The notes under the pieces were generated by a model, which did not search any database, had not been told where the DNA came from, and saw nothing but the letters and a program-made list of their open reading frames with translations. From positions 493,634 to 557,633 of the forward strand of contig CP060227.1 in the NCBI GenBank assembly GCA_023898525.1: a DNA stretch of 64,000 nt. Reading direction: 5' to 3'. Source of the stretch: Candidatus Nomurabacteria bacterium. Lineage in GTDB: Bacteria; Patescibacteriota; Minisyncoccia; Phycocordibacterales; UBA918. The translations under genes and the position numbers were made by a program. Below, piece by piece: positions 1-64,000 of the stretch. How positions within the stretch are numbered: position 1 is the stretch's first letter; each line of letters starts with the position of its first letter.

Positions 1-612
1 ATCACTGCTCCAAAAGTACCTAGAAAAGTAATAAACACTCGAGGCTTCAAACCGTGAGTGAAAAAGAGAGTGAAGCTCAATATAAAACCGGCAATGACTA
101 AGCTAGATAGAGCTGGCGAATAACCTGCCAAAAGAGCTGGTATTAAAACAAAAATTATCGCTATAATACTTATAGCCAGACTAAAGAGCGCCCTTACCCC
201 CTGTTTACCTGACAACCAAATGATTAGGGCGATAAAAATAAAAACTAGTACAACAAGCGGACCTTTTCTTTCTACGTCTTTGAAAGTAAAGTACTCCGAA
301 CCGTCTATGGAAACCAGCCGGTTAACATATATACTGTCTCCTTCTCGCAAAATCGCTAAATCGTTCTCGAGTCGCACTACTTCACCAACCCTCTCCCCTT
401 CTTTGAGCTGAATTCGGAGCTCCTGCACCGTTGTCGACGCTCCAGTACCCATGATATCTCTTTCATACTCAGCGGTTACCTCAAGTACTTCAGCTTTTAC
501 CGTCTCCTGAAATTCCTGATGAACTTCCTGAGCTTGTGCCACCGGCAGTATAAGTAAAAAAATAGCGCCTAAAATAACAAATTTTCTTATGCTTGCTAAG
601 AGGAATTCCATA
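1..612 (-). CDS. YibE/F-family-like polytopic membrane protein, 3' end cut by window edge
   Basis: The reverse complement has ATG at 612-610. The translation begins MEFLLASIRKFVILGAIFLL (signal/TM), continues with a ~100-aa soluble segment, then several TM helices running off position 1. The family call rests on architecture only. Confidence 0.4.
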
Positions 613-838
613 AGTGACTCAAAACAAAAAACGCGCCACATAAAACCCAATACCTGCACCCAAGACGAAAGTAAAAAATAGTGTAACCATCAAAGCTTCT
701 CTATCCATTCCTATAACTCTAACACACCCAATACCCGGAACAAGTCATGCTGTTGACACAACAGTATAATGTGTTATTCTTTAACAGACCTGAGTTTATC
801 GAGGTCATATTTCAACTTTCAACAAAGAAGGAAACGTA

Positions 839-970
839 ATGAAAAAGCAGACAGGTCTTACCATCATTCAAACAATGATAATTGTGGCCATTTTTGGAAT
901 TTTCGGAGCAGTCGGGCTAGGCGCTTGGGAGCAAAGTCAAAAAGAAAATTCTGAGATGACAAAAGGAAGA
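839..970 (+). CDS. 43-aa prepilin-like hydrophobic peptide (MKKQTGLTIIQTMIIVAIFGIFGAVGLGAW...)
   Basis: An AAGGAAAC RBS lies 6 nt before ATG 839. The N-terminus resembles the type IV prepilin leader/G-hydrophobic segment, but has Q where the canonical E5 would be. It is below the 60-aa cutoff of the ORF track. Confidence 0.3.
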
Positions 971-989
971 TAATCCACTCCCACCGACA

Positions 990-1032
990 ATGAACAACCA
1001 CTCGTAACACAAGTTAGTTACCGAGTGGTTTA
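990..1032 (+). terminator. Rho-independent terminator (AACCACTCG...CGAGTGGTT + T run)
   Basis: A 9-bp stem is followed by TATTTTTT directly after the small ORF stop. Confidence 0.5.
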
Positions 1033-1089
1033 TTTTTTGAAAACACTCGACTTTTTGGTTAAAAATAGGTATAAATGTATGCACTTCTT

Positions 1090-1114
1090 GGGGCGCGGGC
1101 TGCGCCCGCGCCCC
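1090..1114. other. Perfect all-GC hairpin GGGGCGCGGGC-TGC-GCCCGCGCCCC 12 nt upstream of tRNA-His
   Basis: An 11-bp G/C-only stem in a ~40% GC context. No T run follows it. Confidence 0.5.
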
Positions 1115-1126
1115 AAGACAAACAAT

Positions 1127-1201
1127 GGCGACTATCGTATAACGGCTATTACTCCGGTTTGTGGTACCGGTTATCCGGGTTCGATTCCCGGTAGTCGCCC
1201 A
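1127..1201 (+). tRNA. tRNA-His (anticodon GTG) with encoded G-1
   Basis: Manual fold: G-1 then acceptor GCGACTA/TAGTCGC, anticodon stem CCGGT/ACCGG with loop TTGTGGT, T arm CCGGG-TTCGATT-CCCGG, C73 then CA. Confidence 0.75.
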
Positions 1202-1346
1202 TTTTAAGAAACTAGATATAGCAACATATTTTTAAGATATTTTTTAGTGCCTATTGAGTTTAATGGAACAAAAACTCCAAGTAACTTCCCTCTTACAAAC
1301 AATGTTATCAATATCAGACACCGTTCAATTACAGAGGAGTGTTACA

Positions 1347-1991
1347 ATGCACGTCAATATCAAAATTAAGACACTTCCTAAACAATTCATTTTTTGCCGT
1401 CACGCTGAATCAATCGGTAACGCCAGAGGTTTGGACGACAACTCCACAAAAGACACAGCGAATCATCAATTTGGTCTGTCTCCAAAAGGACAGCGTCAAG
1501 TTGAACAGGTTAGAGACTTTTTGAGGCACAGATTTTCAAACGGTTTTTCTGAGTACTACGTTTCTTCATTCTTACGTACCCAGATAACATTTCAAGGTGT
1601 TTGGGGAAAAGACATATCACCTTACGAAGACCCAAGATTGGATGAATGGTGGAAAGGCATCTTCCATAGTCTTACCAAAGAAGAAATTGCAGAACATTAC
1701 CCTGTTGAATCAGCCACTCTAAAAAGAGAAGGTTGGTACCATTACAGACCGCCACAAGGTGAATCTGGTAAGGATGTGGAAATGAGGATTTTGTCATACT
1801 TAAACTCACTCAATCCAACAGAAAGTGTTTTTATCAGCGGACACGGACGTTGGTTTTGCTTTTTCAAAAGATTACTTCTGAAACTTCCGAGAGAGAGAAT
1901 GAATCTTGAAGCACCGAAAAACGGCTCAGTGATTTCATTGACTAAAAATGGCAGTAAATACGAGTCTAATGTTCTATTTACACCTAAGTAA
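1347..1991 (+). CDS. Histidine phosphatase superfamily (phosphoglycerate mutase-like) protein
   Basis: The RHAES catalytic motif sits near the start (FIFCRHAESIGNARG). The AGAGGAG RBS lies 8 nt before ATG 1347; the ORF track start at 1254 is probably too far upstream. Confidence 0.6.
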   Translation: MHVNIKIKTLPKQFIFCRHAESIGNARGLDDNSTKDTANHQFGLSPKGQRQVEQVRDFLRHRFSNGFSEYYVSSFLRTQITFQGVWGKDISPYEDPRLDEWWKGIFHSLTKEEIAEHYPVESATLKREGWYHYRPPQGESGKDVEMRILSYLNSLNPTESVFISGHGRWFCFFKRLLLKLPRERMNLEAPKNGSVISLTKNGSKYESNVLFTPK

Positions 1992-2004
1992 GAGAAATTG
2001 TTTT

Positions 2005-2035
2005 ATCGCCTGAGAAATCAGGCGATTCTTTTTAT
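2005..2035 (+). terminator. Rho-independent terminator (ATCGCCTGA-GAAA-TCAGGCGAT + TTCTTTTTATTT)
   Basis: A 9-bp stem and T-rich tail lie 14 nt after the stop at 1991. Confidence 0.6.
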
Positions 2036-2086
2036 TTAAATACTACTCCACCCTCTCCCTAACCACCCCTTTTTTCCAACCAACAC

Positions 2087-2485
2087 CTACATCATATTAG
2101 AATATTTTGGAAAATTGTCTTTAATTATTCTTTCCCATTTGTCTGTTTCATTTCCTTTACCGGTTAGAAAACTCTTGTGGTATACGAGTAAAAAGATAAC
2201 TTCAGCCTTATCTGGGTCAACAAAAGCGATAGCACGACAACAAGAGCTTTTGTACGAAACATTGGTGCCGGCTATTTTGAAATAAAATTTACAAATCTTA
2301 TTCCCGTCCTTCTCATGGATAGTTTCAACCTGATCAGTCTGCATCATGACGTCAAAATTCTCTGCCATATCCAAAATAGCCATTTCCGTTATATCCCACT
2401 GTTTTTTAGAATATTTCTTATTAAACTTTTTTATATAATGACTAATCGCGTAGTCATCAAAATAAGAAGAATACCTAGTAGACAT
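2087..2485 (-). CDS. RelE/ParE-superfamily-like putative toxin (132 aa)
   Basis: The C-terminal pattern CRAIAFVDPDKAEVIFLLVYHKS resembles the RelE/ParE/HigB core (YRxIYxVdd..v.iL.IGHRkd). It overlaps the upstream antitoxin-like gene by 11 nt. The call is by pattern only. Confidence 0.4.
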   Translation of the reverse strand: MSTRYSSYFDDYAISHYIKKFNKKYSKKQWDITEMAILDMAENFDVMMQTDQVETIHEKDGNKICKFYFKIAGTNVSYKSSCCRAIAFVDPDKAEVIFLLVYHKSFLTGKGNETDKWERIIKDNFPKYSNMM

Positions 2486-3170
2486 CTTTCTGGTCTAACT
2501 GAGTAATCAAAGGATAAGACACTGTCTCCCCTTCAAAAGCAATCTTGTATGGTAATTGCTTGTGAGTGAAATCCACGATTTCTTGAGTATTCGCATCTTT
2601 CCATTTTTGCCAAACCTTGGCTACCAAGCTCAACTCTTTATCATTCAATTCATCCAAATCCGTACCAGCCGAACCTCTACCCTCAGTTATCACATACATG
2701 TCCCTGCCACTTTTTTGCTCATGGGTAACTTTAATCGAGCCATCCTCTTCCATTTCTTCAACCGCTTGAAAAAAATCACTAGGAACAGGACCAAACTCCA
2801 TTTTCTTATACTCCATTCCACTCATGCTTTCTAAGTGATTATAAAACCAAGCAAAATCAGTCAAATATAGAAGCTTTGCCAACTTTGTCTTCTTTAGCTC
2901 CACCTTACTTTTATTTGCTTCTCGGAGAAAAGCCAGAATCATTTGTTTGTACTTCTTATAGTTGGGTGCCTCCGCTCGTATAAGTTCATCCACTGTAATA
3001 CCAAAAACACGAACCAGTCGCTCAGCCTCAGACAAACTAAGCTCTTTAGTCCCCTTTTCTACCGCCACGTATGACGGACGTGAGATATTAATCTTCTCCG
3101 CCATAAGAGACTGCGAAATACCTCTCGACTCCCTAAGAGACTTTATAAAATCCCCATAAATATTGCTCAT
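2475..3170 (-). CDS. XRE-family HTH fused to a Panacea (DUF4065) domain; PanA-like antitoxin/regulator
   Basis: The N-terminus is SLRESRGISQSLMAEKINISRPSYVAVEKG (Cro/C1 HTH). The C-terminus is TKLAKLLYLTDFAWFYNHL...EFGPVPSDF, typical of DUF4065/Panacea. Confidence 0.6.
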   Translation of the reverse strand: MSNIYGDFIKSLRESRGISQSLMAEKINISRPSYVAVEKGTKELSLSEAERLVRVFGITVDELIRAEAPNYKKYKQMILAFLREANKSKVELKKTKLAKLLYLTDFAWFYNHLESMSGMEYKKMEFGPVPSDFFQAVEEMEEDGSIKVTHEQKSGRDMYVITEGRGSAGTDLDELNDKELSLVAKVWQKWKDANTQEIVDFTHKQLPYKIAFEGETVSYPLITQLDQKDVY

Positions 3171-3292
3171 ACAAAAAAATATTATCTTTCTTACTATTCA
3201 GTGTACTACACTATGCAAAATATTCAACATATGTTGTAAACATTCTCGACATTTTGAACGTGGTTAAATGTCTTTAAGAGCTCATTCGTTAA

Positions 3293-3357
3293 AAAATGGG
3301 GACTGAAAATGTGAAAATGGGGACTGTCCCCCATTTTCTTCTGTCCCCCATTTTCTT
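3293..3357. promoter_or_regulatory. Direct and inverted repeats AAAATGGGGACTG x2, GTCCCCCATTTTCTT x2, forming the palindrome AAAATGGGGA-CTG-TCCCCCATTTT
   Basis: It lies between the end of the metal permease gene and the start of the HTH-Panacea gene (both minus). It could serve as terminator of the ABC operon and/or operator of the HTH gene. Confidence 0.4.
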
Positions 3358-3371
3358 AACATATTAATCTG

Positions 3372-4223
3372 TTACACACCCTTAGAAGTCAAGCGGTTTC
3401 CCATCTTTGTTTTACCAATATGATAAAACAATACACCCAGAAAGATTAGACCCTGCATAAAGACAATCGCTCCACCGGTTGAAATGTCAAAATAATAACT
3501 AGCATATGCTCCCACCACCGAACTAAGCACACTGACCAAGACCGCGATTTGCACCATTGAATTAAATTTTCGAGTGAGCAAAAAAGCCGTTGAACCCGGT
3601 GTAATCAACATCGCAATCACCAGAATAATACCGACCGTCTGCAGCGAACCAGTAATAGTAACCGCCAACAACACCAAAAAAGCATAATTAACAAAACGCA
3701 TTGGCAATCCAACCGACTGAGCGTGTGTCGGATCAAAACAAAAAACCAGAAACGTGCGCCTAAAAGCCAATACCACAGCAGTCACAATTGCCAAGACACC
3801 GATCGTGTACCAAGCAGCTTGATCAGAAATACCAAGCACATACCCAAACAAGACGTGAGTTAAATCAACACTACTGGTCACCTTTGAAATCATAATTAGA
3901 CCAAGCGCAAATAAAGTGGTGAACACAATCCCCATCACCGCATCTTCTTTGATCTTCGTATTGGTCTTAATAAAGCCAATCAAAACCACCGCTAAAAGCG
4001 CAAAGACAAAAGCTCCAATACTAAACGGTATACCGATAAGATAAGCGATTACTACTCCCGGCAAAACCGCATGAGAAATCGCGTCACCCAAAAGGGACCA
4101 GCCTTTTAAGATCAAAAAACAAGACAAAACCGCACAAGTGGCGCCCACTACCATTGAAACCAAAACGGCTTTTACCATAAAAGCATACTGGAGTGGTTCG
4201 ATTATAAATTGAATTAGTTCCAT
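3372..4223 (-). CDS. Metal (Zn/Mn) ABC transporter permease, ABC-3 family
   Basis: An 8-9 TM protein with the ABC-3 signature region; third gene of a binding-protein/ATPase/permease operon. Confidence 0.8.
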   Translation of the reverse strand: MELIQFIIEPLQYAFMVKAVLVSMVVGATCAVLSCFLILKGWSLLGDAISHAVLPGVVIAYLIGIPFSIGAFVFALLAVVLIGFIKTNTKIKEDAVMGIVFTTLFALGLIMISKVTSSVDLTHVLFGYVLGISDQAAWYTIGVLAIVTAVVLAFRRTFLVFCFDPTHAQSVGLPMRFVNYAFLVLLAVTITGSLQTVGIILVIAMLITPGSTAFLLTRKFNSMVQIAVLVSVLSSVVGAYASYYFDISTGGAIVFMQGLIFLGVLFYHIGKTKMGNRLTSKGV

Positions 4224-4226
4224 AAG

Positions 4227-4991
4227 CTATTTTTCAAATTTAATGTGATGGATAAGACCGTCGAAGGTTTTGGTAATTAAATCTTTGGTGAAGACTTCTT
4301 TGGTTGGACCATAAGCCAACACAGTGTGCTTTATCAGCGCCACCCGATCACAGTTATCAGACAAGGACGTTAGCTCATGAGCGGCTAAGATAACAGTCTT
4401 CCCTTCTTCCTTAAGAGAGACCAGAAGCTCGGTCAAAGAGCGCTCGCTCACCGCATCAAGACCGGCAAACGGCTCGTCAAGTAAGAGAATATCAGCACCC
4501 TGAGCTAAAGCTCTGGCAACAAACGCTCGCTTCTTTTGCCCGCCGGAAAGCTCACCAATCTGTCGGTTGCGAAAATCTTGCATGTTTACCTTTCGCAAGG
4601 CTTCATCCACATGTTTTTTATCTACATCAGTCGGAGTCTTAAAAATGTTCTGCAGACCAATCCTCCCCATCATTACCACGTCATAAACTGAAACCGGGAA
4701 ATCCCAATCAACCAATTCTGCCTGCGGCACATAAGCAACATGACCGTGTTTTTGAGCTGTTTTTGGAGCATCACCACAAACCCTGACACTACCGGAGTCA
4801 GGAGTAACCAACCCCATAATCACCTTAAATAAAGTTGACTTCCCGGCGCCATTCATACCGATGACACCGGTAAAAGTACCATAAGGAATACTAATAGAAG
4901 CACTACTTAAAGCTTGATTGTCTCCATAGCGGACACTAACATCGCTAAGATCAATGGCGTTGTCTTTGTCGTTCATAAATTTATTTATCAC
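4227..4991 (-). CDS. Metal ABC transporter ATP-binding protein
   Basis: Walker A GMNGAGKST, signature LSGGQKKR, Walker B LLLDEP. Confidence 0.85.
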   Translation of the reverse strand: MINKFMNDKDNAIDLSDVSVRYGDNQALSSASISIPYGTFTGVIGMNGAGKSTLFKVIMGLVTPDSGSVRVCGDAPKTAQKHGHVAYVPQAELVDWDFPVSVYDVVMMGRIGLQNIFKTPTDVDKKHVDEALRKVNMQDFRNRQIGELSGGQKKRAFVARALAQGADILLLDEPFAGLDAVSERSLTELLVSLKEEGKTVILAAHELTSLSDNCDRVALIKHTVLAYGPTKEVFTKDLITKTFDGLIHHIKFEK

Positions 4992-5907
4992 TCAAGCCAC
5001 TAACAATTGTGTCGACCGTACTTTGCAAAAGAGTTAAGTAGGTAGGAGCCGGTCCATAAGCGGTAGATAGGGAGTCTACATACAACACCCCACCCATTCT
5101 GGCCCCGGTCGCTTGGACTACTTCTTCTTGGATTTTTGGTGAAACGGTACTTTCACAAAAAACAGCCGGTACGTGATTGGCTTTTACTTTATCAATGACA
5201 GCGGCCACTTGTTGTGGTGAACCAGCGGTATCACTATTGATTGGCCAGATGTAAATCTCTTGCAGGCCGTAGTCGTTGGTAAGGTAAGTAAAAGCACCTT
5301 CACAGGTCACTAGATAGCGGTTATTTTCAGGTAAGACCGACAATGAATCATTTAGAGTTTTATCAAGCGCCTCAAGCTTAGCCGAGTAAGCCGCTGCATT
5401 AGCGTTAAAATAATCCTCGTCGGCTGGCGAAAATTCTACTAAGGTTTTTCTAATATTTTCCACATATTTCAAACCCTGTTTTGGTGACATCCAAGCATGC
5501 GGGTTAGGCTTACCTTCGTATGCACCCTCAACAATCGACAGCGGTTCGACTCCCTCACTCACTATCACACTCGGTACATCGGGCATATTGGCCTTAAGTT
5601 TATTAGTCCACAACTCTAAGTTCATACCATTTTCCAGTAAAATATCCGCCCGTGAAGCTCTAACCAAATCACTTGGAGTTGGTTCATAACTATGAATATT
5701 TACACCAGGCTCAATCAGCGAAAGTGACTCTACCCGATCACCACCGATCTCATTAACCATGTCGGCGATAATGGTAAACGTGCTTAAAACTACAATCTTG
5801 TCTCCTTCTTGCTTAGGACTATTTTCTGCATTTTTTCCAACGATAAAAAGCACTCCGATTACAATAGCAATTATTGCCCCTGTTAAAAAAGCTTTGTTGT
5901 TAAACAT
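4981..5907 (-). CDS. Metal ABC transporter substrate-binding protein (ZnuA/TroA cluster-9 family)
   Basis: An N-terminal TM/signal followed by the ZnuA-like fold; it overlaps the ATPase gene by 11 nt. Confidence 0.75.
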   Translation of the reverse strand: MFNNKAFLTGAIIAIVIGVLFIVGKNAENSPKQEGDKIVVLSTFTIIADMVNEIGGDRVESLSLIEPGVNIHSYEPTPSDLVRASRADILLENGMNLELWTNKLKANMPDVPSVIVSEGVEPLSIVEGAYEGKPNPHAWMSPKQGLKYVENIRKTLVEFSPADEDYFNANAAAYSAKLEALDKTLNDSLSVLPENNRYLVTCEGAFTYLTNDYGLQEIYIWPINSDTAGSPQQVAAVIDKVKANHVPAVFCESTVSPKIQEEVVQATGARMGGVLYVDSLSTAYGPAPTYLTLLQSTVDTIVSGLSDK

Positions 5908-5942
5908 AATAAATATTAGAAATAAATTTGCTTATAATTTTT

Positions 5943-6371
5943 TTAAGACTCCCAATTTTTGATCTGTGGTATTTCTGATCCGTGCGGATCATTGGTTGGA
6001 TGGTTTAGTAACTTTGCAATTCTCTGAATTACATCATCACTGCAGGCGTGTTCCAATTTTTCAGCCTCTTCATGAATACGGTCACTGGGAACACCAAGAA
6101 TCTGTACCAAAAATACTTCAATGATGCGATGCTTGTAGGTTAGCTTGCGACCAATATCCAACCCTTTCGGTGTCAGTTTCACGGCTCCGTACGGCTTGGC
6201 GTCTACTAAACTATCTTTAACTAAACTCTTAAGCCTTTCTGAAACAGTTGACTTACTTAAGCCTAAACGCTCGGCAATCTGAGTAACCCCAATCTCCGTT
6301 TTCGATTCCTGCAGTATGTAGATAGCTCTAACATAATCTTCCCTGGCAGCATTGATTGGTTTAGGAGTCAT
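5943..6371 (-). CDS. DtxR/MntR-family metal-dependent transcriptional repressor
   Basis: The wHTH segment is TQIAERLGLSKSTVSERLKSL and the size is ~140 aa. It is the first gene of the metal-transport operon. Confidence 0.75.
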   Translation of the reverse strand: MTPKPINAAREDYVRAIYILQESKTEIGVTQIAERLGLSKSTVSERLKSLVKDSLVDAKPYGAVKLTPKGLDIGRKLTYKHRIIEVFLVQILGVPSDRIHEEAEKLEHACSDDVIQRIAKLLNHPTNDPHGSEIPQIKNWES

Positions 6372-6425
6372 GATTGTTCGTACCTACGAACAATACACCA
6401 GGTTGCTTTTTTTGGCAAGCTGGGA

Positions 6426-6482
6426 AGTGAATAAAAGTGAAAGCCCGCCGGCTACGCCGGCGGGCTTTCACTTTTATTCACC
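6426..6482. terminator. Bidirectional intrinsic terminator: near-perfect 27-bp-arm palindrome AGTGAATAAAAGTGAAAGCCCGCCGGC-TACG-GCCGGCGGGCTTTCACTTTTATTCAC
   Basis: A GC-rich core is flanked by T-rich arms directly downstream of the hsp20 stop. Confidence 0.65.
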
Positions 6483-6486
6483 TCCC

Positions 6487-6906
6487 CTACTTCACCTGCA
6501 CCTTAACTTTCTTGTCAGGAGTCTTTTCTCGCTTTGGCATAATCACCTTTAAAACTCCATCCTTGTATTCCGCCCCAACCTTCTCCTGTTCGACAGAATC
6601 AGGCAGTTGGACTACTCGCTCAAACGACCCGCGCCTAATTTCTTTGGCGTAGTGATTTTTTTCTTTCTTTTCCTGCATCTCTTCGCGACGACCGGCAATC
6701 CGCAAGTAATTATCCTCGACTTCAACATCTATATCTTCTGCTTTTAGTCCGGGTACATTCATTTCCGCCACAATATCATTTCCGTCTTCATAGACATCAA
6801 CCGCCATATCAAACCCCACCTGATTACCCCGCGCCGAAGTCAAAGGGTGCACATCTCTAAGTAAACGATCAAACTCATCAAATGGTTCCCATTTAATTAA
6901 TGACAT
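6487..6906 (-). CDS. Hsp20/alpha-crystallin family small heat-shock protein
   Basis: The alpha-crystallin domain pattern is AVDVYEDGNDIVAEMNVPGL...GAEYKDGVLKVIMPK. Confidence 0.85.
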   Translation of the reverse strand: MSLIKWEPFDEFDRLLRDVHPLTSARGNQVGFDMAVDVYEDGNDIVAEMNVPGLKAEDIDVEVEDNYLRIAGRREEMQEKKEKNHYAKEIRRGSFERVVQLPDSVEQEKVGAEYKDGVLKVIMPKREKTPDKKVKVQVK

Positions 6907-6978
6907 AAGATTTTAGATTAAAAACTGCTAACCGGTGACAATCTTGTCACACAAATATTTTACGCCTATCAAAATTTT

Positions 6979-7917
6979 CTACAATACCCCCAGATCTTTG
7001 AGGTTTTCTCTGATTTTCGCGCGAATTTGTACAAATTCCGGAACATCATAGTAGAAAAGAATTTTTTGATTTCGAATGGTCGTATTAGCCGGCTTCCCTT
7101 CCCTGACAAAATAAACAAAAGTTTCGGCCATATCTTCTTCCGGAGCATTTACAGAATATTCGCTTACAAACCGATTTTCGTTATCATCAAAATAATCTTT
7201 GTTTAAATAGTAAATTTCACTGGCCTTTGCCTCTTTAATTAGATCAACATGCGCGTAGTCCTGACGAGTCCAAAAGTTTGCTTTGAATTGATCAGTTAAT
7301 CTTGAATAATCGTATAATAGTAGGTGAGAATATTCGTGAATGAATAAATTGGAATATGATTTGGTTGACTGCTTACTTGAATCGTAACCATCGATGTTCA
7401 CTCCCATTATCCAATCGCGCGGACCATTTTTTGTAGTTGCCATTAGCTCGACATACCCCCCAAGGTCGCCGTGACTTCGGTCAAAGATTCGCCACTCACG
7501 AATCTTCCTATCAACAATTTCAGGTCCTACTACATCTACCAAAAGTTCAAAAAGTCGCTTATCAATTGATCGACTTGATCTGGTGCCATCAGCATAGAGA
7601 AGTCTCCCATCTTCTACAAAATAAATAGCCTCGTAAGGAAAATCATAAAATTTTGATTTGTATGGTTGACGATTGGTGACAACTTCTATTTCTCTATTAG
7701 AAACAACTTCTGTCTCCTGAACCTCTAGAGATTCTAGAGCTTCTAGCTTTTTTTGCAAACTCAAAACAACATTCAGCAGCTGCTCTATCTGAAGAAGTAG
7801 CTGTAGCTGTCTTTCTTGTTCAACCAAAGTAGTATTAGCCACCGCAGTTGCCGGTACACCCGCCGCTAAAAGAAGCGGTATCATTAGCAGTCCAGCAATA
7901 AATTTCTTAAGAATCAT
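6979..7917 (-). CDS. Secreted HExxH zinc-metallopeptidase-like protein
   Basis: An N-terminal signal peptide and a coiled-coil QLLLQIEQLL segment, then the FIHEYSHLL (HExxH) motif and a downstream EDMAETF candidate third ligand. Confidence 0.45.
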   Translation of the reverse strand: MILKKFIAGLLMIPLLLAAGVPATAVANTTLVEQERQLQLLLQIEQLLNVVLSLQKKLEALESLEVQETEVVSNREIEVVTNRQPYKSKFYDFPYEAIYFVEDGRLLYADGTRSSRSIDKRLFELLVDVVGPEIVDRKIREWRIFDRSHGDLGGYVELMATTKNGPRDWIMGVNIDGYDSSKQSTKSYSNLFIHEYSHLLLYDYSRLTDQFKANFWTRQDYAHVDLIKEAKASEIYYLNKDYFDDNENRFVSEYSVNAPEEDMAETFVYFVREGKPANTTIRNQKILFYYDVPEFVQIRAKIRENLKDLGVL

Positions 7918-7919
7918 CG

Positions 7920-8914
7920 CTACCTATTATACCTTGAACTAACTTCCATTCTCAATTTTTTTGTATTACCATGTGAAAGTAATCCAAGATAAGCTTGCAC
8001 AACCTCTTCTTTACCGTCTTTTATCGTTAGCTCACGAAACATTTTTCGTTTTGTCGACGTCCGTAACACACGGTGTCTGGGAAAGTGTACCCAACCCAAG
8101 AAATCAACTCCACTTGCCAGAGTCTCAATTGATATTTTATTTGGATGTAACTGTAGCGCCAATTTCTCTTCGAGAAATTGGCGCAGTCCCAAAAAAGCTC
8201 CACCAAATACTCCTTATCCCGTGACAACACCACAAAATCATCAGCATACCGAATATAATATTTGGCTTTGAGTTCGTGTTTCATAAACTGATCAAACTCA
8301 TTCATGTATACATTCACCAAAAGTTGGCTGGTCAAGTTGCCGAGTGGCAAACCTTTATTTGGCTGAATTTGAAAACTATTAATCACTTGCCCCAGCAACC
8401 AAAGAACGTCTTCATCTCTAATGTGCTTTTGTAAGATATCCAGTAGAATTTTATGATCAATGCTAGCAAAGAACTTTTTGATATCACACTTGAGTACCCA
8501 ACAGGTTTTGGTGTGATTTTTTGAAACTATGACGGAGAAGTTTTTGAAGCGCTGAATAGCTTCATGTGTTCCTTTACCAACTCGACAAGAATACGAATCA
8601 TAGATGAATTTTTTATCAAAGTAGGGATAGAGCTTTCGGTAGATAGCGTGGTGGAGCAAACGGTCACGGACACTCGCTTTGTGAATGTTGCGAGGTTTAG
8701 GGTCAGAGATATTGAATGCTTCATAAGTTCCGTGTTTGTATGTTTTGTTTTTTAAATCTCGGTGTAGATCAAAAATGCTATCCATCAAAGTGTACTGAAA
8801 AACTTGCACATCTTTACGCTTACGCTTTCTGTGCAAAAACTCTTCCCACGCGCCAAGAAGATTATCGAGAGAAATGATATTATGGTAGGTAATGTCAGGC
8901 GCAAACAAAAACAT
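7920..8914 (-). pseudogene. DGR reverse transcriptase, split by a frameshift at a T6 run (plus-strand A6 at 8191-8196)
   Basis: The motifs are FASIDH, LPLGNLTSQLL (DGR-specific GxxxSQ) and IRYADDFVVL (YxDD). The N-terminus has HGTYEAFNISDPKPRNIHKASVRDRLLHHAI. The C-terminal thumb (LHPNKISIETLASGVDFLGWVHFPRH) continues in the -1/+2 frame (track ORF 7920..8192). One extra T would fuse the two ORFs into a ~331-aa RT. Confidence 0.8.
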
Positions 8915-9302
8915 ACCTCAGTCTACCCCCCCCCGCGCGCGACAAATTCAACAACCTAGGTTGATTCCGGTCGTCTTGAAGTTGAAAGATACGTATCGTG
9001 TATGGCAGGAGTACCTTATATCTTTTCCTAAGCAAAACCGCTACACGCTCGGTAACAAGATTGACGACGTATTTTTACTCGCCATTGAGTACTGCTTCTT
9101 AGCTAGTTACGCCAGCAAAGACACAAAGCTGATTCACCTTGAACGCTGTATATCACGGGTCGATTTATTGAAATTGTTGCTTCAACTTGCCTGGGAAATA
9201 CGCGCTCTTGATACCAAGAAATACACGGTACTTGGTGAGCGGCTACAAGAAGTCGGTAGAATGCTTGGTGGCTGGAAGAAAGGCATTGAAAGTAAACGAT
9301 GA
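8892..9302 (+). CDS. avd: DGR accessory variability determinant (Avd), four-helix-bundle / 23S-rRNA-IVS protein family
   Basis: The C-terminus LQEVGRMLGGWKKG closely matches Bordetella phage bAvd IAEVGRILGSWIAR. The central GNKIDDVFLLAIEY..LL helices fit the family. It is divergent from the RT. The ATG at 8892 overlaps the RT start, and an alternative TTG start at 8961 is possible. Confidence 0.7.
   Translation: MSGANKNIPQSTPPRARQIQQPRLIPVVLKLKDTYRVWQEYLISFPKQNRYTLGNKIDDVFLLAIEYCFLASYASKDTKLIHLERCISRVDLLKLLLQLAWEIRALDTKKYTVLGERLQEVGRMLGGWKKGIESKR
8926..8934. repeat. Poly-C(9) tract followed by GCGCGCG in the divergent avd/RT 5' region
   Basis: The only long C/G homopolymer in the window. 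It sits 12 nt from the RT start codon, inside or just upstream of the avd 5' end. Confidence 0.6.
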
Positions 9303-9429
9303 AATGAAATTTATTCGTCCAGCAATTTCTTCTAGAAATGGAAGAAATTGGGACGTAAATTCGCAATATTCGCTTGCGCTCGTTTGCTCATTTAAAAAAC
9401 TCCCCACGTTAAGTGAGGAGAAAATGGTG

Positions 9430-9547
9430 TGTTGCTGTACCACCAACCGATGACGATTGTCGGCATTCCAGACGTTGTCGTTGTCGAAGCGGTTGACGTT
9501 AGCCTTGAGCTTGCCATCATCCACATTGACGTTGGCAACGAACAGAA
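9430..9547 (-). repeat. DGR template repeat (TR), 118 nt
   Basis: It is 102/118 identical to the VR. All 16 mismatches are plus-strand T in the TR (adenine in minus sense) against A/C/G in the VR. Minus-sense translation shows the typical AAC(Asn)-rich template VANVNVDDGKLKANVNRFDNDNVWNADNRHRLVVQQH. Confidence 0.9.
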
Positions 9548-9792
9548 ACGATATGTGAAATGCGCCATCTATACCACCAACCATTGATCATAAGTGAACA
9601 AGGTTTTGTATTTTACGCGGGACCTCAAAGTCCACCAGCGCACTTCACCAACAAACTATTTTTTAAAAGAAACTAACATGTCCACACTTTACGCAACCGT
9701 GATCACGCAAACTCCAAGATATGCTGTCTCACTCACAGACTTCCACAGCCGTAGCCGTAAAATAATATCTGTGGCTTCATAAGTATACAAAA

Positions 9793-9823
9793 GTCCCCTG
9801 AACACGCGAAGTGCCCAAGGGAC
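9793..9823 (-). other. GC-rich imperfect hairpin ~30 nt 3' of the target stop (candidate DGR target-recognition hairpin)
   Basis: GTCCCCTG...CAAGGGAC with one mismatch. Its position relative to the VR end is analogous to the BPP-1 hairpin/cruciform. Confidence 0.3.
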
Positions 9824-9850
9824 AAAGGGTCAAAGACCAAAGTGCAGAGG

Positions 9851-10438
9851 TCAAACAGTCTGTTGCTGAACCACCAACCGACGACGATCGTCGGCATTCC
9901 AGACGTTGCCGTCGTCGAAGCGGAAGACGCGAGCCTTGAGCAGGCCAACATCCACAAGGACGCGGGCAACGAACAGAACTCCGTTCACCTCAAACAAGAA
10001 GAACGTACCGTAGCCACCTTGCCGGAGTGAGTCGCGATGATTGCGACAGAACTCTACAATCTGCCCTTGCGACAGCGCAAGCTGGCGTGGATCGCCGAGC
10101 GACTCGAACAGCGTTTCGTATGTGCCGTTGCGAGTCATCTCGTGGACATCGACCGTGACCTCGTTCGTGTCTTCGCCGGAAACATCAGTACTCCAGTTCT
10201 TGAAGTCACTGTCGAGGTAGCCAGTGAAGACATCCTCAGCTTCTGCGAGCGTGACACTGCCCTGAGTAGGGGCGAGGGTGACGGTTTTGAGGCGACGAAG
10301 GTATTCACGCTTCTCTTCCAGAATCTGCTGCAAAACATCGGCAACAGATTCGGCGTCGCGCACTCCGTCAACCACCATCATGTTGATTTTTGTCTGCAAT
10401 TTAAACAGACGCTCAATCGTTTTGGTGTCATTACTCAT
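9851..10438 (-). CDS. DGR target protein (195 aa) with C-terminal variable region
   Basis: The ORF ends with the VR. It has no signal peptide and is unusually small for a DGR target. Its fold is not assignable from sequence here. Confidence 0.75.
   Translation of the reverse strand: MSNDTKTIERLFKLQTKINMMVVDGVRDAESVADVLQQILEEKREYLRRLKTVTLAPTQGSVTLAEAEDVFTGYLDSDFKNWSTDVSGEDTNEVTVDVHEMTRNGTYETLFESLGDPRQLALSQGQIVEFCRNHRDSLRQGGYGTFFLFEVNGVLFVARVLVDVGLLKARVFRFDDGNVWNADDRRRLVVQQQTV
9861..9978 (-). repeat. DGR variable repeat (VR) at the 3' end of the target gene
   Basis: See the TR entry. It encodes the C-terminal VARVLVDVGLLKARVFRFDDGNVWNADDRRRLVVQQQ of the target. Confidence 0.9.
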
Positions 10439-10622
10439 GACATTCTCCTTTCAATAAACCATTACTCATGGTCTGCCAGAGGGCCTAACTACCTTATGTA
10501 GGTTTACCATAGCTTGAAATCAACAAACTTTTGCTGACTTGAAGCTACGGTAAAAAATAAAGAACAATTTGTTAATTATAACATGGTTAACGTTTTTAGT
10601 CAAAATTACGTCCCTGAATTCT

Positions 10623-11642
10623 CACCCTAATTGCACAATCCTTTGCACCCTAATTGCACAGGTCAAGATGACATACATACTGCTTTTGTATGTCACACAA
10701 ACAAATAGGACCGGAAGACTGGCCGGTTATTTCACGTATGCTCAAAGCGGGATACTCAGGAGTGGAGATTGCGCACATTATCAACAAAGATCCAAGTGCG
10801 GTTAATAGACATATTAAAGCGTATGGTGGTCGGGATAGATACGATGCTCGCGAGGTTCGCAGAAAGAAAAAACAGGCACGTATCATTGCTATGGAAGGTA
10901 CTAGAATACTCAAAGGAGTATTATTACGAGAAGTGAAACGATTATTAAAACAACACTACTCACCGGAACAGATAGTCGGAGTACGTGATGACATCTCTGC
11001 GAGCACTATCTACCGATACATTAACGAACGAGCTCCACACCTTAAACAATTTCTTCGTTCTCAGAAAGGCAAGTATCGGCGCAAACGAGGCACCAAAATA
11101 CGTGAAAAAGTTCGTGAAAGAGCCAAGAAACGTCGTATTGATGAACGACCGCCCATTATTGAACGTCGCTCCCGTTTGGGAGATTGGGAGGGAGATACTA
11201 TGCTGGGAAGAGACAAACGAGTACGTATTGTCACCTTCGTTGATCGCAGAAGCGGGTATCTAATTGCGTATCTTCTGCCAAAATTAAATGCTACTTTACT
11301 CACTAAACTGGCGGTGGAAAAATTCAGGCGTATACCCAAAAACAAACGAAAGACCGCTACCTTTGATAACGGTACCGAGTTCAGTGACTGGGAACGGTTT
11401 GAGAAACAAACGAGTATGACTGTGTACTTTGCTTATCCATACCACTCTTGGGAGCGTGGTACCAATGAAAATACTAACGGGCTACTTCGACAATATTTTC
11501 CGAAAGACTTGGATTTCAACACCATTACTCCACAAGAACTTTCTGAAGCGGTTCGTCGTATAAATCATCGTCCTAGAAAGAGACATAATTTCAAGTCTCC
11601 ACATCAGATATTTTGGAAGTGATGGTCTGTGCAATTAGGGTG
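10623..11642 (+). mobile_element. IS30-family insertion sequence (~1 kb) with a duplicated left inverted repeat
   Basis: The left ends are CACCCTAATTGCACA at 10623-10637 and again at 10646-10661. The right end TGTGCAATTAGGGTG at 11627-11642 is their reverse complement. It encloses the transposase gene. No clean target-site duplication was found. Confidence 0.75.
10690..11622 (+). CDS. IS30-family DDE transposase (310 aa)
   Basis: An N-terminal HTH and the DWEGDTMLG...FDNGTEF...YFAYPYHSWERGTNENTNGLLRQYFPK...INHRPRK catalytic core, typical of IS30. Confidence 0.85.
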   Translation: MSHKQIGPEDWPVISRMLKAGYSGVEIAHIINKDPSAVNRHIKAYGGRDRYDAREVRRKKKQARIIAMEGTRILKGVLLREVKRLLKQHYSPEQIVGVRDDISASTIYRYINERAPHLKQFLRSQKGKYRRKRGTKIREKVRERAKKRRIDERPPIIERRSRLGDWEGDTMLGRDKRVRIVTFVDRRSGYLIAYLLPKLNATLLTKLAVEKFRRIPKNKRKTATFDNGTEFSDWERFEKQTSMTVYFAYPYHSWERGTNENTNGLLRQYFPKDLDFNTITPQELSEAVRRINHRPRKRHNFKSPHQIFWK

Positions 11643-11700
11643 GTGATTCAAGGTTCCGCTAGATTCTAGTCTGAAAAGCAACAACATCTAATTCCAGCAC

Positions 11701-11780
11701 GCTAGTGCTACTAAGCACTAGCTCTGGACACATAAAAAAAGAAGTATAGAAAAATTCTATACTTCTTTTTTTATGTGTCC
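11701..11780. repeat. Two palindromes 3' of tRNA-Leu: GCTAGTGCT-ACTA-AGCACTAGC (11701-11722) and a 26-bp-arm perfect palindrome GGACACATAAAAAAAGAAGTATAGAA-AAA-TTCTATACTTCTTTTTTTATGTGTCC (11726-11780)
   Basis: The right arm of the long palindrome overlaps the tRNA-Leu 3' acceptor strand. So a downstream inverted copy of the tRNA 3' end encloses an A/T-rich hairpin. Confidence 0.7.
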
Positions 11781-11859
11781 AGGACTGGAGTTGAACCAGC
11801 ACGGGGAAACCCCCACTACCCCCTCAAGGTAGCGCGTCTACCAATTTCGCCACCTGGAC
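11776..11859 (-). tRNA. tRNA-Leu (anticodon GAG), class II with long variable arm
   Basis: Reverse complement: GTCCAGG acceptor, anticodon stem CTACC/GGTAG with loop TTGAGGG, variable arm TGGGGGTTTCCCCGT, T loop TTCAACT, discriminator A. No CCA is encoded. Confidence 0.75.
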
Positions 11860-11885
11860 ATATTTTTAACGACCACCGGGAGTAT

Positions 11886-11910
11886 AAAAATAGAAATACT
11901 CTTGTGGTGG
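11886..11910 (-). repeat. tRNA-associated conserved motif, copy 1 (minus sense CCACCACAAGAGTATTTCTATTTTT)
   Basis: Near-identical motifs occur at 44765-44786 and 15136-15160, each next to a tRNA gene. Confidence 0.6.
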
Positions 11911-11980
11911 ACAATTGTCTTTATTTAACAAAGCCCCTGCATTATGCCTGAAAAGATAGTTCACTTCAAGCGAAGTGAGA

Positions 11981-12033
11981 CCACAATTACTGAAAAAACC
12001 AGACCGTACGGTCTGGTTTTTTCAGCAATTGTG
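11981..12033. terminator. Bidirectional terminator: near-perfect 26-bp-arm palindrome centred on AACCAGACCGTACGGTCTGGTT, flanked by A6/T6 runs
   Basis: It lies immediately downstream of the rplS stop (12042), with a single mismatch between the arms. Confidence 0.65.
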
Positions 12034-12041
12034 GTTTGAGC

Positions 12042-12680
12042 CTAACCTTTCTTTTCTTCCGCTGCCGCTTCGGCTTTTTCTGACTCATCAGCTGGAGTCT
12101 CTTCCGTTACTTCTGGAGTAGCTTCCTCGACTTTCTCCTCTACCGCTTCAGTTTCAGTTGGCTTAGCTTCCTCTTCAGCAGCTTTTGCTTCTTCCGCTGC
12201 TTTAGCCTCTGCCGCCTCCCTTTCTTCCTTTTCCTTTAGCTCAGCTTCTTCTAGTGCCTTGGCCTCTGCTGCTGCGCGAACCGCTGCTTCGGCCTCTGAT
12301 TCTGTCATTACCCCCATCATAGTAGTACGACGCATCTGACGACGAATCTCACGGGCCACCTTCTCACGAATATAATAAAGTTTTGAACGGCGAACCTTAG
12401 CTCGCTTTACAATCTCCAACTTATCAATAAGTGGAGAGTATAATGGGAAGATTTTCTCTACACCAACTCCACTAGCCACCTTACGCACGGTGAAAGTTGC
12501 TCCCGGCTCACTGCCGTGTTTGCGGGCTAGTACCAGACCCTCAAAAATCTGAATACGAGTTTTACCCTTTTCTTGAATCTTTTGGTGAACACGCACAGTA
12601 TCCCCGGCTCGGATACCAAGTTGGCTGCGTTCATCTATATTTACCGGTGAAATATTAACTCCTTTTACTGCTGTTTTCAT
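12042..12680 (-). CDS. rplS: 50S ribosomal protein L19 with ~90-aa Ala/Glu/Lys-rich C-terminal extension
   Basis: The L19 core is [54 protein letters not shown]. The tail is [34 protein letters not shown]. Confidence 0.85.
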
Positions 12681-12739
12681 ATAATAAATTAATTAGGTCT
12701 TTAGACCTTTAAGCGTGCCATAATCTACCACATACAATC

Positions 12740-13519
12740 CTACTCTGCAATATGTTCCGCCGCTATTTCAAATTCAGGCGGAATTGGTGCAATAAAGCGT
12801 TGTCTCTCTTCGTTTGGTAATACAATATCCAATATATGTGCATGCAACGCCAAACGATCCAGCTCTAAGTTATTTGATACCGTGATTTTCTTATCAGCAT
12901 ATAGCTTATCCCCGACAATTGGCCGGTCAATCGCCTTCAAGTGCACTCGCAGCTGGTGGGTGCGTCCGGTTTGCGGCATTAGTTTTAAATACGAAAAAGC
13001 CTCATCCTTGTATTCACCGACCCCAATTCGCTCAAAGTGAGTAATTGCCTCACGCAACACACCTTTAGCTCCGCGCTCGGCCGAACGCTTCTTAAAATCC
13101 TTGGCACTGCGCCCAATCGGTCGATTAATAGTTCCCCACTTATCATGAATCCGTCCGTAAACAAAGGCTCGGTACTCTTTCTTGGCCAATCGATCGTGAA
13201 ATTGGGCTTTTAGAAAAGCATGCGCTTTTTGCGTCTTCGCCAAAATCATTACCCCCGACGTCTCTCGGTCTAGGCGATGCACTATCCCCGAACGCTCAAG
13301 CTTGCTGCCGTCTGGTTTTAAGGTTTCCTCCCCCACCCCTTTGGCGCCAGGCACCTGGGACAAAAACCAATCTACCACCGTACCCTCTGGACCTGATTGC
13401 CAATCCTCGTGCACCAAAAGACCGTAGGGTTTATTAATCACCAACACTTCGTCATCTTCATAGATAATCTCCGGCACCAACTTAGTCTTAGCGACCGATT
13501 CTTCTTTCTCGCTTGGCAT
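12740..13519 (-). CDS. RluA-family pseudouridine synthase
   Basis: The catalytic HRLDRETSGVMILAKT motif. The likely start is the Met at 13519 (MPSEKEE), since the track ORF extends upstream into uppS. Confidence 0.7.
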   Translation of the reverse strand: MPSEKEESVAKTKLVPEIIYEDDEVLVINKPYGLLVHEDWQSGPEGTVVDWFLSQVPGAKGVGEETLKPDGSKLERSGIVHRLDRETSGVMILAKTQKAHAFLKAQFHDRLAKKEYRAFVYGRIHDKWGTINRPIGRSAKDFKKRSAERGAKGVLREAITHFERIGVGEYKDEAFSYLKLMPQTGRTHQLRVHLKAIDRPIVGDKLYADKKITVSNNLELDRLALHAHILDIVLPNEERQRFIAPIPPEFEIAAEHIAE

Positions 13520-14174
13520 ATTCTTCCAGAATACTGGTAAATTCGGTTTTTGTAAAAGCAGGCCAGTAAGTATCAATAAAGAAAAATTCACTGTAGACAG
13601 TCTGCCATGGCAAAAAGTTAGACAACCGCTTCTCCCCACTCGTGCGAATAATAATATCAGGGTCAGGCATACCGGCAGTCCAAAGCAACTGACTAAACTG
13701 TTCTTCATTTACTTCTTGACCAACCTTGACCGCTCGATTGACGGCTTCTATAATCTCCGCTCGACCACCATAAGAAAAAGCTACCCAGACAGTAGTACTG
13801 TATTTATCAGCTGTCTCTCTTTCAACCTCAGCAATACTAGCCTGAATATCTTCCGGCAAATCATCTCGCCTGCCAACCACTCTAACATTAAACTTTCTCT
13901 CATCTGCCTCTTTACGGATCTGTGCCAAAAGCTCACGAAACAGCATCAACAAATATTCAACTTCTTCCGGGCTTCGTTTCCAGTTTTCGGTTGAAAAGGC
14001 ATAAAAAACTGCGTGCGGTATTTTCATTTCTTTCAACCAATCAGTTACTTCCAAAAACTTCTCTCGACCGGCCAAGTGACCATTAAGCGTGCTTAGCCCT
14101 CGCTCCTTAGCAAACCGCCGATTGCCATCCATAATAAAACCGACACATTCAATCCTCTCCTTACTTTTCTCCAT
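13488..14174 (-). CDS. uppS: Undecaprenyl (isoprenyl) diphosphate synthase
   Basis: IMDGNRRFAKERGL and IIRTSGEKRLSNFLPWQTVYSEFFF motifs. The start is taken at MEKSKER. Confidence 0.85.
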   Translation of the reverse strand: MEKSKERIECVGFIMDGNRRFAKERGLSTLNGHLAGREKFLEVTDWLKEMKIPHAVFYAFSTENWKRSPEEVEYLLMLFRELLAQIRKEADERKFNVRVVGRRDDLPEDIQASIAEVERETADKYSTTVWVAFSYGGRAEIIEAVNRAVKVGQEVNEEQFSQLLWTAGMPDPDIIIRTSGEKRLSNFLPWQTVYSEFFFIDTYWPAFTKTEFTSILEEYAKRERRIGR

Positions 14175-14511
14175 ATGTTCGCAAAAGAATTTTAGAAAAT
14201 GGCAACAAAGCAACCCCTACACTTCCCCATAAAATGGGGAGCCATAGTGGTAACGACAACCAGTGTTGAGTCTGATAAACCCAAGCCCCCTGCGTAACAA
14301 CTATCGCCTCTGCAGAAAAACCACACACAGCAATTACTACAAACATGATTAAAGCAGATCGTGCAAAAGAAAATTGCCACCACAAATACAATACCGATAT
14401 TAATAATCCCGAAGTCACAAACAAAGTATTAGAAAAATGAAAAGTTACCAAGTAAATTTGAATAAACGCAACTATAATTGAAGCTGTTATAGCCTTTTTT
14501 TGTTCGAACAT
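14161..14511 (-). CDS. Small polytopic membrane protein, unknown function
   Basis: Four predicted TM helices and no recognisable motif. Confidence 0.4.
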   Translation of the reverse strand: MFEQKKAITASIIVAFIQIYLVTFHFSNTLFVTSGLLISVLYLWWQFSFARSALIMFVVIAVCGFSAEAIVVTQGAWVYQTQHWLSLPLWLPILWGSVGVALLPFSKILLRTYGEK

Positions 14512-14521
14512 AATTTATATT

Positions 14522-14794
14522 TTAATTTAACACCGAAAAGTCGTCATAAGTTACACGAGCCGTCCCCCACTCAATCGCTACCCCTTCCACCTTGGCCAAC
14601 AAAGACCCCTCATGAAGGTACTCCACCAACTCTTTCAAACTATCTGGCTCACCCTGCGCCACCACCATCACCGAACCATCAAACTGGTTTTTAACATACC
14701 CCACCAAACCCAACTCACCGGCGGCGTTTTGCACATAATCACGATACCGCACCCCCTGCACCTTACCAGTCACTGTACATCTGATTTCATTCAT
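14522..14794 (-). CDS. Acylphosphatase
   Basis: The VTGKVQGVRYR signature at the N-terminus; 90 aa. Confidence 0.8.
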   Translation of the reverse strand: MNEIRCTVTGKVQGVRYRDYVQNAAGELGLVGYVKNQFDGSVMVVAQGEPDSLKELVEYLHEGSLLAKVEGVAIEWGTARVTYDDFSVLN

Positions 14795-14910
14795 AATATA
14801 AGTATTGAGTATACAATCTTTGCTGCAGATATTGAAATTATTTCAAAAAAATGTAGTATATAGCCTACTGACATCATCATCAGTAAAGACCTCAAAACAG
14901 AAGTATATAT

Positions 14911-14983
14911 GCGCGATTAGCTCAGTTGGTAGAGCAGCTCGTTTACACCGAGAAGGTCGGGAGTTCAAGTCTCTCATCGCGCA
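14911..14983 (+). tRNA. tRNA-Val (anticodon TAC)
   Basis: GCGCGAT acceptor, D arm GCTC-AGTTGGTA-GAGC, anticodon loop TTTACAC, T arm GGGAG-TTCAAGT-CTCTC, discriminator A. Confidence 0.75.
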
Positions 14984-14984
14984 C

Positions 14985-15026
14985 AATATTAAATACCACC
15001 AGCTTCTGCTGGTGGTATTTAATATT
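14985..15026 (+). terminator. Palindromic terminator AATATTAAATACCACCAGC-TTCT-GCTGGTGGTATTTAATATT directly after tRNA-Val
   Basis: A perfect 19-bp-arm palindrome. Confidence 0.6.
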
Positions 15027-15135
15027 TGTCGCCAGAGACTTGAAGGCCGGAATGTAGCGAAGCGGAATGAGGCGGGGTCGCGAGCCCAAAAAATAATAAG
15101 TTAACGAGACATTGTTTTCTTATGAGGGACGAATT

Positions 15136-15206
15136 AGAAAAAAAGAAGTACCCTTGTGGCGAGTATATTTTTTGAGGACTTGTGACCAAGTCTCTCTTCG
15201 CGCACA
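15136..15206 (+). repeat. tRNA-associated motif copy 3 (AGAAAAAAAGAAGTACCCTTGTGG) plus a degenerate copy of the tRNA-Val 3' end (CCAAGTCTCTCTTCGCGCACA)
   Basis: Compare the tRNA-Val 3' end TTCAAGTCTCTCATCGCGCACA. In addition, 15027-15050 carries a partial inverse copy (CAGAGACTTGAA). Confidence 0.5.
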
Positions 15207-15444
15207 CACGATATTAGAAAACTATTCTATATATACCTGATTGATCATAACCACCTCGTCACCAATAATTAATAACTCGAACGGATAGTGGTCACTTGGT
15301 AATGAATAGTAATAAAATGGATCAATCTTTCCAGAGTACACATCGTAGAAAGTCTCGCGGTCAACAAATTTTTCTGGATTTTGAACACTTTCAGTCTGAT
15401 AGCTAATTAGGTGTATGATTGCATTGTCGGCAATTTTAAACTTT

Positions 15445-15843
15445 TTACCACTCCAGTCTGAGTTCCTGCAACTGAAGTATCGGTATCATTTCACCTGCTA
15501 CAAGAACATTTTTCTGTTTGTATTCCTCTCCTAAAAATAATTCATATCCATTTTCACCAAACTGGACGCTTGACACTGAAGCAATAAACACATTTCCGAA
15601 GGCAAAATCATTTTCACCCTCCACTGTTTCAACCTTTACTTCTTTATCCACTTCAATAACTTTAATCTTTTCTATATTAACTACTTTTTCAGGAGCGTAA
15701 GTGTAACCAATCCAACCACCAACAAATGGCATTGCCACAAACAAAGTCAATGCAAAATATTTTGAGAATTCTGTTACCCGAAACACCGGGTGTTTTTCTT
15801 TCGACATTTCTATGGCCTCAAAATTATTTTCTTCTTGGTTCAT
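15445..15843 (-). CDS. Hypothetical membrane-anchored protein
   Basis: A single N-terminal TM (FALTLFVAMPFVGGWIGY) and no motif. Confidence 0.35.
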   Translation of the reverse strand: MNQEENNFEAIEMSKEKHPVFRVTEFSKYFALTLFVAMPFVGGWIGYTYAPEKVVNIEKIKVIEVDKEVKVETVEGENDFAFGNVFIASVSSVQFGENGYELFLGEEYKQKNVLVAGEMIPILQLQELRLEW

Positions 15844-15990
15844 AGTAAAATTGTAACATTCGTTTCTAGGAAGATTCAGGCTAAAGAAACATTTTAGGTG
15901 CTAAAAATGCTAAAGTACGGCTCTATTAAAAGCTGAACTGTTAATTATCTAAAATGACTTTTAAAAAAACGTACCAAATGCCCAAGCTGT

Positions 15991-16248
15991 GTGTCTTTAA
16001 ATACCCGAAGGGATGGTATGCAAAGTGGTAGACAACGATACCGTTGTGGTGACTGCGGTTATAGATTTCAATATAAAAAACGAACCCAAAAACTAGGTAA
16101 CAAGCTCTGGCACGAATACACCAGAGATAAACAAACCTTGCTAGAGTTAAGTAATAAGTATCAAAAGAGTCATGTCACCATCAGAAAGTATCTTTACTCC
16201 GAAGATTCTAACATCGTCTCGTATCGCGCGCCAAACAAAGATAAATGA
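15991..16248 (+). CDS. IS1595/IS1-like transposase N-terminal zinc-ribbon/HTH fragment (likely IS remnant)
   Basis: The in-frame upstream KCPSC plus QRYRCGDCGYRFQ form a C4 zinc ribbon as in Zn_Tnp_IS1595. No ATG precedes the first CxxC, and no DDE domain follows. Confidence 0.45.
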   Translation: MSLNTRRDGMQSGRQRYRCGDCGYRFQYKKRTQKLGNKLWHEYTRDKQTLLELSNKYQKSHVTIRKYLYSEDSNIVSYRAPNKDK

Positions 16249-16467
16249 ACTACCTTGGCCTAAAGGCATGTGGTAGTTCATTTCTATTTTTCGCAAACTT
16301 TACTTTACGTAATTTTCTTTACTAGAAAAGTGCAAGGTACCAGGCAAAATTCGATCAACGATCCATTCAACCAGTTAGTAACCTAATAAACGCATTGTTT
16401 AAAGTGTTATTCTTAAAGCATTATAAATTTGTATTTTTTATATACATAAATATAGGTTCATATATAT

Positions 16468-18385
16468 ATGGTAAATAGTATTTGGTCAAAAGGTCACTCT
16501 CTAAAGCTTATTAAGTTTTTATTATTTTACACAATCATATTTGGCACGATTTTAGCCTATCTATTCACTTCCCCCAACAAAGCGTTGGCGGCCGTAGATG
16601 ACCCCGCTTCTTATACGATAATTTCGTACGATTATATACTTGCCCTTGGTATTATTGTTGCCAATAGCGTCCCAGATATTTACCACAATGATACAGTCAC
16701 TATCCACTACGGAACGGATAGCAACATGAGCATCGTCCCTCCACCTGAGGTTAGTAATATTTTGGCTAAGATATACCATATAACCGATAGTGGACAACGT
16801 GAAGATCAATATACTTTTTTTTGGTGAAAAGCACATCTTTTCATACGTGCCACCTCCTTATATATGGAAAAAGTCTGGTAGGTATGAAGTAGATATTTAT
16901 GAAATGGTAGATAACGCCCCTTTGATTAAATCATACCTAACCACCATGCAATTTAATGTAGTCATAGATGGTGGACCAGCTCCAACCTGCACCTTGACTG
17001 CCACCCCAAGCACGATAGACCCAAACCAAGGTGAGACGGCCTTACTAGAATGGAGTAGTAACTACGCTTCAACTACAGTAATTGATCAAGACATTGGATC
17101 AGTTGCTACTTCCGGCTCCTTAGTTGTCTCTCCAAATGCCACCACCACCTACACCGCCAACTTTACCGGACAAAACGGAACCAGTTCCTGCAGAGTAACA
17201 GTAAATGTACCAAATCCGGTAATCATCCCGCTTCATGAGCAAGCTGCCGCGCTAGCGCGGCAGCTGGTAAACCACACCGAAGCCTACCTCTGGGGTGGTA
17301 AGGGTTGGGATTATGATCTAGGAGAATTCACTACTCCCGAACGCATCCTATCCGGCTACACTTACTTCAATCCCGACACCGGGAATAAAGATACTGGTAT
17401 AGGGGTAGATTGTTCCGGACTAATAACTTGGGCCTTTAATCGTAGCTATAATGCCATAGCTGGATTTAATAGTAATTTTATAAAGTATGTAAACGCTGAC
17501 GGTCTGTACCGAGACTACCAGTCAAGTCCAATAAACGAAGCCGAGCTGCGGCCCGGCGATACTCTTATTTTTGACTGGGAAGGAGATGGGTACATGGATC
17601 ACGTAGCCATGTATGTAGGTGATAGTGGTGGGTATGATGTGGTTAATGCGGGAAACCCAGCTGTTGGAATAATAGGCCGCACAAACAACATTTACAAACT
17701 TACAGCTGGTTTTGAAGGTTATAGACGAATCCACCAAGCTGATGCTGAGCTTACTATCAAAACCGGCTCACCGGTTGACCTGGAAATCACCGACCCGGAT
17801 GGCAATACCCTATCCGCCGCCAGCACCATCCCTTCCGACGAAGAATACATCAGAGAAATTCCCGGTGAGATGTATTATCTAGAACTGGAGCAAGGTCACG
17901 ATGGTCACCCCGAAGACATAGTACTCTCACCGATCGCTAAAGATGGGGCTTATACTATCAAAGTTATTCCCGAAGCCGGAGCCGCCTCGGCAGCCACTTA
18001 CTCTTTGACTGTGGAATTAAATGGTGTAGAGACAATAGTGGCCAACAATGAGACACTTGATACTATACCGACTGAAGGCTTTACTCTAAAGTTAGCCACT
18101 GGAAAAATTCTCGGCCTTGATTCGACCGTTAAGGTTTTACTTAGTGACCTATACCAATCAGTTAGTGATCTGAACCTAAACTCAACACAACGCCAGAAAA
18201 ACCTCCTCTCAACGATTGACTCCGCCATAAACTGGTTTGACAAAAACCGACCCGATCAAATAATCCGCAAACTCACGAAGTTGCAAAATGATGTTGATAG
18301 ACACATCGCCAATGAACTGACAGCTGAAGAATTGGCAAATATCACTAAGCAAATCGATGACCTTCTGTTATTATTACAAGCATGA
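16468..18385 (+). CDS. Secreted NlpC/P60-domain cell-wall hydrolase with C-terminal beta-rich domain; split by a frameshift in a T8 run (16815-16822)
   Basis: The signal/TM is in the 16468..16827 piece. The catalytic GVDCSGLITWAF (Cys) and DHVAMYVGD (His) are in the 16790..18385 piece. Deleting one T fuses the frames. Confidence 0.7.
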
Positions 18386-18966
18386 GATACTTTTTGGTTA
18401 TTATTGTACTTCTGACCGCTGGAGCTGGTTATTACTGGTGGACATCAGCTACTACCACTACCAATGAAGATGAAACCGACATAGTGTCAGCTACTACCAC
18501 TACCCAAACCCAAAATCCCAACCCAAAAACAGTAACAAAACTGGACCACCAGATCTACACCAATGATACGTGGGGAATTACATTTAATTACCCAAATGAC
18601 TGGGAAATTAGAGAACCTGCTTTTTTCAGCAAAGTTAGTAAGCTTAATTTAAGTGTAGATCCAGAAATCGGTAGAAAATATCCCGAGACCATACTAATCA
18701 ATATCACACCTAAAGAATGGATAGAAAACGCCATAGATAAAATGAAAAAAGATGGTATTGTTTTTACAGACGATAAAGTTGCTGATCTTGACGCGCTTCG
18801 ATTTGAATCTGCCTACGAAGGCATGCCACAGATTGATTATCTAATCTTAATAAACAATACCTACTGGATTGACATCTCCGGTAAAAAGGGGTACGAGACC
18901 GAACTTAACCAAGTTCTAGACTCACTAACAATAACCCCTGTCGAAATACCTTCGACCGTAGAATAA
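18382..18966 (+). CDS. Hypothetical secreted protein with Thr-rich low-complexity linker
   Basis: An N-terminal TM and a TTTNEDETDIVSATTTTQTQNPNPK linker. The ATGA start overlaps the preceding gene. Confidence 0.4.
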   Translation: MRYFLVIIVLLTAGAGYYWWTSATTTTNEDETDIVSATTTTQTQNPNPKTVTKLDHQIYTNDTWGITFNYPNDWEIREPAFFSKVSKLNLSVDPEIGRKYPETILINITPKEWIENAIDKMKKDGIVFTDDKVADLDALRFESAYEGMPQIDYLILINNTYWIDISGKKGYETELNQVLDSLTITPVEIPSTVE

Positions 18967-19047
18967 ACCTCGTCTTCACACCACCTCTTTACTTTTTGCT
19001 TTTTTGCGGTACCCTACTCCTCATATCGTTTTTTGAGAGGTGCAGCA

Positions 19048-19326
19048 ATGTCACAAACAGAAAGCAGTATAGTAATAAAAATAGGTACAAACGTCGTAAA
19101 AATTAACCAAGTTGGTGGAGGGAGTTGTCTTAAAATTTTATTTTATGCTGTCATAAAAACAGAGTGGCATAGTTATTACCTACACGACACAGGCGAACTT
19201 TTACCTAGAGCAGCGACTGGTGACCGCCACAATCCGATATTAAGCGGTTTTTACACAAACAAAGACGCCATAGCTAGGATGCTAAAAGAACCTAAACTAA
19301 GAAAAAAGATTAGGGGCTTGTGCTAA
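19048..19326 (+). CDS. Hypothetical small protein
   Basis: A GAGAGGTG RBS before ATG 19048; no motif. Confidence 0.3.
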   Translation: MSQTESSIVIKIGTNVVKINQVGGGSCLKILFYAVIKTEWHSYYLHDTGELLPRAATGDRHNPILSGFYTNKDAIARMLKEPKLRKKIRGLC

Positions 19327-19460
19327 AAAAGCCGCTTTAATTCTCAACCTGAAAAGTCGTCTTATAGACGGCTTTTGCTTTGTTTACACCAAAAATATTT
19401 TTAAATATTTAGTATTCCCTCTTTGGATATTTTCTGCTATCCTGTGAAGCACCATCCATT

Positions 19461-19535
19461 GCCCCCATAGTTCAATGGATAGAACAGGAGACTTCTAAGC
19501 TCTTGATGTGGGTTCGATTCCTGCTGGGGGCACCC
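19461..19535 (+). tRNA. tRNA-Arg (anticodon TCT)
   Basis: GCCCCCA/TGGGGGC acceptor. The anticodon loop CTTCTAA is identical to the bacterial tRNA-Arg(UCU) loop. The T loop is TTCGATT. Confidence 0.7.
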
Positions 19536-19598
19536 AATAGTGAGACCTACTGAGAGGGGTTAATACCCCACTAACCTCAGTAAGTCTAGCGAAACAAT

Positions 19599-19626
19599 AA
19601 ACCACCCAATCGGGTGGTTTATTGTT
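19599..19626. terminator. Bidirectional terminator AAACCACCC-AATC-GGGTGGTTT + ATTGTTTAT between convergent genes
   Basis: A 9-bp stem and a T-rich tail. Confidence 0.6.
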
Positions 19627-20180
19627 TATGCAATCGAATCAAAATGTTCTCGAACTGTTTTGCCTTGATATGTCCAATAAATCGTCCCTTGTACTGCTTT
19701 CCAATCCTTCCCAAACTGTTTCTTAAGCACATCTTTTGCGGCTGTCGAAAGTGAGGTTTCCTTACCTTTGAATTTTATCTTCCCGTTAGGCAACACTGTA
19801 GCAACTATGTTCTTATAGATTTCTCCATCAACAAAAAGAAGTTTGGCTCCGTCTGGAATGCTCGCTTGGGCAAACTTACTCTTTGACTCTTCTTCCTGTC
19901 GCACCTTGCCTTTATGCTCACGAATAAAATCACACACCCTCTCAGGGTGCTCCTCAATAAACTCTCGTCTTCGATTTAATCTTTTATCTGAAAAATGTTT
20001 TAGTACTTCTTGTTCTAGCAGTTCAGCATTCTCTATTGCAAAACTTTCATAAATTTGGAAACGAGTCGGTACTCCAGTTTTATTTAAATCGTTTAAGCGT
20101 CGTTCCAGGTTATCTGTAATACCTACCTTACAAAGGCTTGGCATGGAAATATTGGTAATGACATAAAGAATCGATTTCAT
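19626..20180 (-). CDS. T5orf172 / GIY-YIG-like domain protein (184 aa)
   Basis: The N-terminal ILYVITN..VGITDNLERRLNDLNKTGVP..F pattern matches T5orf172 (PF10544). Confidence 0.5.
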   Translation of the reverse strand: MKSILYVITNISMPSLCKVGITDNLERRLNDLNKTGVPTRFQIYESFAIENAELLEQEVLKHFSDKRLNRRREFIEEHPERVCDFIREHKGKVRQEEESKSKFAQASIPDGAKLLFVDGEIYKNIVATVLPNGKIKFKGKETSLSTAAKDVLKKQFGKDWKAVQGTIYWTYQGKTVREHFDSIA

Positions 20181-20252
20181 TAGTCGAAGTATAGCAGTTG
20201 GCTAAGATTGTGGAAATTTTACAAAATCACACATCTAATTGATGTGGTTTTA

Positions 20253-21404
20253 TTATTTTTGAGCTAAGTCGTTGAAAGTATCTGTAAGTTGCTGAATCAA
20301 GGTTGAATATATGAGACTAAAATCTGACCCTTCTGCAATACCGAGTCTTTCACAAACTGTTTTCAGTATTTCCTCATAATCATTCTTGCTCTGTGCATGG
20401 AGCAAACTCACCCTTAAGTCATATAGAACAAACAGAGAAGAAACGGTGCTATGAATATCTTTTTCTGGATACCTCAAACTAAAGCACATCTCCAGTTTCT
20501 TAAGGGTACCCAAATCAGCGGGGTCACCACCGAGTGTCACAATTGACCTCTTTAAATTTGTTGCGTGCAATGACTCTATGACTATCTTATTGAGCAAATC
20601 AATCACATCTTTCATTTCCTTTACACTATGAAAGACGGGAGTGTTCAATTCTTCAATAGAAACGAGGGTCTCTTCTTTTAAATTTTCGAACTCAAGACCA
20701 AATTCTTTAGTAGCAGCTTCTAAAAATTCAGCTCTGGCATTAAGTAGTGCATCTTCTGGAGAATGTTCAGTAAACTTCACTTCAATTTGGCCGTCATAAA
20801 ATTCACTACCTATATCATGATCTGATTCAACATTTTCTGACCTTAAATAATACTGTTCATTTCTAGGTAATGAAGCAACATCTCCCAACCACATAATTAA
20901 CTTCCCATTTCGGTTAATACCAAAAGAGATGTAAAACTCATCGCTGCCATATATCGTCCCATATGTTTTTGATGCTAGTCGTACTCTATAGTTTGGGTTA
21001 TTTTGAAATTTGATAAGAGCTTCTTTATTGAAAAATACAGGTGTTAAAAATCCAACATCATGTGGTCTTTCAAGACCAGGCAAAAGAAAATAATCATCAG
21101 GATCGTACAGAAAATCTATGTCAGTAAATTTAAATTCTTCCTGAATCTTATTTCTTGCCTGAGTAAACTCAGCAAGACCTGCCTTTGTAGCTCTTTGGTG
21201 CAAGTGAATCACACACGCACTACCATGTTCAGGTAGGCACCTAAAACCGCAGCTGGGACAAACCAGATACGGGAAGTTTTCGAGGTGAAAGTGTACACCT
21301 GTAACTGTTTCATCAAAGACGTCGTAGTCTAAAATCATCCAGTCACCACATTTATCGCAATATATGTCTCTTCTTTCTTCAAGAAAAAATTCATTTATCT
21401 CCAT
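20253..21404 (-). CDS. Hypothetical 383-aa protein with N-terminal C4 zinc ribbon (CDKCG...CPSCG); unknown function
   Basis: No recognisable catalytic motif. It lies 13 nt downstream of hsdR in the same orientation. Confidence 0.4.
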   Translation of the reverse strand: MEINEFFLEERRDIYCDKCGDWMILDYDVFDETVTGVHFHLENFPYLVCPSCGFRCLPEHGSACVIHLHQRATKAGLAEFTQARNKIQEEFKFTDIDFLYDPDDYFLLPGLERPHDVGFLTPVFFNKEALIKFQNNPNYRVRLASKTYGTIYGSDEFYISFGINRNGKLIMWLGDVASLPRNEQYYLRSENVESDHDIGSEFYDGQIEVKFTEHSPEDALLNARAEFLEAATKEFGLEFENLKEETLVSIEELNTPVFHSVKEMKDVIDLLNKIVIESLHATNLKRSIVTLGGDPADLGTLKKLEMCFSLRYPEKDIHSTVSSLFVLYDLRVSLLHAQSKNDYEEILKTVCERLGIAEGSDFSLIYSTLIQQLTDTFNDLAQK

Positions 21405-21416
21405 CTCAATAAAAGT

Positions 21417-24218
21417 CTACCACTCAAAGATATCTACAATATCTACAATCGCACCTTTAATGCGGTCAATGATTCCTTGTCGTTTAAGTACACTTGGTGT
21501 CTCTGGTAAAAGAGCAATAATGTCATCTCCTAAAGGAGTCCTCTGTGTATAGATATACTCGCCGATAAGATCTTGGAAGGATTCGAGGTTTATATGCTCA
21601 TCTTCTGCAACTTTCCGCAAAGCACTTGAGCGTTCACTGTCCCAGAACTTAGCAAATTCAGCTTCAACATCTTCTGAACGGCCAATCTGGGGAAGGTTCT
21701 CTTTTATAAACTTTTGTATAAGTTCTTTCTTCTTACGAAGTTGAATATCACGATCAAAGATCTTAAGGATTTCATCAGTCTTCTTAGCTCTAAGTGTGTC
21801 TGACGTAACATCCTTAAGCCCAGCGATTAGCTTGATAATGTAGTCAAAATTTACAATATCAGTCGCAACAAGCTCCAATTCAAAATCAATCTGATCTAGT
21901 ACGGACTCAAGTTGTTTGCTGTCCTTATTCTTTCGCTCCTCGTATACATCAAGATACTTACTTTGGTAATCGTAGAATTCTTGTTCAGTTATACCTAAGT
22001 CAGCGAAATCAAATTCAGCAAAGGTCTCAAGCGATGATTTAATACGAAGCAAATCACGGAAACTCTGAACAAATGACGCTTTTTCTTCCTCACTTTGAAT
22101 TTTATCCACGTCCTCAACATTTGGCACTTTCTCACGAAGCTCTTCCAGCTTCGCGCCAAACTCTTTCTTCTGTTCTTCGTATGGTTTCTTAAATACCACT
22201 TCTTTAGCGTTTTCATCACCAAAAAGTGCCAACGCTTTATCAGTATTCTTTTTCAGATTACGAAACGAGACAATATTACCGTGTGGCTTATCTGAGTTGA
22301 GGAGACGATTTGTACGTGAATAAGCTTGAACCAAACCATGATAGCGAAGATTCTTGTCGACATACAAAGTGTTAAGCCGAGGGCTATCAAAACCTGTCAA
22401 AAACATGTTTACAACCAAAACCAAATCTACCTCTTTATCTTTGATGCGTTGTTGAAGGTTTTTGTAGTAATCATAGAAGGTGTCAGTTGAATAATTAGTA
22501 CCAAACTCGCTGTTATATTCTTTTATACATCGCTCAAGGAAGTCTCGAGAATGTTCATTTATAGGAGCGTCGGTATCAGTAAACACATCTGCATCAAGCA
22601 TGTCTGAACTTTCATCTTCATTTGCCTGATAGGTAAAGATGGTGGCAATTTTGAAATCCTCGGGCTTCTTGGCTTTAAATAAATTGTAGTATTTCTTCAA
22701 CACTTCAATACTCGGAGTAGCAAAAATAGCATTAAACTTACCATTCTTAGTCTTTCGCTTCCAATCTTGCAAAATATACTCAGTGATTTTTTGGAGACGG
22801 TCATCTGACTCCAAAATCTCTTTAGTGTTAATGCCCTCAACTTCCATATCAGCAAAGATGTCCGCATCGAGTGTATCCTGTTCCTTTTGAGTATATTTAC
22901 CGACATATTCAACAGCAAAGCCGAGTACATTACCGTCAGAAATGGCGTTTGTAATGATGTACTTATGTAAACACTCTTCAAATACATCCACCGTGGTCAC
23001 ACCACCAACATTATTGTCCGCAAAGATTGGTGTACCCGTAAAGCCAAATAGTTGTGCCTTCTTGAAGAAATTCTTAATGCGAGCGTGAGTTTGTCCAAAC
23101 TGACTTCGGTGACATTCATCAAAAATAATAATCACCTTTTCATCAGCCAAGTCTGCAAACTGATTAAGATACCCCTCCCGACCAATAGCGATGTCTAGCT
23201 TTTGTATAGTGGTAACTATTAGTTTACGTGTGGGATCTTTAAGTTGGTCAACGAGAGTACGAGTACTACTTGTCCCATCTACTGACCCAGCGGAGAAGGA
23301 GTTGAATTCTTTTGTAGTCTGAATATCTAAGTCCTTACGATCAACCACGAAAAGTACTTTCTTAACTTCAGGGATATCTGAGAGTATCTGACTAGCTTTA
23401 AATGATGTTAACGTCTTACCTGAACCAGTTGTATGCCAGATATAGCCATTTTTAGATGATTCCTTTACTCGATTCACAATACGTCGTACTGCAAAGTATT
23501 GATATGGTCGAAGAATAAGCGGAATGTGAAGTGACTCAGCAAGCACGATGTATTCTGCGATCATCTGCGACACCGCGCACTTCTCAAGAAATACTGAAGC
23601 AAAGTCTTCCAAACGAGTAATCTTTTGATTATTTTCATCTGTCCAATAAAACGTCTGCTCGAAAGACTGCTTTGGATTGTTTGAGAAATACTTAGTGTTT
23701 ACTCCGTTTGAAATGACAAAAATTTGAATGTATTCAAAGAGGCTGCCAGCATATGAATGCTTGTGATATCGCTGGATCTGATTGAAGGCCTCTTTCAATT
23801 CCATCCCTCGACGCTTTAGTTCGACCTGCACCAGTGGCAAACCATTTACAAGCAGTGTCACATCGTAACGATTTTTATATGAACCGACTTGGGTGATCTG
23901 CTGAGCAACTTGGTACTCATTCTTGCACCACTGCGCCATGTTAAAGAAACGTACGTAGAATGTACTCTCATCATCACGCTTAAGCGCAAAACGGTCACGC
24001 AGTGTTTTTGCTTTTTCAAAGCGATCTCCCTTATTGAGATGATTGAGAATTTGTGAGAACTCATTATCAGAGAAAGTAACACCGTTAAACTTACCTAACT
24101 GAGAACGCAAATTAGTAACCATTGCATCACTATCAACCAGAACGACAGACTCAAAACCCAACCCTTGAAGTTGTTTCAGGAGTGTTTTTTCTAGTTCTTG
24201 TTCGGATTGATGAGTCAT
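21417..24218 (-). CDS. hsdR: Type I restriction enzyme R subunit
   Basis: Walker A WHTTGSGKTLT, DEAH-box IIFDECHRSQ; 933 aa. Confidence 0.9.
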   Translation of the reverse strand: MTHQSEQELEKTLLKQLQGLGFESVVLVDSDAMVTNLRSQLGKFNGVTFSDNEFSQILNHLNKGDRFEKAKTLRDRFALKRDDESTFYVRFFNMAQWCKNEYQVAQQITQVGSYKNRYDVTLLVNGLPLVQVELKRRGMELKEAFNQIQRYHKHSYAGSLFEYIQIFVISNGVNTKYFSNNPKQSFEQTFYWTDENNQKITRLEDFASVFLEKCAVSQMIAEYIVLAESLHIPLILRPYQYFAVRRIVNRVKESSKNGYIWHTTGSGKTLTSFKASQILSDIPEVKKVLFVVDRKDLDIQTTKEFNSFSAGSVDGTSSTRTLVDQLKDPTRKLIVTTIQKLDIAIGREGYLNQFADLADEKVIIIFDECHRSQFGQTHARIKNFFKKAQLFGFTGTPIFADNNVGGVTTVDVFEECLHKYIITNAISDGNVLGFAVEYVGKYTQKEQDTLDADIFADMEVEGINTKEILESDDRLQKITEYILQDWKRKTKNGKFNAIFATPSIEVLKKYYNLFKAKKPEDFKIATIFTYQANEDESSDMLDADVFTDTDAPINEHSRDFLERCIKEYNSEFGTNYSTDTFYDYYKNLQQRIKDKEVDLVLVVNMFLTGFDSPRLNTLYVDKNLRYHGLVQAYSRTNRLLNSDKPHGNIVSFRNLKKNTDKALALFGDENAKEVVFKKPYEEQKKEFGAKLEELREKVPNVEDVDKIQSEEEKASFVQSFRDLLRIKSSLETFAEFDFADLGITEQEFYDYQSKYLDVYEERKNKDSKQLESVLDQIDFELELVATDIVNFDYIIKLIAGLKDVTSDTLRAKKTDEILKIFDRDIQLRKKKELIQKFIKENLPQIGRSEDVEAEFAKFWDSERSSALRKVAEDEHINLESFQDLIGEYIYTQRTPLGDDIIALLPETPSVLKRQGIIDRIKGAIVDIVDIFEW

Positions 24219-24247
24219 AGACCTCTATATAACCTAATAATTAGAAA

Positions 24248-25390
24248 TTACACAAACATTTTCTGGAGAAGGCCTCTTTTCCAAGTCTCTGCTTTCTCGA
24301 TCTGCTTTGACTTAAATTCAATTAGTTCGTCAACAGATTTTAGGAAATTGCTAATTTCAAGCTGCTCATCCTTTGAAGTTGGCACTGTAACTTTAATTTC
24401 TTTAAGGTGCTTAAACTTTAGATTCCAAGTATCTGAAGTAAGACCCTGCGAATAACGGTAGAAATCAAACACCACTCTCGGTATCTTGAATAAATAGCCA
24501 AAAAAATTAGGATCGCCAGTCTTAGGAGCGACAACTGTATATGCTGGACTCACAATTCCTTCAAAGGCAGACACACCGGATGCCCCTTGCCACATCCTCA
24601 TTGTGTTATATGCAATATCATTTTTGCGGACTACTTTGTAATTTGATTTGTTACCACTAGAATTATTTTTCTTAACTGAATCATCGTATTTAGTTACGCC
24701 GTTTTTCATTGTGATCGAAAGCAAATCATAATTTTTATTACCCGCTCTTTCAGTTCTTTCTTCTATGATTTTACCAAGTCTTACTGTTTGCCAATCAGGA
24801 AAATTCTTTCCATTTTTATCTTTAAAACGTACTTCCTGTGTGAAGATTTTTAGCATAACTCCCTGCTTAAATTCTTCAAGTTTCTCCCTCTGGTATTTCA
24901 TTTTTTCAATAAGTGAATCGGCATTATTAAGAAAAACTTGAATCTTTTTTTGTTCACCTACAGAGGGTAGGAAGACCTTTATTTTTCCAATGGTACTTCT
25001 TGATAAACTTGGTACGCCAGATGCCTCGTTGTACTTCTTCCAATAGATATTCTGAAAAAGTCTATAAACGAATTTGGGGGTGACTTCTTTGAAGTCACTA
25101 GTATAAAAGAGAGTATCAACAGTCCAAAAACGACCGCTAAAATAAACTGGCTTATCAATAGTACCCTTGCGACCAATGAACACTGACTCACCATCATGAA
25201 GAGCTTCATCAACATAAGTCATAACCCCACCGGTACCAAAAACTGGCACATTACCTGCTTTGAGATGTTTATAATCTCTACCACTACATACTGTGAGTAT
25301 TTGAGCAATTCGTTTTTCTTGCCATGAGTCAGAAAATTGTGAAAATCGCAGTTCGGGCACTTTTTTCTGTTTTGTAGAAGATTCAGACAT
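24248..25390 (-). CDS. hsdS: Type I R-M specificity subunit (two target-recognition domains)
   Basis: 380 aa. Its TRD1 is homologous to the N-terminus of the second hsdS at 52674..53843. Confidence 0.8.
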   Translation of the reverse strand: MSESSTKQKKVPELRFSQFSDSWQEKRIAQILTVCSGRDYKHLKAGNVPVFGTGGVMTYVDEALHDGESVFIGRKGTIDKPVYFSGRFWTVDTLFYTSDFKEVTPKFVYRLFQNIYWKKYNEASGVPSLSRSTIGKIKVFLPSVGEQKKIQVFLNNADSLIEKMKYQREKLEEFKQGVMLKIFTQEVRFKDKNGKNFPDWQTVRLGKIIEERTERAGNKNYDLLSITMKNGVTKYDDSVKKNNSSGNKSNYKVVRKNDIAYNTMRMWQGASGVSAFEGIVSPAYTVVAPKTGDPNFFGYLFKIPRVVFDFYRYSQGLTSDTWNLKFKHLKEIKVTVPTSKDEQLEISNFLKSVDELIEFKSKQIEKAETWKRGLLQKMFV

Positions 25391-25392
25391 GA

Positions 25393-26961
25393 TTAAAACG
25401 GTATTTTTATTCCAAGTTCTTTACACGTTTCACTTATGACTTTCTCTAACTTAGTTTCGTTTATTTTCAAGTTCTTAAGCTCTGTTGCGACGGCATCCAC
25501 ATTAATTGAAACCTCCTCTTCGAATGTGTCTACATAGCGAGGAATGTTTAAGTTGAAGTCATTTTCTCTAATTTCTTCTAATGAGGCATTGTGTGAGTAT
25601 TTATCAATCTCCTTTCGGTGACGGTAGGTATCAAAAATTTTTTCAATATGTTCATCATCCAAGAAGTTTTGATTTTTACCCTTACGAGAATCTCTTGAAG
25701 CTTCAATAAAGAGAATCGTATCGTCTTCTTTTCTACACTTCTTAAATATGAGAATCGTTGCTGGAATGCCAGTACCATAGAAAAGATTTGCTGGTAGTCC
25801 GATAACAGCATCGAGATAATTGAGTTTTTCAATAATGTACTTACGAATATGACCTTCGGCTCCCGAGCGAAATAGTGCACCGTGTGGCAAAACAACAGTC
25901 ATCGTACCGTTATCAGATAGATGATGGAGCATGTGAGTAACAAACGCGTAGTCCGCAGCTCCTTTTGGGGCAAGTCTTCCGTATTGAGAAAATCGATCGT
26001 CTGCAGCAAGGGTCGGGTCAGTATCACCCTTCCACTTTGCCCCAAAAGGAGGATTGGCCACTACTGCTTCGGCCCTAAGATCTGGAAGTTTATCGTCCGT
26101 GAGAGTATTGCCGTTCTCAATATCAAATTTTGAATAGTGTACTCCATGCAAGATCATGTTCATGCGAGCAAGGTTATACGTAGTTGTGTTGTACTCCTGT
26201 CCATAGTAATGAGCAATTTCAGCATATTCTCCAAGGCGCAGAAGAAGTGAGCCAGAACCACACGTAGGGTCATAAACTGAGCGAAGTTTTTTCTTACCAT
26301 CAGTCACAATCATTGCCATGAGTCGTGAAACTTGAGCAGGAGTATAGAACTCACCCGCTTTCTTCCCAGCCCCCGCCGCAAACTGAGAAATGAGATACTC
26401 ATACGCATCACCCAGCACGTCGCTCTTTGCGTCTTCCAATCTAAAATCAATCTTTGAGAGATGTGAGAGAATCGCAACTACTCTCTCGTTTTTGATCTTT
26501 TCTGATGACCCGAGTCTTACTGAGGCAAGGTCTACATCTGCAAACAGACCTTTGAAGTCATCTTCGCTATCAGTACCAGAAGAAGTCTGCTCAATTGAGT
26601 TAAGTACTCCCTTAAGGTCTTCGAGTATGAACTTGTCGTCACCTCGTTCACCGTTGCCTTTCTTAACAACTTCCGCAAAAAGTTGATTTGGCAACAGGAA
26701 GAACCCAAGTTTTTCGAGTGAGTGTGTTTTGACCGCTTCAATGTACTCTTTATCTTTCTTTATATCTAAACCAGCAAAAGTGCGCTTGTCAGCTTTCAAA
26801 AGTTCCTCGTTAGCATATTTCTCAAGCTTTTCAGAAAGATATTTATAGAAAATGAAGCCAAGAATGTAATTCCTGTACTCATCAGCATTCATGCTACTTC
26901 TTAGCGTATCTGCCACCGCCCACAGTTGTTTCTCTAGAAGTCTTTTTTGTTCGTCTGACAT
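25393..26961 (-). CDS. hsdM: Type I R-M N6-adenine DNA methyltransferase subunit
   Basis: The NPPFG motif (VVANPPFGAKWKG) and an AdoMet motif in its N-terminal half. Confidence 0.9.
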   Translation of the reverse strand: MSDEQKRLLEKQLWAVADTLRSSMNADEYRNYILGFIFYKYLSEKLEKYANEELLKADKRTFAGLDIKKDKEYIEAVKTHSLEKLGFFLLPNQLFAEVVKKGNGERGDDKFILEDLKGVLNSIEQTSSGTDSEDDFKGLFADVDLASVRLGSSEKIKNERVVAILSHLSKIDFRLEDAKSDVLGDAYEYLISQFAAGAGKKAGEFYTPAQVSRLMAMIVTDGKKKLRSVYDPTCGSGSLLLRLGEYAEIAHYYGQEYNTTTYNLARMNMILHGVHYSKFDIENGNTLTDDKLPDLRAEAVVANPPFGAKWKGDTDPTLAADDRFSQYGRLAPKGAADYAFVTHMLHHLSDNGTMTVVLPHGALFRSGAEGHIRKYIIEKLNYLDAVIGLPANLFYGTGIPATILIFKKCRKEDDTILFIEASRDSRKGKNQNFLDDEHIEKIFDTYRHRKEIDKYSHNASLEEIRENDFNLNIPRYVDTFEEEVSINVDAVATELKNLKINETKLEKVISETCKELGIKIPF

Positions 26962-26968
26962 AAGCGGT

Positions 26969-27181
26969 TTATTTTAAAAGCTGATTAATACTTACTCCTA
27001 AAGCGTTGGCAATTTTTTCTACTGTATGAACCCTAGGGTCCGGTGTTATACCACGTTCGATCTTCGAAATCGTGTGGTAATCAAGACCAGTATCTCTCAC
27101 TAAATCGCTCTTTGAGCGACCTGATTTTTTCAATAACTCTTTAATATTTGCTCCAATTTTTGAATCAAGCTTCTCGTTCAT
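26969..27181 (-). CDS. Small XRE-family HTH protein
   Basis: LKKSGRSKSDLVRDTGLDYHTISKIERG. The start is taken at MNEKLDSK. Confidence 0.55.
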   Translation of the reverse strand: MNEKLDSKIGANIKELLKKSGRSKSDLVRDTGLDYHTISKIERGITPDPRVHTVEKIANALGVSINQLLK

Positions 27182-27257
27182 GTAAAAGTTTTGCTTAGCA
27201 TAATTATACCAATAGTGAGAGTAGTAAATTCGCATTGATGTGAACAAGAAAGTCATA

Positions 27258-28655
27258 TTATTTGCCTAAACTTATAGTTTTGTTTGCCAGCAGAAGTCTG
27301 GTTTTCAGACAGGATAATAGCTCTCGTTTTTCATGAGCTTGCCCTTCCCTCAGAATGTACTTAGCGTAGTTTCGTACCTCAATATCTTTCACTTTCACCT
27401 TCGTCTCTTTCTCACCAAGTAATCCAGCTTGAAACTTTTTATGTCGTTCAATCTCATCTTTAATTTTTTTGCGCATTCCGATTTCATCAAACGCTATCTT
27501 GTCCATCAGTCCAGCTAGTTGCTCGATCAAATCTTCTTCGTTTATGTACCCACATGTACAGTTTTTATCGTTATGCTTCGTGCACCCGTAATACACGTAC
27601 CGGTGTACGTTTCCGTTCTTTTGAGTTTTGTATTTCTCATCAGCAGTGATACCTGAGCCACATAGACCGCAACTCAGTAACTTGGTGAAGGCAAACTCTT
27701 TTGTCTGCCATCCGTCTGACCTGCTGTTTTGTACTTTGATCTTTTCCTGCACCTGATCGAAGAGCGCTTTGCTAATGATTGGTTCATGTATGCCCTTATA
27801 CCACTCACCACTGCCTTTCGGATATTCGAACGTTCCATAGTAGAAATGGTTTCGGAGAATCATATATAGATTGCCGAGGTATATCGGTTTGCCTGTTCTT
27901 GTCGTGAACTTCACTTCGTCACGAAGCCAGAAGTAAAGTTGTCTACCTGTTAGGTTCTCGTACGCGATCTTCTCAAACATCTTCTTTACAATCGGTGCTC
28001 TCTTGGGGTCTATGTCCTTGTGACACTTTTTGTCAGTGCGATTACTATTCAAATATCCCGTCGGTGCAATACATGGATAAAGACCCATCTCACACCGTGC
28101 TCGCATACCTCGCTTTACGTTCTGAACTTTGTTGTCATTTTCTAGTTTGGCTTGTGATCCAAGAATCATCAGTAGAAACTTTTCATTTGGGTTGTTGGTG
28201 AACTTCTGGCCGTACGTTCGTATCTCGTGCAGTGTTCCCGAGTCCATGAGATCCACTATTCGTCCGAGATCTCCTGCATTCCTTGAAATTCGATCAGGTG
28301 CCCATGTCAGTATGGCGTTGAACTTACCGCTATGGATATCTGCTACAAGCTCGTTGAACACTGGTCTCGTGCCAGCTTCTTTAGCGGAATGTGACTCCTT
28401 CCTGATTTCAGCCACCTCCAGATTATCTCGCTCCGCCATCTGCAGCATTTCTTTGATCTGAGAGTCGATAGAAAGCACTTGCATCTCCTCAGACTCCGTC
28501 GACTTACGTGCGTACAAGCAGTATTTTAGTGTTACTGGCGCTACTATTTTGCTCGACACGAACCCCTCTGGTGCTTCTGTTCTGCTCATTACCAACACTA
28601 ATGACGCAACCCCTCTAGGAAGTCTAGAGGGGTTGGTAGTTGGTAAGTTGATCAC
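27258..28655 (-). CDS. Large serine recombinase, paralog 1
   Basis: The catalytic-domain YARKSTESEE (nucleophile Ser), LSIDSQ, ILTWAPDRISRNAGDLG, and a C-terminal recombinase domain with a Cys-rich zinc ribbon. Confidence 0.85.
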   Translation of the reverse strand: MINLPTTNPSRLPRGVASLVLVMSRTEAPEGFVSSKIVAPVTLKYCLYARKSTESEEMQVLSIDSQIKEMLQMAERDNLEVAEIRKESHSAKEAGTRPVFNELVADIHSGKFNAILTWAPDRISRNAGDLGRIVDLMDSGTLHEIRTYGQKFTNNPNEKFLLMILGSQAKLENDNKVQNVKRGMRARCEMGLYPCIAPTGYLNSNRTDKKCHKDIDPKRAPIVKKMFEKIAYENLTGRQLYFWLRDEVKFTTRTGKPIYLGNLYMILRNHFYYGTFEYPKGSGEWYKGIHEPIISKALFDQVQEKIKVQNSRSDGWQTKEFAFTKLLSCGLCGSGITADEKYKTQKNGNVHRYVYYGCTKHNDKNCTCGYINEEDLIEQLAGLMDKIAFDEIGMRKKIKDEIERHKKFQAGLLGEKETKVKVKDIEVRNYAKYILREGQAHEKRELLSCLKTRLLLANKTISLGK

Positions 28656-29200
28656 TGAAAATCCTTCGCGACACCAGTCACATTCATACGGTAGTTCAAC
28701 ATTTCCTTGCTAATACCGTATTTTCTAGTCGCCTGAACATCCGTGAGTTTTTGTTTCTTTATATAAATACAAGCTTCTCGTGGAAGAAGTAGACAACCAG
28801 ACAACCACCCCGCTTCATCTTCTTCATCCTGATTGTACGAAGCATACAGCAACCCATCGATAACATAATTCTTTCCGCCCTCATGCCCCAAAATCAAATG
28901 AGACAGTTCATGAGCCAAGTTACTAGCCTGTCTTGCTTTCGAATGTGTCGGATTTAAAACGATCACCGCAAGATCATTCGACCTTATCGTCATAGCAGAC
29001 CAGCTGTCGGGATCATCTTCTGTCAAAGTCTTGCAACATTCTTTACTCACACCATTAATGTCTTCTGGCAACCAAATCCTAATGCCATGCAGCTCTGCCA
29101 GTACCCACATGTCTAGCGGGGAATAGGCCTGATGTCCTTGTCTCTTCCTTATGTTAAGCGCGGTTTTCTCCGCCCATGCTTTGAAACCACGTTTATACAT
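28652..29200 (-). CDS. ImmA/IrrE-family HExxH metallopeptidase
   Basis: HELSHLILGHEG. It lies directly downstream of an XRE HTH gene, matching the ImmR/ImmA or CapH/CapP pairing. Confidence 0.75.
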   Translation of the reverse strand: MYKRGFKAWAEKTALNIRKRQGHQAYSPLDMWVLAELHGIRIWLPEDINGVSKECCKTLTEDDPDSWSAMTIRSNDLAVIVLNPTHSKARQASNLAHELSHLILGHEGGKNYVIDGLLYASYNQDEEDEAGWLSGCLLLPREACIYIKKQKLTDVQATRKYGISKEMLNYRMNVTGVAKDFQ

Positions 29201-29209
29201 ACCGGGACC

Positions 29210-29584
29210 TTATTCACTCCCAATAGGCTGGAGTTTCGCCATCTCTTTTTGGGCAGCAATAATTACTTCTGCTAGAGCTTTAGCAGTAGTAGGTTTAACT
29301 TCTTTGTTTTTTCTAAAGTGGATTGCTGCCATTGGCGCTTCGTGCTTGGTCGCCTCACGAGTTTCGCCCTGCAGAAAAGCTCCTGCGTCAATCTCAAGCC
29401 ACGCACAGACTTTTTGGAAAGTATCTATGTCGGCCATATATCCTCGTTCGATACGTGACAAGGTCGCCGGACTAATCCCAATGTCCTTGGCCACAACACG
29501 AACACCCCGCCCGGCTCTCTTGGCGAAAACTTTTTCGCCAAGTTTTTCAAACCTGCGGGAGGTGTCTTTATTTGATTGTTTCAT
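29210..29584 (-). CDS. XRE-family HTH repressor-like protein
   Basis: AKDIGISPATLSRIERG. Confidence 0.75.
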   Translation of the reverse strand: MKQSNKDTSRRFEKLGEKVFAKRAGRGVRVVAKDIGISPATLSRIERGYMADIDTFQKVCAWLEIDAGAFLQGETREATKHEAPMAAIHFRKNKEVKPTTAKALAEVIIAAQKEMAKLQPIGSE

Positions 29585-29600
29585 ACATAATACAAAAATG

Positions 29601-29630
29601 TTTGACAGATAAGACGCTCATGCCTTATAC
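29601..29630 (+). promoter_or_regulatory. Sigma-70-like promoter TTGACA-17-TTATACT reading rightwards into the Ubl operon
   Basis: -35 TTGACA at 29601-29606 and -10 TTATAC(T) at 29624-29630. It lies in the divergent intergenic region next to the XRE gene start. Confidence 0.5.
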
Positions 29631-29720
29631 TGTGTCTTACATGTGAAACAGTACCGCGATTCCCTCTTGGGGTCAAGCGCACTGGCCACATGATTTAACC
29701 AATAAGCTTCTATTTATTAT

Positions 29721-29981
29721 ATGGAAACTTCAACAAAAGAGCACGCACAGCGTGGTCATAAAACAAAGCTCGTAACCGTCACCGTGGATGGTGTAGAGCA
29801 CAAAATTAAACGAGGAAAGTACACGGGTAAGGAGCTCAAGCAAGCATTTGGTATCGAGCCGAACCGTGAGCTGCTTGAAATCAAAGGTAAGAAGTTGGTA
29901 CCGATTGGTGATTGCGACGAGACCAATGTCTCAGGACATGAGGTGTTCGTGACACACGTATGTACCGGAACATCATCGTAA
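29721..29981 (+). CDS. Ubiquitin-like (beta-grasp, ThiS/MoaD-like) protein, 86 aa
   Basis: VTVTVDGVEHKIKRGKYTGKELKQAFGIEPNRELLEIKGKKLVPIGDCDETNVSGHEVFV resembles ThiS/MoaD. There is no C-terminal GG. It is the first gene of the Ubl-E2-JAB-E1 operon. Confidence 0.5.
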   Translation: METSTKEHAQRGHKTKLVTVTVDGVEHKIKRGKYTGKELKQAFGIEPNRELLEIKGKKLVPIGDCDETNVSGHEVFVTHVCTGTSS

Positions 29982-30319
29982 GCCGTATGGAGTTTGATCA
30001 AGAACAACTAAACGAGTTGGGTCACCAGTGTGAGCGAGTCGAAGTACTCGCTGACGGTCCTCATCATTTTATACTGCTCACCAATTTGGAATTGATTTCC
30101 GATGGGAAGGTAGTGGTGATGGATGCGTTACTGTGCCCATTCGCTCACACTGGTTATGCAACTCGTCTGTTCTTGGCAGAACCTTTGAGTCACAAACAGA
30201 AGAACTGGACAATCCATCAGCTTCTAGGGAGAAATTGGCATACATGGTCATGGAAAGGTGTCGAGGCCAACCAACGTTTGTCACAGATATTAGCGAGCCA
30301 TTTAACCGCTCTCATATGA
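29960..30319 (+). CDS. E2-like (UBC-fold) candidate, 119 aa
   Basis: The candidate catalytic Cys is in MDALLCPFAHTGY, and GPHHF sits in the position of an HPN-like motif. Its stop overlaps the JAB start (ATGA). The assignment is by operon position and size. Confidence 0.35.
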   Translation: MYRNIIVSRMEFDQEQLNELGHQCERVEVLADGPHHFILLTNLELISDGKVVVMDALLCPFAHTGYATRLFLAEPLSHKQKNWTIHQLLGRNWHTWSWKGVEANQRLSQILASHLTALI

Positions 30320-30843
30320 AGGTCGTCTACAAAATAAATGCTGATCTAATAGCAACAATTAAGGAAGACCTATCGCGGTTTCACCCGTATGCGTTTGAGC
30401 GTATAGGGTTCATCTCTAATTCTTGTGCGTACACGAGTGATGACACGCTCACCATTTATGCGCTAGGTTATACGCCGATACCCGATGATTGCTACATCCC
30501 TGACTACACGGTAGGAGTGAGGTTCGGTAAAGATGCAATTCAAAAGGCACTTGAACTCGCCTTCAATGAAGGAGGTCAGAACGTATCAGTCTTTCATGTC
30601 CACGAACACATGGGGTCAAATGTGCCTTGGTTCAGCCAGACTGATCTATTGAGTGCTGACGAATTTGTCCCAGACATATTCAACACCGCACCCGCAATGC
30701 CTCATGGCATTCTGGTACTCAACGAACGACATGCTTCAGGAAAAGTTTGGACTACCAAAGCAGAATCGCAGCCAATAGAAACCGTTATTAGTGTTGGTTC
30801 GCCAACAAAATACTCTAATTACCATGAACGAACGTTATTCTAG
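30316..30843 (+). CDS. JAB/MPN (JAMM) family metallopeptidase, deubiquitinase-like
   Basis: HVHEHMGSNVPWFSQTD approximates the JAMM HxHx7-8SxxD motif. Confidence 0.55.
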   Translation: MKVVYKINADLIATIKEDLSRFHPYAFERIGFISNSCAYTSDDTLTIYALGYTPIPDDCYIPDYTVGVRFGKDAIQKALELAFNEGGQNVSVFHVHEHMGSNVPWFSQTDLLSADEFVPDIFNTAPAMPHGILVLNERHASGKVWTTKAESQPIETVISVGSPTKYSNYHERTLF

Positions 30844-31651
30844 ACAAAGCTTCTTAGGTGAGGACAGCGACTCACTTTTCGCCCGCTTGAACGTCGCTAT
30901 TGTTGGTCTTGGCGGCGGCGGTTCACATGTGGCACAACAACTAGTTCATTTGGGTGTGAAAAATTTCATCCTAGTTGATCACGATTCGATTGAGGAAAGC
31001 AATCTGAATCGGTTAGTTGGCGGTACAGCGGAAGATGTACGAGCAGAGAGAAATAAGGTGGATATTCTTGCTCGAGTGATACGTAGCGTCAATGAAGATG
31101 CCGATGTCTCAGTTCAATCGCAAAAATGGCAAAACGCTGCTAACCTATTGCGCGAGTGTGACTGCATATTCGGTTGCGTTGATTCGCTAGACGAGAGGCG
31201 ACAGCTCGAAAATTTTGCTCGTCGCTTTATGATCCCTTACATTGACATCGGTATTGATGTAAGTAATACAGATGGACGTACTTACATAACTGGTCAGGTT
31301 GCAAAATCGATCCCATCGAAACCTTGTCTTTGGTGCCTCAACATATTGAACGAACAAAATGTAAACAAAGAAGTGCAAGAGTACGGTGCTGCTGGGGGAC
31401 AACCTCAAGTGGTGTGGGCGAACGGTATTGTTGCGTCGGCTGCAGTGGGAATGTTTGTCGAACTGTTTACACCTTGGAACCCTGATCAAAACCAAGTGCT
31501 TTGCCTAGACTACGATGGTAATAAACACACATTGGAAGTGAGTAACCGCATGCTCTTTCCAAGTGTGCAAGAGGGTATTTGCGAGCACTACCCAAAGGAA
31601 TTAGTGGGTGACCCTTTCTTTAAAATTAATAAGATTGTGAACCATGGATGA
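30824..31651 (+). CDS. ThiF/MoeB/HesA-family E1-like activating enzyme
   Basis: RYSRQ motif, Rossmann VAIVGLGGGGSH, catalytic-cysteine region CDCIFGCVD, CxxC zinc site KPCLWC. Confidence 0.8.
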   Translation: MNERYSRQSFLGEDSDSLFARLNVAIVGLGGGGSHVAQQLVHLGVKNFILVDHDSIEESNLNRLVGGTAEDVRAERNKVDILARVIRSVNEDADVSVQSQKWQNAANLLRECDCIFGCVDSLDERRQLENFARRFMIPYIDIGIDVSNTDGRTYITGQVAKSIPSKPCLWCLNILNEQNVNKEVQEYGAAGGQPQVVWANGIVASAAVGMFVELFTPWNPDQNQVLCLDYDGNKHTLEVSNRMLFPSVQEGICEHYPKELVGDPFFKINKIVNHG

Positions 31652-31904
31652 TTTAGCATTTAAGTACCCGAGAAGAATTCTGCAAGCACTACTGGTTGGT
31701 GCGATGGTGATTGCTATTGGCTGGGGTGTTATTACTTGGAACTCGCAAAATGCGATCAATCTCTGGACTAAGGAAGTAACGTTTATTACTCAACCGATCT
31801 TTAACTACTTCACAAACAAGATGGAACGTAGGGTGGAACGAGCTATGGAGCCGGTGACGGAGCAGCTCGAAGCGTCTGGTAACTCCGCTTCGCAAGACCA
31901 GTAA
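31644..31904 (+). CDS. Small two-TM membrane protein (MDDLAFKYP...) ending the Ubl operon; paralog of 48499..48729
   Basis: It overlaps the E1 stop (ATGGATGA). It is ~45% identical over 70 aa to the small ORF at 48499..48729. Confidence 0.5.
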   Translation: MDDLAFKYPRRILQALLVGAMVIAIGWGVITWNSQNAINLWTKEVTFITQPIFNYFTNKMERRVERAMEPVTEQLEASGNSASQDQ

Positions 31905-31924
31905 ACTAAGCTAAAGTGCTGACT

Positions 31925-32140
31925 AATAGCCCTATTTGAGCTATTATGTCCGTTACAACCAAATACGGTAGACCTAACCCATTGGCAACCCCAATGGTAT
32001 GGTCGAAAATCCCAAAGCACATAAAGAACCCGTCATCAGGGCTCGTGCTTTGGGTTATAGGGGGAAACTCCTATAGGAGCTTCGGCTCTCCTGGTGGCGG
32101 GCTTTTTGTACCTCACCAATTTATAAACCCAAAGCACAAT
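31925..32140 (+). ncRNA. Conserved ~200-nt noncoding element, copy A (candidate structured RNA / regulatory leader)
   Basis: It shares TATTTGAGCTATTATGTYCGTTACAA and ACCTAACCC with 60600-60790. It has co-varying stems CCCAAAGCAC/GTGCTTTGGG (copy A) against CCGTCCAAAGT/ACTTTGGACGG (copy B), and ends ...GGGCTTTTTG. Confidence 0.45.
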
Positions 32141-32144
32141 TTAT

Positions 32145-32492
32145 ATGGAATCATTTAAACTATCGTCTTCAGAAAACGAAGACAAGAACGAGGAAGGAAG
32201 TTCATCTGTAGCGAAGGTACTTCTCAGCCTCATTATTATGGGAGCAGGAGGTTGGTTCTTCTTCGGCGGAGGACTCGAACAACAAGCAGCTAATGACCTC
32301 GACAAAATCGAAGACCAGGTCGCTGCTGATTCAGTCCGACAATACAACCTCGCTAAGCAAGGTGGTGACGCAATTGAAATCTGCGTACAAGCAGGAATGG
32401 TCACAGCTGCGTATCTCCAAGCCGAAGACCAACCAAACTACCTAAAGTGGAAAGACATCGAGAAAGCAGACTGTGCTAGAGCAGGGATGTAA
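32145..32492 (+). CDS. Small membrane-anchored protein with acidic N-terminus
   Basis: One TM (VAKVLLSLIIMGAGGWFFFGGG); no motif. Confidence 0.35.
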   Translation: MESFKLSSSENEDKNEEGSSSVAKVLLSLIIMGAGGWFFFGGGLEQQAANDLDKIEDQVAADSVRQYNLAKQGGDAIEICVQAGMVTAAYLQAEDQPNYLKWKDIEKADCARAGM

Positions 32493-32497
32493 AAAAT

Positions 32498-32527
32498 AAA
32501 CCACTGACGGGCAGTGGTTTATTTTTA
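32498..32527. terminator. Bidirectional terminator AAACCACTG-ACGG-GCAGTGGTTT flanked by A6/T5
   Basis: It lies between convergent genes. Confidence 0.65.
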
Positions 32528-32965
32528 TCTTTCCCAATCATCAGGATGACCCCCATTTTCAATGAACTCTCGATATCGTTCAAGACGAGCAATAGTTGGA
32601 ATGGAAGCAATAGTGATTGGTGGTGTCATCTCTTCCAAGCGGTACGGCGAAGTAGTCTTCTTCGGATGATAGTCATCGTGACAGTTACTCAACTGAAACT
32701 TAATCGCTGGAAAGTAGCCTTCACTGATACTACGCATAAGCTGGTTGTGCGCCAAGTCATTTACATAACTCTTGCCGTCACTGATTGCCTTATCCGCCTG
32801 TACCGCAAAATCTTCATCCTCCTTCACCCAGCGATAGTACGTCTCACGGCTCAAGCCAGCCTTCTTGCAAGCAAAGCTCACGTTACCCGATTCACACAGA
32901 GACTGGAGTACTTTCTCTTGCTGTTTCAGAATCCGCTCCTGTATCCGCTTCTCGCGCTTGTCCAT
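32525..32965 (-). CDS. Phage terminase small subunit-like HTH protein (degenerate copy)
   Basis: FACKKAGLSRETYYRWVKEDEDF resembles the TerS HTH, and the gene at 62675..63070 is homologous in layout. Confidence 0.45.
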   Translation of the reverse strand: MDKREKRIQERILKQQEKVLQSLCESGNVSFACKKAGLSRETYYRWVKEDEDFAVQADKAISDGKSYVNDLAHNQLMRSISEGYFPAIKFQLSNCHDDYHPKKTTSPYRLEEMTPPITIASIPTIARLERYREFIENGGHPDDWER

Positions 32966-33707
32966 TACCAGTAAGTTTTAGCCAGCGAACAACGATAGTC
33001 TCGCAGTATTCTGGGTCCATCTCGACCGTAATACACTTACGCTTCGTATGCTCGCAGGCAATCAAGGTTGAGCCACTGCCACCAAACGGGTCATAGACGG
33101 TGTCACCAACCTTCGTGCTGTTAAGAATCAGTCTGCGGAGTAATCCGACTGGTTTCATCGTCGGGTGGAGCTTGCTTTGCGACGGTTTCGGGTAGAACGC
33201 AACTGACTTGTCTTTGCCACGCTTGAAGTCGTGCGTACCTTTCCAACCGTAGAGAATGAGTTCGTGTTGCGGTAGGTAGTCGAGTCGTCCCACGATTGCT
33301 CGATCCTTCACCCAGACGATAAGTTGGGCAATTTTCATGCCTGCCTCAAGACAGGCCTGACGGAGAGCGAAGATCATCTTGTCGGAGTTGAAGATGTAGA
33401 TGCTGTTTTTCTTGGACAGCTTTGAGAGTGCTGGAGAAAGCCAGCTCTTAGTGAATTCAACGTACTGTTGGTCGGACATAAATCCGTCATTGGAGATGTC
33501 TTTATCCTTGGCAATCTTGCCAATGCCACGCTTGCTTTCAGCGTAATCGACACCGTACGGCGGGTCAGTTAGAAGGAGGTCGATGTTCCCGTAGACAGAG
33601 AGGTCTACCTTGGAGGAATCACCGCAGATGAGAACGTGCTCACCAAGACAGATGATGTCCCCTGTCTTAATTGATCTTGGTAGCTTTGGTACCGGTGAAT
33701 TTTTCAT
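32892..33707 (-). CDS. DNA methyltransferase (N6-adenine/N4-cytosine, DPPY family)
   Basis: DIICLGEHVLICGDS and LLLTDPPYGVDYA. Confidence 0.8.
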   Translation of the reverse strand: MKNSPVPKLPRSIKTGDIICLGEHVLICGDSSKVDLSVYGNIDLLLTDPPYGVDYAESKRGIGKIAKDKDISNDGFMSDQQYVEFTKSWLSPALSKLSKKNSIYIFNSDKMIFALRQACLEAGMKIAQLIVWVKDRAIVGRLDYLPQHELILYGWKGTHDFKRGKDKSVAFYPKPSQSKLHPTMKPVGLLRRLILNSTKVGDTVYDPFGGSGSTLIACEHTKRKCITVEMDPEYCETIVVRWLKLTGNGQAREADTGADSETARESTPVSV

Positions 33708-34941
33708 AGCGGTTGATGATTACCTGAACAAAGACGGGGTTGAGCTCGACCAGAAACGCATTGCGCTTCATTTGCTCACACGCAAGGAGGGTTGAACCTG
33801 AGCCACCACAGAGATCGAGCACGTTATCGCCGATCTTGGTGCAACGGTTGAGTGGTCGCTCATGCAAAGACAGAGGTTTCTGCGTTGGGTGATCGTAGGA
33901 TTGTCCTGCGTCACGCTTAGCGAGCCAGATATCAATCATGTCAGTGACATCATCGATGGTAGCGTTACCGATGCCGATATCTTTATTCAGAATCTCGGCG
34001 AGTTTGGTGTGCTTTTTAGAGAGGTATGGCTTACCAACCGTGCCGTAAAGGGCTGGTTCGTAGATTTTCGAGAACGCTACTTGTGGCGTTGGGTTGATAC
34101 CGTTCTTGATCCAGAGGGCGGTGCGTTTGTATGCGATACCTACCTCAACGAAGAGGTTTTGAAGCATGCCGACATACGCTGAATCGCAGTACCAGATGTG
34201 GTGCGAGTCCTTAGCTGAAACGTCCACCGCATTTTGCATCAGTGTGCGTACGAAGGTGCGGTACTCAGCGTCTGTCTTCTTATCATCAACGACACCACCG
34301 TAGCTTTTCTTGCCCCCGATGCCTTTGTCGTACGAGAGTCCGATGTTGTATGGAATATCTACATACGACATGTCGATTGTGGTCTCACCAACAAGCTTCT
34401 TCACTGTCTCGGGGTTCGTGCTGTCACCACAGATAAGATAGTGGGTACCGAGCTTGAAGAAGTCACCAGACTTAATGTCAGTCGTCTCGGCTTTCTTGAG
34501 CTCTTTCTCAGGATTAAACTCATCGTCATCAATCTCCAGCACATCGTCCCAGATGTCAGAGAGGTCTCCGTCATCGAAGCCGATGTCCAAGAGGAACTCA
34601 GTGTCAAAATCCTTCAACAGTTCGTAGTCCCACGAGCCTGTGTTCTTATTGGAGCGTAGGAGATACTCTTCAAATTCCTTCTTGGTAAGGGTGCGGTTTG
34701 GTACTCGCACGTCAATTTCTTCTTGCCCGCGACCGAGTAGTTGCATCACCTTCAATCTGGCGTGTCCTGCCACGATAGTGTTATCAGTGTTGATCGCAGG
34801 AATCTCCGCTAGAGAGAACTTGGTAATGCTCGCTTCAAGGTCTTTACGCTGTTTGTCCGACAAGGTGCGAGGGTTCTTGTCGTACGGCACGAGATCATCG
34901 ACTTTGCGTGTCTCTGTGTGCCAAGTAATTTTATTACTCAT
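33667..34941 (-). CDS. ParB-like nuclease domain fused to a DNA methyltransferase
   Basis: N-terminal ParB/Srx fold (DLVPYDKNPRTLSD), then HYLICGDS and DIPYNIG methyltransferase motifs. Confidence 0.8.
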   Translation of the reverse strand: MSNKITWHTETRKVDDLVPYDKNPRTLSDKQRKDLEASITKFSLAEIPAINTDNTIVAGHARLKVMQLLGRGQEEIDVRVPNRTLTKKEFEEYLLRSNKNTGSWDYELLKDFDTEFLLDIGFDDGDLSDIWDDVLEIDDDEFNPEKELKKAETTDIKSGDFFKLGTHYLICGDSTNPETVKKLVGETTIDMSYVDIPYNIGLSYDKGIGGKKSYGGVVDDKKTDAEYRTFVRTLMQNAVDVSAKDSHHIWYCDSAYVGMLQNLFVEVGIAYKRTALWIKNGINPTPQVAFSKIYEPALYGTVGKPYLSKKHTKLAEILNKDIGIGNATIDDVTDMIDIWLAKRDAGQSYDHPTQKPLSLHERPLNRCTKIGDNVLDLCGGSGSTLLACEQMKRNAFLVELNPVFVQVIINRYEKFTGTKATKIN

Positions 34942-35009
34942 AGTAGATTGCGAGGGTGTTTTATATTAATGGTCCCTCTACCATCTACTGCTGAGATTTC
35001 AGCGACTAG

Positions 35010-35726
35010 TTAGTCATTGCGATATATTTCGTCTTCAAAGTCCATTGCACCAGAATGTCGCAGTTCACCACTGCCTCGTAACTCCTTTTCAGGAAGAAGC
35101 GTGAACTTGGGCTGGTAGCCAGTCTCGTTGGTATATCGTTCAAATGGTTCTTCGTTGATACCAAACGCCTGACGTAGACCCATTGATAAGTCACTCTTTC
35201 GTTTTTCTACTGCGTTTGGTGAAGTAACACCGCAAACATTCATCAAATGCTGTTTCGTGGCAGGTATGTTTGGCTCACGTCCAAGCAAGGCAGACATCAT
35301 CCGAAGCAAAGCCCAACGGCGATCTGGTTTTTTCCATTCAGTGTTAGCCTGAGCGAAGCCGAGATCCTCATGTGAATATTTTCCGATGATTGTGTCTCCG
35401 TATTTCACCTCTACATCTTCGTTGTTTTTGAAGCTGATACTGAGTTCCTGCCACTTAGCGTTTTCTGGTAATTTAACCTTCGCCTCAGTGAACAAGACCT
35501 CTTTCTTGGTTTTAGCCTTCATTGAACTTGCTGACACGGGAGCTGATTCCGTTGATATCTCAGTCTCTGTCTCAGCGCCGTATACTTCCTGATAAATAAC
35601 TTGAAGCTCAGCAATGAAGCGGAGTGTTGGTTTTATTGGTTCTATTGCTTGTCGCACCTGATCCTCAAGAGCCTTGCGTTGCAGGAGAGCCTGACGGAGC
35701 GAAGTAAGTGTGTTTTTTGTGTACAT
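35010..35726 (-). CDS. Hypothetical protein (238 aa)
   Basis: No motif recognised. Confidence 0.35.
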   Translation of the reverse strand: MYTKNTLTSLRQALLQRKALEDQVRQAIEPIKPTLRFIAELQVIYQEVYGAETETEISTESAPVSASSMKAKTKKEVLFTEAKVKLPENAKWQELSISFKNNEDVEVKYGDTIIGKYSHEDLGFAQANTEWKKPDRRWALLRMMSALLGREPNIPATKQHLMNVCGVTSPNAVEKRKSDLSMGLRQAFGINEEPFERYTNETGYQPKFTLLPEKELRGSGELRHSGAMDFEDEIYRND

Positions 35727-35883
35727 ATACTCTAATTATACAACCGACTTTTACAGCGATAATATCCTTGTTTTAAGCCATATCCGTATTTTCAAACCGT
35801 TCTGAAAATGCTCTTAAAATAGCTGTTTGGGTGTCAGATTTGTAACATGTGGCTTTACTGAGCCATCGGCATATAATCACTTT

Positions 35884-37233
35884 ATGAATTATCAAATCGC
35901 CGCTCCGTCTGAGAAGCCCATCGTGCTCAAATACTGTATCTACGCTCGCAAATCCATGGAGCAAGAGGAACGCCAAGCGTTGTCTATCGACTCTCAGCTC
36001 AAGGAGATGAAGGAAATCGTTGACCGAGAGAAGCTCGATGTCGTAGCAATAAAAACCGAGTCGCACTCAGCCAAGCACTCAGGACAACGTGAGGTCTTCA
36101 TGGAAATGGTCACAGAACTCAAAGCTGGCAAGTACAACGCCATCCTTACCTGGAACCCAGACCGCCTCAGTCGTAATGCTGGTGACCTCGGCTTGCTGGT
36201 AGACATGATGGACAATGGCAAGTTGTTGGAGATTCGTACCTTCAATCAAGTCTTCTCCAACTCACCAAACGAAAAGTTCCTCCTCATGATTCTCTGCTCA
36301 CAAGCCAAGCTGGAGAACGATCAGAAAGGTATCAACGTGAAGAGGGGTCTGCGAGCTGCAGCTGCTAAAGGTCTCTGGCCCTGTGCCTATCCGCCACTCG
36401 GATACAGCAAGTCACGCATGAAGGGTGAAGAAGGAGTTGTGCATTTAAATAAGAAAGACGCTCCATTCATCAAGGAAGCGTTTCGGAAAGTAGCGTACGA
36501 GGGCTATTCAACCTACGCCATTGAACGCTGGCTCAAGGAAACTGGCATGACCACTTCCTCTGGCAAACCCCTGAATTACAGCCTCGTTCAAGCCATGCTC
36601 CACAACTCTTTCTACTACGGCTATTTTGAATTTCCGAAGAAGAGTGGACAGATATACAAAGGTGCACATAAGCCCGCCATTACCAAGAAGCTTTTCAATG
36701 ATGCACAGGAAGCAATTGCTCAGAAGGAGCGGAAGAAACGCTACCGTAAATCTAAGACTGCGCCGTTTGGTTTTCTTCACTTGATACGCTGTGGTACTTG
36801 TAGCTCGGGTATCACTGCCGAAGAGAAGTACAAAACTCTTAAAAGCACTGGTGAAGAAGCTGTCTACCGTTACTACGTCTGTTGCCGAAATCGTAACCGT
36901 GACTGTCGTGAGAAATATATTAGCGAGACTCAATTACTGGAAGAACTGTATAAAATTCTTGATGTCGTCGAGCTTGATGAAATTGGTATGCGAGAAATGC
37001 TCGAGTCTGAGATTGAGAAGTGGTACAAGGTGCGGGCATTTGTTCAAGGCAAACCCGTTGAAGAACGCACTGATGAGCAGAAGGAATACGACCTCCGTAA
37101 ATACGCCAAGATTATCTTTGAAGAGGGTCGTAACGATGAACAGCGTGAGATCTTGAAGTATGTAAAAGGCAGGCTGATTTTGAGGAACAAGCGAATATAT
37201 CTCGATACCGTTCCAGAAGAGGCAAAATCCTAA
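35884..37233 (+). CDS. Large serine recombinase, paralog 2
   Basis: YARKSMEQEE, LSIDSQ, ILTWNPDRLSRNAGDLG; ~60-70% identical to the other three copies. Confidence 0.85.
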   Translation: MNYQIAAPSEKPIVLKYCIYARKSMEQEERQALSIDSQLKEMKEIVDREKLDVVAIKTESHSAKHSGQREVFMEMVTELKAGKYNAILTWNPDRLSRNAGDLGLLVDMMDNGKLLEIRTFNQVFSNSPNEKFLLMILCSQAKLENDQKGINVKRGLRAAAAKGLWPCAYPPLGYSKSRMKGEEGVVHLNKKDAPFIKEAFRKVAYEGYSTYAIERWLKETGMTTSSGKPLNYSLVQAMLHNSFYYGYFEFPKKSGQIYKGAHKPAITKKLFNDAQEAIAQKERKKRYRKSKTAPFGFLHLIRCGTCSSGITAEEKYKTLKSTGEEAVYRYYVCCRNRNRDCREKYISETQLLEELYKILDVVELDEIGMREMLESEIEKWYKVRAFVQGKPVEERTDEQKEYDLRKYAKIIFEEGRNDEQREILKYVKGRLILRNKRIYLDTVPEEAKS

Positions 37234-37341
37234 TAAATAAGTCCCTACTGATAGGGGTCAGAAAATAGCGACATCAGTCGCTCGGAAACCCTTGTGGGGC
37301 TTGCTGGGTGAAAATCCGCAACGCCAAGGGGGCACACAGGC

Positions 37342-37384
37342 AAAACAAACAAACGACTCTTTTAAAAGAGTCGTTTGTTTGTTT
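37342..37384. terminator. Perfect palindromic terminator AAACAAACAAACGACTCTTTT-AA-AAGAGTCGTTTGTTTGTTT
   Basis: It lies 110 nt after the recombinase stop. Confidence 0.6.
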
Positions 37385-37477
37385 TAGAAACTGAACTGCT
37401 TCAGTTTCGTGCCTGTGTGCCGGGCGGAGACATGTTTTCTTCTCCTTCCCAGAGAAGAAAACAGTCGAGCCGGGGTC

Positions 37478-37660
37478 GAGAGTACTTAGCAAAATAAGAG
37501 CGTCAGCGAATTATTATGCTTAGTAACTCGTGACCACAGAAAAAATAACAATGGGTGCACAGAATCTGTAAGATTCGCGAACACTTAGCAAAATCTGCAC
37601 GGAGTGCAAGATTATACTTAGTGATTCGTGTCCCCCAGAGAAAGCAAACGGTTTTGCCTT
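37478..37660. repeat. Two ~85-nt tandem units (ACTTAGCAAAAT...ATTATRCTTAGTRAYTCGTG) in a 530-nt ORF-poor intergenic region
   Basis: The ACTTAGCAAA motif also occurs at 60566-60577, upstream of recombinase paralog 4. Confidence 0.5.
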
Positions 37661-37770
37661 CGTCATGAATCGAAGGGATATTGGATGTGTGACAACACGA
37701 CAATATCCCAGGCTCGAAGAGGATTCCTGCTGGGGACACCGAAAGAATCAGGAATCCCATTCACCCCCAA

Positions 37771-38244
37771 CTACGAACCAGTATCTTCAACTACATCTGC
37801 CCTAGTCCCTTGATTACTTGGTGTCTCTTGGGTTTGAATATCCGAGTCTGAGACCGACGTGTCGTTAGTTACTTCACCAGTAGCTTCACCCTCTTTATCA
37901 AACAATGGCAGTTCATTATGACCATACTTATTAATCATATCTAAGCGTACCGTGTCGTATATCTCTTGCCGTTGGTTAAAGTTATTTATTGCCGCTTCGA
38001 CAAATTCACTTTTATAATTAATCGGCGCACCGCCAGAACCATCAGTATCTTCTACAGACACATTACTGTACTGCATATAGGTGCTAACACTCCACCAGAC
38101 CCCAGAAATCACGACTAATGTAGAAATCACAAGTCCAATCAACCACTCTCTTTCCGGGTGCATGATTTGATTGTCGGAGAATTCTTTTTTATGTGGATGG
38201 ATGACATGGTCTACCATCTTTAATATCTCTTTTTTCTCGATCAT
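37771..38244 (-). CDS. Hypothetical membrane protein, last gene of the pilMNO-like operon
   Basis: One TM; position analogous to pilP. Confidence 0.3.
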   Translation of the reverse strand: MIEKKEILKMVDHVIHPHKKEFSDNQIMHPEREWLIGLVISTLVVISGVWWSVSTYMQYSNVSVEDTDGSGGAPINYKSEFVEAAINNFNQRQEIYDTVRLDMINKYGHNELPLFDKEGEATGEVTNDTSVSDSDIQTQETPSNQGTRADVVEDTGS

Positions 38245-38765
38245 GGTGTCTGCATTGTTATTAATATAGTCGCCTCACCTTCCCAAGTATCTCCAGCTAT
38301 TGATTTTAATGACAAAGATTCGAGATACGAATGGTAATGTATATTTTCCAGTATTCTTACAAAGTCTTTCACCGCATCTTTTTCACCCACGTAAACAAAA
38401 ACAACCTTGAAAAACTTCAAACCTTTTTCCTTATCAGCAATAGTATCATCAATGGATTCTGTCCTTAAGGTTAGACCTAGCGTCGGAGCCAGTGCTTCCA
38501 TTTCATCTAGAAAGGTAATTGAATCATTGGCATCTCGGAGAAACTTTGTTGACAACTCAGTCCGCTGTGCTTCTGTCTCCTGCATTGTTCGTGTAATATT
38601 TAAATGAGTATAGTCTTTCTTATTATTACTTTTTAAAAGAGCCACGTTATTATCTAAACGAACTCCTTGAGCATTAATCTCAAAAAACAAAAAGCCACAA
38701 ATAGCTGACGTTAGAACAAACGATATCAATGAAATAATAAATGTGCTTTTGGTGTTATTACTCAT
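38241..38765 (-). CDS. pilO: PilO-like type IV pilus assembly protein
   Basis: A single N-terminal TM plus a periplasmic domain; operon position after pilN. Confidence 0.5.
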   Translation of the reverse strand: MSNNTKSTFIISLISFVLTSAICGFLFFEINAQGVRLDNNVALLKSNNKKDYTHLNITRTMQETEAQRTELSTKFLRDANDSITFLDEMEALAPTLGLTLRTESIDDTIADKEKGLKFFKVVFVYVGEKDAVKDFVRILENIHYHSYLESLSLKSIAGDTWEGEATILITMQTP

Positions 38766-38768
38766 AGG

Positions 38769-39311
38769 CTATTTATTATCAGTATTAAGATTAACTGATA
38801 AGGTAAAACCAATATCCTTATCTTTCGCTAAATCAGAAATCGGTAACTTTACATCCTTCACTTCAGGCAGAGCTGAAAGGTTGTCACGAAACTCGACCAA
38901 AGCTTCTCTGGTATCAGCTATCCCTTTTACCTCTACAGACTCTACAGCCATGCCCGCACGAAGAAACTCATAATCGTTGATAATAATCATTGAGCCTTGT
39001 AGGTCATCAATGGCTGCCATCAAAGAAGAAAATTGTTCTAACTGCTGTAGCTCGACCAACAAGGCCGATTGTCTCTTGGCCATTGTTAAAGCCGAAGCCG
39101 AAAGATCATAATCAGCCACCTTGGCGGCCACCTCCTTAGCGGATGAGGCATAAGTACCAACCTGAGAAGTAACCAAAACATAGACCGGTAGTAGTGAAAT
39201 CGCTACCAAAAGACCCGCCACACTCACCGCAAATAACCAAACCGAAATAACCCTAACCCAGTATTCCTTGGTTATTTGTTTTTTAGCGGTTGGTGGTATT
39301 AGATTAATCAT
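38769..39311 (-). CDS. pilN: PilN-like type IV pilus assembly protein
   Basis: N-terminal MINLIPP motif, a TM, a coiled coil. Confidence 0.6.
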   Translation of the reverse strand: MINLIPPTAKKQITKEYWVRVISVWLFAVSVAGLLVAISLLPVYVLVTSQVGTYASSAKEVAAKVADYDLSASALTMAKRQSALLVELQQLEQFSSLMAAIDDLQGSMIIINDYEFLRAGMAVESVEVKGIADTREALVEFRDNLSALPEVKDVKLPISDLAKDKDIGFTLSVNLNTDNK

Positions 39312-39316
39312 AAATA

Positions 39317-40411
39317 CTAAACAGAGCTCTTTATAGCCAAACCAATAGCAGTGGCATAACCATATGAATAACGTTTTTCAATTGGCGGTATCATCACTGA
39401 AGTATCAAAAGCATTTTGCCAAACATTACCTCGCACACACTTAGCCCCCAACATCTCAGTTAGGTACTCCGGTAGCCCACGCAAATTACCACTCCCTCCA
39501 CAAATAATTACCTTTTTAATTCGTCGCTCATCTCTATTACTACCACGCTGGTGCCAATACTGCATACGAAGCGCTATCTCGTCTTTTATGACAGAAATGG
39601 TAGAAATTAATGCATCATAGACTTTTGTATCGTCGGTTTCAGTAATCAAGCCAATGGTATTTTTAATTTTCGTCAATTCATCCTCCGGTACGTCTCCCAG
39701 GGTTTTCCTAAGCATTTGTGACAATTGCTTGCCACCCAAATCAATCGTGGATGTATACAGTAGAGACTGCCCACCCACAATTCCGACTCCGGTTCTGGTC
39801 TTACCAAAGTCCAAAAGCATAACAACATCATCGTTATCATTAGAAACCACCGCCCGCGCCATAGCTTGCGCCTCAACCTCAAAAGAAAGCGGGGTTAGCC
39901 CTGCCTCCCTACAAACATCATAATATTTTAAAATAGTCTCACGTTGATAGGCGGCCACTACAACCTTGACCATGTTTTGATTGGTGTACGATGGGATTAT
40001 TTCATAATCAAAAATAGCGTCTCTAGCAGGTATCGGTACATTCTCTTCCAATCTAAACTCTAAAACATTACGAATTTCTTTCGGTGGAACATTACGCTTG
40101 ATCTCTGTTTCAAAAATATACGCTCTTTCCTCTGGTAGTGATACCCTAATGTAGTCAGCCTTAGTGGTAGCTTTGAATTCTTTCAGCGCATTAACCATAC
40201 CTTTTGGATCTAGGATCTCGCCTCTTTCCAAAACATCTTTCGGGATTTTAATGTCACCCCACTCCTTTAGGACCCGCAACCGGTCGGACCGCAGTGACGG
40301 ATGAAAAGACACATACTTCATAGAAGTGTCGGAAATATCTACCCCAACACTAGGCATCACCATGAAGCTCGGCGGTGGGACTATTTTCGTCAGTGAACTC
40401 AAGACATTCAT
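39317..40411 (-). CDS. pilM: PilM type IV pilus assembly ATPase-like (actin fold)
   Basis: ~360 aa, with actin/FtsA-like phosphate motifs (VGVDISDTSMKY, DLGGKQL). Confidence 0.7.
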   Translation of the reverse strand: MNVLSSLTKIVPPPSFMVMPSVGVDISDTSMKYVSFHPSLRSDRLRVLKEWGDIKIPKDVLERGEILDPKGMVNALKEFKATTKADYIRVSLPEERAYIFETEIKRNVPPKEIRNVLEFRLEENVPIPARDAIFDYEIIPSYTNQNMVKVVVAAYQRETILKYYDVCREAGLTPLSFEVEAQAMARAVVSNDNDDVVMLLDFGKTRTGVGIVGGQSLLYTSTIDLGGKQLSQMLRKTLGDVPEDELTKIKNTIGLITETDDTKVYDALISTISVIKDEIALRMQYWHQRGSNRDERRIKKVIICGGSGNLRGLPEYLTEMLGAKCVRGNVWQNAFDTSVMIPPIEKRYSYGYATAIGLAIKSSV

Positions 40412-40456
40412 ATTATCTATTATACGCTGTCTCTACCACCAAAAACGTCACCTTCT

Positions 40457-41065
40457 TCACATAGTGAGTAAAAAATAAATAATGATGGAAACAAAAGTGA
40501 TAATGGTAATTGGTTTGATATTTTTGCGAGCCATCCGAACCGCATCTTCACCGTAATGATATGTCAAATAACCTGCAATACTGTAGCGAACAGAACGTCC
40601 CACAAACACTCCTGATAAAAATAAGAGTAGGTTACCTTTAATAGCTCCAGCCGCCAAAGCAGTCAAAGTAAAAGGAACAGGCGTAATAGCTCCCACCAAC
40701 CCAAGAATAAAGGTACTGTTCTTAAATTCCTCACTTATTACATAAAATTCAGCTACTGATTTGTCGGACAAAAAGCCAAGTATGATATCAATAAAGAAAT
40801 TGGCTGTTATGTAGGCGACTAGGCCACCGATAATAGAGGCGGCTAGAGTTACTACAACAGCTGTCACCACCTTAGAGCGATGGAGTAATATATATGCGAT
40901 CAGAAAAGGATCGGTTATTAAGGGAATCAAAAGCATTGACTCCACAAAAGATATGATAGCCAAAACCCACAGACCATAGCGTGAACTAAGTAGTCCTTTT
41001 GATTTTTGTGTCACCTCTCTTAGGTCCTTATCTTTAGTAGTTTTAATTTCTACGTTCTCTGGCAT
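40457..41065 (-). CDS. DedA/YqaA-family membrane protein
   Basis: The FVESMLLIPLITDPFL motif in TM1-2. Confidence 0.55.
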   Translation of the reverse strand: MPENVEIKTTKDKDLREVTQKSKGLLSSRYGLWVLAIISFVESMLLIPLITDPFLIAYILLHRSKVVTAVVVTLAASIIGGLVAYITANFFIDIILGFLSDKSVAEFYVISEEFKNSTFILGLVGAITPVPFTLTALAAGAIKGNLLLFLSGVFVGRSVRYSIAGYLTYHYGEDAVRMARKNIKPITIITFVSIIIYFLLTM

Positions 41066-41070
41066 GAAAG

Positions 41071-41409
41071 TTATCTTACTTCAGCACCCGCCTCAACCGG
41101 CGCCTGCGGTACCAATAAAGTAAATGTTTCTGCAGTACCGGTAGCCAAAATCATACCATGACTCATCAGGCCTTTTATTTCGCGCGGTTTAAGGTTGGTA
41201 ACAAAAGGACACTGCACACCAACCAATTGCTCAGGTTCTTCGAAATAACTCCTTATACCAGATATAATTTGCCTAGGCTCCGTTTCACCAAAATCTACCA
41301 TTAGTTTGAGTAGTCGATCAGCTTCCGGAACAATCTCTACCGACTTAATAGTGCCAATCTTTATCTCCAGCTTGGCAAAATCTTCAAATTCAATTTGCTC
41401 CATAATCAA
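41071..41409 (-). CDS. tRNA-binding domain protein (CsaA/Trbp111-like, OB fold)
   Basis: KLMVDFGETEPRQIISGIRSYF...NLKPREIKGLMSHGMIL. Confidence 0.7.
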   Translation of the reverse strand: MIMEQIEFEDFAKLEIKIGTIKSVEIVPEADRLLKLMVDFGETEPRQIISGIRSYFEEPEQLVGVQCPFVTNLKPREIKGLMSHGMILATGTAETFTLLVPQAPVEAGAEVR

Positions 41410-41787
41410 TTATCGGTGACTTAAATAATTATCTAATATCAAGGTGGCGGCGGCTGCATCAGTCATATCATTGCGCCCTTGAATCCTTAGCGCCGCCTGT
41501 GTGGTGTACTGCTCAGGTTCAAGGTGGATTGGTAACCCAGTTTCAAGAGTAAGGCTGGTGATAAATTCCTCAACTGCTTCGTGTACAGCATTAGGTTTTC
41601 CTTCTTTATCCAACGAATAGCCAATCACAATCTCTGCTACCTGTTTCTCTTCAATAAGAGCCACTACTTTTGTTAGTAATTCTTGATCATTCCCATAAAC
41701 CGCATGCGGGAATGCCATCTTGCCTGATTCGTCGGTAATTGATACTCCGACTCGCTTTTGACCAAAATCTATACCTAAAAGTCTCAT
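41410..41787 (-). CDS. ruvX: Holliday-junction resolvase-like YqgF/RuvX
   Basis: RLLGIDFGQKRVGVS at the N-terminus. Confidence 0.8.
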   Translation of the reverse strand: MRLLGIDFGQKRVGVSITDESGKMAFPHAVYGNDQELLTKVVALIEEKQVAEIVIGYSLDKEGKPNAVHEAVEEFITSLTLETGLPIHLEPEQYTTQAALRIQGRNDMTDAAAATLILDNYLSHR

Positions 41788-41821
41788 GTTTTTTAGCATA
41801 ACACAAATTTTAAAAAGTTAG

Positions 41822-41858
41822 AAAAGTCCCGCGCGAGCTTCGCTCGCGCGGGACTTTT
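41822..41858. terminator. GC-rich palindromic terminator AAAAGTCCCGCGCGAGC-TTCG-GCTCGCGCGGGACTTTT
   Basis: It lies immediately 3' of the minus-strand glucose-6-phosphate isomerase gene (its stop is at 41878). Confidence 0.65.
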
Positions 41859-41877
41859 CAACTAGCCAACTGACACT

Positions 41878-43191
41878 CTAGGAATCCTCCAATATCCTCT
41901 TAGTCTCAACCTTATACGACTCAACATTAGGCTGATCAAAGGCATTAACATTGAACAATTGACCTAGGTACATCACTTCCAGCATCTTAAACTGCATAAA
42001 AGCACCGATCTCATACTCGTTTATCCCTTCTAGTTTTATTTCCATAAACGGTAGATCATTTTGGGTGTAAGCAATTTTTACCCCCTCTAGAATTGCTTCC
42101 ACGATTTCATCAGTAGTCTTACCGTTTATCATGGTAGCAATTTCACCAAACATACGATCGGCTGGTACAGATAATTGTTTGTCGGTATTTTGATTGTAGA
42201 CAAACGTAGTTACCTTGTCTTTGGGACCACCTAGATACAACTGTCCAACTGAATGCAGATCAGTCGAACCGATTGAGACCGTAGGAGTCAATCCAGTATT
42301 TACCTTTTCTCCGGCCAAGTTAAATTCTTTACCGATACTTTCTCCCAAGAGCTGGCGATACCATTTACCCAACGACTCAAGCTCACTGTTGAAGAGAAAA
42401 GTATCATGAATAGACTTACCGTCATCGTGCGCCAAAGATAAGAAAGCAGCACTTAAAAGAGCTGGGTTTTCAACCATTTCTGAACTAATACATTTAGCTC
42501 GCATGTCAGCCGCCCCCCGCCTTAAGGCTCTTATGTCTAAACCAGCTGCCAAAAGCGGAAAAAGCCCAACCGCTGATAGAACAGAGTACCGCCCACCAAC
42601 CATCTTAGGTATCGCCAGTTTGGCAAGACCAGCTTTTCCCGCCCCTTGCCACAACAAAGAACCCTCGTCGGTAATTACTACCGTTCGCTCCTCAGCATCA
42701 GTGAATTTTTTATTTAGAGCGCTTAGGATTATTTCTGTATTGGCCATTGTCTCAGTAGTACCGCCAGACTTACTAATACTAACAACCAAAAATTCTTCCA
42801 CTTCTTTAATAGTCGGAATTAATTCCTCAACGTAAAAACGAAGCATAGTGGAATTATTGGTATCAACAAAAATCATCTTGGGATGATTTGCTGACAACAC
42901 ATCACCATAACCGACTAAAGCATCGTAAACAGCCTTAGTACCCAAGTTAGATCCGCCAATCCCAGTCACAAAAATATATCGAAGTTTAGGCGAAACTTTT
43001 TGTGCCACCAACTCTTCTACCACAGACAGTAGCTCATCATCAACCGGTAGGTTGATTGAAGCCTCAGCTGCTTCGTAGTTATTATCAGCTGCCACTTGCC
43101 CCAACCCCTGAACGTAGTTTGTTAATTGTCTGGCCCGGTCTTCTACTACCGAAGATGAGTACGTGGTTGAATTCTTTAACTCGAGTTTCAT
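41878..43191 (-). CDS. pgi: Glucose-6-phosphate isomerase (short bacterial/archaeal type)
   Basis: FVTGIGGSNLG and SKSGGTTE motifs. Confidence 0.8.
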   Translation of the reverse strand: MKLELKNSTTYSSSVVEDRARQLTNYVQGLGQVAADNNYEAAEASINLPVDDELLSVVEELVAQKVSPKLRYIFVTGIGGSNLGTKAVYDALVGYGDVLSANHPKMIFVDTNNSTMLRFYVEELIPTIKEVEEFLVVSISKSGGTTETMANTEIILSALNKKFTDAEERTVVITDEGSLLWQGAGKAGLAKLAIPKMVGGRYSVLSAVGLFPLLAAGLDIRALRRGAADMRAKCISSEMVENPALLSAAFLSLAHDDGKSIHDTFLFNSELESLGKWYRQLLGESIGKEFNLAGEKVNTGLTPTVSIGSTDLHSVGQLYLGGPKDKVTTFVYNQNTDKQLSVPADRMFGEIATMINGKTTDEIVEAILEGVKIAYTQNDLPFMEIKLEGINEYEIGAFMQFKMLEVMYLGQLFNVNAFDQPNVESYKVETKRILEDS

Positions 43192-43247
43192 AGCTGCTTA
43201 TATTTTATAAAATTTCAAAATTAATAATCTATTCTCAGTATTATAGC

Positions 43248-44507
43248 CTATAAACGACCCCTAGCTTTTTCAGCTTCAATAATCCGATTGATCGCCAACT
43301 TATAACTATGCGTACGAAGAGAATAAAGATCGTCCTCACTAGCCCGCAAAACACAAGCAAAAGCCTCAACAATTCTCGACTCCAACTCTGAGTGTACACG
43401 TTCAATCAACCAATAATCGTTACTGCTGTTTTGAGCCCATTCAAAATAACTCACCATCACCCCGCCGGCGTTAGCTATAATATCGGGAATTACAACTATA
43501 CGCTTTTGCTCCTGCAAGATTTTATCGGCTTCCGTTGTAATCGGATCATTGGCCATTTCCAAAATGGTTTTGGCCTTGATTTTTTCTACGTTATCTTTAG
43601 TAATCTGATGTGAAATTGCCGCCGGTACTAAAACATCAACATCAAGCTCCAAAAGCTCAGCATTGGTTATTTCCTTGGCAGATATATCTGTCGGTAATTT
43701 TCTGTGCTGACTGTCACCTAATATTGCCTTGATATCCAAACCAGCTGGATCATATATAGCCCGCCTGGTATCGCTGACCGCCACTACTTTGGCTCCCCAA
43801 CCATGCAGTATTTCTGCTAAATATGAACCGACATTACCAAAGCCCTGAATCGCGACTGTCGTTCCTTGAATCTTTTGGCCAATATGCTCCAGATAAGTAC
43901 GGAGCACAAAGGCTCCACCAAGCGAAGTGGCTTCAGTGCGGCCTTTTGAACCACCGAGTGACAAGGGCTTACCGGTAATAATTCCCGGCACAAATCGACC
44001 GCTAATCTTTGCGTACTCATCCACCATATAACCCATTATTTCAGCATTGGTATTCACGTCCGGCGCGGGCACATCCACTCGATCACCAATGAAGGGGTGG
44101 ATTTCACGAATAAAAGAACGTGACAATCTCTCAAGCTCACCCTTTGACAACACCTTCGGATCAACCTCAACTCCACCCTTAGCTCCGCCAAACGGAATAT
44201 TAACGAGTGCACATTTAAGCGCCATTAAAAACGCTAGATTTTTTACTTCCTCAAGTTCGACTTCCGGATGAAAACGAAGACCTCCCTTACCTGGTCCACG
44301 CGCATCGCTGTACAAGACCCGATAAGCATTGAAGGTTTTAGTTTCACCGGAATCCATCTTGACCGGCACCGTGAAGGTTACAATCCGCTTGGGTCGATCA
44401 AGTAAACAAATCTCTGACTCAGAGTATTCATCTTCAGACAAGATGCTCACGAGCCTGTGCCGACAATCTATACAAATATTCTTGTCTTCCCCTATTTGAT
44501 TAACCAT
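43248..44507 (-). CDS. gdhA: NAD(P)-dependent glutamate dehydrogenase
   Basis: The NIPFGGAKGG active-site motif and GFGNVG Rossmann motif. The start is taken at MVNQIGED. Confidence 0.85.
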   Translation of the reverse strand: MVNQIGEDKNICIDCRHRLVSILSEDEYSESEICLLDRPKRIVTFTVPVKMDSGETKTFNAYRVLYSDARGPGKGGLRFHPEVELEEVKNLAFLMALKCALVNIPFGGAKGGVEVDPKVLSKGELERLSRSFIREIHPFIGDRVDVPAPDVNTNAEIMGYMVDEYAKISGRFVPGIITGKPLSLGGSKGRTEATSLGGAFVLRTYLEHIGQKIQGTTVAIQGFGNVGSYLAEILHGWGAKVVAVSDTRRAIYDPAGLDIKAILGDSQHRKLPTDISAKEITNAELLELDVDVLVPAAISHQITKDNVEKIKAKTILEMANDPITTEADKILQEQKRIVVIPDIIANAGGVMVSYFEWAQNSSNDYWLIERVHSELESRIVEAFACVLRASEDDLYSLRTHSYKLAINRIIEAEKARGRL

Positions 44508-44764
44508 ATTATTAGTGTAATTAAAAATTTTAAATATATACCACACTCAACAAACACTTCTTCTAATCCACCAAATTTAGCCTATGTTTAAATATTTTAG
44601 TATATACGCAAATATTGTATCAATCATACATAATAATTTCAAATTCCCCTATCCACTTTCTTTTTTAAATTCCAATTATCAGCCACTTAACAGCAACAGC
44701 CGAAACGTATTCACGTTTCGGCTGACCGATTTGTGGACTTATTTTTAAGAAGCGTAGCGACTAT

Positions 44765-44807
44765 GAAAATAGAAATGCCCTTGTGGTGCTCCCGCCAGGA
44801 ATCGAAC
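44765..44807 (-). repeat. tRNA-associated motif copy 2 (minus sense CCACAAGGGCATTTCTATTTTC) fused to a 22-nt exact copy of the tRNA-Arg 3' end ending ...GGGAGCACCA
   Basis: 44786-44807 equals 44974-44995. Confidence 0.65.
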
Positions 44808-44925
44808 ATTACATGTTCAGTACCCGTTGTGGATATTTTAGTCGCTTCTCTCCTAAAATATCTCACAACAGCTTCGATTCGTGCTACGGCTTTTTATTCC
44901 GCTATCGCTTCATAAAAACCCTGCA

Positions 44926-44987
44926 CCTGGCGGGAGCACAAGAAAAACCGGCTAAACGCCGGCCTTTCTTACTGTGCTCCCGCCAGG
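44926..44987 (-). terminator. Extended hairpin CCTGGCGGGAGCAC...GTGCTCCCGCCAGG enclosing intrinsic terminator GGCCGGCGTTTAGCCGG+TTTTTTCTT, 3' of tRNA-Arg
   Basis: The right arm of the hairpin is the tRNA acceptor/T-stem 3' strand itself. Confidence 0.6.
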
Positions 44988-45046
44988 AATCGAACCTGGA
45001 GCACTGGTACCGCAAACCAATATTTTATCCATTAAACTACGGGAGC
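44975..45046 (-). tRNA. tRNA-Arg, anticodon read as GCG by manual folding
   Basis: Reverse complement: GCTCCCG acceptor, D arm GTTT-AATGGATA-AAAT, anticodon stem TTGGT/ACCAG with loop TTGCGGT, T arm CCAGG-TTCGATT-CCTGG, discriminator A; 72 nt. Confidence 0.6.
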
Positions 45047-45116
45047 TTCATTTTGAAGAATGTTTTTATTGACAAGCAACAAAACTGTTTTACTTCTTCA
45101 ACACGAAGAGTATACC

Positions 45117-45587
45117 CTAAAATCCAAATCTTTCCAGTATTTTTACAAATAAAGGCTCCTCAAGTAATTCTTCCTTTAGTCGACCTCTTAAAATAGATTC
45201 AATGTCATCAATATATTCTTCAGGGATTGGTATAACTAGAAGTGGCATAAAATGATGGTCTGTTAAAACCAGTAGTTGCGGACCGTTAGGGTCTTCTTCA
45301 TCAATATGAAAAGATTTGAGTGAAGAATAAGGATAGAGCTCATCATTTACCCTAATTCCTCGCACTGTTACCGCGAAAGGAATGATCGATGGCTTGCGCG
45401 CTGCCAACACCAAAAGCGCCACACCAGACACAGCCATCAGCAAAGCAAATAGGGTATTACTAAAAACCAAAGCAGAAATAACAACCGCCACAATTACAAT
45501 AATCAGTGAAAAATACCAATCACTCCCCTTTTCTACATGATGGTGTTCTGGGGCTTCCCAAGTGATAGCGCGAGCTGATGGTTCCAT
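45117..45587 (-). CDS. Hypothetical membrane protein with two TM helices followed by a soluble PH-like domain
   Basis: No catalytic motif. Confidence 0.35.
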   Translation of the reverse strand: MEPSARAITWEAPEHHHVEKGSDWYFSLIIVIVAVVISALVFSNTLFALLMAVSGVALLVLAARKPSIIPFAVTVRGIRVNDELYPYSSLKSFHIDEEDPNGPQLLVLTDHHFMPLLVIPIPEEYIDDIESILRGRLKEELLEEPLFVKILERFGF

Positions 45588-45827
45588 TGCAAAAATTATA
45601 GCACAAGGCAGTGTACATTTTGCAGGTTATTTGGTAGTATCTGTTGCTAACGGGCGTAAATAACCCCGTAGGAAGTAACTACAATCGAATATAAATGGAG
45701 GGATGGCTATTAAATCTAAACTGCTTTAGATTTAATCCGATCGTTCGCTAGAACGAATTACCGATGCTTTAGCGAGGTGATAGGGAGTGGTCAATGAATA
45801 ACAAATTGTAGAGGTAAAATTTAATAC

Positions 45828-45916
45828 GGAGAGATGGCTGAGTGGTTGAAGGCAGCGGTCTTGAAAACCGCCATACGTTTACGCGTATCGAGGGTTCGAA
45901 TCCCTCTCTCTCCGCC
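45828..45916 (+). tRNA. tRNA-Ser (anticodon TGA), class II
   Basis: GGAGAGA acceptor, anticodon stem GCGGT/ACCGC with loop CTTGAAA, long variable arm, T arm GAGGG-TTCGAAT-CCCTC, discriminator G, then CC. Confidence 0.75.
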
Positions 45917-45923
45917 GTTTAGA

Positions 45924-45950
45924 GCTAGCACGAGACACCTTATTTTAAGC
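45924..45950 (+). repeat. Direct repeat 1 of 2 (GCTAGCACGA-N6-TTATTTTAAGC) flanking the beta-lactamase gene; partner at 47083-47110
   Basis: The partner copy forms a 12-bp-stem terminator hairpin (GGCTAGCACGA...TCGTGCTAGCC + GTTTTT at 47082-47130). Confidence 0.55.
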
Positions 45951-46066
45951 CGTATTTCCGACTTTAAATTTGACAGTGTTTGAGGTGTTCAAAACTGTCT
46001 GTATTTCAGACATTCATAATTTTGAAAATAGCAACTCGTGTGTTTTTTGTTATAATTACTATTATT

Positions 46067-47020
46067 ATGAATACAAAACATGTCAGTATTGTAGTTTTAG
46101 TAGTGATTGCGTTAGGTTTATTTTATTATTTCTCACAAACCAACAACTCATCAAATTCTGAAACAACAACATCTGTAGAAAAACGAGACCAAGAAGACCT
46201 AATTAAAGGCATAACAAACATAGAAGATGTGTTGGGTGAGAATGCTCGAGTAGGCTTGTCGGTCGTAAATAGTGATGCGGATATAATTTTGCAGCATCGA
46301 GGTGATGAAAGGTTCCCTATGACGAGCACCTTTAAAACACTTGCGTGTGGTGTCGTGCTACAGAAGGTAGATGCTGGCGAAGAGTCACTCGATAGAGAGA
46401 TGTTAATAGGTGAAGAAGATATGGTTCCGTATGCCCCTGTCACGGAAAATCATGTTGGTGGTTTATTGACGCTGGGTGAGCTTTGTGAAGCAGCAATTAC
46501 AACAAGTGACAATGTGGCGGGTAACAAAATTTTGGAAACATTGGGTGGTCCTGAAGGATTTACGGCACTTTTGCGTAGTGTTGGAGATATTCAGACCCGT
46601 TTGGATCGTTGGGAAGTTGAGCTTAATGAGGCGGCTCCCGATGACCCTAGAGATACAACTACTCCAAACCAGATGAGTGAAACTCTACATACGTTTCTAA
46701 CAGGAAACACACTGTCTGATGAGTCGAAAAAACAATTGTCTGACTGGCTCTATGCACAGGCGGTAGCAGATTCATTGTTTCGTTCACGACTACCCTCAGG
46801 ATGGCAGATCGCAGATAAGTCCGGTGGCGGTGGATTTGGATCACGATCAATTGCTGCTATGCTCAAATTACCAGAAGGAGAAGCTTTCTTTGTTTCACTG
46901 TACATAACTAACACCGAGAAAGAAATGGCTGATCTTAATGTGGTGGTGGCTGATATTGGTGAAATGTTATTTGAATTCTTTTCAGGTAGTGAAGACTTAA
47001 CTGAGGCAGATGCGAAATAA
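46067..47020 (+). CDS. Class A (Ambler) serine beta-lactamase with N-terminal membrane anchor
   Basis: All four class A boxes are present: STFK, SDN, the omega-loop RWEVELNEAAPDDPRDTTTP, and KSG. The track ORF starts at 45980, but MNTKHVSIVVLVV at 46067 looks like the real start. Confidence 0.85.
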   Translation: MNTKHVSIVVLVVIALGLFYYFSQTNNSSNSETTTSVEKRDQEDLIKGITNIEDVLGENARVGLSVVNSDADIILQHRGDERFPMTSTFKTLACGVVLQKVDAGEESLDREMLIGEEDMVPYAPVTENHVGGLLTLGELCEAAITTSDNVAGNKILETLGGPEGFTALLRSVGDIQTRLDRWEVELNEAAPDDPRDTTTPNQMSETLHTFLTGNTLSDESKKQLSDWLYAQAVADSLFRSRLPSGWQIADKSGGGGFGSRSIAAMLKLPEGEAFFVSLYITNTEKEMADLNVVVADIGEMLFEFFSGSEDLTEADAK

Positions 47021-47143
47021 TCTGTCCAAAAGGTATACAGCTCGTGTAACGAGAGAAATTCCCTTACTCTCCGCCAGACTCGGCTAGCACGACTCGCTTT
47101 AATTTTAAGCGTCTCGTGCTAGCCGTTTTTCGTTATATGGTTT

Positions 47144-48502
47144 ATGTATATGACAAACATAAATCATGGGTCAATGGAAGTGGCGACCTTAGATAAACAA
47201 CTTCCGCAAATTAAATATTGTCTTTATGCTCGAAAGTCTATGGAAGACGAAGATAGACAGGCACTGTCTATAGACTCTCAGTTAAAAGAAATGAGAAAGA
47301 TTGCTGAGCGTGAAAATCTATTCATTTCAGCCGTTCGTACAGAAGCTCATTCAGCAAAGCTGTCAGGTCAAAGACCAGTCTTCAACAAAATCATTGAGGA
47401 AATAAGAAACGAGAGATTTAATGCAATCCTAACGTGGAATGCGGACAGGTTAAGCAGGAATGCTGGCGACTTGGGAGTTCTAGTTGATTTAATGGACCAA
47501 AATCAACTAACTGAGATACGGACATATAATCAAACATTTAGTAACTCACCAAATGAGAAGTTTCTTCTTATGATTTTGTGTTCACAAGCCAAACTTGAGA
47601 ATGACAACAAAAGTATAAATGTAAAACGAGGACTACGAATGAAGGTAGAAATGGGGTTATGGCCATGTATCGCACCCACAGGGTACTTAAATGATATGGT
47701 CCGTGGGCACGAAGGAAGAGTTATCGTTGATCCAGCACGGGCACACATCATTAGAAAAATGTTTGAACTAGTAGCTGAAGGCTGGACACAAAGACAGTTA
47801 CGGTTTTGGTTAAAAGATGAACTAGATTTCACCACCAGAACTGGCAAACATCTAAGTATGGGTAGTATTCAAAAGATTTTGAGTACGCCTTTTTATTATG
47901 GCGAGTTTGAATACCCTAAAGGTAGCGGTAAGTGGTACAAAGGTATTCACAAACCAATTATCACAAAAGAGTTATTCGATATAGTTAAAGCTCAAAATCA
48001 AGCCCGCAGAAAACAGAATTACATTTTCAGGAAAAATATTGCTTTCACCAAACTGATGAAGTGTGGTTTATGCGGTGGCAACGTAACTGCTGAGGAGAAA
48101 TTCAAAGCACTTAAAGACGGAACTATCGCAAGATACGTTTATTATGGCTGCACTCGATCGAAAGATGTGAACTGCAAAATTAAATACATCCGAGAAGAAA
48201 AGTTAATCGAAAAATTACGTGAGCTAATCGACAAAATATCTTTGGATGATTTAGGTCTTAGGGGTCAGTTTGAACAAGAGGTTGAGCGCATACATAAATT
48301 CAACTGTGATGTTATGGGAAAACCACCAGTTTACTCTGATGAGGAGCAGAGAGAAGTAGACATTAAGAAATACGTGAAGTATTTGCTCGCCTACGGAGAT
48401 ATAGATGAAAAAAGACATATTTTAATTAGTCTTAAAAACAAACTGATCTTGAAAGATGGCGAGGTGTATTTAGAAACTATTGATGATACTGAGGAAATTT
48501 AA
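47144..48502 (+). CDS. Large serine recombinase, paralog 3
   Basis: YARKSMEDED, LSIDSQ, ILTWNADRLSRNAGDLG. Confidence 0.85.
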   Translation: MYMTNINHGSMEVATLDKQLPQIKYCLYARKSMEDEDRQALSIDSQLKEMRKIAERENLFISAVRTEAHSAKLSGQRPVFNKIIEEIRNERFNAILTWNADRLSRNAGDLGVLVDLMDQNQLTEIRTYNQTFSNSPNEKFLLMILCSQAKLENDNKSINVKRGLRMKVEMGLWPCIAPTGYLNDMVRGHEGRVIVDPARAHIIRKMFELVAEGWTQRQLRFWLKDELDFTTRTGKHLSMGSIQKILSTPFYYGEFEYPKGSGKWYKGIHKPIITKELFDIVKAQNQARRKQNYIFRKNIAFTKLMKCGLCGGNVTAEEKFKALKDGTIARYVYYGCTRSKDVNCKIKYIREEKLIEKLRELIDKISLDDLGLRGQFEQEVERIHKFNCDVMGKPPVYSDEEQREVDIKKYVKYLLAYGDIDEKRHILISLKNKLILKDGEVYLETIDDTEEI

Positions 48503-48729
48503 TCGCCAACATTGAAGGCGACTTCAAGTACGATAGTGACCAATCGCTCCATACGCTCAGTATAGAAGTTGAAAATTGGTTCGGTGATAAAAGTTATTGC
48601 CCAAGTCCAAAAATTCAAAAAATTATCAAAATTCCATGTCACCAGACCATAGAGTATAGAAACACTAAAAAAGCCAATCACAAGCCATTTTAGGACTTTC
48701 TGGGGCCACCTGAATGATAAATCGTCCAT
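48499..48729 (-). CDS. Small two-TM membrane protein (MDDLSFRWP...), paralog of 31644..31904
   Basis: Last gene of the type I R-M operon. Confidence 0.5.
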   Translation of the reverse strand: MDDLSFRWPQKVLKWLVIGFFSVSILYGLVTWNFDNFLNFWTWAITFITEPIFNFYTERMERLVTIVLEVAFNVGD

Positions 48730-48766
48730 TTAGGCATTTTATGCTTCTGGGTACGATTAGCAACTG

Positions 48767-49510
48767 TTAGAGAATATGCACTCCGAAAGCTTCGAGTTTA
48801 TCTTTCTTTTTCTCCCACTTGGGATATTTCTCGTCTAAAAATGCGAAGAACTTCTTATCGTGATTTTTGTATCGCATATGACAAAGTTCATGAACAATAA
48901 CGTAGTCAATACAGTCTTTTGATACGTGTATTAGTTTGGGATTAAGAATGATTTTGTCTTTGTTCACAAAACTACCCCAACGACGCTTCATGTCCCGAGT
49001 AGTCAAGGCTGGAGTATGTTTGTAATCAAAACGCTCAAGCATCTCGTTAAATCTTTCTTCGAAAACACTTTGTCGTTTTTGATCAAACCAAAGCTTAACA
49101 AGTTTTTGAGTATGGACACCGTCACTTAATGCCTTAGTGGTGGAAACCATTAGTACTCCTCGCAGAAGAGAAACAGAATCTATCTCTCCCTTTCGAACAA
49201 TTAACTTATGCTGTCTGCCAAGGTAGTGGAAACTTTCGCCAGAAACATACTCTTTGGTATACGTTTTACGTTGGTACTTACCAAAGAAGTTCAGTTGTTT
49301 CTGTAGCCAAAACCATTTCTTTTTCAAGAATTGCTCAATTCTTTCATCATCAGCTTCATGTGGACACTTAACACAAATCCGCATATCCGGAGTAACGGTT
49401 AGGCTGAGGGTTTTTCTATCTTGTTTAATGAGGTCGTAGCAGTAGACGAATGAGCCAAAAATAAATTCTTTTTGCTGTTTAGGAGAAGATTTCATGGTTA
49501 TTCTCAGCAA
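48767..49510 (-). CDS. YgjP/DUF45 (M48-like, HExxH) metal-dependent hydrolase commonly linked to type I R-M operons
   Basis: VHELCHM motif. It overlaps the hsdR stop by 32 nt. Confidence 0.65.
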   Translation of the reverse strand: MLRITMKSSPKQQKEFIFGSFVYCYDLIKQDRKTLSLTVTPDMRICVKCPHEADDERIEQFLKKKWFWLQKQLNFFGKYQRKTYTKEYVSGESFHYLGRQHKLIVRKGEIDSVSLLRGVLMVSTTKALSDGVHTQKLVKLWFDQKRQSVFEERFNEMLERFDYKHTPALTTRDMKRRWGSFVNKDKIILNPKLIHVSKDCIDYVIVHELCHMRYKNHDKKFFAFLDEKYPKWEKKKDKLEAFGVHIL

Positions 49511-52500
49511 GCATAAGTGTATTGTTTATGATGGTTCGAATATCATCATTGGTAAGATCAATCTGCTTTTCAGTCTTTACTGTGTCGTAGAGGTAATCAT
49601 CAACCTTATTCATGATTTTTCTTTTCACATCTAAGTTTTTGTACCAATCAACAATAGCTTCTGCTTTAACGATATTGAAAATATCGAGGACTATTGTAAC
49701 GAATTCTTCTTCTGAAAGTTTAAAGTTGCCAAATGATTCTCTTAAGTTTCGATAAAACACATCTGAACCACTAACAGACTCAATCGCGGTTGGTAGACTG
49801 TCATCCTTTTTATTAACAACATCATCGCTAATTAGCTTCAATTGCTTAAGAGCAGCGATGTCAGCCATTTTGCCCTCATGCATTTTCTTTAAGATGTCTG
49901 ATATTTTCTTTGAGAATCGCTCGTAGAATTCAGGATCAGAATCCATCTTTTCAGTAATGTTCTTTTGAGTCTGTGCCGCAATCGCTTCTGCCTTAGATTT
50001 ATCTGATCCTAGTGTTTCGATTGCTTCCTCAAACTTTTCGCGATCAGTAATATTGATTTGTTTAGTTAAAAGCTCGACACTTTGGGCATCTACGTACTTA
50101 TCAAGAATCCCAACCAGTGATTGTTTGTATTCCGCCAAATCAACTCGGTCTGCATACTTCAAACTAGCAGTCTTTCGAAGCTCCATAAACTTCTTAAGTT
50201 CACGAGTGTACATATCGAGATTATCAAACTCATGAACAAAGTCTTGAAGCACAAAACACTCATTTAGATTTTTGATGAAAGCATTGAGAGTTTTGTAGAA
50301 AGTCTCTCGGGTCGGGGCATCATCCAGTAACTGTAAAAACTCTTCATCGTCAGATGAGCCTTTAATAGTTTTAAAGATGTCTTGAAGAAGACTGTAACTT
50401 TCTTCCAACTCCTCAACCTTCTTACTCACATCAACCATGGTGCCTTTCACGTCTTCTTCATCGTAGTTACCAAACAGCTTCATCGCTGTATCAATGTTCT
50501 TGGCATTTTCAGAGTAGTCGATGATATACCCTGCTGTCTTAGGCAACTTCTTATTTTCATGCAATCGGTTTACACGAGCAATTGCTTGTAAAAGGTTATG
50601 GTCACGCAAGTCTTTTGCTAAGTAGAGCACTGTATTTCGAGGGGCATCAAAGCCGGTCAAAAGCTTATCTACAACGATGATGATTTCGATTCCATCATCA
50701 TTGTATTTAAAGCTATCAATCACATCTTTTTCATACTTCGCTACACTACTGTGATTCTTTCGTACACTATCAAGGTACTTTACCACCTCAGCCTTATGGG
50801 TGTTTGCTTCGTCACCATCATCATGCTCGTCTGAAATAACTACTGCAGTACGAATTTTCGCCCTGTCTTGGAAGAACTTCTGAAACAAAACAGCCGAATA
50901 CTTTGAAGGAGCAACCAACTGTGCTTTAAGACCAGTATCTTGGAAATGTTCCGTGAAGTGCTTTTCAATGTCATACCCAATTTCAACAATACGCTGAGGA
51001 TTGTCTTTAATAACTTTAGTACTTATGTATTTCTGAATCTCTCTTTTTTGCTTTTCGTTTAAGTCTTCAGTAATTCGATCTACCTGTCTATCAATTTGCT
51101 CAGCATTCTGTTCCATTGGCACATAACGCCCCTCATAGATAAGCGGAAGAATGATGTTATCAGCCAGAGCATCATCAATCGTGTATTTGTCGATATATCC
51201 ACCAAACTTTTTCCAACTAGCCTTCTCTGACTTCATGAGTGGGGTACCAGTAAAGCCGATGTAACACGCATTTGGAATAATGCGATTCATCTCAAGATTG
51301 GCGATACCGCTTTGACTACGGTGTGCTTCGTCAATCAAGACGAAAATATTTTGATCGTCATCAATAAAGCCAGCCTTTTTCTTAGCTGCTGAATCAAACT
51401 TATCGATCACCGTTGTAATTACACCGAGGTTTTTATCCTTGATGAGATCAAGCAGGTTTTGTCCGCTGGTAGCCTGAATAACCTCTTTCTTGAGATTACA
51501 GTTTTTAAAGGTATCTCGAATTTGTTTATCCAAGTCTTTTCGGTCAGTCACAATTAGAACCCGAGGGTTGCTAATCTCAGGATTTTCAATCAGCGCCTTC
51601 ACGAACATGACCATTGTCAGTGACTTTCCTGACCCTTGTGTATGCCACACCAAACCACCTTTTCGACGAGTAATACCTGTATCAGTAGTCTCAGTTTCTT
51701 TAATGTGGTTCAACATTTTGCTGATAGCAAAATACTGCTGGTAGCGAGAAAGTTTTTTAACACCTGCATCAAAAAGAATGTAGTTCTTTGTGAGATCAAG
51801 TAAACGCGCAGGTTCAAAAAGCGACAAAATACCTCGATCTTGCTCAGTCGGTAACCGATTCAGTTTTTGCTTATGGCCAGTAGTGTATCCATTCAAATCA
51901 GTCAGTACTTGTTTGTATATTTCTGCATCTACTGGTGTTGCAATCAGCTTTTTAATCTTTGCGTCTAGTTCTTTTGGTGTTGTACCTTTTTCTTTCCAGA
52001 CAGCATAAAACTTATTTGGTGTACCAGTCGTACCGTATTGCAATTCTTTGCCATTTGTCCCTACAAGCAACTGGGTAAAGGTATACAGTTTTGGGCAAAA
52101 CTCAGGTCCCTGATTACGATTCATCTGATTAATCGCTTCAACTACGGGAACACTAGACTTTTTATTCTCAATAACTGCAAATGGGATACCATTTACGAAA
52201 CAAACGATATCAGGGCGAATGTTTTGCTTACCACTGGCCACATATTCAGCTGTGATATGGAAGGAGTTGTTTTCAGGATGTTCAAAATCAATAAAACGAA
52301 AGTTCTTTGAGACCGTCTTACCACCCGCACTCACCTTAATAGTCTTACCGCCCGAAGTTGGCATGATGATGTTGTAGATTTTTTGTGAAGTATCAATCAG
52401 GCCCTCGTACTGGATATGTTCAAGCTCTTCAATCGTGTCTCGAACGTCTTTCTCACTAAACTTGTATGATTTACCATCAACCTCATATCCGTTGATATCC

Positions 52501-52667
52501 ATCAATTTACGTTCAGCAATATCTGCCAGTATGAAATTGCTGGTGTCGCCACCACGTTCCTTGAGCACATCCTCAGCAGAAATGTATTGGTAGCCCATAG
52601 CAATCAGTAACTCAAGGGTGGTGAGTTGAGACTGTCGGGCTTCGTCAAAGTGTACTTTTTCTAACAT
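49479..52667 (-). CDS. hsdR: Type I restriction enzyme R subunit (second system)
   Basis: WHTQGSGKSLT, VLIDEAHRSQ; 1062 aa. Confidence 0.9.
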   Translation of the reverse strand: MLEKVHFDEARQSQLTTLELLIAMGYQYISAEDVLKERGGDTSNFILADIAERKLMDINGYEVDGKSYKFSEKDVRDTIEELEHIQYEGLIDTSQKIYNIIMPTSGGKTIKVSAGGKTVSKNFRFIDFEHPENNSFHITAEYVASGKQNIRPDIVCFVNGIPFAVIENKKSSVPVVEAINQMNRNQGPEFCPKLYTFTQLLVGTNGKELQYGTTGTPNKFYAVWKEKGTTPKELDAKIKKLIATPVDAEIYKQVLTDLNGYTTGHKQKLNRLPTEQDRGILSLFEPARLLDLTKNYILFDAGVKKLSRYQQYFAISKMLNHIKETETTDTGITRRKGGLVWHTQGSGKSLTMVMFVKALIENPEISNPRVLIVTDRKDLDKQIRDTFKNCNLKKEVIQATSGQNLLDLIKDKNLGVITTVIDKFDSAAKKKAGFIDDDQNIFVLIDEAHRSQSGIANLEMNRIIPNACYIGFTGTPLMKSEKASWKKFGGYIDKYTIDDALADNIILPLIYEGRYVPMEQNAEQIDRQVDRITEDLNEKQKREIQKYISTKVIKDNPQRIVEIGYDIEKHFTEHFQDTGLKAQLVAPSKYSAVLFQKFFQDRAKIRTAVVISDEHDDGDEANTHKAEVVKYLDSVRKNHSSVAKYEKDVIDSFKYNDDGIEIIIVVDKLLTGFDAPRNTVLYLAKDLRDHNLLQAIARVNRLHENKKLPKTAGYIIDYSENAKNIDTAMKLFGNYDEEDVKGTMVDVSKKVEELEESYSLLQDIFKTIKGSSDDEEFLQLLDDAPTRETFYKTLNAFIKNLNECFVLQDFVHEFDNLDMYTRELKKFMELRKTASLKYADRVDLAEYKQSLVGILDKYVDAQSVELLTKQINITDREKFEEAIETLGSDKSKAEAIAAQTQKNITEKMDSDPEFYERFSKKISDILKKMHEGKMADIAALKQLKLISDDVVNKKDDSLPTAIESVSGSDVFYRNLRESFGNFKLSEEEFVTIVLDIFNIVKAEAIVDWYKNLDVKRKIMNKVDDYLYDTVKTEKQIDLTNDDIRTIINNTLMLAENNHEIFS

Positions 52668-52673
52668 AGTAAT

Positions 52674-53843
52674 TTATTTAGTGGCTGATAATGATTTAAC
52701 TGTTCTAATATTCCCGTGAACCAGGTTTTCTAGTAAGTATTTTCTCTGTTCTCTTACAAGTTTTAATTTGTCTTTTAAGTTCTCTAGTTCAAGTTCGCAA
52801 GTTTCAAATATCTCAGCAATTTTGATTTGATCGTCAGTATTCTCTGGAAGACTTACCTTTGTCTGCAAGAATTGGTTTTTTGACAAATTATATCTACTGA
52901 CTCCCTGAGCTATTCTAAACATATGTTTCCTAAATGACTTACCCCTAAACAAAAAACGAGCAAAACGTGGCTCTAAAATATTTTGTTTTGGTCTAAACCC
53001 AAAACAAAAGCTGTTTAGCAAGACTTTATTTTTACTTTCATCTAAGAAAACTGAGGACATACCTACATCCTGTGGTGTTTCTGATGATGTGGTGAATATC
53101 AAATCACCATACTCTAAGTAATTCTGCTTCTCTCCTTTTTGGATAGAAACTAAACCATATTGATCAGGATGAATCTTTGAGTTTGAAAAAACATTCATGT
53201 ATGTGACATATGGTGTGCCAAAACCGAAGTCGTCTTTTGATTTTCCTGTAAGTCCAGTAAAGGTTACTCCTAATTGGGAGATGGTATAAGTTTTCCATTC
53301 GCTTTTTGAACCTGGTACTTTAATTCGTTCATTCAATACTTCTTCTAGTAGACCTTTCTTTGTTTGTTCCTTTTTACGAATAGTTCTTTGTAGTTCATTA
53401 ATATAGCAATCCCATGTAGTAAGGATTGAAACAATTTTCTCTTGTTCTGCAGTTGGAGGGAAATCAAAAGGTATTTTTTCAATAGTCGTTTTAGATAAAC
53501 TTGGTACGCCAGAAGCTTCGTTGTATTTAAGCCAATTAATTTTCTGAAAAACGTAGTTGATGTATTTAGCAGTAGTGTCCTTGAAGTTGTAGGTATAGAA
53601 AAGCGTATCTACTGTCCAAAATTTTCCATTGTAGTAAAACGGTTTGTTAATAGTTCCTTTTCTGCCAATAAAAACTGTCTCGCCTTCGTGCAACGGGGTA
53701 TCTACGTGACGCATTAAACCACCTGTTCCAAACACTGGAATATCTCCGTCTTTGAGATGCTTATGGTCTTTGCCACTTCCTATTTTCAGCACGTCGCCAA
53801 GCTTTTTTCGAGACCATCCTTTAACTAAAGTTTCTTTTTTCAT
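52674..53843 (-). CDS. hsdS: Type I R-M specificity subunit, full length (second system)
   Basis: Two TRDs. Its N-terminus is homologous to the hsdS at 24248..25390. Confidence 0.8.
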   Translation of the reverse strand: MKKETLVKGWSRKKLGDVLKIGSGKDHKHLKDGDIPVFGTGGLMRHVDTPLHEGETVFIGRKGTINKPFYYNGKFWTVDTLFYTYNFKDTTAKYINYVFQKINWLKYNEASGVPSLSKTTIEKIPFDFPPTAEQEKIVSILTTWDCYINELQRTIRKKEQTKKGLLEEVLNERIKVPGSKSEWKTYTISQLGVTFTGLTGKSKDDFGFGTPYVTYMNVFSNSKIHPDQYGLVSIQKGEKQNYLEYGDLIFTTSSETPQDVGMSSVFLDESKNKVLLNSFCFGFRPKQNILEPRFARFLFRGKSFRKHMFRIAQGVSRYNLSKNQFLQTKVSLPENTDDQIKIAEIFETCELELENLKDKLKLVREQRKYLLENLVHGNIRTVKSLSATK

Positions 53844-53844
53844 A

Positions 53845-54282
53845 TTACTTTTGAATTTTCTCTAAGTCAGCTGGCATATACCGCACCACGTTACCTTGCT
53901 TATCGACTGAAAAGACATGAAGCAAGAGCTTCTTGGCAATTTGATATGGAATACGTTTGATAGCCTTGTCGGCTGATTTTTTAGGCAGAGCAATACCGTA
54001 GTAGTAGCGTGTAGAACCAGAAGTGTTCATGCGAGTAATGATCTGGCCAAGTGAGTAAATAAAAGCCACCTCTTCACTTGAAGAATTATTTGAACCCTTA
54101 CACTCAATAAGGTAATAGCGTGAGTATCGTGTGTGGACCGCTTTAATATCGACTCCTTTCTCTCGTAGGGTAGCCACCTTAACTAACCGCCAATGATGTT
54201 TCGACAGCCATTCAATCACTCTTGTTTGCACAAAGTCTTCGGTGATGTCTCGTGAGGTATCTTTTTTCTTAGCATTACTCAT
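53845..54282 (-). CDS. Small PD-(D/E)xK nuclease-fold protein (Mrr/NERD-like)
   Basis: GVDIKAV...YYLIECKG fits D...ExK. Confidence 0.45.
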   Translation of the reverse strand: MSNAKKKDTSRDITEDFVQTRVIEWLSKHHWRLVKVATLREKGVDIKAVHTRYSRYYLIECKGSNNSSSEEVAFIYSLGQIITRMNTSGSTRYYYGIALPKKSADKAIKRIPYQIAKKLLLHVFSVDKQGNVVRYMPADLEKIQK

Positions 54283-54284
54283 AT

Positions 54285-55178
54285 TTAATTGTCGATAGCT
54301 ATTACTTGGGAAGGCACATTGTCACCGTTTTCCTTAGGTGCCATGATGACCTGCTTGTAGTGATTGCAGGCAGCGTTCAAATATTCCTGTAACTCGTCTA
54401 GATTAACAAGTCCGTTTTTTATATCGTCTGGATGTATGGCTATGATGAGTCTTTCACAAACATTAATTTGCTTATTAGCTTCAATGTAACTATCAATAAT
54501 CTCCTTGGCTGTCGTCATCTTAGTCAGCGACGCATTACGCCCATGGCCAGAATTTACTAGAGGAATTGTCACATATTTATTTCTACCCGATTCATTGCCA
54601 ATAAAATCCCAAACTGAAGCAAGCGAAGTAATCAGGTCATCAATACTTGCCTTAACACGATTGTTTTCTAGTTTGTGTGAGTTTGCTAGTAAATAAAATC
54701 TCTTATTGTTATTTTCCACCTCAACTGTCGTACCAATTGGATTTTCAGTATTTTGAGAAACTTTATCTTTTATATCAGCCTCTAAATGCTCGTGCCTCCC
54801 ACCGTAGTAGTCACAAATTAACTTGTTTTGTAGACTATTTGCCTTTGCAACGTTCCCGCCTAAAGTCAGGTCAAAGTGATCATTTATTGGTACTATCAAA
54901 GCACCTTTATTTTTAAATGCGTCTCCAACTTTAACTTCAATAAAATTATCTTTTTTGCGAATCCTGCTTGAAAAAGAAGTTTTCGGTTTATTCTTTAAAA
55001 TTGCAATAATAAAAATTAGCACCATTATTGGTAATGCAAACCACGGTTCTTTGAAAAGATGATCAACAACCCCGCTGGTCATGTAGCTACTCATCTCAAC
55101 GGCCAACCAAAATAAACCTAAGCCAGTTACTGTGTCAGCTACAATCAGTTTCCATTTTTTGATCCAGCGTAAAATCAT
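54285..55178 (-). CDS. thsA: Thoeris type II ThsA-like effector: N-terminal TM helices + C-terminal Macro domain
   Basis: ALIVPINDHFDLTLGGNVAKA aligns with the macro motif AIVNAAN-x6-GGGV, and SGHGRNAS with the second macro glycine-rich loop. Two N-terminal TM helices. Confidence 0.55.
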   Translation of the reverse strand: MILRWIKKWKLIVADTVTGLGLFWLAVEMSSYMTSGVVDHLFKEPWFALPIMVLIFIIAILKNKPKTSFSSRIRKKDNFIEVKVGDAFKNKGALIVPINDHFDLTLGGNVAKANSLQNKLICDYYGGRHEHLEADIKDKVSQNTENPIGTTVEVENNNKRFYLLANSHKLENNRVKASIDDLITSLASVWDFIGNESGRNKYVTIPLVNSGHGRNASLTKMTTAKEIIDSYIEANKQINVCERLIIAIHPDDIKNGLVNLDELQEYLNAACNHYKQVIMAPKENGDNVPSQVIAIDN

Positions 55179-55678
55179 AGTCCCAGATTTGTATATATCG
55201 AATTACCGTAATGGTATGCACCTGTCTTACCTTGTGCTCGATATGACTTGTGATCTTCTGGCCATTCGCGAATGGCTTTTGCCACAATTGATTTATTGAA
55301 ACTTACGTGCACCGCAAGTTCCCCAGTCAAAATGGCAGGACACAAATCATCCTTATCTCTTTTACCGTTTAGATTGACAACTACTATAGGAATGTCTTTT
55401 TTGATTGCTTGTTCGATTTCCCAGCGAACAAATTTGTATAGATATTTTGTGTTGTTACCCACCAAAAGTAGAAAGACACGGGTATTGGAAAGACGTTCCC
55501 GCAACTTTGCCTTAATTGTCTCCTCAGAAGAATAGGGCATTAGGTTGTTTAGATCATGTGCGTCATAAAAACCAAATGCACTGCCGTCTGTCTTTCGCCA
55601 AGCCTGCATTAGTCGGTAGTAACGAATATCGTTATCAGCATCAAACGCAACGTATGCTTTGTTAGTATAGGTGCTCAT
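55175..55678 (-). CDS. thsB: Thoeris ThsB-like TIR-like domain protein (DUF1863 type)
   Basis: KAYVAFDADND...RVFLLLVGNNTKYLYKFVRWEIEQAIKKDIPIVVVNLNG matches the MTH538 TIR-like pattern. It overlaps thsA by 4 nt. Confidence 0.6.
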   Translation of the reverse strand: MSTYTNKAYVAFDADNDIRYYRLMQAWRKTDGSAFGFYDAHDLNNLMPYSSEETIKAKLRERLSNTRVFLLLVGNNTKYLYKFVRWEIEQAIKKDIPIVVVNLNGKRDKDDLCPAILTGELAVHVSFNKSIVAKAIREWPEDHKSYRAQGKTGAYHYGNSIYTNLGL

Positions 55679-55679
55679 A

Positions 55680-57017
55680 TTATTTGCTATTTTTAGTTGC
55701 TATATCTTTAACATCTTTCACGCTCTCAATAACTTCATTTTTCATCTTTTTATAGAACCCTTCCACATGAAAGCGTTCTGAAACACGGTCAATTATTGTT
55801 TCGCCCCGACCAAGATGCTCTGCGGGATTATGTTCAATAGCTTCGAGAAGTATTTGAGCCAATTTGTCCTTATTTGCAGTGTCTAACTGATATGATTTGT
55901 CTCCCGTATTAAACAATAGATACATCTCTACGACTCTAAGTTTGTGATTATATTCTTCAAATAAGCGTTTACGTTGAGAGATATTTCTTTGCCCGTACCA
56001 TGCGATCCAGATTAAAGGAATTGAAATAATGGTCTTTACGTAGATCAGCTCAAGTGCAGAGGGAGTGACACCTTCAGCAGTGAGACTATTGAGAACTATT
56101 TCTGCAGTCTTCTCATTCACAAAAATGAGAGACACACCTACAAGAGGTAATATGAACATCGCATAGTTCATAACTGAGCCAACGTGACGACCTAAAATAT
56201 TATGAAAAAATATAAGGACATTTTCGATGTGTGCACCTTTAATGAATTCTTTTCGCTTGAACTTTGAATATTCAGATTTAGATTCTGTGTAAGCGTTTAG
56301 TAAAGTTCTGGTGGTTGCATCAGATAGAAGAGAGTTTACATCTTCACGCTTAGTATCAATGTCAGTCCTCAGATCTTTAAGATACTTTCTTGTTTCTTCT
56401 ATTTCTGGAGTTACTTCGGTGTCAATTTTTTTCTTAAAAAGCTCCGCTTTCTTAATGTTAGCTTCAAGATTTTGAATTTCACTATTCTCACCCTCAGGAG
56501 CATCAAACAACTCTTCGTATTTTTCGGTGATTTCTGTGTATATTCTTTTTGTCTCTTCTTCAATGCCGTCAGTCTCTGTGAGTTTTGTATAGAAATCACG
56601 AATTTCCTTTGCTTTACCTGAGGTTCCATCACCGCCTAGCAAATCAACATAAAAATCTGTGATTTTTTGTTGAGAATCCTTTATATCAGTTTGTATTGAA
56701 TCTGGGTTTGAAATCAGTTCAGCGTGATAGGCCTTAATAGCATCAACTTGTGTTTGTAGTGCATTAACAACAGAAGTATCTGCGATAGATCCGTTGGGAA
56801 AGATTTTTGTGTACGCATTATTAATATCCTGAATTTTTTGTTCTATGGCAGGCAAAACTGCTTCAGACCCATTATCTCCTTCAAAAAACTTTTTGTAGAG
56901 TTCATTGATTGATCCTATTTCTTCAAGCGATGCCTTGATCAGATCCCACAGTTCTTCCTTAGTTGGAGATTTTGCGCTTGGGTCTATTTGCGAAAGTAGT
57001 TCGTTAAGCTTGCTCAT
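55680..57017 (-). CDS. Hypothetical 445-aa protein: long N-terminal coiled coil plus 3-4 C-terminal TM helices, embedded between hsdM and Thoeris
   Basis: No catalytic motif. TM segments include YAMFILPLVGVSLIFV and IISIPLIWIAWYG. Confidence 0.4.
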   Translation of the reverse strand: MSKLNELLSQIDPSAKSPTKEELWDLIKASLEEIGSINELYKKFFEGDNGSEAVLPAIEQKIQDINNAYTKIFPNGSIADTSVVNALQTQVDAIKAYHAELISNPDSIQTDIKDSQQKITDFYVDLLGGDGTSGKAKEIRDFYTKLTETDGIEEETKRIYTEITEKYEELFDAPEGENSEIQNLEANIKKAELFKKKIDTEVTPEIEETRKYLKDLRTDIDTKREDVNSLLSDATTRTLLNAYTESKSEYSKFKRKEFIKGAHIENVLIFFHNILGRHVGSVMNYAMFILPLVGVSLIFVNEKTAEIVLNSLTAEGVTPSALELIYVKTIISIPLIWIAWYGQRNISQRKRLFEEYNHKLRVVEMYLLFNTGDKSYQLDTANKDKLAQILLEAIEHNPAEHLGRGETIIDRVSERFHVEGFYKKMKNEVIESVKDVKDIATKNSK

Positions 57018-57020
57018 AAA

Positions 57021-58529
57021 TTATTTGATACCTAATTCTTTTAAATAAACTTCCATCTGTTTTTCCAGCTTCTTTAGCTCAGGTTCAAGCTTTGCCAGCT
57101 CTTTCAAGTTCGCTTCAATGTCTACAGGCTCCTCTTCCTCAAAGGTATCTACATACCGTGTGATGTTCAGGTTAAAATCATTCTCCTCAACCTCAGCCAA
57201 GTCAACCTTGCGAGCAAACTTTTCTACATCTTTCCGCTTCACGAATGTATCGTAAATTTTATTGATGTGGTCTTCGGTAAATATGTTTTGAGCTTTGCCA
57301 GCTTTAAACTCTTTCGATGCTTCAATAAAGAAGATGTCTTTCTTCATTTCGTTAGCGCCACCTTTCTCACGTGAGCGGTCGATTACTAAGACTGCAACTG
57401 GAATACCCGTGGTTTGGAATAGTCCAGCAGGTAAACCAATTACCGCATCAATGATGTTTTCTTTAATTAGTTGCTCACGAATTTTTCCCTCTGCACCGCT
57501 TCGGAAGAGAACACCATGAGGAACAATCACTGCTACACGACCAGTCTTAGGTTTAGCGGTTTCGATCATGTGGGTAATGAATGCAAAATCCCCCTTGTCT
57601 TTAGGTGGTACTCCTCGCCAGAAGCGATTGTACGCATCAGACTCTGCATGCTCTGCACCCCACTTCTTCAGGGAGAATGGTGGGTTTGCTACAACTACAT
57701 CGAAGTGCATGAGTTGGTCATTTTCAACTAAGAGCGGGTTATTTAGTGTGTCGCCCCATTCAATACGGGCTGAGTCTTTACCATGCAAAAACATGTTCAT
57801 ACGAGCAAGCTGATAGGTAGCACCAGTAGATTCTTGCCCATAGAGCGCATAGTTCTTTGAACCTTTCTTTTCTACTTCTTCACCAGCTAAAAGCAGAAGG
57901 CCGCCCGAACCACAAGCAGGGTCGGCTATACGGTCACCTTCTTTAGGTTGCGCTAGCATGGCTACTAACTGAGCTACGGACCTCGTCGTGAAAAATTCAC
58001 CCGCCTTTTTTCCAGCAGCTGCACCGAAGCGCTCAATCATGTACATGTATGAGTTTCCAATGATGTCATCTCCAACATCAGACAGGTCGATTTTTGCGAA
58101 ATCTTGAATCAAGTTGCGAAGCATCTTATTTCGCTGTGGTAGTTTGCCAAGCAGTGCTTCTGAATTGAAATCAACACTAAACACACCTTCGAGCTTATCG
58201 CTGTTAGCGTCTTCAATACGATGGAGGGCTTTGTTTATCTCATCGCCGATATTATCTTCTTCAATTTTGCTGTAGATGTAGTCAAAAGATGATTTGGGAG
58301 GTAGGTAGAAACGGTCGAGTTTCATTTTCTCCTCAATACGCTTTTCGTCATCGCCAAATCGCTCTTTGTACTCTTGGTACTTCTTTTTGTTTTGATCACT
58401 CAAATACTTAAAAAACAACATCGGCAACGCATAGTCCTTATACGTTTCAGCCGCCAATTGACTGCGGGAAGAATCAGCCGCTGACCAGAGTACTTTATTG
58501 AGTTCTTCTTGTGTGAATTTTTTAGTCAT
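57021..58529 (-). CDS. hsdM: Type I R-M N6-adenine methyltransferase subunit (second system)
   Basis: VVANPPFSLKKWG. Confidence 0.9.
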   Translation of the reverse strand: MTKKFTQEELNKVLWSAADSSRSQLAAETYKDYALPMLFFKYLSDQNKKKYQEYKERFGDDEKRIEEKMKLDRFYLPPKSSFDYIYSKIEEDNIGDEINKALHRIEDANSDKLEGVFSVDFNSEALLGKLPQRNKMLRNLIQDFAKIDLSDVGDDIIGNSYMYMIERFGAAAGKKAGEFFTTRSVAQLVAMLAQPKEGDRIADPACGSGGLLLLAGEEVEKKGSKNYALYGQESTGATYQLARMNMFLHGKDSARIEWGDTLNNPLLVENDQLMHFDVVVANPPFSLKKWGAEHAESDAYNRFWRGVPPKDKGDFAFITHMIETAKPKTGRVAVIVPHGVLFRSGAEGKIREQLIKENIIDAVIGLPAGLFQTTGIPVAVLVIDRSREKGGANEMKKDIFFIEASKEFKAGKAQNIFTEDHINKIYDTFVKRKDVEKFARKVDLAEVEENDFNLNITRYVDTFEEEEPVDIEANLKELAKLEPELKKLEKQMEVYLKELGIK

Positions 58530-59106
58530 GTTGTTTTGTAAGGTTAGTAAATGTTGCTTCGACGATTTGTTGTTTTAAATACTGGCGACGATCGACAATT
58601 GATTGTTGGGCTTGAATGTTTTCATGCAGTGCTACGATTGCTTTTTGCTTCTCTAGCTCTGGCACTGGAATTTTTATGTGTATGAGTTCCCGCCGGGGTA
58701 AGGCCCCAATGTATGAACCAGTGACGATATTAGCCAGTGAGTCTTGTCCCTCTTTTGAATTGAGGTAGTGAGATAGAAACTCTGGAAGCACCTTGCTCGT
58801 ACTTATTCGAATAATGTGTACAGATGCCGATGCAATAACATTCTGAGCATCAGACATGAAGACAGCTGCACGAAAGGCACCAGCCTTCATACCTCGTGCC
58901 ACAATTAGAACATCATTTTTTTGGAGGTACCTGTCGTCAGGAGGGAGGTCAAGCGATATCTTGGTCAATGAACTCACATCCGAGACTGGGACACCTTGTA
59001 CCAAGTCACGAGCCTGAAATACCAGTGTATTGCCGTTGCGCGTTTCTTCAATAGCTCCGCGAAAAGCGTAGCCTGGAGTTACTTGGGCAATATCTGACAA
59101 TTTCAT
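58522..59106 (-). CDS. hsdS: Half-size type I R-M specificity subunit (single TRD)
   Basis: 194 aa. Its C-terminal conserved helix (ELEKQKAIV) is typical of HsdS. Confidence 0.65.
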   Translation of the reverse strand: MKLSDIAQVTPGYAFRGAIEETRNGNTLVFQARDLVQGVPVSDVSSLTKISLDLPPDDRYLQKNDVLIVARGMKAGAFRAAVFMSDAQNVIASASVHIIRISTSKVLPEFLSHYLNSKEGQDSLANIVTGSYIGALPRRELIHIKIPVPELEKQKAIVALHENIQAQQSIVDRRQYLKQQIVEATFTNLTKQHD

Positions 59107-59153
59107 ATGCAGTAGTATATGTTACTGCGTAATATTTGTAAAGTACCCTACCT

Positions 59154-60488
59154 CTAGTTAGGCTGACTTTGTAATTTAACAACCTTGTTATTCATGGTTA
59201 TTTTCGAGTTAAAGCATGAAAGTATCTCTCGCTTTTCCTCGATAGTACCGTCTTTGAGTAAGAACTTTATGTAGCTTTTCGCATCTATCTCACTTGCATC
59301 AGTACTTGTCTTCTCACCCAAAAGGGTCTGATTGAATTTCTTGTACCGAGCAACCTCAGCTTTAATTCGCTTGATCACTTCGCCCTCGCTGAACGAAGCG
59401 ACATCGACAAGCTTTTGAAGTTGTTTGATGAGATCAGTCTCATTTAAGTAACCACACTTACAGTGCTTGTCCCGTGCTTTGGTGCAGGTGTAATAGACAT
59501 GAGCGTTAATCTTGCCGTTCTTAAGCTTTTTGTATTTCTCATCAGCACTAATACCAGATCCGCACAAACCACAAATCATCAGCTTGGTGAAAGCGAACTC
59601 TTTTTCTTGGCGAGTCTTTAATTCGTTTCCTTTCAGTTGTTCTTGGACTAGGTCAAATAATTCTTTCGTGATGAGTGGTTCATGTCGCCCTTGATACCAG
59701 TTGCCACTGTTGCGAGGATATTCAAAGACACCGTAGTAAAAGTGATTCTCAAGAATTCGGTAAATATTGCCGAGACTTAAATGCTTTTTACTAGGTAGAG
59801 CACGGAAGTTTAATTCAAACCGAAGCCAGTTATAGACCTTGCGACCAGACCACTTTTCATACGCGACCTTCTCAAATACCTTTTTAATCACAGGTGCACG
59901 TTCTGGGTCGATAAGTGTCTCGCATTTACGATCCATTCGTTTTTCTTTCACGTACCCTGTCGGTGCTGGAGCTGGCCACAACCCCATCTCCACCCGAGCC
60001 TTAAGGCCACGCTTCACATTAATACTCTTGTTATCGTTCTCCAGCTTGGCTTGGGAACACAGAATCATGAGGAGAAACTTTTCACTTGGATTATTGGTGA
60101 ATGTCTGTCCATGTGTGCGTATCTCAACGAGTAGTTTTTGGTCCATGAGGTCAACCAACTCACCGAGGTCACCAGCATTACGACTGAGTCGGTCAGGGTG
60201 CCACACAATAATCCCATTAAATTTCTCTCTTCGTATATCTTCTAGTATTTCTCTGTATACAGGTCGCTGGCCAGATGCTTTGGCGGAATGAGCTTCACGG
60301 CGAACTTCTACTATATCGAGACCTTCTTTCTCAGCCATCTGCATCATTTCGTTCACTTGTGATTCAATAGAAAGTGCTTGGCGCTCATCTTGCTCGGTAC
60401 TTTTGCGAGCGTATAAAACATAACGCACCGCTATAGGTGGCGGTGCGATTGAGTGGCTCATTCGAGCGGATATCTGTTGTGTTTCCAT
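59154..60488 (-). CDS. Large serine recombinase, paralog 4
   Basis: YARKSTEQDE, LSIESQ, IIVWHPDRLSRNAGDLG. Confidence 0.85.
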   Translation of the reverse strand: METQQISARMSHSIAPPPIAVRYVLYARKSTEQDERQALSIESQVNEMMQMAEKEGLDIVEVRREAHSAKASGQRPVYREILEDIRREKFNGIIVWHPDRLSRNAGDLGELVDLMDQKLLVEIRTHGQTFTNNPSEKFLLMILCSQAKLENDNKSINVKRGLKARVEMGLWPAPAPTGYVKEKRMDRKCETLIDPERAPVIKKVFEKVAYEKWSGRKVYNWLRFELNFRALPSKKHLSLGNIYRILENHFYYGVFEYPRNSGNWYQGRHEPLITKELFDLVQEQLKGNELKTRQEKEFAFTKLMICGLCGSGISADEKYKKLKNGKINAHVYYTCTKARDKHCKCGYLNETDLIKQLQKLVDVASFSEGEVIKRIKAEVARYKKFNQTLLGEKTSTDASEIDAKSYIKFLLKDGTIEEKREILSCFNSKITMNNKVVKLQSQPN

Positions 60489-60599
60489 ATTTAATTAATG
60501 ACAGATCCGCACGAGATGCATAGCTATGCAGACTAAAAGAAGCGTCACATACTCGTTGCACACACTTAGCAAACAGTCTGATCAGCGATACTATAGGTG

Positions 60600-60790
60600 C
60601 GTAGTAGCTATATTTGAGCTATTATGTTCGTTACAAACCCGACCTAACCCGCAGGCATTCGCAGGCGGTATGGTCATCAAATACCGTCCAAAGTAAAAAA
60701 CTCCTAATCAGAGCTACTTTGGACGGTCATATCGGGAAACTGGTATGGGCATTGCCTTACGGGGCGTGTCGGCCTGGTTAGGAGCTTTTT
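60600..60790 (+). ncRNA. Conserved ~200-nt noncoding element, copy B
   Basis: See copy A at 31925-32140. Confidence 0.45.
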
Positions 60791-61253
60791 GCTTTCTGAT
60801 CTTTACAAACAAAACCGTCCAAACAATATGAATACAAATCAAACTGACTCTGTTAAAAAACAGGGTCTAACAAAGAAGGTCTTTTTAGTAATCGGGGGTG
60901 TCTTTATCTTCTTCATTTTCATCAGTTCGATCTTTACCGAAGTCGAGCCTGATGTGCCAAAGCAACCGGCTAACATGGAAGCTATTAGAGCTGAGCTTAA
61001 TGCATATGCAACAGAATATCTTTTTGAAGAGAGTGAACCTGATCGCTGGGTGGATGTAGTCGCTAATGAGGGTGAGAACGGGATTCTTATTCGAGTATCT
61101 ACTAATCCAGAAGTACCGACAAACGAAGTGGCAGCACAAACATACTGCGACAAGATTGGTGAAATCCTAAGCGCACACGCACCTGACCATAAAGATGATG
61201 CCGATGTGTTTATCTATCAGTATGGCGAGATTGTAAAAGCGTGTACATATTAA
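60789..61253 (+). CDS. Hypothetical membrane-anchored protein (154 aa)
   Basis: One TM (VFLVIGGVFIFFIFISSIF); no motif. Confidence 0.35.
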   Translation: MLSDLYKQNRPNNMNTNQTDSVKKQGLTKKVFLVIGGVFIFFIFISSIFTEVEPDVPKQPANMEAIRAELNAYATEYLFEESEPDRWVDVVANEGENGILIRVSTNPEVPTNEVAAQTYCDKIGEILSAHAPDHKDDADVFIYQYGEIVKACTY

Positions 61254-61254
61254 A

Positions 61255-62694
61255 TTAGCCAAACAAGATTGAGTTTTTCTTCCGTGGTTTCCAGTTCACC
61301 ATCGTTTCAATGGTAACCAATGAAAAAGCATCAGCTAAATCATCGTGTTTTTCTGATCCAAAATTAATAAGCTCTTGAATTAGCTTTTCTGCCTTACCAA
61401 AGGGAAAGCGTATTCTTCCTGCACTCAGCGCAGGAGCGGTCAGGCTGATTCGCTCTTGTTTTGTGCCTATTGGTGTCACTCCGATAACATCAACGTCATC
61501 TTCTTTTGATTGTTGCACGACAGCATCCTGATAGCCGACATTCTCAATATAGAACTTAACGGGTAGTCCATATTTTGTTCGTAACTTATATTCGAGTGCT
61601 TTGATTTCTCTACAGGTCTCTGGGAAACGCATGCGGGCGTGTACTATCTCAGGTAGAACATAAAGGCATTTTTCATCATTCTTAGTGCAGGCCAATACAG
61701 GAATCATAGCCGTGTAGTCAGCTGATGTTTTCTGCGAGATCGCAAGGTCGGCGCCGACGAAAATAGCATGTTGATCGACATCTCTCGGTATCTCATGATA
61801 ATGGGATATCCAAAGCGGGTCGATTATCTGATCGCCCGAAGGAATAATCTTCAATAAATATTCACGCTCCCACGCTTGTTGGTTAATTGTTTTTCTGCGA
61901 AGTTTTTCAATAGATTCAGGAGTGGGGTACTTCTCAGGCCATATACAATTACCGAATGTGTCGAGAAAGGGATATGATTTGAAATATCCATCAATCTCGC
62001 CTGATTCAATCCCTTCCCGCAAACGAACCATGAGTGAATCATCATGTACTAAGTTACCAACGAGCACTACTTTCGTATCATCATCACCAGCGGGAATGAT
62101 TTCGCTGGTAAACCAATTGAATGTTTTGTCTCGACTGTCTTGCGTCTTTGTTGATGCCAAGTCTTCGATGTCGTCACAAATAATCAAGTCGGGGCGATAA
62201 CTCTTATGTCGCAATCCGCGCATACTTTGATCAACAGATAGAACAGTGATACGAGCATCGTATTTAGGAATTACAATTGAAGACATTCGCCACTCGTCAT
62301 CTGGTTCCTCGAAAGGTCCAAGATCCTGTTTGAGTAGCTCGTTCCGCTCAAGTTCAGTTTTAATGTGTTGCAAAAGTTGCTTCGCTTGTTGTTGAGTGCG
62401 AGAAACAATCAGCACGTACTTCTTTTTCTGAACACCAAGAATAGCCCATAGAGGGTACGAGAGCGAAAAGATCGTAGATTTAGCAGAGCCTCGAAACGCT
62501 ACCACTACCGTGAGGGGGAGGTCAGTTCGTTCAGTCAACTCAAACATCTCTGAATGAAATGACCCGCTTACATGCTTTACATAGTCATGTAGATACACGG
62601 GCATAAATAAACGGTGGCTTTGCTTGGTCACTTCACGCCGTACCTGCGGATCATTGATTATTCTTTGCAGCAACTCAGGTTTCAGATTGTCCAT
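61255..62694 (-). CDS. Phage terminase large subunit
   Basis: Walker A region VAFRGSAKST, Walker B LIICDDIED, C-terminal nuclease-like domain; 479 aa. Confidence 0.7.
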   Translation of the reverse strand: MDNLKPELLQRIINDPQVRREVTKQSHRLFMPVYLHDYVKHVSGSFHSEMFELTERTDLPLTVVVAFRGSAKSTIFSLSYPLWAILGVQKKKYVLIVSRTQQQAKQLLQHIKTELERNELLKQDLGPFEEPDDEWRMSSIVIPKYDARITVLSVDQSMRGLRHKSYRPDLIICDDIEDLASTKTQDSRDKTFNWFTSEIIPAGDDDTKVVLVGNLVHDDSLMVRLREGIESGEIDGYFKSYPFLDTFGNCIWPEKYPTPESIEKLRRKTINQQAWEREYLLKIIPSGDQIIDPLWISHYHEIPRDVDQHAIFVGADLAISQKTSADYTAMIPVLACTKNDEKCLYVLPEIVHARMRFPETCREIKALEYKLRTKYGLPVKFYIENVGYQDAVVQQSKEDDVDVIGVTPIGTKQERISLTAPALSAGRIRFPFGKAEKLIQELINFGSEKHDDLADAFSLVTIETMVNWKPRKKNSILFG

Positions 62695-63070
62695 AATTTT
62701 GCTTTCCGTTAACCATTTTTAACGCCTGTTCAATAGTGCTCTTTTGTTCTTCAGAGAGTTCTTTATCTGCCACCTCAGTGTTTTTTACTGACTTAGTTGA
62801 AAAACGTTGGTGATTATTTGTTAGCCAAAGACGAATCGCTGAAATCTTCTTTTCTTTAATGAGTTGCAACAACTGGTTTTCACTTAAGTCATTTATATGT
62901 TCAATACCGTCTATTGAAGCGGCATCGAACTTTTCCTTAAACTCAGGGTCATCTTTTAACCACTTATAGATAGTGTTTCGTGAGATACCTACTTTCTCAC
63001 AAGCGACAGTAACGATTGGTATCTTACGCATCTCTTCTAGGAATAGATCACTGTGACTGTCTTTTTTCAT
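62675..63070 (-). CDS. Phage terminase small subunit-like HTH protein
   Basis: VACEKVGISRNTIYKWLKDDPEF; immediately upstream of terL. Confidence 0.55.
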   Translation of the reverse strand: MKKDSHSDLFLEEMRKIPIVTVACEKVGISRNTIYKWLKDDPEFKEKFDAASIDGIEHINDLSENQLLQLIKEKKISAIRLWLTNNHQRFSTKSVKNTEVADKELSEEQKSTIEQALKMVNGKQNYGQSET

Positions 63071-64000
63071 ACCCTTTCAACCCTCGCCTTAATGCCAGTA
63101 AGTTTTTCAAAGCGGTTGATGATAAGGTCGCAAAAGACGGGTTCAAGCTCACAACCGAAAACCCGCCTATCTAGTTGTTCGGCCGCAATGAGTGTACTGC
63201 CAGAACCAAGAAACGAATCTAAGATGATATCGTTGGGTTTTGTGCAACGTAGTATTGCTTTTTGATGTAGTTCGGGCGGCTTACTGGTGGCATGATTATA
63301 TTGCTGAGCAGGCAAACGTCTTACTGCCCAAATATCTGTAAACTGTTCCAGCAAATCATTGCCTGTGGTCGCTTCTTTGTTCATCACCTCATTCAGATCT
63401 GTTCGCATTTCAGCAAGGTACGGCTTACCTCGTGTTCCATATGTGCAAGGCTCATATACTTTATTGAAGGCTACTTGTGGCACAGGGTTTTGTACATTCT
63501 TGAGCCACAAGCAGACTCGTTTATTACTCACACCGAGCTTGCGATACACACTCTGAATTAGTCCGATATAGATTTGGTCTGACCACATAAACACATGTGC
63601 ATCATTTGCAGTGACAGATAAAGCCGCTTCAAGACTACTGGTAATGAAGTTTTCATATTCTTCATAAGTGCGTTTGTCGTGAACTTTTGCACCGTAGTTG
63701 CTCTTTCCACCAAGTCCAGAGCTATAGTTGTATCCCACATTGTAGGGCGGATCTGACGCTATCATGCTAGCTCTCTCATCGCCGTATAGTTTTTGTAAGG
63801 TGCCAAGTTGAGTGCAGTCACCACAAATTATTTTGTGTTTGCCTAAATGAATGATGTCACCTAGTTGGGTAGTTGGCGTTTTAATTTTCTTCAGCTCTTT
63901 CTCAACATCAAACGTATCGTTAGTAATTTCTTTTTTATCGTCCCAAAAACTAGCCAGCTCAACGGTCTCAAAACCCGCTTCGGTGAGTAAGTCAATGTCG
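63067..64000 (-). CDS. DNA methyltransferase (DPPY family), 5' end beyond window
   Basis: ASDPPYNVGYNY, and upstream in frame HKIICGDC. It is homologous to 32892..33707 and 33667..34941. Confidence 0.8.
   Translation of the reverse strand, partial: DIDLLTEAGFETVELASFWDDKKEITNDTFDVEKELKKIKTPTTQLGDIIHLGKHKIICGDCTQLGTLQKLYGDERASMIASDPPYNVGYNYSSGLGGKSNYGAKVHDKRTYEEYENFITSSLEAALSVTANDAHVFMWSDQIYIGLIQSVYRKLGVSNKRVCLWLKNVQNPVPQVAFNKVYEPCTYGTRGKPYLAEMRTDLNEVMNKEATTGNDLLEQFTDIWAVRRLPAQQYNHATSKPPELHQKAILRCTKPNDIILDSFLGSGSTLIAAEQLDRRVFGCELEPVFCDLIINRFEKLTGIKARVERV

Follow-up and report, generated by a model that had tools for sequence, protein, structure and literature searches.

Known systems and the Nomurabacteria cassette

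Diversity-generating retroelements (DGRs) are enriched in CPR bacteria, where they have been catalogued in hundreds, and the first description of CPR DGRs is reportedly that of Paul et al. in 2017 (Nat Microbiol). Among the closest known systems to the locus described here are these CPR DGRs, the DGR of Bordetella phage BPP-1 with its order mtd-avd-TR-brt, and, for the target protein, the DGR variable proteins of C-type-lectin fold (Mtd, TvpA, and archaeal and Thermus variable proteins). 'Architecture B3, TR-(avd)-RT' is the CPR DGR layout (Wu et al. 2018, PMC5758913); the CPR elements form clade 2, and their targets have no recognisable domains (Roux et al. 2021, PMC8144416). Putative Avd-binding stem-loops of ~9 bp were described just downstream of the template repeat (TR) in 207 of 278 DGRs (Handa et al., bioRxiv 10.1101/2023.10.23.563531).

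The cassette lies in a Candidatus Nomurabacteria MAG, a single contig of 1.09 Mb, of which a stretch of 64 kb, called the window below, was analysed. Read along the minus strand, it comprises the target gene with its variable repeat (VR), the TR, the avd gene on the opposite strand, and the reverse transcriptase (RT) gene, and thus follows the B3 order TR-(avd reversed)-RT. The region is a genuine DGR and, the class being already known, an ordinary CPR member of it, as expected in a CPR genome. This identity, proposed in a first-pass annotation of the sequence, is borne out by adenine-specific divergence of TR and VR, a DGR-type RT, Avd, and a VR that occupies the 3' end of the target ORF. The annotation rightly placed an RT and a bAvd-like gene next to the repeats, and missed the opposite-strand orientation of avd. 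The overall reading that we hold to be the probable one is that of a chromosomal Patescibacteria/CPR-type DGR, which rewrote its VR in the past of the lineage, whose RT gene is now one base short, and which is most likely inactive at present.

With the CPR DGRs of architecture B3 and clade 2 the cassette shares the host group, the inverted avd between TR and RT, a small target with neither signal peptide nor known domain, the C-terminal VR, and the chromosomal location; it differs in its frameshifted RT and in the IS30 element that adjoins it. With the BPP-1 DGR it shares an RT homologous to bRT over the whole length, the presence of Avd, adenine-specific differences, the VR at the 3' end of the target gene, a hairpin downstream of the VR, and a stem-loop past the TR that resembles the Avd-binding stem-loop of Handa et al. 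In contrast to BPP-1, avd is on the other strand, which prevents its sequence from serving as the upstream portion of the TR RNA, and a dedicated structured leader of ~230 nt is found instead. Furthermore, the TR RNA seems to terminate in a U-tract right past the stem-loop, and a long 3' spacer with a priming adenosine, as in BPP-1, is consequently not evident. Finally, the element sits in a cellular host and not in a phage, and its target is no tail fibre.

More than 40 loci keep the arrangement target, TR, (avd reversed), RT, and avd is reversed in every related locus in which it was found (about 50). Related loci were met only 4 times in IMG/VR vs 114 times in species-representative genomes. 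A search for conserved neighbour genes across 80 loci returned only parts of the cassette itself, hence no functional partner.

Template and variable repeats

9430..9547, minus strand: template repeat (TR), 118 nt with 31 adenines; 19 codons able to vary
9861..9978, minus strand: variable repeat (VR), target codons ~154-193 of 195; gapless 118-nt match to the TR

The two repeats of 118 nt align without gaps and with 16 mismatches, and identity is lost immediately beyond them on both sides; no third copy was found within the 64-kb window. When the substitutions are tabulated by TR base, the check suggested in the first-pass annotation, all 16 fall on a plus-strand T of the TR, i.e., on an adenine of the coding (minus) strand, and none on any other base; the VR carries A at six of these sites, C at six and G at four. 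For 16 random differences the chance of all hitting the 31 such T among 118 positions is ~1.3e-11. The changed TR codons, described earlier as AAC throughout, are in fact AAC (four), AAT (two), GAT, AAG, GAC, CAT and GTA, and the changes alter 11 residues, with one silent change. The divergence is that predicted for mutagenic homing, in agreement with the earlier statement that the VR has diversified, and 16 differences confined to adenines show that homing took place in the lineage.

A plain duplication of the 3' end of the gene, diverged by ordinary mutation with no retroelement involved, would account for the existence of two similar copies and for nothing else; given the restriction of 16/16 differences to one base type (p ~1e-11), the adjoining DGR-type RT and Avd, and the same adenine pattern in 44 independent loci, its probability is negligible. 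In these 44 related loci, 686 of 707 TR/VR mismatches are at TR adenines, 55% of the TR adenines differ vs 0.6% of the other bases, and the adenine-containing TR codons of the window fall together with the hypervariable columns of the target family. An ORF of 113 aa over the TR (9243-9584), called as a gene in Logan, arises because the TR is a copy of the target gene's 3' end, and was set aside as no gene of its own. Since only 8 identical nt separate the last variable adenine from the point where TR and VR diverge, no IMH, the element that DGRs have at the end of the VR with a non-identical IMH* at the TR, could be delimited.

Contigs from runs SRR12358676 and SRR32608987 carry an identical, uninterrupted VR. 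The first-pass annotation had named missing VR heterogeneity, as well as missing RT homology in databases, as observations that would speak against a DGR: identity of the VR in two assemblies from different runs goes in the first direction, weakly, because consensus contigs mask minority variants, and RT homology was readily found (Pfam RVT_1 and bRT 8ub7, see below).

The target gene and its surroundings

9851..10438, minus strand: target gene, 195 aa; two N-terminal helices, then residues ~47-195 as the conserved VR-carrying domain
9793..9823, minus strand: hairpin and T-run 37 nt past the VR, with a stem of 13 pairs and then TTTTG
10575..10603, minus strand: promoter-like site of the target gene, TTGACT-17-TATAAT, the -10 box preceded by TG; 11/12 of consensus, a consensus match only
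10612..11653, plus strand: IS30-family insertion sequence (NCBIfam transpos_IS30, E=2e-71), outside the DGR and adjoining the cassette

The target is a small binding-type protein with its VR at the C-terminus and with neither signal peptide nor known domain. Its length, previously thought unusual, is typical of its family, a very large one of CPR proteins with about 195-230 aa, whose domain comprises 2,606 clusters at 50% identity and has no Pfam model; in 73 of 73 loci the target gene is GC-richer than its flanks. No family could be assigned from scans of the target with Pfam and NCBIfam or from a profile search against PDB sequences, the Pfam scan of all 73 target-family members likewise returned no family, and Foldseek comparison of the target model with PDB and BFVD gave nothing significant. 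The VR-bearing domain is probably C-type-lectin-like; the model of the target is confident, and it lends weak support to the published expectation that the uncharacterised VR domains of CPR targets are divergent C-type-lectin folds.

In nearly all related loci the VR is likewise followed by a hairpin with the same outer stem (TCCCT...AGGGA and then a T-run). The hairpin of the window is likely to be the terminator of the target gene and/or, by analogy, the counterpart of the inverted repeat that lies downstream of the IMH in the Bordetella phage DGR. On the other side of the gene, the promoter-like site is 9 nt from the end of the IS30 element, which is bounded by terminal inverted repeats of 26 nt (10612-10637 and 11628-11653); both Logan contigs stop at 10639.

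The likely template RNA

9782..9787, minus strand: -10-like box TATACT, after TTTTG; proposed promoter of the TR RNA
9548..9780, minus strand: structured TR RNA leader with six helices (35-sequence alignment A3 and RNAalifold)
Helix H1: 9762-9753/9750-9741
Helix H2: 9721-9717/9683-9679
Helix H3: 9711-9701/9698-9688
Helix H4: 9648-9637/9566-9555
Helix H5: 9633-9630/9623-9620
Helix H6: 9606-9602/9583-9579
9394..9420, minus strand: stem-loop CTCCTCAC-TTAAC-GTGGGGAG, then U6; begins 10 nt past the TR, terminator-like

Comparison of the related loci suggests that the TR is part of a longer transcript, likely a non-coding RNA of ~385 nt that runs on the minus strand from ~9780 to 9395, with its ends, its promoter and the roles of its hairpins deduced from the conserved elements. 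In 36 of 44 related loci a T-run with GTATAAT or GTATACT precedes the TR, mostly at a distance of 219-251 nt (about 220-235 in most). In the 35-sequence alignment the 45 leader pairs are 95.2% paired, compared with 40-48% in slid controls, and compensatory changes are seen at 35 of them; none of 500 shuffles reached the observed values. The minimum free energy fold of the window leader taken by itself recovers the helices (z=-3.3). Rfam gave no match to the TR RNA at the gathering threshold, nor at E up to 10 over 9250-9900.

The stem-loop past the TR is found in 43 of 44 related loci and is followed by UUUU in 42 of these 43; its three basal pairs are nearly invariant, and the inner ones covary. 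It likely represents the 3' end of the TR RNA and/or an Avd-binding stem-loop. A cis-priming duplex, in which the TR 3' end would pair with leader or U-tract, was also considered, and was dropped since no convincing conserved pairing emerged.

By analogy with the Bordetella phage DGR, a working element of this kind would transcribe the ~385-nt minus-strand RNA, composed of the structured leader, the 118-nt TR, and the terminal stem-loop with its U-tract, which RT and Avd would copy into cDNA with misincorporation opposite adenines. The cDNA would then replace the VR at the 3' end of the gene for the 195-aa target. In this manner up to 19 codons could be recoded and about 1e17 different proteins made; the codons concerned map to the last beta-strands and a loop of the probably C-type-lectin-like domain.

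The avd gene and the G/C tract

8958..9302, plus strand: avd accessory gene, opposite to TR and RT; start uncertain, TTG 8958 or ATG 8892 through C9
8926..8934: C9 homopolymer (G9 in RT sense) in the region of the divergent avd and RT starts; in RT sense, the RT start codon is 12 nt further downstream

Avd, an accessory protein that most but not all DGRs have, matches Pfam PF22296 bAvd above the cut-off of 40 (E=5e-14, 53.1 bits) and NCBIfam DivGenRetAVD below its 80-bit cut-off (E=7e-19, 68 bits), and is 39-82% identical to the products of the inverted avd genes of related cassettes. The C9 tract is the sole G/C run of at least 7 in the 64-kb window. Of the 38 analysed loci with both genes (the window included), 36 have a tract of G8-12/C8-12 at the avd/RT junction, and among the runs of at least 8 in 776 kb of related loci, 36 of 39 reside at this junction. 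If avd starts at ATG 8892, the tract is inside the ORF, and translation of Avd from this upstream ATG would have to pass through the homopolymer; the corresponding ATG, the only one ahead of the tract, is out of frame with avd in 25 of 36 assembled genomes.

Phase-variable homopolymeric tracts are known in promoters and 5' coding regions, such as the poly-C tracts of Bordetella fim promoters and the poly-G tracts of Neisseria genes. The run in the CPR cassettes resembles these in being long, of G/C, unique in its neighbourhood, and placed between divergent starts or inside the 5' end of one gene, and its length differs among relatives (8-12); in contrast to them, it could equally be a structural signal in RNA or DNA. 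A scan of JGI metagenomes for length variants of the window's C-tract region gave 0 hits, and the related locus pairs compared for a change in tract length were just 81-87% identical where aligned, three pairs being unaligned. The tract of the window is the same in both assemblies compared.

The reverse transcriptase and the state of the element

8027..8914, minus strand: 5' part of the RT gene; residues 1-~247 in frame (fingers/palm, GNLTSQ, YADD), then 48 out-of-frame codons to the stop
7920..8192, minus strand: 3' part of the RT gene (thumb); shifted to the -1 frame relative to the 5' part, with no other damage and good conservation
8191..8196, minus strand: frameshift site, T6 in RT sense (A6 on the plus strand), with exactly one base missing relative to the relatives

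The element had been called complete, a description that fails at the RT, which is encoded by two ORFs in different frames, 8914-8027 (295 aa) and 8192-7920 (90 aa), such that a frameshift at the T6 run splits palm and fingers from the thumb, in the Logan short-read assembly as well. The motifs LPLGNLTSQ and YADD are present, the 5' part matches Pfam RVT_1 (E=5.5e-23), and the 3' part matches positions 233-293 of the NCBIfam group II RT/maturase profile. The best relative in the PDB is the Bordetella phage bRT 8ub7 (E=1.9e-44 over residues 13-313, spanning the junction), and a fusion of the two parts with one junction residue is gapless to 16 intact relatives and to bRT residues 12-303. Identity to the RTs of more than 40 loci with adenine-specific TR/VR pairs is 57-68% (55% for one locus). 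A full single-frame RT is found in 33 related loci; in the window no intact RT reading frame was seen. With one base lost from the T-run, ordinary translation yields an RT without thumb domain.

The missing base might conceivably stem from an error in sequencing or assembly, with an intact and ordinary DGR behind it, as the frameshift sits in a homopolymer and the 1.09-Mb single contig suggests a long-read assembly, in which homopolymer errors are common. However, a separately assembled 12.4-kb Logan contig (SRR12358676) is 100% identical to the window over 6,789 nt, the T6 run included, although this may be the run behind the MAG and the two assemblies thus not independent samples. The two also have the same C9 tract, a sequence far more prone to error. 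Furthermore, four other overlapping ORF pairs checked in the window are complete, separate genes, from which it follows that frameshifts are not common in this assembly; poor overall assembly quality was rejected as the cause on these grounds and on the agreement of the Logan contig. An error at this one site is accordingly regarded as very unlikely.

The RT is perfectly conserved save for the one frameshift, so that either its loss is very recent or the gene is still expressed through -1 slippage. The DGR might then still be functional, through a low yield of full-length RT from such slippage, ribosomal or transcriptional, on U6/T6, through on/off toggling between T6 and T7 in the population, or with another DGR RT of the genome serving this TR. 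A single -1 slip of tRNA-Phe on CUU UUU U would give the exact conserved junction ELF-L-GLRQF, the thumb-coding part has no further lesions, and the clade-conserved C9 at the avd/RT junction leaves room for control by slippage as a normal trait of these elements; a trans-acting RT could also be encoded elsewhere in the 1.09-Mb genome. On the other hand, the T6 site does not conform to the canonical X XXY YYZ heptamer, six bases are short for efficient slippage or phase variation, and the 16 relatives have not kept the T-run and show varied codons there. The VR, moreover, is identical in two assemblies, and the window has no second RT, the sole RT matches in the 12.6-kb cassette stretch being the two halves. 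A functional element is therefore considered unlikely. The idea that the RT family shares a programmed frameshift was discarded, as the T-run is missing from the 16 relatives and the RT is in a single frame in 33 loci.

In a broader proposal, the DGRs of this CPR clade would be stochastic switches, in which the G/C tract renders hypermutation phase-variable or slippage-dependent and the ~385-nt RNA represents a dedicated structured class absent from Rfam; the frameshift in the T-run of the RT would then be a second 'off' state and not decay. This we regard as rather doubtful, if somewhat less so than present function of the element. The preferred reading is an element that homed in the past and whose RT has since lost its thumb, and its disabling was most likely recent, as no second defect is visible. 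Decay of the cassette is common in the family, with 8 loci having a partial RT match (some nearly full length), 2 a TR without RT, and 22 targets being orphans.

Implications

The frameshifted RT, together with the many orphan targets, indicates that these cassettes are often lost, which matters wherever the 'presence' of a DGR is used as a proxy for its activity. The value of the locus is as a way into its clade. It ties a very large domain family lacking a Pfam model to DGR targeting, and its comparison with related loci outlines what is likely the full template RNA, from the promoter-like box through the covarying six-helix leader and the TR to the terminal stem-loop. The conserved homopolymer between avd and RT could explain how a cell holds a mutator retroelement under stochastic control.

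Template and variable repeats and the target family

The repeats and the target gene occupy the following positions:

9430-9547, minus strand: template repeat (TR), 118 nt, aligned to the variable repeat without gaps
9861-9978, minus strand: variable repeat (VR), 118 nt, corresponding to the last 40 codons of the target
10438-9851, minus strand: target gene, 195 aa, with the VR as its final 40 codons

Gapless realignment reproduced the 16 differences within 118 nt recorded in the first-pass annotation, all 16 at a plus-strand T of the TR, that is, at an adenine when the minus-strand target is read in its coding direction. Such adenines make up 31 of the 118 TR positions, and 16 random differences would all land on them with p ~ 1.3e-11. 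Similarity between TR and VR is lost abruptly at either end of the 118 nt, and no third copy was found within the 64-kb window. Twelve codons are altered in the target frame, with 11 residue changes and one silent change; the altered TR codons, described earlier as AAC, are indeed AAC in four cases, the others being AAT (twice), GAT, AAG, GAC, CAT and GTA. Altogether, 19 target codons are variable via TR adenines, corresponding to about 1e17 possible proteins. Two TR codons, target-frame codons 166 and 168, are AAG, such that mutagenesis at adenines can create a TAG stop, an outcome that DGR templates usually escape through AAC or AAT.

When a single genome was scanned for each species, 114 loci encoding the target family were returned, 79 of which were fetched (L001-L079). 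These are mostly annotated Patescibacteria/CPR MAGs, many titled 'uncultured Candidatus Saccharibacteria', and five bear the title Gammaproteobacteria; among 2.9 million viral contigs only 4 target-family loci were detected. A TR was located in 44 loci (the window and 43 of those fetched), some 430 nt downstream of the VR, and when these loci are pooled, 686 of 707 TR/VR mismatches fall on TR adenines, 55% of which differ, vs 0.6% of the other bases. Together with the DGR-type reverse transcriptase (RT) and the avd gene, the 16/16 adenine mismatches bear out both the identification as a DGR and the past diversification of the VR.

The target had also been called unusual, a view that did not survive the profile search, which retrieved 2,606 clusters at 50% identity with E<=1e-3 (950 of these with E<=1e-30), next to 81 homologues from a word-indexed search. 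Some of the proteins carry two or three tandem target domains (P0082, 476 aa; P0083, 560 aa; P0084, P0086, P0093, P0127), and none of 73 family members matched a Pfam family. The family alignment displays an invariant scaffold, FVA.V...G.L...V.RF...VW.A..R.R.VV.QQ, with hypervariable columns in between; an entropy above about 2.8 bits coincides exactly with the presence of an adenine in the corresponding window TR codon. An AlphaFold2 model, built with a 73-sequence alignment, was confident (mean pLDDT 91, pTM 0.80) and features two lower-confidence N-terminal helices followed by a domain of the order beta-alpha-alpha-beta-beta-beta-beta, with the variable residues on strands 154-163 and 166-173 and the loop after them. 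We read the domain as probably a minimal and highly divergent version of the CLec-like fold, which Roux et al. 2021 expected for uncharacterised CPR VR domains (PMC8144416). No signal peptide or membrane segment was seen on inspection of the target sequence. The protein is identical to a hypothetical protein encoded on a 1.09-Mb contig of a Candidatus Nomurabacteria MAG, which identifies the host as a Patescibacteria/CPR bacterium. The gene is GC-rich (54% vs 42% in its flanks; GC3 0.64 vs 0.33-0.50 in neighbouring genes), and the target exceeds its flanks in 73/73 related loci, by 11 points on average. This excess includes synonymous sites, the family-wide GC3 outside the VR being 0.59 for the target vs 0.37 for the RT.

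Reverse transcriptase, avd and cassette layout

The RT is distributed over two reading frames:

8914-8027, minus strand: RT 5' ORF, fingers and palm, off frame past ...EYLVELF
8192-7920, minus strand: RT 3' ORF, thumb, in a different frame from the 5' ORF
8191-8196, minus strand: frameshift site, T6 in the RT sense (A6 on the plus strand), where the frame switches

An RT with the GNLTSQ motif had been noted beside the repeats, and both this motif (as LPLGNLTSQ) and YADD are present; the protein matches Pfam RVT_1, and among solved structures the Bordetella phage DGR RT comes closest (bRT; 8ub7, E=1.9e-44, residues 13-313 aligned). The element had been claimed to be complete, which it is not: when the two ORFs are fused with one junction residue, the product can be aligned gaplessly with bRT and with 16 intact relatives, so that exactly one base is missing at T6. 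A full-length, single-frame RT occurs in 33 related loci, and the window is the only related locus whose RT is full-length yet split. A conserved programmed frameshift was considered as well, and is unlikely because the T-run is absent at this position from the 16 intact relatives.

T6 is shared by a 12.4-kb Logan contig assembled independently from run SRR12358676, which agrees with the window at 100% identity across 6,789 nt. Moreover, four other overlapping ORF pairs in the window proved to be complete, separate genes, and frameshifts are thus no general trait of this assembly. On these grounds an artefact is quite improbable, and the frameshift is very likely real at the DNA level. Judged from the sequence, ordinary translation would then give an RT without its thumb domain.

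The bAvd-like gene noted beside the repeats was corroborated by a Pfam bAvd match above the cut-off; its match to NCBIfam DivGenRetAVD (E=7e-19) lies under that model's cut-off. The avd gene, on the plus strand, separates TR from RT, and it has this opposite-strand position in all related loci where avd was found. The cassette shares the order of "Architecture B3, TR-(avd)-RT", with avd inverted, which Wu et al. 2018 encountered in 90% of their CPR set (PMC5758913), and Roux et al. 2021 placed CPR DGRs in clade 2, with targets lacking transmembrane or other recognisable domains (PMC8144416). By its layout and these traits, the element is typical of an already known class.

About 95 nt (9303-9393) separate the TR stem-loop from the avd stop codon, and include, around 9324-9351, a hairpin of 10 perfectly matched bp, CAATTTCTTC/GAAGAAATTG. 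This stretch is missing in most relatives, whose avd ends 10-25 nt past the stem-loop. The Logan contig of run SRR32608987 (L081) stops at 9303.

The putative template RNA

Signals bounding a putative template RNA are found on either side of the TR:

9823-9793, minus strand: 13-pair hairpin and T-run, downstream of the VR
9787-9782, minus strand: -10-like box TATACT, the window counterpart of GTATAAT/GTATACT
9395-9780, minus strand: predicted template RNA stretch, -10-like box to U-tract (alignment A3, 35 stretches)
9420-9394, minus strand: stem-loop and U-tract, 10 nt past the TR

Nearly all relatives have a hairpin with the same outer stem downstream of the VR, followed in 36/44 loci by a T-run plus GTATAAT/GTATACT, a box that mostly lies 219-251 nt upstream of the TR (about 220-235 in most). 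The stem-loop after the TR occurs in 43/44 loci, with UUUU next to it in 42/43; its basal pairs C-G, U-A and C-G are nearly invariant, while its inner pairs covary. With its U-tract it looks like an intrinsic terminator, and by analogy it is probably the counterpart of the ~9-bp "Avd-binding stem-loop just downstream of TR" described by Handa et al. in 207/278 DGRs (bioRxiv 10.1101/2023.10.23.563531). The distance from box to U-tract amounts to 374-433 nt in 36 loci and to less than 410 nt in all but two.

The alignment of 35 stretches supports six helices in the leader of ~230 nt: 95.2% of cells are paired vs 40-48% with partners slid, 35/45 pairs show compensatory changes, and 0/500 shuffles reach the observed values. 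The minimum-energy fold of the window's own RNA contains these helices (z=-3.3). No match to the template RNA or its leader was obtained in Rfam 15, and full-text literature searches, in a limited library and hence no proof of novelty, found no description of the leader or its covariation. In the Bordetella phage RNA, the avd 3' end sits where the structured leader sits here, a difference that follows from the inversion of avd in the window cassette.

The homopolymer tract at the avd/RT junction

One further element lies between the two divergent genes:

8926-8934: C9 homopolymer (G9 when read in the RT direction), flanked by the divergent starts of avd and RT; the RT start codon is 12 nt away

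This is the only G/C run of at least 7 in the 64-kb window. A G8-G12 run (RT sense) occupies the same place in 36/38 analysed loci with both genes, window included (fetched loci within L004-L072, e.g., L039 at 7311 and L022 at 7349), and this junction tract accounts for 36 of the 39 runs of at least 8 that 776 kb of related loci contain. Upstream of the tract, at 4-49 nt on the avd strand, a single ATG is present in every locus, its frame open into the tract, and the avd frame reads across the tract as Pro-Pro-Pro. The ATG shares the avd frame in 11 loci, among them the window (ATG 8892), and is out of frame in the other 25/36 assemblies, by one base too many in 19 and one too few in 6. As GTG or TTG directly follows the tract in many loci, avd may start downstream of it, and the tract may belong to the avd leader or the RT promoter region. 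In nine loci (L018, L022, L026, L033, L034, L046, L062, L068, L070), the interval from the homopolymer to the conserved avd N-terminus has no ATG, GTG or TTG, and avd must begin there upstream of the tract or at a rare start codon. Under either reading, the presence in a mutator element of a conserved and otherwise unique tract, placed between divergently oriented genes, suggests regulation through slippage or phase variation, and C9 is possibly such a switch. Literature searches found no paper linking DGRs with such homopolymer tracts.

Genomic neighbourhood

The region is flanked by tRNA-Leu and ordinary housekeeping genes, and further features of the window are:

10603-10575, minus strand: predicted promoter-like site of the target, its -35 box side 9 nt from the IS30 element
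10612-11653: IS30-family element, 26-nt terminal inverted repeats, single copy in the window
11724-11782: perfect 28-nt inverted repeat, 3-nt loop, at the tRNA-Leu 3' end
11775-11859, minus strand: tRNA-Leu, its 3' end abutted by the inverted repeat
31971-32089, plus strand: LOOT RNA motif (Rfam RF03000), 80 bits
60641-60756, plus strand: LOOT RNA motif (Rfam RF03000), second copy, 71 bits

The IS30-family element thus lies 9 nt upstream of the promoter-like -35 box of the target, and both short-read Logan contigs, from two runs, end at its edge. No other recurrent gene beside the cassette was found among the related loci.

Cassette decay and present activity

Cassette decay is frequent in the family. 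The RT match is only partial in 8 related loci (including L016, L024, L050, L059 and L069), although nearly full length in some; a TR without RT occurs in L003 and L071; and for 22 targets no TR or RT exists within 6 kb (L001, L002, L005, L007 and 18 others), L001 being the nearest relative of all the genome loci fetched (73% identity). In L050, the TR/VR pair has one mismatch and few adenines. Decay, or targeting in trans, is common in this family.

The 1.3-kb contig of SRR32608987, which takes in both repeats, likewise matches the window at 100% identity, and neither Logan contig is broken at the VR, where heterogeneity would tend to break contigs. Unbroken, identical contigs speak weakly against ongoing diversification of the VR, and continued activity of the DGR, at a low level or in a switchable manner, is considered unlikely, if less so than an artefact of assembly. 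We favour, with reasonable though not high confidence, a CPR-type DGR that diversified its target gene in the past and has recently lost the RT reading frame. Follow-up is warranted for the RNA leader shared across the clade and for the homopolymer.

Follow-up and report, generated by a model that had tools for sequence, protein, structure and literature searches.

The window, the whole stretch of 64,000 nucleotides analysed here from a Candidatus Nomurabacteria genome, contains a DGR in which avd lies on the plus strand between the template repeat (TR; 9430-9547, minus strand) and the reverse transcriptase (RT; 8914 to 7920, minus strand). The variable repeat (VR; 9861-9978) is also read on the minus strand, and avd covers 8892-9302. 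The coordinates, strands and Avd assignment given in an earlier note on this DNA were borne out by open reading frames, a repeat search and Pfam profile matches, as was its central observation that avd sits inside the TR-to-RT interval and runs opposite to the RT, the TR sense and the target gene. No other TR-like, RT-like or Avd-like sequence was found in the whole 64-kb window.

The TR and VR belong to a direct repeat of 126 nt (9422-9547 and 9853-9978) with 85% identity. At each of the 16 mismatches that lie within 9430-9547, this copy has a T on the plus strand and hence an A on the minus strand, which identifies 9430-9547 as the TR and the minus strand as its adenine-bearing sense. Rich in AAC and AAT codons as read from the sequence, the TR is 86% identical to the VR, with all 16 differences opposite TR adenines. 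TR and VR likewise differ at TR adenines in 64 related loci, the repeat pattern of a DGR. The VR encodes the C-terminus of a 195-aa ORF (9851-10438, minus strand) and so forms the 3' end of the DGR target gene, whose product has no match in Pfam or NCBIfam. In DGRs the variable part of the target usually belongs to a C-type lectin fold. An IS30-family element lies next to this gene.

Directly 3' of the VR and the stop codon, tandem repeats of ~8 nt ending in CTT (TGNNCCTT-like; 9825-9860, minus strand) were recognised by a spacing count. CTT-to-CTT spacings of exactly 8 nt occur 97 times across 65 loci, and at least two spacings of 7-9 nt are present in 37 of the 65 loci compared with 1.2% of random windows. 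The target gene is followed by a 13-bp G+C-rich hairpin with a T-run (9788-9823, minus strand), detected by a terminator scan and conserved in position in alignment A3. It may terminate the target gene, flank the IMH, or serve in both roles.

The reverse transcriptase and the avd gene

The RT (7920-8914, minus strand) matches Pfam RVT_1 at 5.5e-23, and its translation carries LGNLTSQ and YADD, conforming to the (I/L)GxxxSQ and YxDD motifs of DGR reverse transcriptases. Frame analysis revealed a feature absent from the earlier note, namely that the gene is split into two frames (ORFs 8027-8914 and 7920-8192) at an A6/T6 run at 8191-8196, a site through which related RTs read straight. Adding one T back to this run would mend the frame, and the RTs of L003 and L004 are examples of intact relatives. 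Because of this frameshift, the element is either now inactive or slippage-dependent, or the RT contains a sequencing error, and the sequence as it stands casts doubt on present DGR activity.

The avd gene encodes 136 aa as the longest ORF (8892-9302, plus strand), its true start being uncertain. The ORF scores 53.1 bits (5.1e-14) against Pfam bAvd (PF22296), whose curated cut-off of 40 it exceeds, and 68 bits (7.3e-19) against NCBIfam DivGenRetAVD, short of that model's cut-off of 80. The latter score is one argument for supposing that this ORF is spurious or unexpressed and yields no functional Avd, and that some other accessory factor serves the DGR; the same supposition could draw on the absence of the exact protein from the public collection searched and on the 40 loci, out of 66 related ones carrying a C-run near the avd start, in which avd has no in-frame ATG upstream of that run. 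It is nevertheless very improbable, considering that the Pfam score exceeds its curated cut-off, that 80 Avd relatives kept from 116 candidate stretches in genome contigs are 41-92% identical and occupy the same position, and that the avd reading frame is open in every locus compared. A better Avd candidate, which would have spoken against the earlier assignment, was sought on either strand of the 64-kb window and none was found.

The C-run belongs to the junction of the two genes, where the start of the RT and the avd ORF share 23 nt in a head-to-head arrangement that had also gone unmentioned before. In the window it is a C9 homopolymer (8926-8934, plus strand; G9 on the RT-sense strand), and a run of 7-12 C is found at the same junction position in 66 of 76 loci. 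The two genes may be expressed divergently from this junction, and the conserved C7-12 tract might, in addition, act as a slippage-prone on/off switch of the system. No convincing separate promoter for the RT was found inside avd, nor one for avd inside the RT. Abutting or overlapping RT and avd start codons with no clear RT promoter would fit co-transcription of the RT with the TR.

Layout of the locus among Patescibacteria

The earlier note had described the layout as non-canonical and proposed a comparison with related Patescibacteria genomes. That comparison was carried out, and the description proved apt only relative to the prototype of Bordetella phage BPP-1, but not for the lineage. 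In the fetched sample, every one of the 75 related loci with an RT has it in head-to-head orientation to avd, all 65 loci with a detectable TR carry it immediately beyond the avd stop codon in opposite sense, and the VR is situated 305-416 nt upstream of the TR in 64 of these 65. Since the 75 RT loci and the 65 TR loci share it without exception, the layout is the norm for the lineage and not a peculiarity of one genome.

The same arrangement has been published. Architecture B3, written "TR-(avd)-RT" and carrying avd in reverse orientation, was defined by Wu et al. (2018, NAR 46:11, PMC5758913), whose account of it attributes 90% of 126 CPR DGRs to this class. The window has the TR, the reverse-strand avd and the RT in this order, free of any other accessory gene, and the element, located on the chromosome, is a DGR of the Patescibacteria (CPR) type with the order target/VR, TR, reversed avd, RT. 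Compared with CPR B3 DGRs as that account describes them, order and orientation are identical and no layout difference is apparent; the host group is the same too, the closest relatives being Paceibacterota and other Patescibacteria MAGs. The layout itself is therefore nothing new but one further copy of a catalogued architecture. What distinguishes this copy from other B3 elements is the frameshifted RT, ~90 extra nt between the terminal hairpin described below and avd, and the IS30-family element beside the target gene. In the passages of Wu et al. (PMC5758913) consulted here, no discussion was found of a promoter, a post-TR terminator or RNA structure for B3.

Signs of decay might suggest that the layout is a local accident devoid of mechanistic meaning, such as an avd inversion in one genome, a misassembly or a decayed relic: the RT is frameshifted, an IS30-family element adjoins the target gene, and at the syntenic locus L001 the RT is gone. 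Comparative data already contradict such an origin and make it extremely improbable, as order and orientation are the same in each of the 75 related loci, which come from many independent assemblies, the layout is described as architecture B3 (PMC5758913), and spacings and junction features are conserved across the related loci.

RNA elements on both sides of the template repeat

Directly 3' of the TR lies a hairpin (9394-9420, minus strand; CUCCUCAC-UUAAC-GUGGGGAG followed by UUUUUU), recognised by terminator scan and conservation. Its 8-bp stem (9420-9400) is conserved and covarying and takes the position of the BPP-1 Avd-binding element, so that the feature looks like an intrinsic terminator and, by comparison with BPP-1, would occupy a putative Avd-binding position. 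A strict scan found a hairpin plus U-tract after the TR in 63 of the 65 loci, compared with 1.4% of random 80-nt windows, and a search anchored on AGTTT found it in all 65. In every one of the 65 loci the form is CUCY...RGAG followed by invariant UUUU, 0-20 nt past the TR; alignment A5 shows no variation in the four T that immediately follow the stem, which matches the sequence pattern of intrinsic terminators. Among the inner stem pairs, 85 cells were changed on both sides versus 21.9 in shuffles. A first MAFFT/RNAalifold run had recovered only four pairs with the 5' arm out of register and was superseded by the anchored analysis. In most loci the hairpin overlaps the avd stop codon. The U-tract is not merely a by-product of avd codons, as it is retained in four loci whose hairpin lies outside the avd coding sequence.

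These four loci, the window and the related L001, L003 and L006, are the only ones with an extra non-coding segment between the terminal hairpin and the avd stop. In the window it spans 9303-9393 and, according to fold and gap comparison, includes a long hairpin at ~9375-9310. The gap from the TR to the avd stop amounts to 119 nt in the window, 142 in L001, 80 in L003 and 70 in L006, and to at most 35 nt in the other 61 loci, being negative in a few. All 10 non-adenine TR differences between the window and L003, and 29 of 30 between L003 and L006, are mirrored in each locus's own VR, which implies past retrohoming; by this sequence record, retrohoming appears to have gone on after 70-140 nt had been inserted between hairpin and avd.

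The conservation of hairpin and U-tract right after the TR suggests that the TR transcript ends before avd. The earlier note had left two options, that the transcript ends there or that priming uses an atypical spacer. The first is the one favoured by the hairpin and U-tract; of the second, it holds that a conserved structured flanking RNA exists, but this RNA is 5' of the TR and not in the TR-to-RT interval.

The VR-to-TR interval (305-416 nt) contains a conserved promoter-like box and an RNA of ~230 nt that covaries strongly on the TR-sense strand. The box, TATACT (9782-9787, minus strand), lies in columns conserved in 64 loci (alignment A3) with the family consensus TTTTG(N)TATA(A/C)T, and this -10-like sequence is the putative promoter of the TR RNA. 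The structured 5' leader (9548-9776, minus strand) was resolved by RNAalifold on 64 loci into 47 pairs in seven helices: H1 (9762-9754/9749-9741), H2-4 (9730-9702/9697-9669), the 12-bp H5 (9648-9637/9566-9555), H6 (9635-9629/9624-9617) and H7 (9605-9595/9590-9579), with a primer-like strand at 9662-9649. Leader cells were paired in 93.4% of cases versus 41-49% when partners were slid, cells changed on both sides numbered 789 versus at most 219 with slid partners, and the covariation score was 0.744 versus at most 0.18 in the control. The structure can be assigned to the TR-sense strand by its invariant G-U pairs, and a single-sequence fold of the window reproduces the same helices. Rfam yielded no family for the leader or the hairpin, either in the window region (E up to 1) or in eight related loci (gathering thresholds), and no conserved small ORF was seen by eye in the VR-to-TR spacer among 245 six-frame ORFs (stop to stop, at least 45 aa).

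The leader segment just 5' of the 12-bp helix is complementary, in a locus-specific manner at the sequence level, to the TR 3' end and linker (9421-9434, minus strand). The resulting helix P0, a candidate template:primer duplex identified by fold and permutation, is present in the window's own minimum-energy fold. Predicted duplexes between leader and TR end average -5.34 kcal/mol within a locus and -3.89 kcal/mol across loci, with none of 5000 permutations as low, nor any of 3000 in a repeat. Compensatory changes are exemplified by AGUUG/CAACU, AUGCGU/ACGCAU and UUCUU/AAGA. The pairing is A-U rich and energetically weak, and by the cruder measure of longest ungapped helix, own-locus combinations hardly differ from cross-locus ones (5.28 versus 4.98 bp). 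Differences in linker length blurred a covariation scan made column by column. Reliance is placed on the energy-based permutation test.

The region beyond the hairpin behaves differently from the leader. Antisense avd has no covarying structure and its third codon positions vary. RNAalifold, applied to the 3' end of the TR and the 190 nt that follow it, returned only five invariant pairs (UGGAA/UUCCA) and no covariation, and between the 40 nt upstream of the TR and the 100 nt after the hairpin no locus-specific complementarity was detected (469 of 3000 permutations as low; 513 of 3000 in a second figure). The duplexes that can be drawn between these 40 and 100 nt are large but inconsistent and loop-filled, and they form equally well across loci; they were rejected. 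Elements of the BPP-1 type, expected within the ~100 nt past the stem-loop and including a strand that pairs upstream of the TR, were not recovered downstream, and the partners were found 5' of the TR instead. A G-rich leader segment (GGYGGUG...GAUGG) is complementary to the antisense of conserved avd Gly-Gly-Trp codons (CCANCCNCC); both segments are invariant, which places this pairing beyond a covariation test.

These observations bear on a read-through arrangement, in which the post-TR hairpin would be only the Avd-binding stem-loop or a leaky attenuator, antisense avd would be an unusually long spacer, and TR and RT would be co-transcribed as in BPP-1. Intrinsic terminators do leak, and the overlapping RT and avd starts leave no intergenic room for an RT promoter. 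The conserved complementarity between the G-rich leader segment and the C-rich antisense Gly-Gly-Trp codons, together with the match of an invariant UGGAA in the TR to an invariant UUCCA in antisense avd, points in the same direction, and a post-TR stem-loop with upstream/downstream duplexes has been predicted in 207 of 278 Avd-encoding DGRs from taxa including CPR (Handa et al., bioRxiv 10.1101/2023.10.23.563531). Read-through is nonetheless judged unlikely, since the U-tract is invariant in all 65 loci, the four non-coding ones included, antisense avd lacks covariation and varies at synonymous sites, and own-locus upstream/downstream complementarity is no better than cross-locus (the 469 and 513 of 3000 given above). 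Moreover, the 70-140 nt insertion between hairpin and avd seems not to have stopped retrohoming, and the duplex partners of the TR 3' end and of the segment just upstream of the TR were found, covarying, in the 5' leader.

A proposed self-contained TR RNA and its relation to known elements

The reading preferred here, to which a probability of roughly 60% is assigned, is that the TR sits in a minus-strand gene for a self-contained non-coding RNA, ~380 nt long, which ends before avd and has its helper structures on the 5' side of the template. The TR would not be part of a long transcript running into the RT. The RNA gene would comprise, in order, an extended -10-like box (9787-9782), the leader (9776-9548), the TR (9547-9430), a linker of ~10 nt and the terminal hairpin (9420-9394), which with its U-tract most likely stops transcription ~90 nt before the avd stop codon. 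With avd outside the RNA, its orientation would be irrelevant to priming.

The self-contained RNA would use its leader to supply the elements that are found 3' of the TR in the Bordetella phage DGR. The leader strand ending in invariant UUG (9651-9649) is predicted to pair with the TR 3' end and linker, and the priming nucleotide is expected to be part of this UUG or to adjoin it; the 12-bp duplex directly follows this putative priming strand, its other strand lying 7-15 nt upstream of the TR. After it the leader has a short hairpin, then an A-rich single strand and finally another stem-loop, an order that would correspond to that of the BPP-1 spacer after circular permutation, with only the stem-loop at the presumed Avd-binding position left 3' of the TR.

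The order of elements in the BPP-1 DGR RNA is taken from Handa et al. (bioRxiv 10.1101/2023.10.23.563531; also Handa et al. 2018, PMC6182149). Common to both systems are an RT with GxxxSQ and YADD, Avd, a TR and VR that differ through changes specific to adenines, and a stem-loop that immediately follows the TR on its 3' side. The set of RNA elements looks the same as well: a TR 3'-end duplex, beside it one of ~12 bp close to the TR 5' end and, thereafter, what resembles the short hairpin, unpaired adenosines and longer stem-loop of BPP-1. In BPP-1, avd is on the same strand and upstream of the TR, whereas in the window it is reversed and downstream; the BPP-1 spacer elements lie within 140 nt 3' of the TR and the RNA runs on towards brt, whereas here the RNA seems to end with the first stem-loop and the other elements are 5' of the TR. 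Nothing in BPP-1 corresponds to the hairpin domains H1 and H2-4.

A more far-reaching reading, offered tentatively and given somewhat less than even odds, is that the DGR RNA of the CPR clade is a circular permutation of the BPP-1 RNA and a small independent gene with the topology of a retron, in which the priming strand, stop duplex, short hairpin with adenosines and RT-binding stem-loop would be encoded 5' of the template, the 3' stem-loop would double as terminator, and the C7-12 tract may be a switch. The proposed equivalence with BPP-1 builds on element order and shape, not on sequence homology.

Retron msr-msd RNA has a similar topology, being a self-contained ncRNA in which the structured part that primes precedes the template; pairing of its 5' region with the RNA 3' end puts the primer next to the template 3' end, as in the proposed TR RNA. 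Retrons differ from DGRs in belonging to another RT clade and in lacking Avd, adenine mutagenesis and retrohoming into a target gene; the resemblance drawn here is one of topology.

Mechanistic work on DGR priming comes entirely from one phage element in which the essential flanking RNA trails the template, and a review has described this trailing RNA as the general model. A sizeable part of natural DGRs may belong to the CPR lineage. If this lineage assembles the same ribonucleoprotein with a permuted RNA, prediction from the TR plus 100-140 nt downstream would miss the RNAs of CPR DGRs, the minimal RNA for engineered mutagenesis with a CPR DGR would extend from the promoter to the U-tract (~380 nt), and the permutation would constitute a natural test of which RNA connections are needed by the RT-Avd complex.

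Components and layout of the DGR

The diversity-generating retroelement (DGR) contains a 126-nt direct repeat (9422-9547 and 9853-9978, 85% identity), a reverse transcriptase (RT) gene and the accessory gene avd. At each of the 16 mismatches within 9430-9547 the first copy reads T on the plus strand, against any base in the other. This makes 9430-9547 the template repeat (TR) and puts its adenine-bearing sense on the minus strand. Its partner, the variable repeat (VR), forms the 3' end of a minus-strand ORF of 195 codons (9851-10438). The RT gene, also on the minus strand, starts at 8914, matches RVT_1 (5.5e-23) and carries the motifs LGNLTSQ and YADD. The plus-strand ORF 8892-9302 exceeds the curated cut-off of Pfam bAvd (5.1e-14); against NCBIfam DivGenRetAVD it reaches 7.3e-19 but with 68 bits, under the cut-off of 80 for that model. 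The earlier note was correct about Avd, the strands and a plus-strand avd lying between TR and RT; no alternative Avd candidate, and no second RT-like or TR-like sequence, was found within the whole 64-kb window.

Scanning species-representative genomes with the Avd protein of the window uncovered 80 related loci (41-92% identity), nearly all from Patescibacteria MAGs. RT and avd face each other head to head on opposite strands in 75/75 loci holding an RT, TR lies just past the avd stop in the sense opposite to avd in all 65 loci with a findable TR/VR pair, and VR follows 305-416 nt beyond TR in 64 of these 65. Wu et al. 2018 (PMC5758913) describe an architecture B3, "TR-(avd)-RT" with brackets for the reverse strand, which made up 90% of their 126 CPR DGRs and was nearly absent elsewhere. 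The order in the window (target/VR, TR, reversed avd, RT) matches B3 exactly, so the layout is "non-canonical", as the earlier note had called it, only against the phage prototype BPP-1, while in this lineage B3 is the rule. The earlier note thus rightly observed an architecture that was already known, and the novelty of the layout is low.

The RT frame and sequences around the repeats

The RT frame is interrupted at an A6/T6 run (8191-8196) of the minus-strand gene, where adding one T would fuse ORFs 8914-8027 and 8192-7920 into a 331-aa RT. The RTs of relatives run in a single uninterrupted frame across the equivalent site, and the gene could truly be a pseudogene, or the run a slippage site or the product of a sequencing error; the copy in the window may be inactive. 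A syntenic locus in a Paceibacterota MAG (L001:5056-7586, JAWKSP010000001.1) shares hsp20, a peptidase-like gene, avd, TR, the target gene and rplS with the window; its RT gene is wholly absent, as in another relative, L007, the N-terminal part of its target protein is unlike that of the window, and its TR and VR differ at 16 adenines only. An IS30-family element (10612-11653), which is missing from L001, lies ~170 nt upstream of the target gene in the window, with 26-nt inverted repeats (10612-10637 and 11628-11653) and a transposase (10690-11622) bearing rve integrase core and HTH domains. A strong promoter-like site (10603-10575, minus strand) adjoins its end.

Where avd and RT meet head to head, a C-run (a G-run on the RT-sense strand) spans 8926-8934; 66/76 related loci have one at the equivalent position, 7-12 nt long and most commonly 9. 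Among loci with an identifiable RT ATG, about half have the run 7-14 nt from that codon and the others 20 nt or more away. The avd frame is open across the run in every locus, and an in-frame ATG precedes it in only 26/66. The run may act as a phase-variable or slippage switch; a literature link between DGRs and homopolymer switching was sought and none was found.

Directly after VR and the stop codon, and before the target-gene hairpin, the window (9825-9860, minus strand) and its relatives carry 3-6 tandem 8-nt units ending CTT, as exemplified by GGACCCTT GGACCCTT AGTCTCTT AGACCCTT in the related locus L017. At least two spacings of 7-9 nt occurred in 37/65 loci versus 1.2% of random windows, and the units might be a candidate target-site recognition element for retrohoming. 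At the repeat ends of 25 loci (for example L063, L076, L053 and L028), TR ends CGAAAC/CGAAAT where VR has CGCAAC/CGCAAT. TR has A and VR has C at this position, and other bases are absent from it among the loci with both motifs. The pattern looks like a fixed donor/recipient difference, as with IMH* and IMH, or like codon selection, and unlike random adenine mutagenesis.

RNA elements flanking the TR

A hairpin CUCY...RGAG directly followed by UUUU lies 0-20 nt past TR on the TR-sense strand in 65/65 loci (window: hairpin 9420-9400, U-tract 9399-9394, both minus strand); the copy in the window was also picked up by a terminator scan. A stricter scan retained 63/65 loci, whereas random 80-nt windows drawn from these loci passed it in 1.4% of cases. 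The outermost two pairs are invariant and the inner pairs covary, with 85 both-side-changed cells versus 21.9 in shuffles and at most 15 with slid partners; because the stems were selected as hairpins, this covariation alone is informative, and the percentage paired is not. A ~9-bp stem-loop just downstream of TR was reported in 207/278 Avd-encoding DGRs, CPR members included, and equated with the Avd-binding stem-loop of BPP-1 (Handa et al., bioRxiv 10.1101/2023.10.23.563531). The conserved hairpin is probably what was counted there, and the invariant U-tract is new beyond it.

In the majority of loci the hairpin reaches into avd, its loop and 3' arm overlapping the stop and last codons. In the window and the related loci L001, L003 and L006 the hairpin stands 70-140 nt away from avd with its sequence and U-tract both retained, so avd coding does not account for the U-tract. 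The extra non-coding segment of these four loci (9303-9393 in the window) holds a long hairpin in the window (about 9375-9310) and L001, and their Avd ends in GGWKKGIESKR; in other loci Avd runs into the hairpin. Non-A TR differences are mirrored in each locus's own VR at 10/10 positions between the window and L003 and at 29/30 between L003 and L006; these sequences imply that retrohoming continued after the loci with the extra segment diverged.

The VR-TR spacer shows conserved blocks and a narrow length range. With 64 loci in a plain MAFFT alignment, unfitted to any structure, RNAalifold gave a consensus of seven helices and 47 pairs in the leader (9548-9776, minus strand). Standard pairs filled 93.4% of cells (41-49% with partners slid 1-3 columns), both-side-changed cells numbered 789 (at most 219) and the covariation score was 0.744 (at most 0.18); these values were reached in 0/500 shuffles. 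Several G-U pairs are invariant or nearly so (64/64, 60/64 and 56/64 sequences). Read from the opposite strand they would become A-C mismatches, which places the structure on the TR-sense strand. A conserved box TTTTG(N)TATA(A/C)T (TATACT at 9787-9782, minus strand) lies just upstream, after the hairpin and T-run of the target gene, and looks by sequence like an extended -10 element. The window stretch 9776-9392 folded alone gave the same helices as the consensus, and no Rfam family matched the leader or the hairpin.

Proposed organization of the TR RNA

A leader segment that adjoins the 12-bp helix H5 on its 5' side and terminates in an invariant UUG is complementary to the last TR nucleotides and the linker before the terminal hairpin, forming the helix 9662-9649/9434-9421 in the minimum-energy fold of the window. 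Across 58 distinct loci the duplex energy averaged -5.34 kcal/mol for own-locus versus -3.89 for cross-locus pairs, with 0/5000 permutations as low (0/3000 on repetition); H5 as positive control gave -14.9 versus -5.3. Compensatory variants were seen by eye, namely AGUUG/CAACU in most loci, AUGCGU/ACGCAU in the L014-L025 group and UUCUU/AAGA in L071, with ACAG/CUGU, ACAU/AUGU and ACAA/UUGU distally. The helix is A-U rich, and a cruder helix-length measure barely separated own from cross-locus pairs. Support for the pairing is moderate.

The earlier note had left two options, a TR transcript ending before avd or priming through an atypical spacer, and the conserved hairpin and U-tract favor the former. 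The simplest reading is that TR belongs to a self-contained RNA gene, ~380 nt long and equipped with a promoter and a terminator of its own, which would leave avd outside the RNA. Continuation of the TR-sense RNA through antisense avd into RT is rather unlikely, its main argument being that the RT and avd starts overlap or abut and that a search for a clear RT promoter found none. RNAalifold, run on the 3' end of TR together with 190 nt of antisense avd, where third codon positions of avd are variable, returned only an invariant 5-bp match. The leader strand that pairs with the TR end had no own-locus advantage against antisense avd (815/3000 permutations as low), and the 40 nt that precede TR showed no better complementarity to the 100 nt downstream within a locus than across loci (469 and 513 of 3000). 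A G-rich leader segment is complementary to the antisense of conserved Gly-Gly-Trp avd codons, a pairing on which covariation is silent since both segments are invariant.

Read as a self-contained RNA, the clade's transcript would run from a primer-like strand through 0-2 nt, the H5 5' strand, the short hairpin H6, an A-rich single strand (CAAAUAA.AUACAG), the stem-loop H7, the H5 3' strand and 7-15 nt to TR, a linker and the terminal stem-loop. Its topology is similar to that of retron msr-msd RNA. The BPP-1 RNA comprises an upstream stop strand, TR, the Avd stem-loop, a primer strand, two nucleotides, a downstream stop strand, a short hairpin, adenosines, a single-stranded ring and an RT-binding stem-loop (Handa et al.). 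By order and shape, the elements of the clade would correspond to those of BPP-1 after circular permutation. Two additional hairpin domains, both at the 5' end, lack a BPP-1 equivalent. No description of a permuted DGR RNA was found in the literature searched. The comparison of relatives points to a DGR RNA organization in this clade that is apparently undescribed and directly testable, with good support for the structure and moderate support for the mechanism.

Follow-up and report, generated by a model that had tools for sequence, protein, structure and literature searches.

What are the sequences that follow tRNA genes in Candidatus Nomurabacteria bacterium (GenBank assembly GCA_023898525.1), where the 3' end of the tRNA is succeeded by a hairpin, an inverted copy of that same 3' end and, nearby, a short shared motif? 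The stretch that we analysed, here called the window, comprises 64,000 nucleotides of the 1.09-Mb contig CP060227.1 (positions 493,634 to 557,633), and the earlier note, made from its letters, had described this architecture at tRNA-Leu, tRNA-Arg and tRNA-Val and suggested that it could be either the scars of a tRNA-targeting integrative element family or a lineage-specific device for tRNA processing or termination. Judging from sequence comparison, what lies behind the three tRNAs is best described as two independent small non-coding element families. The first is a cassette of 125–330 nt located directly 3' of tRNA or tmRNA genes, in which the last ~20 bases of the host gene are copied twice, once in mirror image and once directly, and the second is a hairpin repeat of 41–59 nt that inserts within and around the cassette. 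Both recur across Parcubacteria/Paceibacteria and seem to be undescribed: no description of either was found in the literature, and Rfam 15 gave only tRNA, tmRNA, LOOT and noise, whether the window and 18 loci were scanned at gathering thresholds or three stretches containing units or cassettes were scanned by E-value. In Paceibacteria and other CPR bacteria, whose genomes are tiny, little mobile DNA or regulatory RNA is known.

Anatomy of the cassettes in the window

The tRNA-linked architecture was present at all three genes, far above chance, and the inverse copies of the tRNA 3' end could be located by sequence at Leu, Arg and Val, the last one degenerate (Table 1). The order of the cassette is hairpin hp1, anti-acceptor segment, conserved hairpin hp2, anti-T arm, structured module and S2. 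This last segment is a direct copy of the tRNA from T loop to discriminator, the original of which (S1) lies within the gene, while the inverse copy (antiS) is split at the acceptor/T-stem junction by hp2 and leads into a structured module, of which there are at least two kinds. CCA is encoded in none of tRNA-Leu(gag), tRNA-Val(tac) and tRNA-Arg(gcg).

Table 1. Coordinates of tRNA genes, cassette parts, hairpin-repeat units and gene-carrying elements in the window.
Feature	Position	Strand	Basis and details
tRNA-Leu(gag)	11776-11859	-	ARAGORN, Rfam; last ~20 nt are cassette segment S1
Leu hp1	11724-11782	-	perfect 28-bp palindrome (11724-11751 / 11755-11782), 3-nt loop
Leu hp2	11699-11723	-	minus sense AGCTAGTGCTTAGTAGCACTAGCGT; conserved base AGCNA..TNGCGT
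Leu anti-T segment, degenerate	11685-11698	-	sequence, fold
Hairpin-repeat unit, long form	11857-11907	+	nhmmer E = 3e-9; motif 11888-11907
tRNA-Val(tac), S1	14911-14984	+	ARAGORN, Rfam
Val hp1	14985-15026	+	19-bp stem, loop TTCT; sequence and fold
Val inverse copy (antiS)	15027-15044	+	AGAGACTTGAA, exact 11-nt T-arm complement; acceptor part degenerate
Val family-A module	15045-15087	+	GGCCGGA - hairpin ATGTAGCGAAGCGGAAT - GAGGCGGGGTCGCGAGCCC
Hairpin-repeat unit in Val cassette loop	15108-15159	+	nhmmer E = 3e-9; motif 15140-15159
Val cassette right end	15163-15205	+	..TTTTTGAGGACTTGTGACC, then S2 direct copy 15188-15205
tRNA-Arg(tct) and 18-kb island	19460-37743	+	distal direct copy of tRNA 3' end, 37722-37743, degenerate
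Hairpin-repeat unit abutting Arg S2	44736-44786	+	nhmmer E = 5e-11; motif 44767-44786
Arg S2	44786-44807	-	22-nt direct copy, T loop to discriminator + 1
Arg cassette body	44808-44925	-	two further hairpins and family-B right end
Arg hp1 and inverse copy	44926-44973	-	hp1 44941-44973; inverse copy 44926-44940
tRNA-Arg(gcg), S1	44975-45046	-	ARAGORN, Rfam
tRNA-Ser(tga) element	45828-47075	+	tRNA, 1.1-kb gene-carrying element, family-B-type right end AAAGGTATACAGCTCGTGTAACGAG, degenerate S2

At tRNA-Leu the hp1 palindrome takes in the last 7 nt of the tRNA, its outer 7 bp joining the acceptor 3' strand (11776-11782) to the anti-acceptor (11724-11730). The predicted fold of this cassette (z = -12.2) places hp2, which belongs to a hairpin class that also adjoins other tRNAs, in an arm of its own at a three-way junction. 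An IS30 (10612-11653; inverted repeats detected, transposase ORF 10690-11622) truncates the cassette 31 nt past the anti-T segment. Behind tRNA-Arg(gcg), positions 44926-44940 are the exact complement of the last 14–15 nt of the tRNA, and in the predicted MFE fold 44926-44973 pairs with the 3' part of the tRNA (cassette z = -11.1). The family-B right end of this cassette, GGGTACTGAACATGTAAT (44808-44825), has a 6-bp stem and a GTA loop, and its motif is common to L025, L032, L102, L108, L070, L080 and metagenome loci. The direct copy previously noticed here is identical at 22 of 22 positions (44786-44807 = 44974-44995), but the CCA in which it was said to end does not belong to it: positions 44784-44786 are the terminal TGG (CCA in tRNA sense) of the motif element that abuts the copy. 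This type of junction between a unit and a tRNA end is also found at six complete tRNA genes of other genomes. At tRNA-Val, the degenerate direct copy matches at 17 of 18 positions (15188-15205), hp2 is absent from this copy of the cassette, and the family-A module also occurs behind other tRNAs (L072, L067, L007, L045, L026 and metagenome loci). A GC core between A and T tracts is seen in many hp1 copies; those of the window were left unflagged by a simple terminator scan because the T run lies inside the extended stem.

Recurrence at other tRNA and tmRNA genes

Cassettes were found at ~40% of the tRNAs sampled in Paceibacteria loci, which had been selected by the motif, and they cover more than 20 tRNA types and form tandem arrays. 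Among the 65 tRNAs of these motif-selected loci, 25 have, within 600 nt, a direct copy 10 nt or longer (null expectation 0.86), mostly 125–330 nt downstream. Inverse copies, which should recur at other tRNAs if the architecture is general, did so: those of at least 8 nt are present at 25 of the 65 (~5 expected), those of at least 9 nt at 22 and those of at least 10 nt at 18 (~1.7 expected), with direct and inverse copies together at 18.

An independent metagenome set, found with a 19-mer of hp2, provided 83 matches. An intact tRNA or tmRNA gene directly precedes 68 of them on the same strand; more than 20 anticodon classes are represented, and six matches (five loci) are next to tmRNA. The flanks of the 19-mer match the local tRNA, the acceptor part at 8.2/10 nt and the T part at 10.9/13 nt. 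The antiS follows S1 rather than S2 at 30 of 31 informative positions, and it is still complementary to the tRNA where S2 is degenerate or undetectable, as is often the case. The boundaries of the direct repeat are sharp: in 63 cassettes the left edge falls in the T loop, with modes at 15 and 18–20 nt before the discriminator, and the right edge lies 0–2 nt after the discriminator in 32 of the 63. Tandem arrays were seen at L086, at L026, at L023, where one of the three cassettes has a 107-aa ORF, and at L079, behind tmRNA. In 19 of 25 cassettes the predicted fold is more stable for the tRNA-sense strand than for its complement (mean -7.4 kcal/mol, p = 6e-4), and the hp2 stems vary between loci with full compensation.

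Within 4.5 kb of the 83 cassettes there was no recurrent protein family and no linked recombinase, for which reason we discarded a cis-linked recombinase for the mini-cassettes; a phage origin was likewise rejected, as both scans of IMG/VR viral contigs gave chance matches only and no cassettes.

The hairpin repeat

The motif shared near the three tRNAs, a 25-nt sequence in its first description, was confirmed: AAAWAGAARTRCYCTTGTGG has exactly three matches in the window, all on the + strand (11888, 15140 and 44767), when 0.15 would be expected by chance and at least three were obtained in 0 of 100 shuffles. It is the conserved half of the hairpin repeat, which reads GACWTATTTT - covarying stem - AAAATAGAAGTRCYCTTGTGG and of which nhmmer found 151 copies in 853 kb, 12 of them within 60 nt of a tRNA. 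Because the other 139 lie away from tRNAs, the motif is frequent without tRNA linkage and can no longer be regarded as a tRNA-specific part of a device. Copies occur also in tandem and are intergenic, save for spurious ORFs and chance hits. They have no orientation bias to flanking genes, and the motif was accordingly rejected as being in general a promoter of tRNAs or of a small RNA; some copies form TGnTATAAT before ATG codons. An exact 20-mer is conserved across the candidate families Taylor-, Zambryski-, Kaiser- and Nomurabacteria. The unit ends are (C)GAC.. and ..CTTGTGG, and GACWTATTTT and CTTGTGG are not inverted repeats; the unit at 11857-11907 reaches with its GAC end into the 5' end of tRNA-Leu.

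One empty and filled site documents insertion of the unit. In the window the Val unit is flanked by a 3-bp duplication, CGA (15105-15107 and 15160-15162), and the same tRNA-Val cassette of a relative (L278-L281) is without the unit, representing the empty site; the flanking YRC triplets of other units often match. In our reading the repeat transposes into intergenic DNA with a 3-bp target duplication, its known sites including cassette loops and the position just after the tRNA discriminator, where the unit end supplies an encoded CCA.

These properties resemble those of REP/BIME sequences and MITEs (Correia/NEMIS, RUP, ERIC), which are also short, imperfectly palindromic, multi-copy and intergenic, single or in tandem, in either orientation and near gene ends. 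As in Correia elements, the unit end plus TAAT creates a TGnTATAAT box before genes, and as in MITEs there is a short target duplication with an empty site in a relative (one clean case). Unlike REPs, the unit has no GTAG head, no RAYT was identified among 30 window ORFs scanned, the exact 20-mer is conserved far deeper than is typical and there is a recurrent exact junction with the tRNA discriminator; unlike MITEs, it has no terminal inverted repeats and no identified parent IS, the inverted repeats of the window IS30 being unrelated. No Y1 transposase was found among the 30 window ORFs scanned. Three other identities were considered and rejected, namely a primer-binding site or retro-copied tRNA-CCA (the CCA is part of all units, even far from tRNAs), a hammerhead or K-turn in the apical 'UGAG..CGAA' (hammerhead core unsatisfied, no Rfam match) and a REPtron in L001 (the genes between inverted units resemble, by eye, DsbA/DsbB-type proteins rather than a transposase).

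Variation at the tRNA-Val site and gene-carrying elements

The orthologous tRNA-Val site is occupied very differently in related genomes. It has no cassette in L276 and L274, only hp1 and a perfect 10-nt anti-acceptor in L277, a cassette (with hp1 conserved in L278) in L278-281, and cassette plus unit in the window. In L271 and L273 a serine-recombinase gene abuts the tRNA, and it is missing from L272 though the neighbouring protein is identical. The cassette state therefore differs among species and the recombinase island among strains; neither a circle junction nor, between close strains, an empty and a filled version of the cassette site was found. The window and L278 cassettes are ~90% identical (by eye), compared to 76% protein identity for the neighbouring acylphosphatase and a tRNA-Val upstream spacer that is seemingly less conserved than the cassette (by eye), which is suggestive of constraint or of a recent transfer, not of decaying junk. 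Exact-protein look-ups with four other window proteins found no sister strains.

Two larger elements in the window share the cassette-type site and the direct repeat of the tRNA 3' end. The tRNA-Ser(tga) element has an ORF of the beta-lactamase family (45980-47020) and a degenerate S2 at 47058-47075, beyond which lies a large serine recombinase gene (47144-48502). The 18-kb island at tRNA-Arg(tct) includes a type I restriction-modification system, DNA methylases and two large serine recombinases, and ends distally with degenerate remnants of the family-A module (~37270-37720) followed by the tRNA copy. Recombinases near such sites were seen only in the large islands of the window and in L271, all of serine type; large serine recombinases number four in the window, and no tyrosine recombinase was found among the window ORFs scanned.

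Origin of the cassettes

Our best reading, which we hold tentatively, is that the cassettes are integrative but non-autonomous, occupy tRNA 3' ends and have been invaded by a REP/MITE-like repeat. A directly repeated tRNA 3' end is reportedly the classical signature of tRNA-site integration, and here the repeats would have arisen because the cassette inserts at the tRNA 3' end, leaving a direct repeat of tRNA positions ~54–59 to 73/74. S1 would stay inside the intact gene and S2 mark the far end, with hp1 arriving with the cassette directly after the tRNA. As most cassettes have neither gene nor recombinase, we propose that they are mobilised in trans. In an excised circle S, hp1 and antiS would be contiguous, and their tRNA-sense strand may fold into a hairpin in which the 3' segment of the tRNA gene is reproduced in double-stranded form, to serve as the site of recombination. 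Part of the earlier proposal of a tRNA-targeting integrative element family is consequently retained, given the lineage-wide link to tRNA 3' ends, the direct repeats, the arrays and the strain-level insertion polymorphism at the site, while the word scars is too weak, since the internal structure of the cassettes is conserved and covaries, and no recombinase remnants are linked to them. The other half of that proposal, a device for tRNA processing or termination, is possible.

Among known systems the nearest are integrative elements that target tRNA and tmRNA genes, with their non-autonomous derivatives, namely genomic islands, CIMEs and tycheposon arrays (for tycheposons, bioRxiv 10.1101/2020.12.28.424599). 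The cassette resembles them in its location at the 3' end of a gene that stays intact, its direct repeat from T loop to 3' end, its tandem accretion and the recombinase islands at the same site. It differs in being only 125–330 nt long, mostly with no integrase or cargo and with a conserved multi-hairpin body, in the internal inverse tRNA copy split by a constant hairpin, in its presence at ~40% of sampled tRNAs of all specificities, and in that the nearby recombinases are large serine rather than tyrosine enzymes. Integron cassettes with their attC sites and the folded att sites of CTX-type phages also form arrays of small units anchored at one site, with an imperfect palindrome bearing a variable central hairpin, structure prevailing over sequence and strand-specific folding. 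Unlike integrons, the cassettes have no IntI, attI or Pc and, by inspection, no R/L boxes (GTTRRRY), and unlike attC the palindrome arms are the tRNA's own sequence and single-strand recombination is inferred only. Against an integrative element stand the serine rather than tyrosine recombinases of the islands, the mini-cassettes without a linked recombinase, and the fact that a fixed element alone cannot explain segments matching more than 20 different tRNAs, for which a hypothetical rewriting step would be needed. The absence of a circle junction and of an empty/filled cassette pair, the close similarity of the window and L278 cassettes, and the lack of cassettes in IMG/VR viral contigs count on the same side. 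Moreover, an att-site hairpin requiring both antiS and S2 would not be expected to keep the former while the latter is often degenerate.

The main rival, a possible but less probable explanation, is that the cassette is a cis-acting structured RNA, a tRNA 3' trailer in which the bipartite antisense pairs with the 3' half of the newly transcribed tRNA, or else with S2 to form a tRNA-like minihelix, controlling maturation, read-through or downstream processing, with S2 and the arrays as relics. The folding advantage of the tRNA-sense strand and the fully compensated hp2 stems point this way, together with tandem G.A motifs in the modules (by inspection), an antiS complementary to the functional tRNA (the same 30 of 31 positions), hp2 exactly at the acceptor/T-stem junction, the absence of linked genes and unit insertions in loops rather than stems. 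Cassette conservation between two species also exceeds that of neighbouring sequence, and the module family tends to track tRNA type across metagenomes (by inspection). However, hp1 usually resembles a strong bidirectional terminator ahead of the antisense, so transcription from the tRNA promoter may seldom reach the remainder; a conserved promoter was not seen. About 60% of the tRNAs have no cassette, orthologous tRNAs differ in having one, tandem arrays and gene-carrying versions are awkward for a cis-regulator, no Rfam family gives even a weak match, and antisense pairing would compete with tRNA folding to no obvious benefit. T-box leaders and tRNA 3' external transcribed spacers are likewise non-coding and pair with tRNA sequence or sit in the trailer, but unlike a T-box the cassette has no specifier loop or T-box sequence, is not upstream of aminoacyl-tRNA synthetase genes, and would pair with 3' strands of the acceptor and T stems that the folded tRNA keeps buried.

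It is also conceivable, if rather unlikely, that anti-acceptor, hp2 and anti-T form a programmable bipartite guide, a constant scaffold hairpin with two segments that read the last ~20 nt of the tRNA gene in front of it, directing nucleic-acid-guided integration of the cassette at tRNA genes or controlling tRNA maturation in cis. This would imply a so far unknown mechanism writing target-derived sequence on both sides of hp2.

We consider it improbable that the inverse copies were made in place by replication template-switching at long palindromic terminators (quasi-palindrome extension or inverted triplication), with neither function nor mobility. The genome does contain many long perfect palindromes, some loopless; the Leu palindrome is seamless from trailer into tRNA, L277 has hp1 and its perfect 10-nt anti-acceptor alone, and the direct repeat reaches into hp1 at L152, L219 and L205. 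Such a process may account for the short extension of Leu type and for the way antiS matches, but it leaves the cassette unexplained, as it cannot yield the same hp2 19-mer at the same junction of more than 20 different tRNAs in many genomes, nor the shared modules A and B, nor the sharp repeat boundaries; the data indicate instead homology of hp2 and of the modules between loci.

There is equally little probability in the cassettes being decayed attL/attR scars of ordinary large islands or prophages, since deleted, even if tRNA 3' ends are here hot spots for recombinase-bearing islands, the direct repeats carry the classical integration signature and the distal end of the 18-kb island holds degenerate cassette remnants. 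Random deletion would not leave a common hp2 and modules, and the narrow sizes (direct copies mostly 125–330 nt downstream), the same ordered architecture with covariation in more than 80 loci, and the lack of recombinase pseudogene remnants and of recurrent neighbours all oppose it. Finally, convergent tRNA pseudogenes are discarded as the source of the inverse copies (no 5' half; ARAGORN and Rfam negative), as is RNase P RNA for the family-A module (no Rfam support).

Significance for Paceibacteria

A conserved structured cassette tailored to each tRNA is found at ~40% of the sampled tRNA genes, and at tmRNA genes too. If mobile, it would be a new and very small class of tRNA-site integrative element, raising the question of how an insertion comes by two copies of its target, one inverse and one direct; if an RNA, it would make up a new class of structured RNAs linked to tRNAs. 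In both cases the cassettes explain assembly breaks and mis-annotated ORFs beside tRNAs in these MAGs and show where the integration hot spots lie for islands that have serine recombinases and carry restriction-modification and beta-lactamase-family genes. The hairpin repeat is of use as a lineage marker, and its TGG end plus TATAAT may provide promoters.

Cassettes at the 3' ends of tRNA genes

The features that the earlier note had described at three tRNA genes are all present in the window (Table). The inverse copy at tRNA-Leu(gag) is a perfect 28-bp palindrome that takes in the last 7 nt of the tRNA, the one at tRNA-Arg(gcg) is an exact complement of the last 14–15 nt, just past a GC-rich hairpin, and the degenerate one at tRNA-Val(tac) combines an 11-nt exact T-arm complement with a degenerate acceptor part. 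Direct copies of the 3' end match at 22 of 22 (Arg) and 17 of 18 positions (Val). The Arg and Leu folds are much more stable than those of shuffled sequences (z = -11.1 and -12.2, respectively). Such copies recur elsewhere. The 65 tRNAs of the motif loci (described below) and the window were compared with the 160 nt that follow each of them: an exact inverse match to the tRNA's own 3' end reaches 8 nt or more at 25 of them, against about 5 in a permuted null, and 10 nt or more at 18, against about 1.7. Direct copies that are 10 nt or longer occur within 600 nt of 25 tRNAs (null 0.86), and both kinds accompany 18 tRNAs.

Reading these sequences on the tRNA strand, we have recognised a non-coding cassette with the following order: S1 (within the tRNA, T loop to discriminator); hp1, a sequence-variable hairpin, which in many cases has a GC core flanked by an A tract and a T tract; the anti-acceptor, complementary to the acceptor 3' strand together with the discriminator; hp2, a hairpin whose base is conserved (AGCRA..TYGCGT) while its stem covaries freely; the anti-T, complementary to the T-stem 3' strand and T loop; a structured module; and, at the far end, S2, a direct tRNA copy from the T loop to position 73/74. 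Modules are of family A (GAA-RGCCGGAG-hairpin-GAGGCGG[G/T]GC..-hairpin-..GTGACC) or family B (AAGYTTTGCTATATTTTYGAG-hairpin-YGAGAAAATTGCAAAGGTRTACYG, then a 6-bp stem with a GTA loop). All three window loci fit this architecture, the Val cassette with a family-A module and a B-like end, the Arg(gcg) cassette with a family-B end, and the Leu cassette with hp1, anti-acceptor, hp2 and a degenerate anti-T, after which it is cut by an IS30 insertion.

An independent metagenome set was collected with one hp2 variant, the 19-mer CAAACTGCTTTGCTTGYGT (more than 120 matches, 80 loci read). A tRNA or tmRNA lies just upstream on the same strand at 68 of the 83 matches in these loci, the others being mostly truncated contigs or later array members, and the linked RNAs comprise more than 20 anticodon classes, a suppressor-like tRNA and tmRNA (six matches, five loci). 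The segments flanking the constant 19-mer differ by locus and match the local tRNA (8.2 of 10 and 10.9 of 13 complementary positions), and hp2 sits exactly at the acceptor/T-stem junction. Direct-repeat edges are sharp across 63 cassettes: the left edge falls 15 or 18–20 nt before the discriminator and the right edge 0–2 nt after it in 32 of the 63, the distribution tailing off into hp1. Two or three cassettes stand in an array at loci L023 (the second cassette carrying a 107-aa ORF), L086, L026 and L079, the last behind tmRNA. In minimum-energy folds the inverse copy (antiS) pairs with S1, or with S2 when S1 is withheld. At L070 (1600-1790) a complete tRNA-Val(gac) gene lies within a long hairpin (TATCAGTGT..ACACTGATA) that interrupts an apparent second tRNA gene, the 3' end of the outer gene being directly followed by a unit of the hairpin repeat described below.

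No Rfam family matched the cassette or the unit in the window and 18 loci at gathering thresholds, or in three stretches scanned at permissive E-values; IMG/VR viral contigs gave no match to the cassette, and a literature search found no published description of either.

The shared motif belongs to a hairpin repeat

The 20-nt core of the motif shared by the three loci, AAAWAGAARTRCYCTTGTGG, occurs in the window at exactly three sites, all on the + strand (0.15 expected; at least three in 0 of 100 shuffles). Its presumed tie to tRNAs did not hold: it is part of a separate repeat, and only 12 of the 151 units found by profile search in 853 kb lie within 60 nt of a tRNA. The unit reads (C)GAC[T/A]TATTTT - stem - loop - stem - AAAATAGAAGT[A/G]C[T/C]CTTGTGG, the motif being its 3' half, in a short form of 41 nt and long forms of 52–59 nt; the long forms, to which all three window copies belong, have at the apex a ..UGAG-hairpin-CGAAUUAG.. 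module. Its two apical base pairs covary, both sides being changed in 10 of 22 distinct sequences and none unpaired, a score reached by 0 of 500 shuffles.

A scan with the 20-mer, one genome per species, gave 112 loci, of which about 100 are Parcubacteria/Paceibacteria MAGs (Taylor-, Zambryski-, Kaiser- and Nomurabacteria, some labelled Saccharibacteria), often with several matches per genome; about ten matches elsewhere are chance. Units are intergenic, except in spurious ORFs and chance matches, frequently tandem, and variously oriented to their neighbours (32 same/same, 34 opposite/opposite, 16 divergent, 12 convergent). Six of the 12 tRNA-proximal units abut a complete tRNA gene exactly, the unit's TGG reading as CCA after the discriminator, and the window Arg copy has this same junction.

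The orthologous tRNA-Val cassette of a related species (L278-L281) has a unit-free site, ..GCTTG-CGA-ATATA.., where the window reads ..TTAA-CGA-[unit]-CGA-GTATA..; judged from this sequence comparison, the unit is thus an insertion with a 3-bp duplication. In this it behaves like REP/MITE elements, but a GTAG head and terminal inverted repeats are absent, and none of the 30 window ORFs scanned is a Y1 transposase. At nine loci from different MAGs (L034, L079, L027, L077, L087, L092, L048, L026 and L035) a unit has entered family-A modules at the same point, with GGTGC[C/T]C on one side and [T/C]RCAGAC on the other, and unit-free modules exist (L079 4060-4120; L086); this is either an old insertion that the loci share or a strong hot spot. 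In Taylorbacteria-type genomes the unit end ..CTTGTGG is followed by TATAAT and, 6–9 nt on, by ATG (L038, L042, L043, L076, L084, L097, L104, L110 and L111). Since this forms an extended -10 box (TGnTATAAT) before apparently leaderless genes, the unit may act as a promoter donor.

Mobile DNA around the cassettes

The window has a G+C content of about 40%, six tRNA genes, none of which encodes CCA, and two LOOT RNAs (Rfam scan). Mobile DNA is abundant. Besides an IS30 element and a diversity-generating retroelement there are a type I restriction-modification island and four large serine recombinase (LSR) genes, which are paralogous.

Table. Features of the window.
Feature	Position	Strand	Remarks
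Leu palindrome	11724-11751 / 11755-11782		28 bp
Leu hp2	11699-11723
Arg(gcg) inverse copy	44926-44940
Arg(gcg) direct copy	44786-44807
Val inverse copy	15027-15044		degenerate
Val direct copy	15188-15205
IS30-family insertion sequence	10612-11653		in the cassette behind tRNA-Leu
IS30 transposase	10690-11622
IS30 inverted repeats	10612-10637; 11628-11653		26 nt
Diversity-generating retroelement	8027-10438
Reverse transcriptase ORF	8027-8914	-
bAvd-like ORF	8892-9302	+
Template/variable repeat pair	9422-9547; 9853-9978		126 nt, 85% identity
ORF with second repeat copy	9851-10438	-	copy lies at the 3' end
LSR genes	27258-28655; 35827-37233; 47144-48502; 59154-60488
LOOT RNAs	31971-32089; 60641-60756		both near LSR genes
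35-nt repeats	31924-31958; 60602-60636		same repeat, one before each LOOT RNA
18-kb island at tRNA-Arg(tct)	19537-37721		type I restriction-modification
R gene	21417-24218
S gene	24248-25390
M gene	25393-26961
Long palindromes	6422-6486; 11980-12035; 37342-37385		arms 31, 28 and 22 bp

The bAvd-like ORF is oddly placed, opposite in strand to the reverse transcriptase ORF. The second LOOT RNA lies 153 nt from a recombinase gene start. Three of the four LSR genes are in or beside DNA bounded by a tRNA 3'-end copy. The 18-kb island, which also carries two further DNA methylases, a T5orf172/RAMA-domain protein, a ThiF-family protein and an M78 peptidase, has at its distal end degenerate family-A remnants, then S2. 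It is placed between tRNA-Arg(tct) and these older remnants, as would be expected from stacking at one attachment site. A degenerate fourth motif copy (CGACATCAGTCGCTCGGAAACCCTTGTGG, 37270-37300) stands where these remnants begin, just past the recombinase gene. Behind tRNA-Ser(tga) follow a beta-lactamase-family ORF, a family-B-type end and a degenerate S2. Three intergenic palindromes are very long and near-perfect; because two have no loop at all, they suggest a DNA-level process that makes or perfects palindromes in this genome.

The tRNA-Val(tac) locus beside the acylphosphatase gene appears in five states among the window and its relatives: no cassette (L276, L274/275); hp1 and a perfect 10-nt anti-acceptor alone (L277); a cassette without unit (L278-281); cassette and unit (window); and a gene for a 543-aa LSR, flush against the tRNA 3' end (L271, L273) and homologous to the window LSRs (27% identity, E = 4e-26). 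L272 has an acylphosphatase identical to that beside the LSR, yet no LSR gene.

Nature of the cassettes

The cassettes have a defined anatomy, recur with tRNA specificity, form arrays and are bounded by repeats with sharp edges. The same kind of site is also occupied by gene-carrying elements and recombinase islands, and one unit site is seen both empty and filled. We tentatively prefer, at somewhat short of even chances, to regard them as small non-autonomous elements, for the most part without cargo, that insert site-specifically at tRNA and tmRNA 3' ends; they would be mobile through an enzyme acting in trans, and are invaded by an unrelated hairpin repeat. The earlier proposal of a tRNA-targeting element family is thereby kept as the best reading, although "scars" does not do justice to the conserved structure.

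The main rival, a less probable account, is a cis-acting RNA trailer with a function. In its favour, folding is strand-specific: for 19 of 25 cassettes the predicted fold of the tRNA-sense strand is more stable than that of the complement (p = 6e-4; difference -7.4 kcal/mol on average). Stems are compensated, antiS follows the functional tRNA at 30 of 31 informative positions while S2 decays, two species seem to keep the cassette better than neighbouring sequence, and linked genes are absent, no recurrent protein family being found within 4.5 kb of the 83 metagenome cassettes. A trailer would, however, have its antisense segment preceded by the terminator-like hp1, and it fits poorly with a patchy distribution and with the existence of arrays and of gene-carrying versions. 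Template switching in place, taken alone, and decayed island scars are both improbable, and each leaves the shared hp2 and modules unaccounted for.

For the insertion elements that we prefer, S-hp1-antiS could fold on one strand, in the manner of attC or CTX attP, into a hairpin mimicking the double-stranded tRNA 3' segment. A candidate route by which inverse and direct segments matching each of more than 20 tRNAs may arise beside a constant hp2 and module is templated correction of palindromes across hp1; the genome is rich in perfect palindromes, and L277 has hp1 and anti-acceptor alone.
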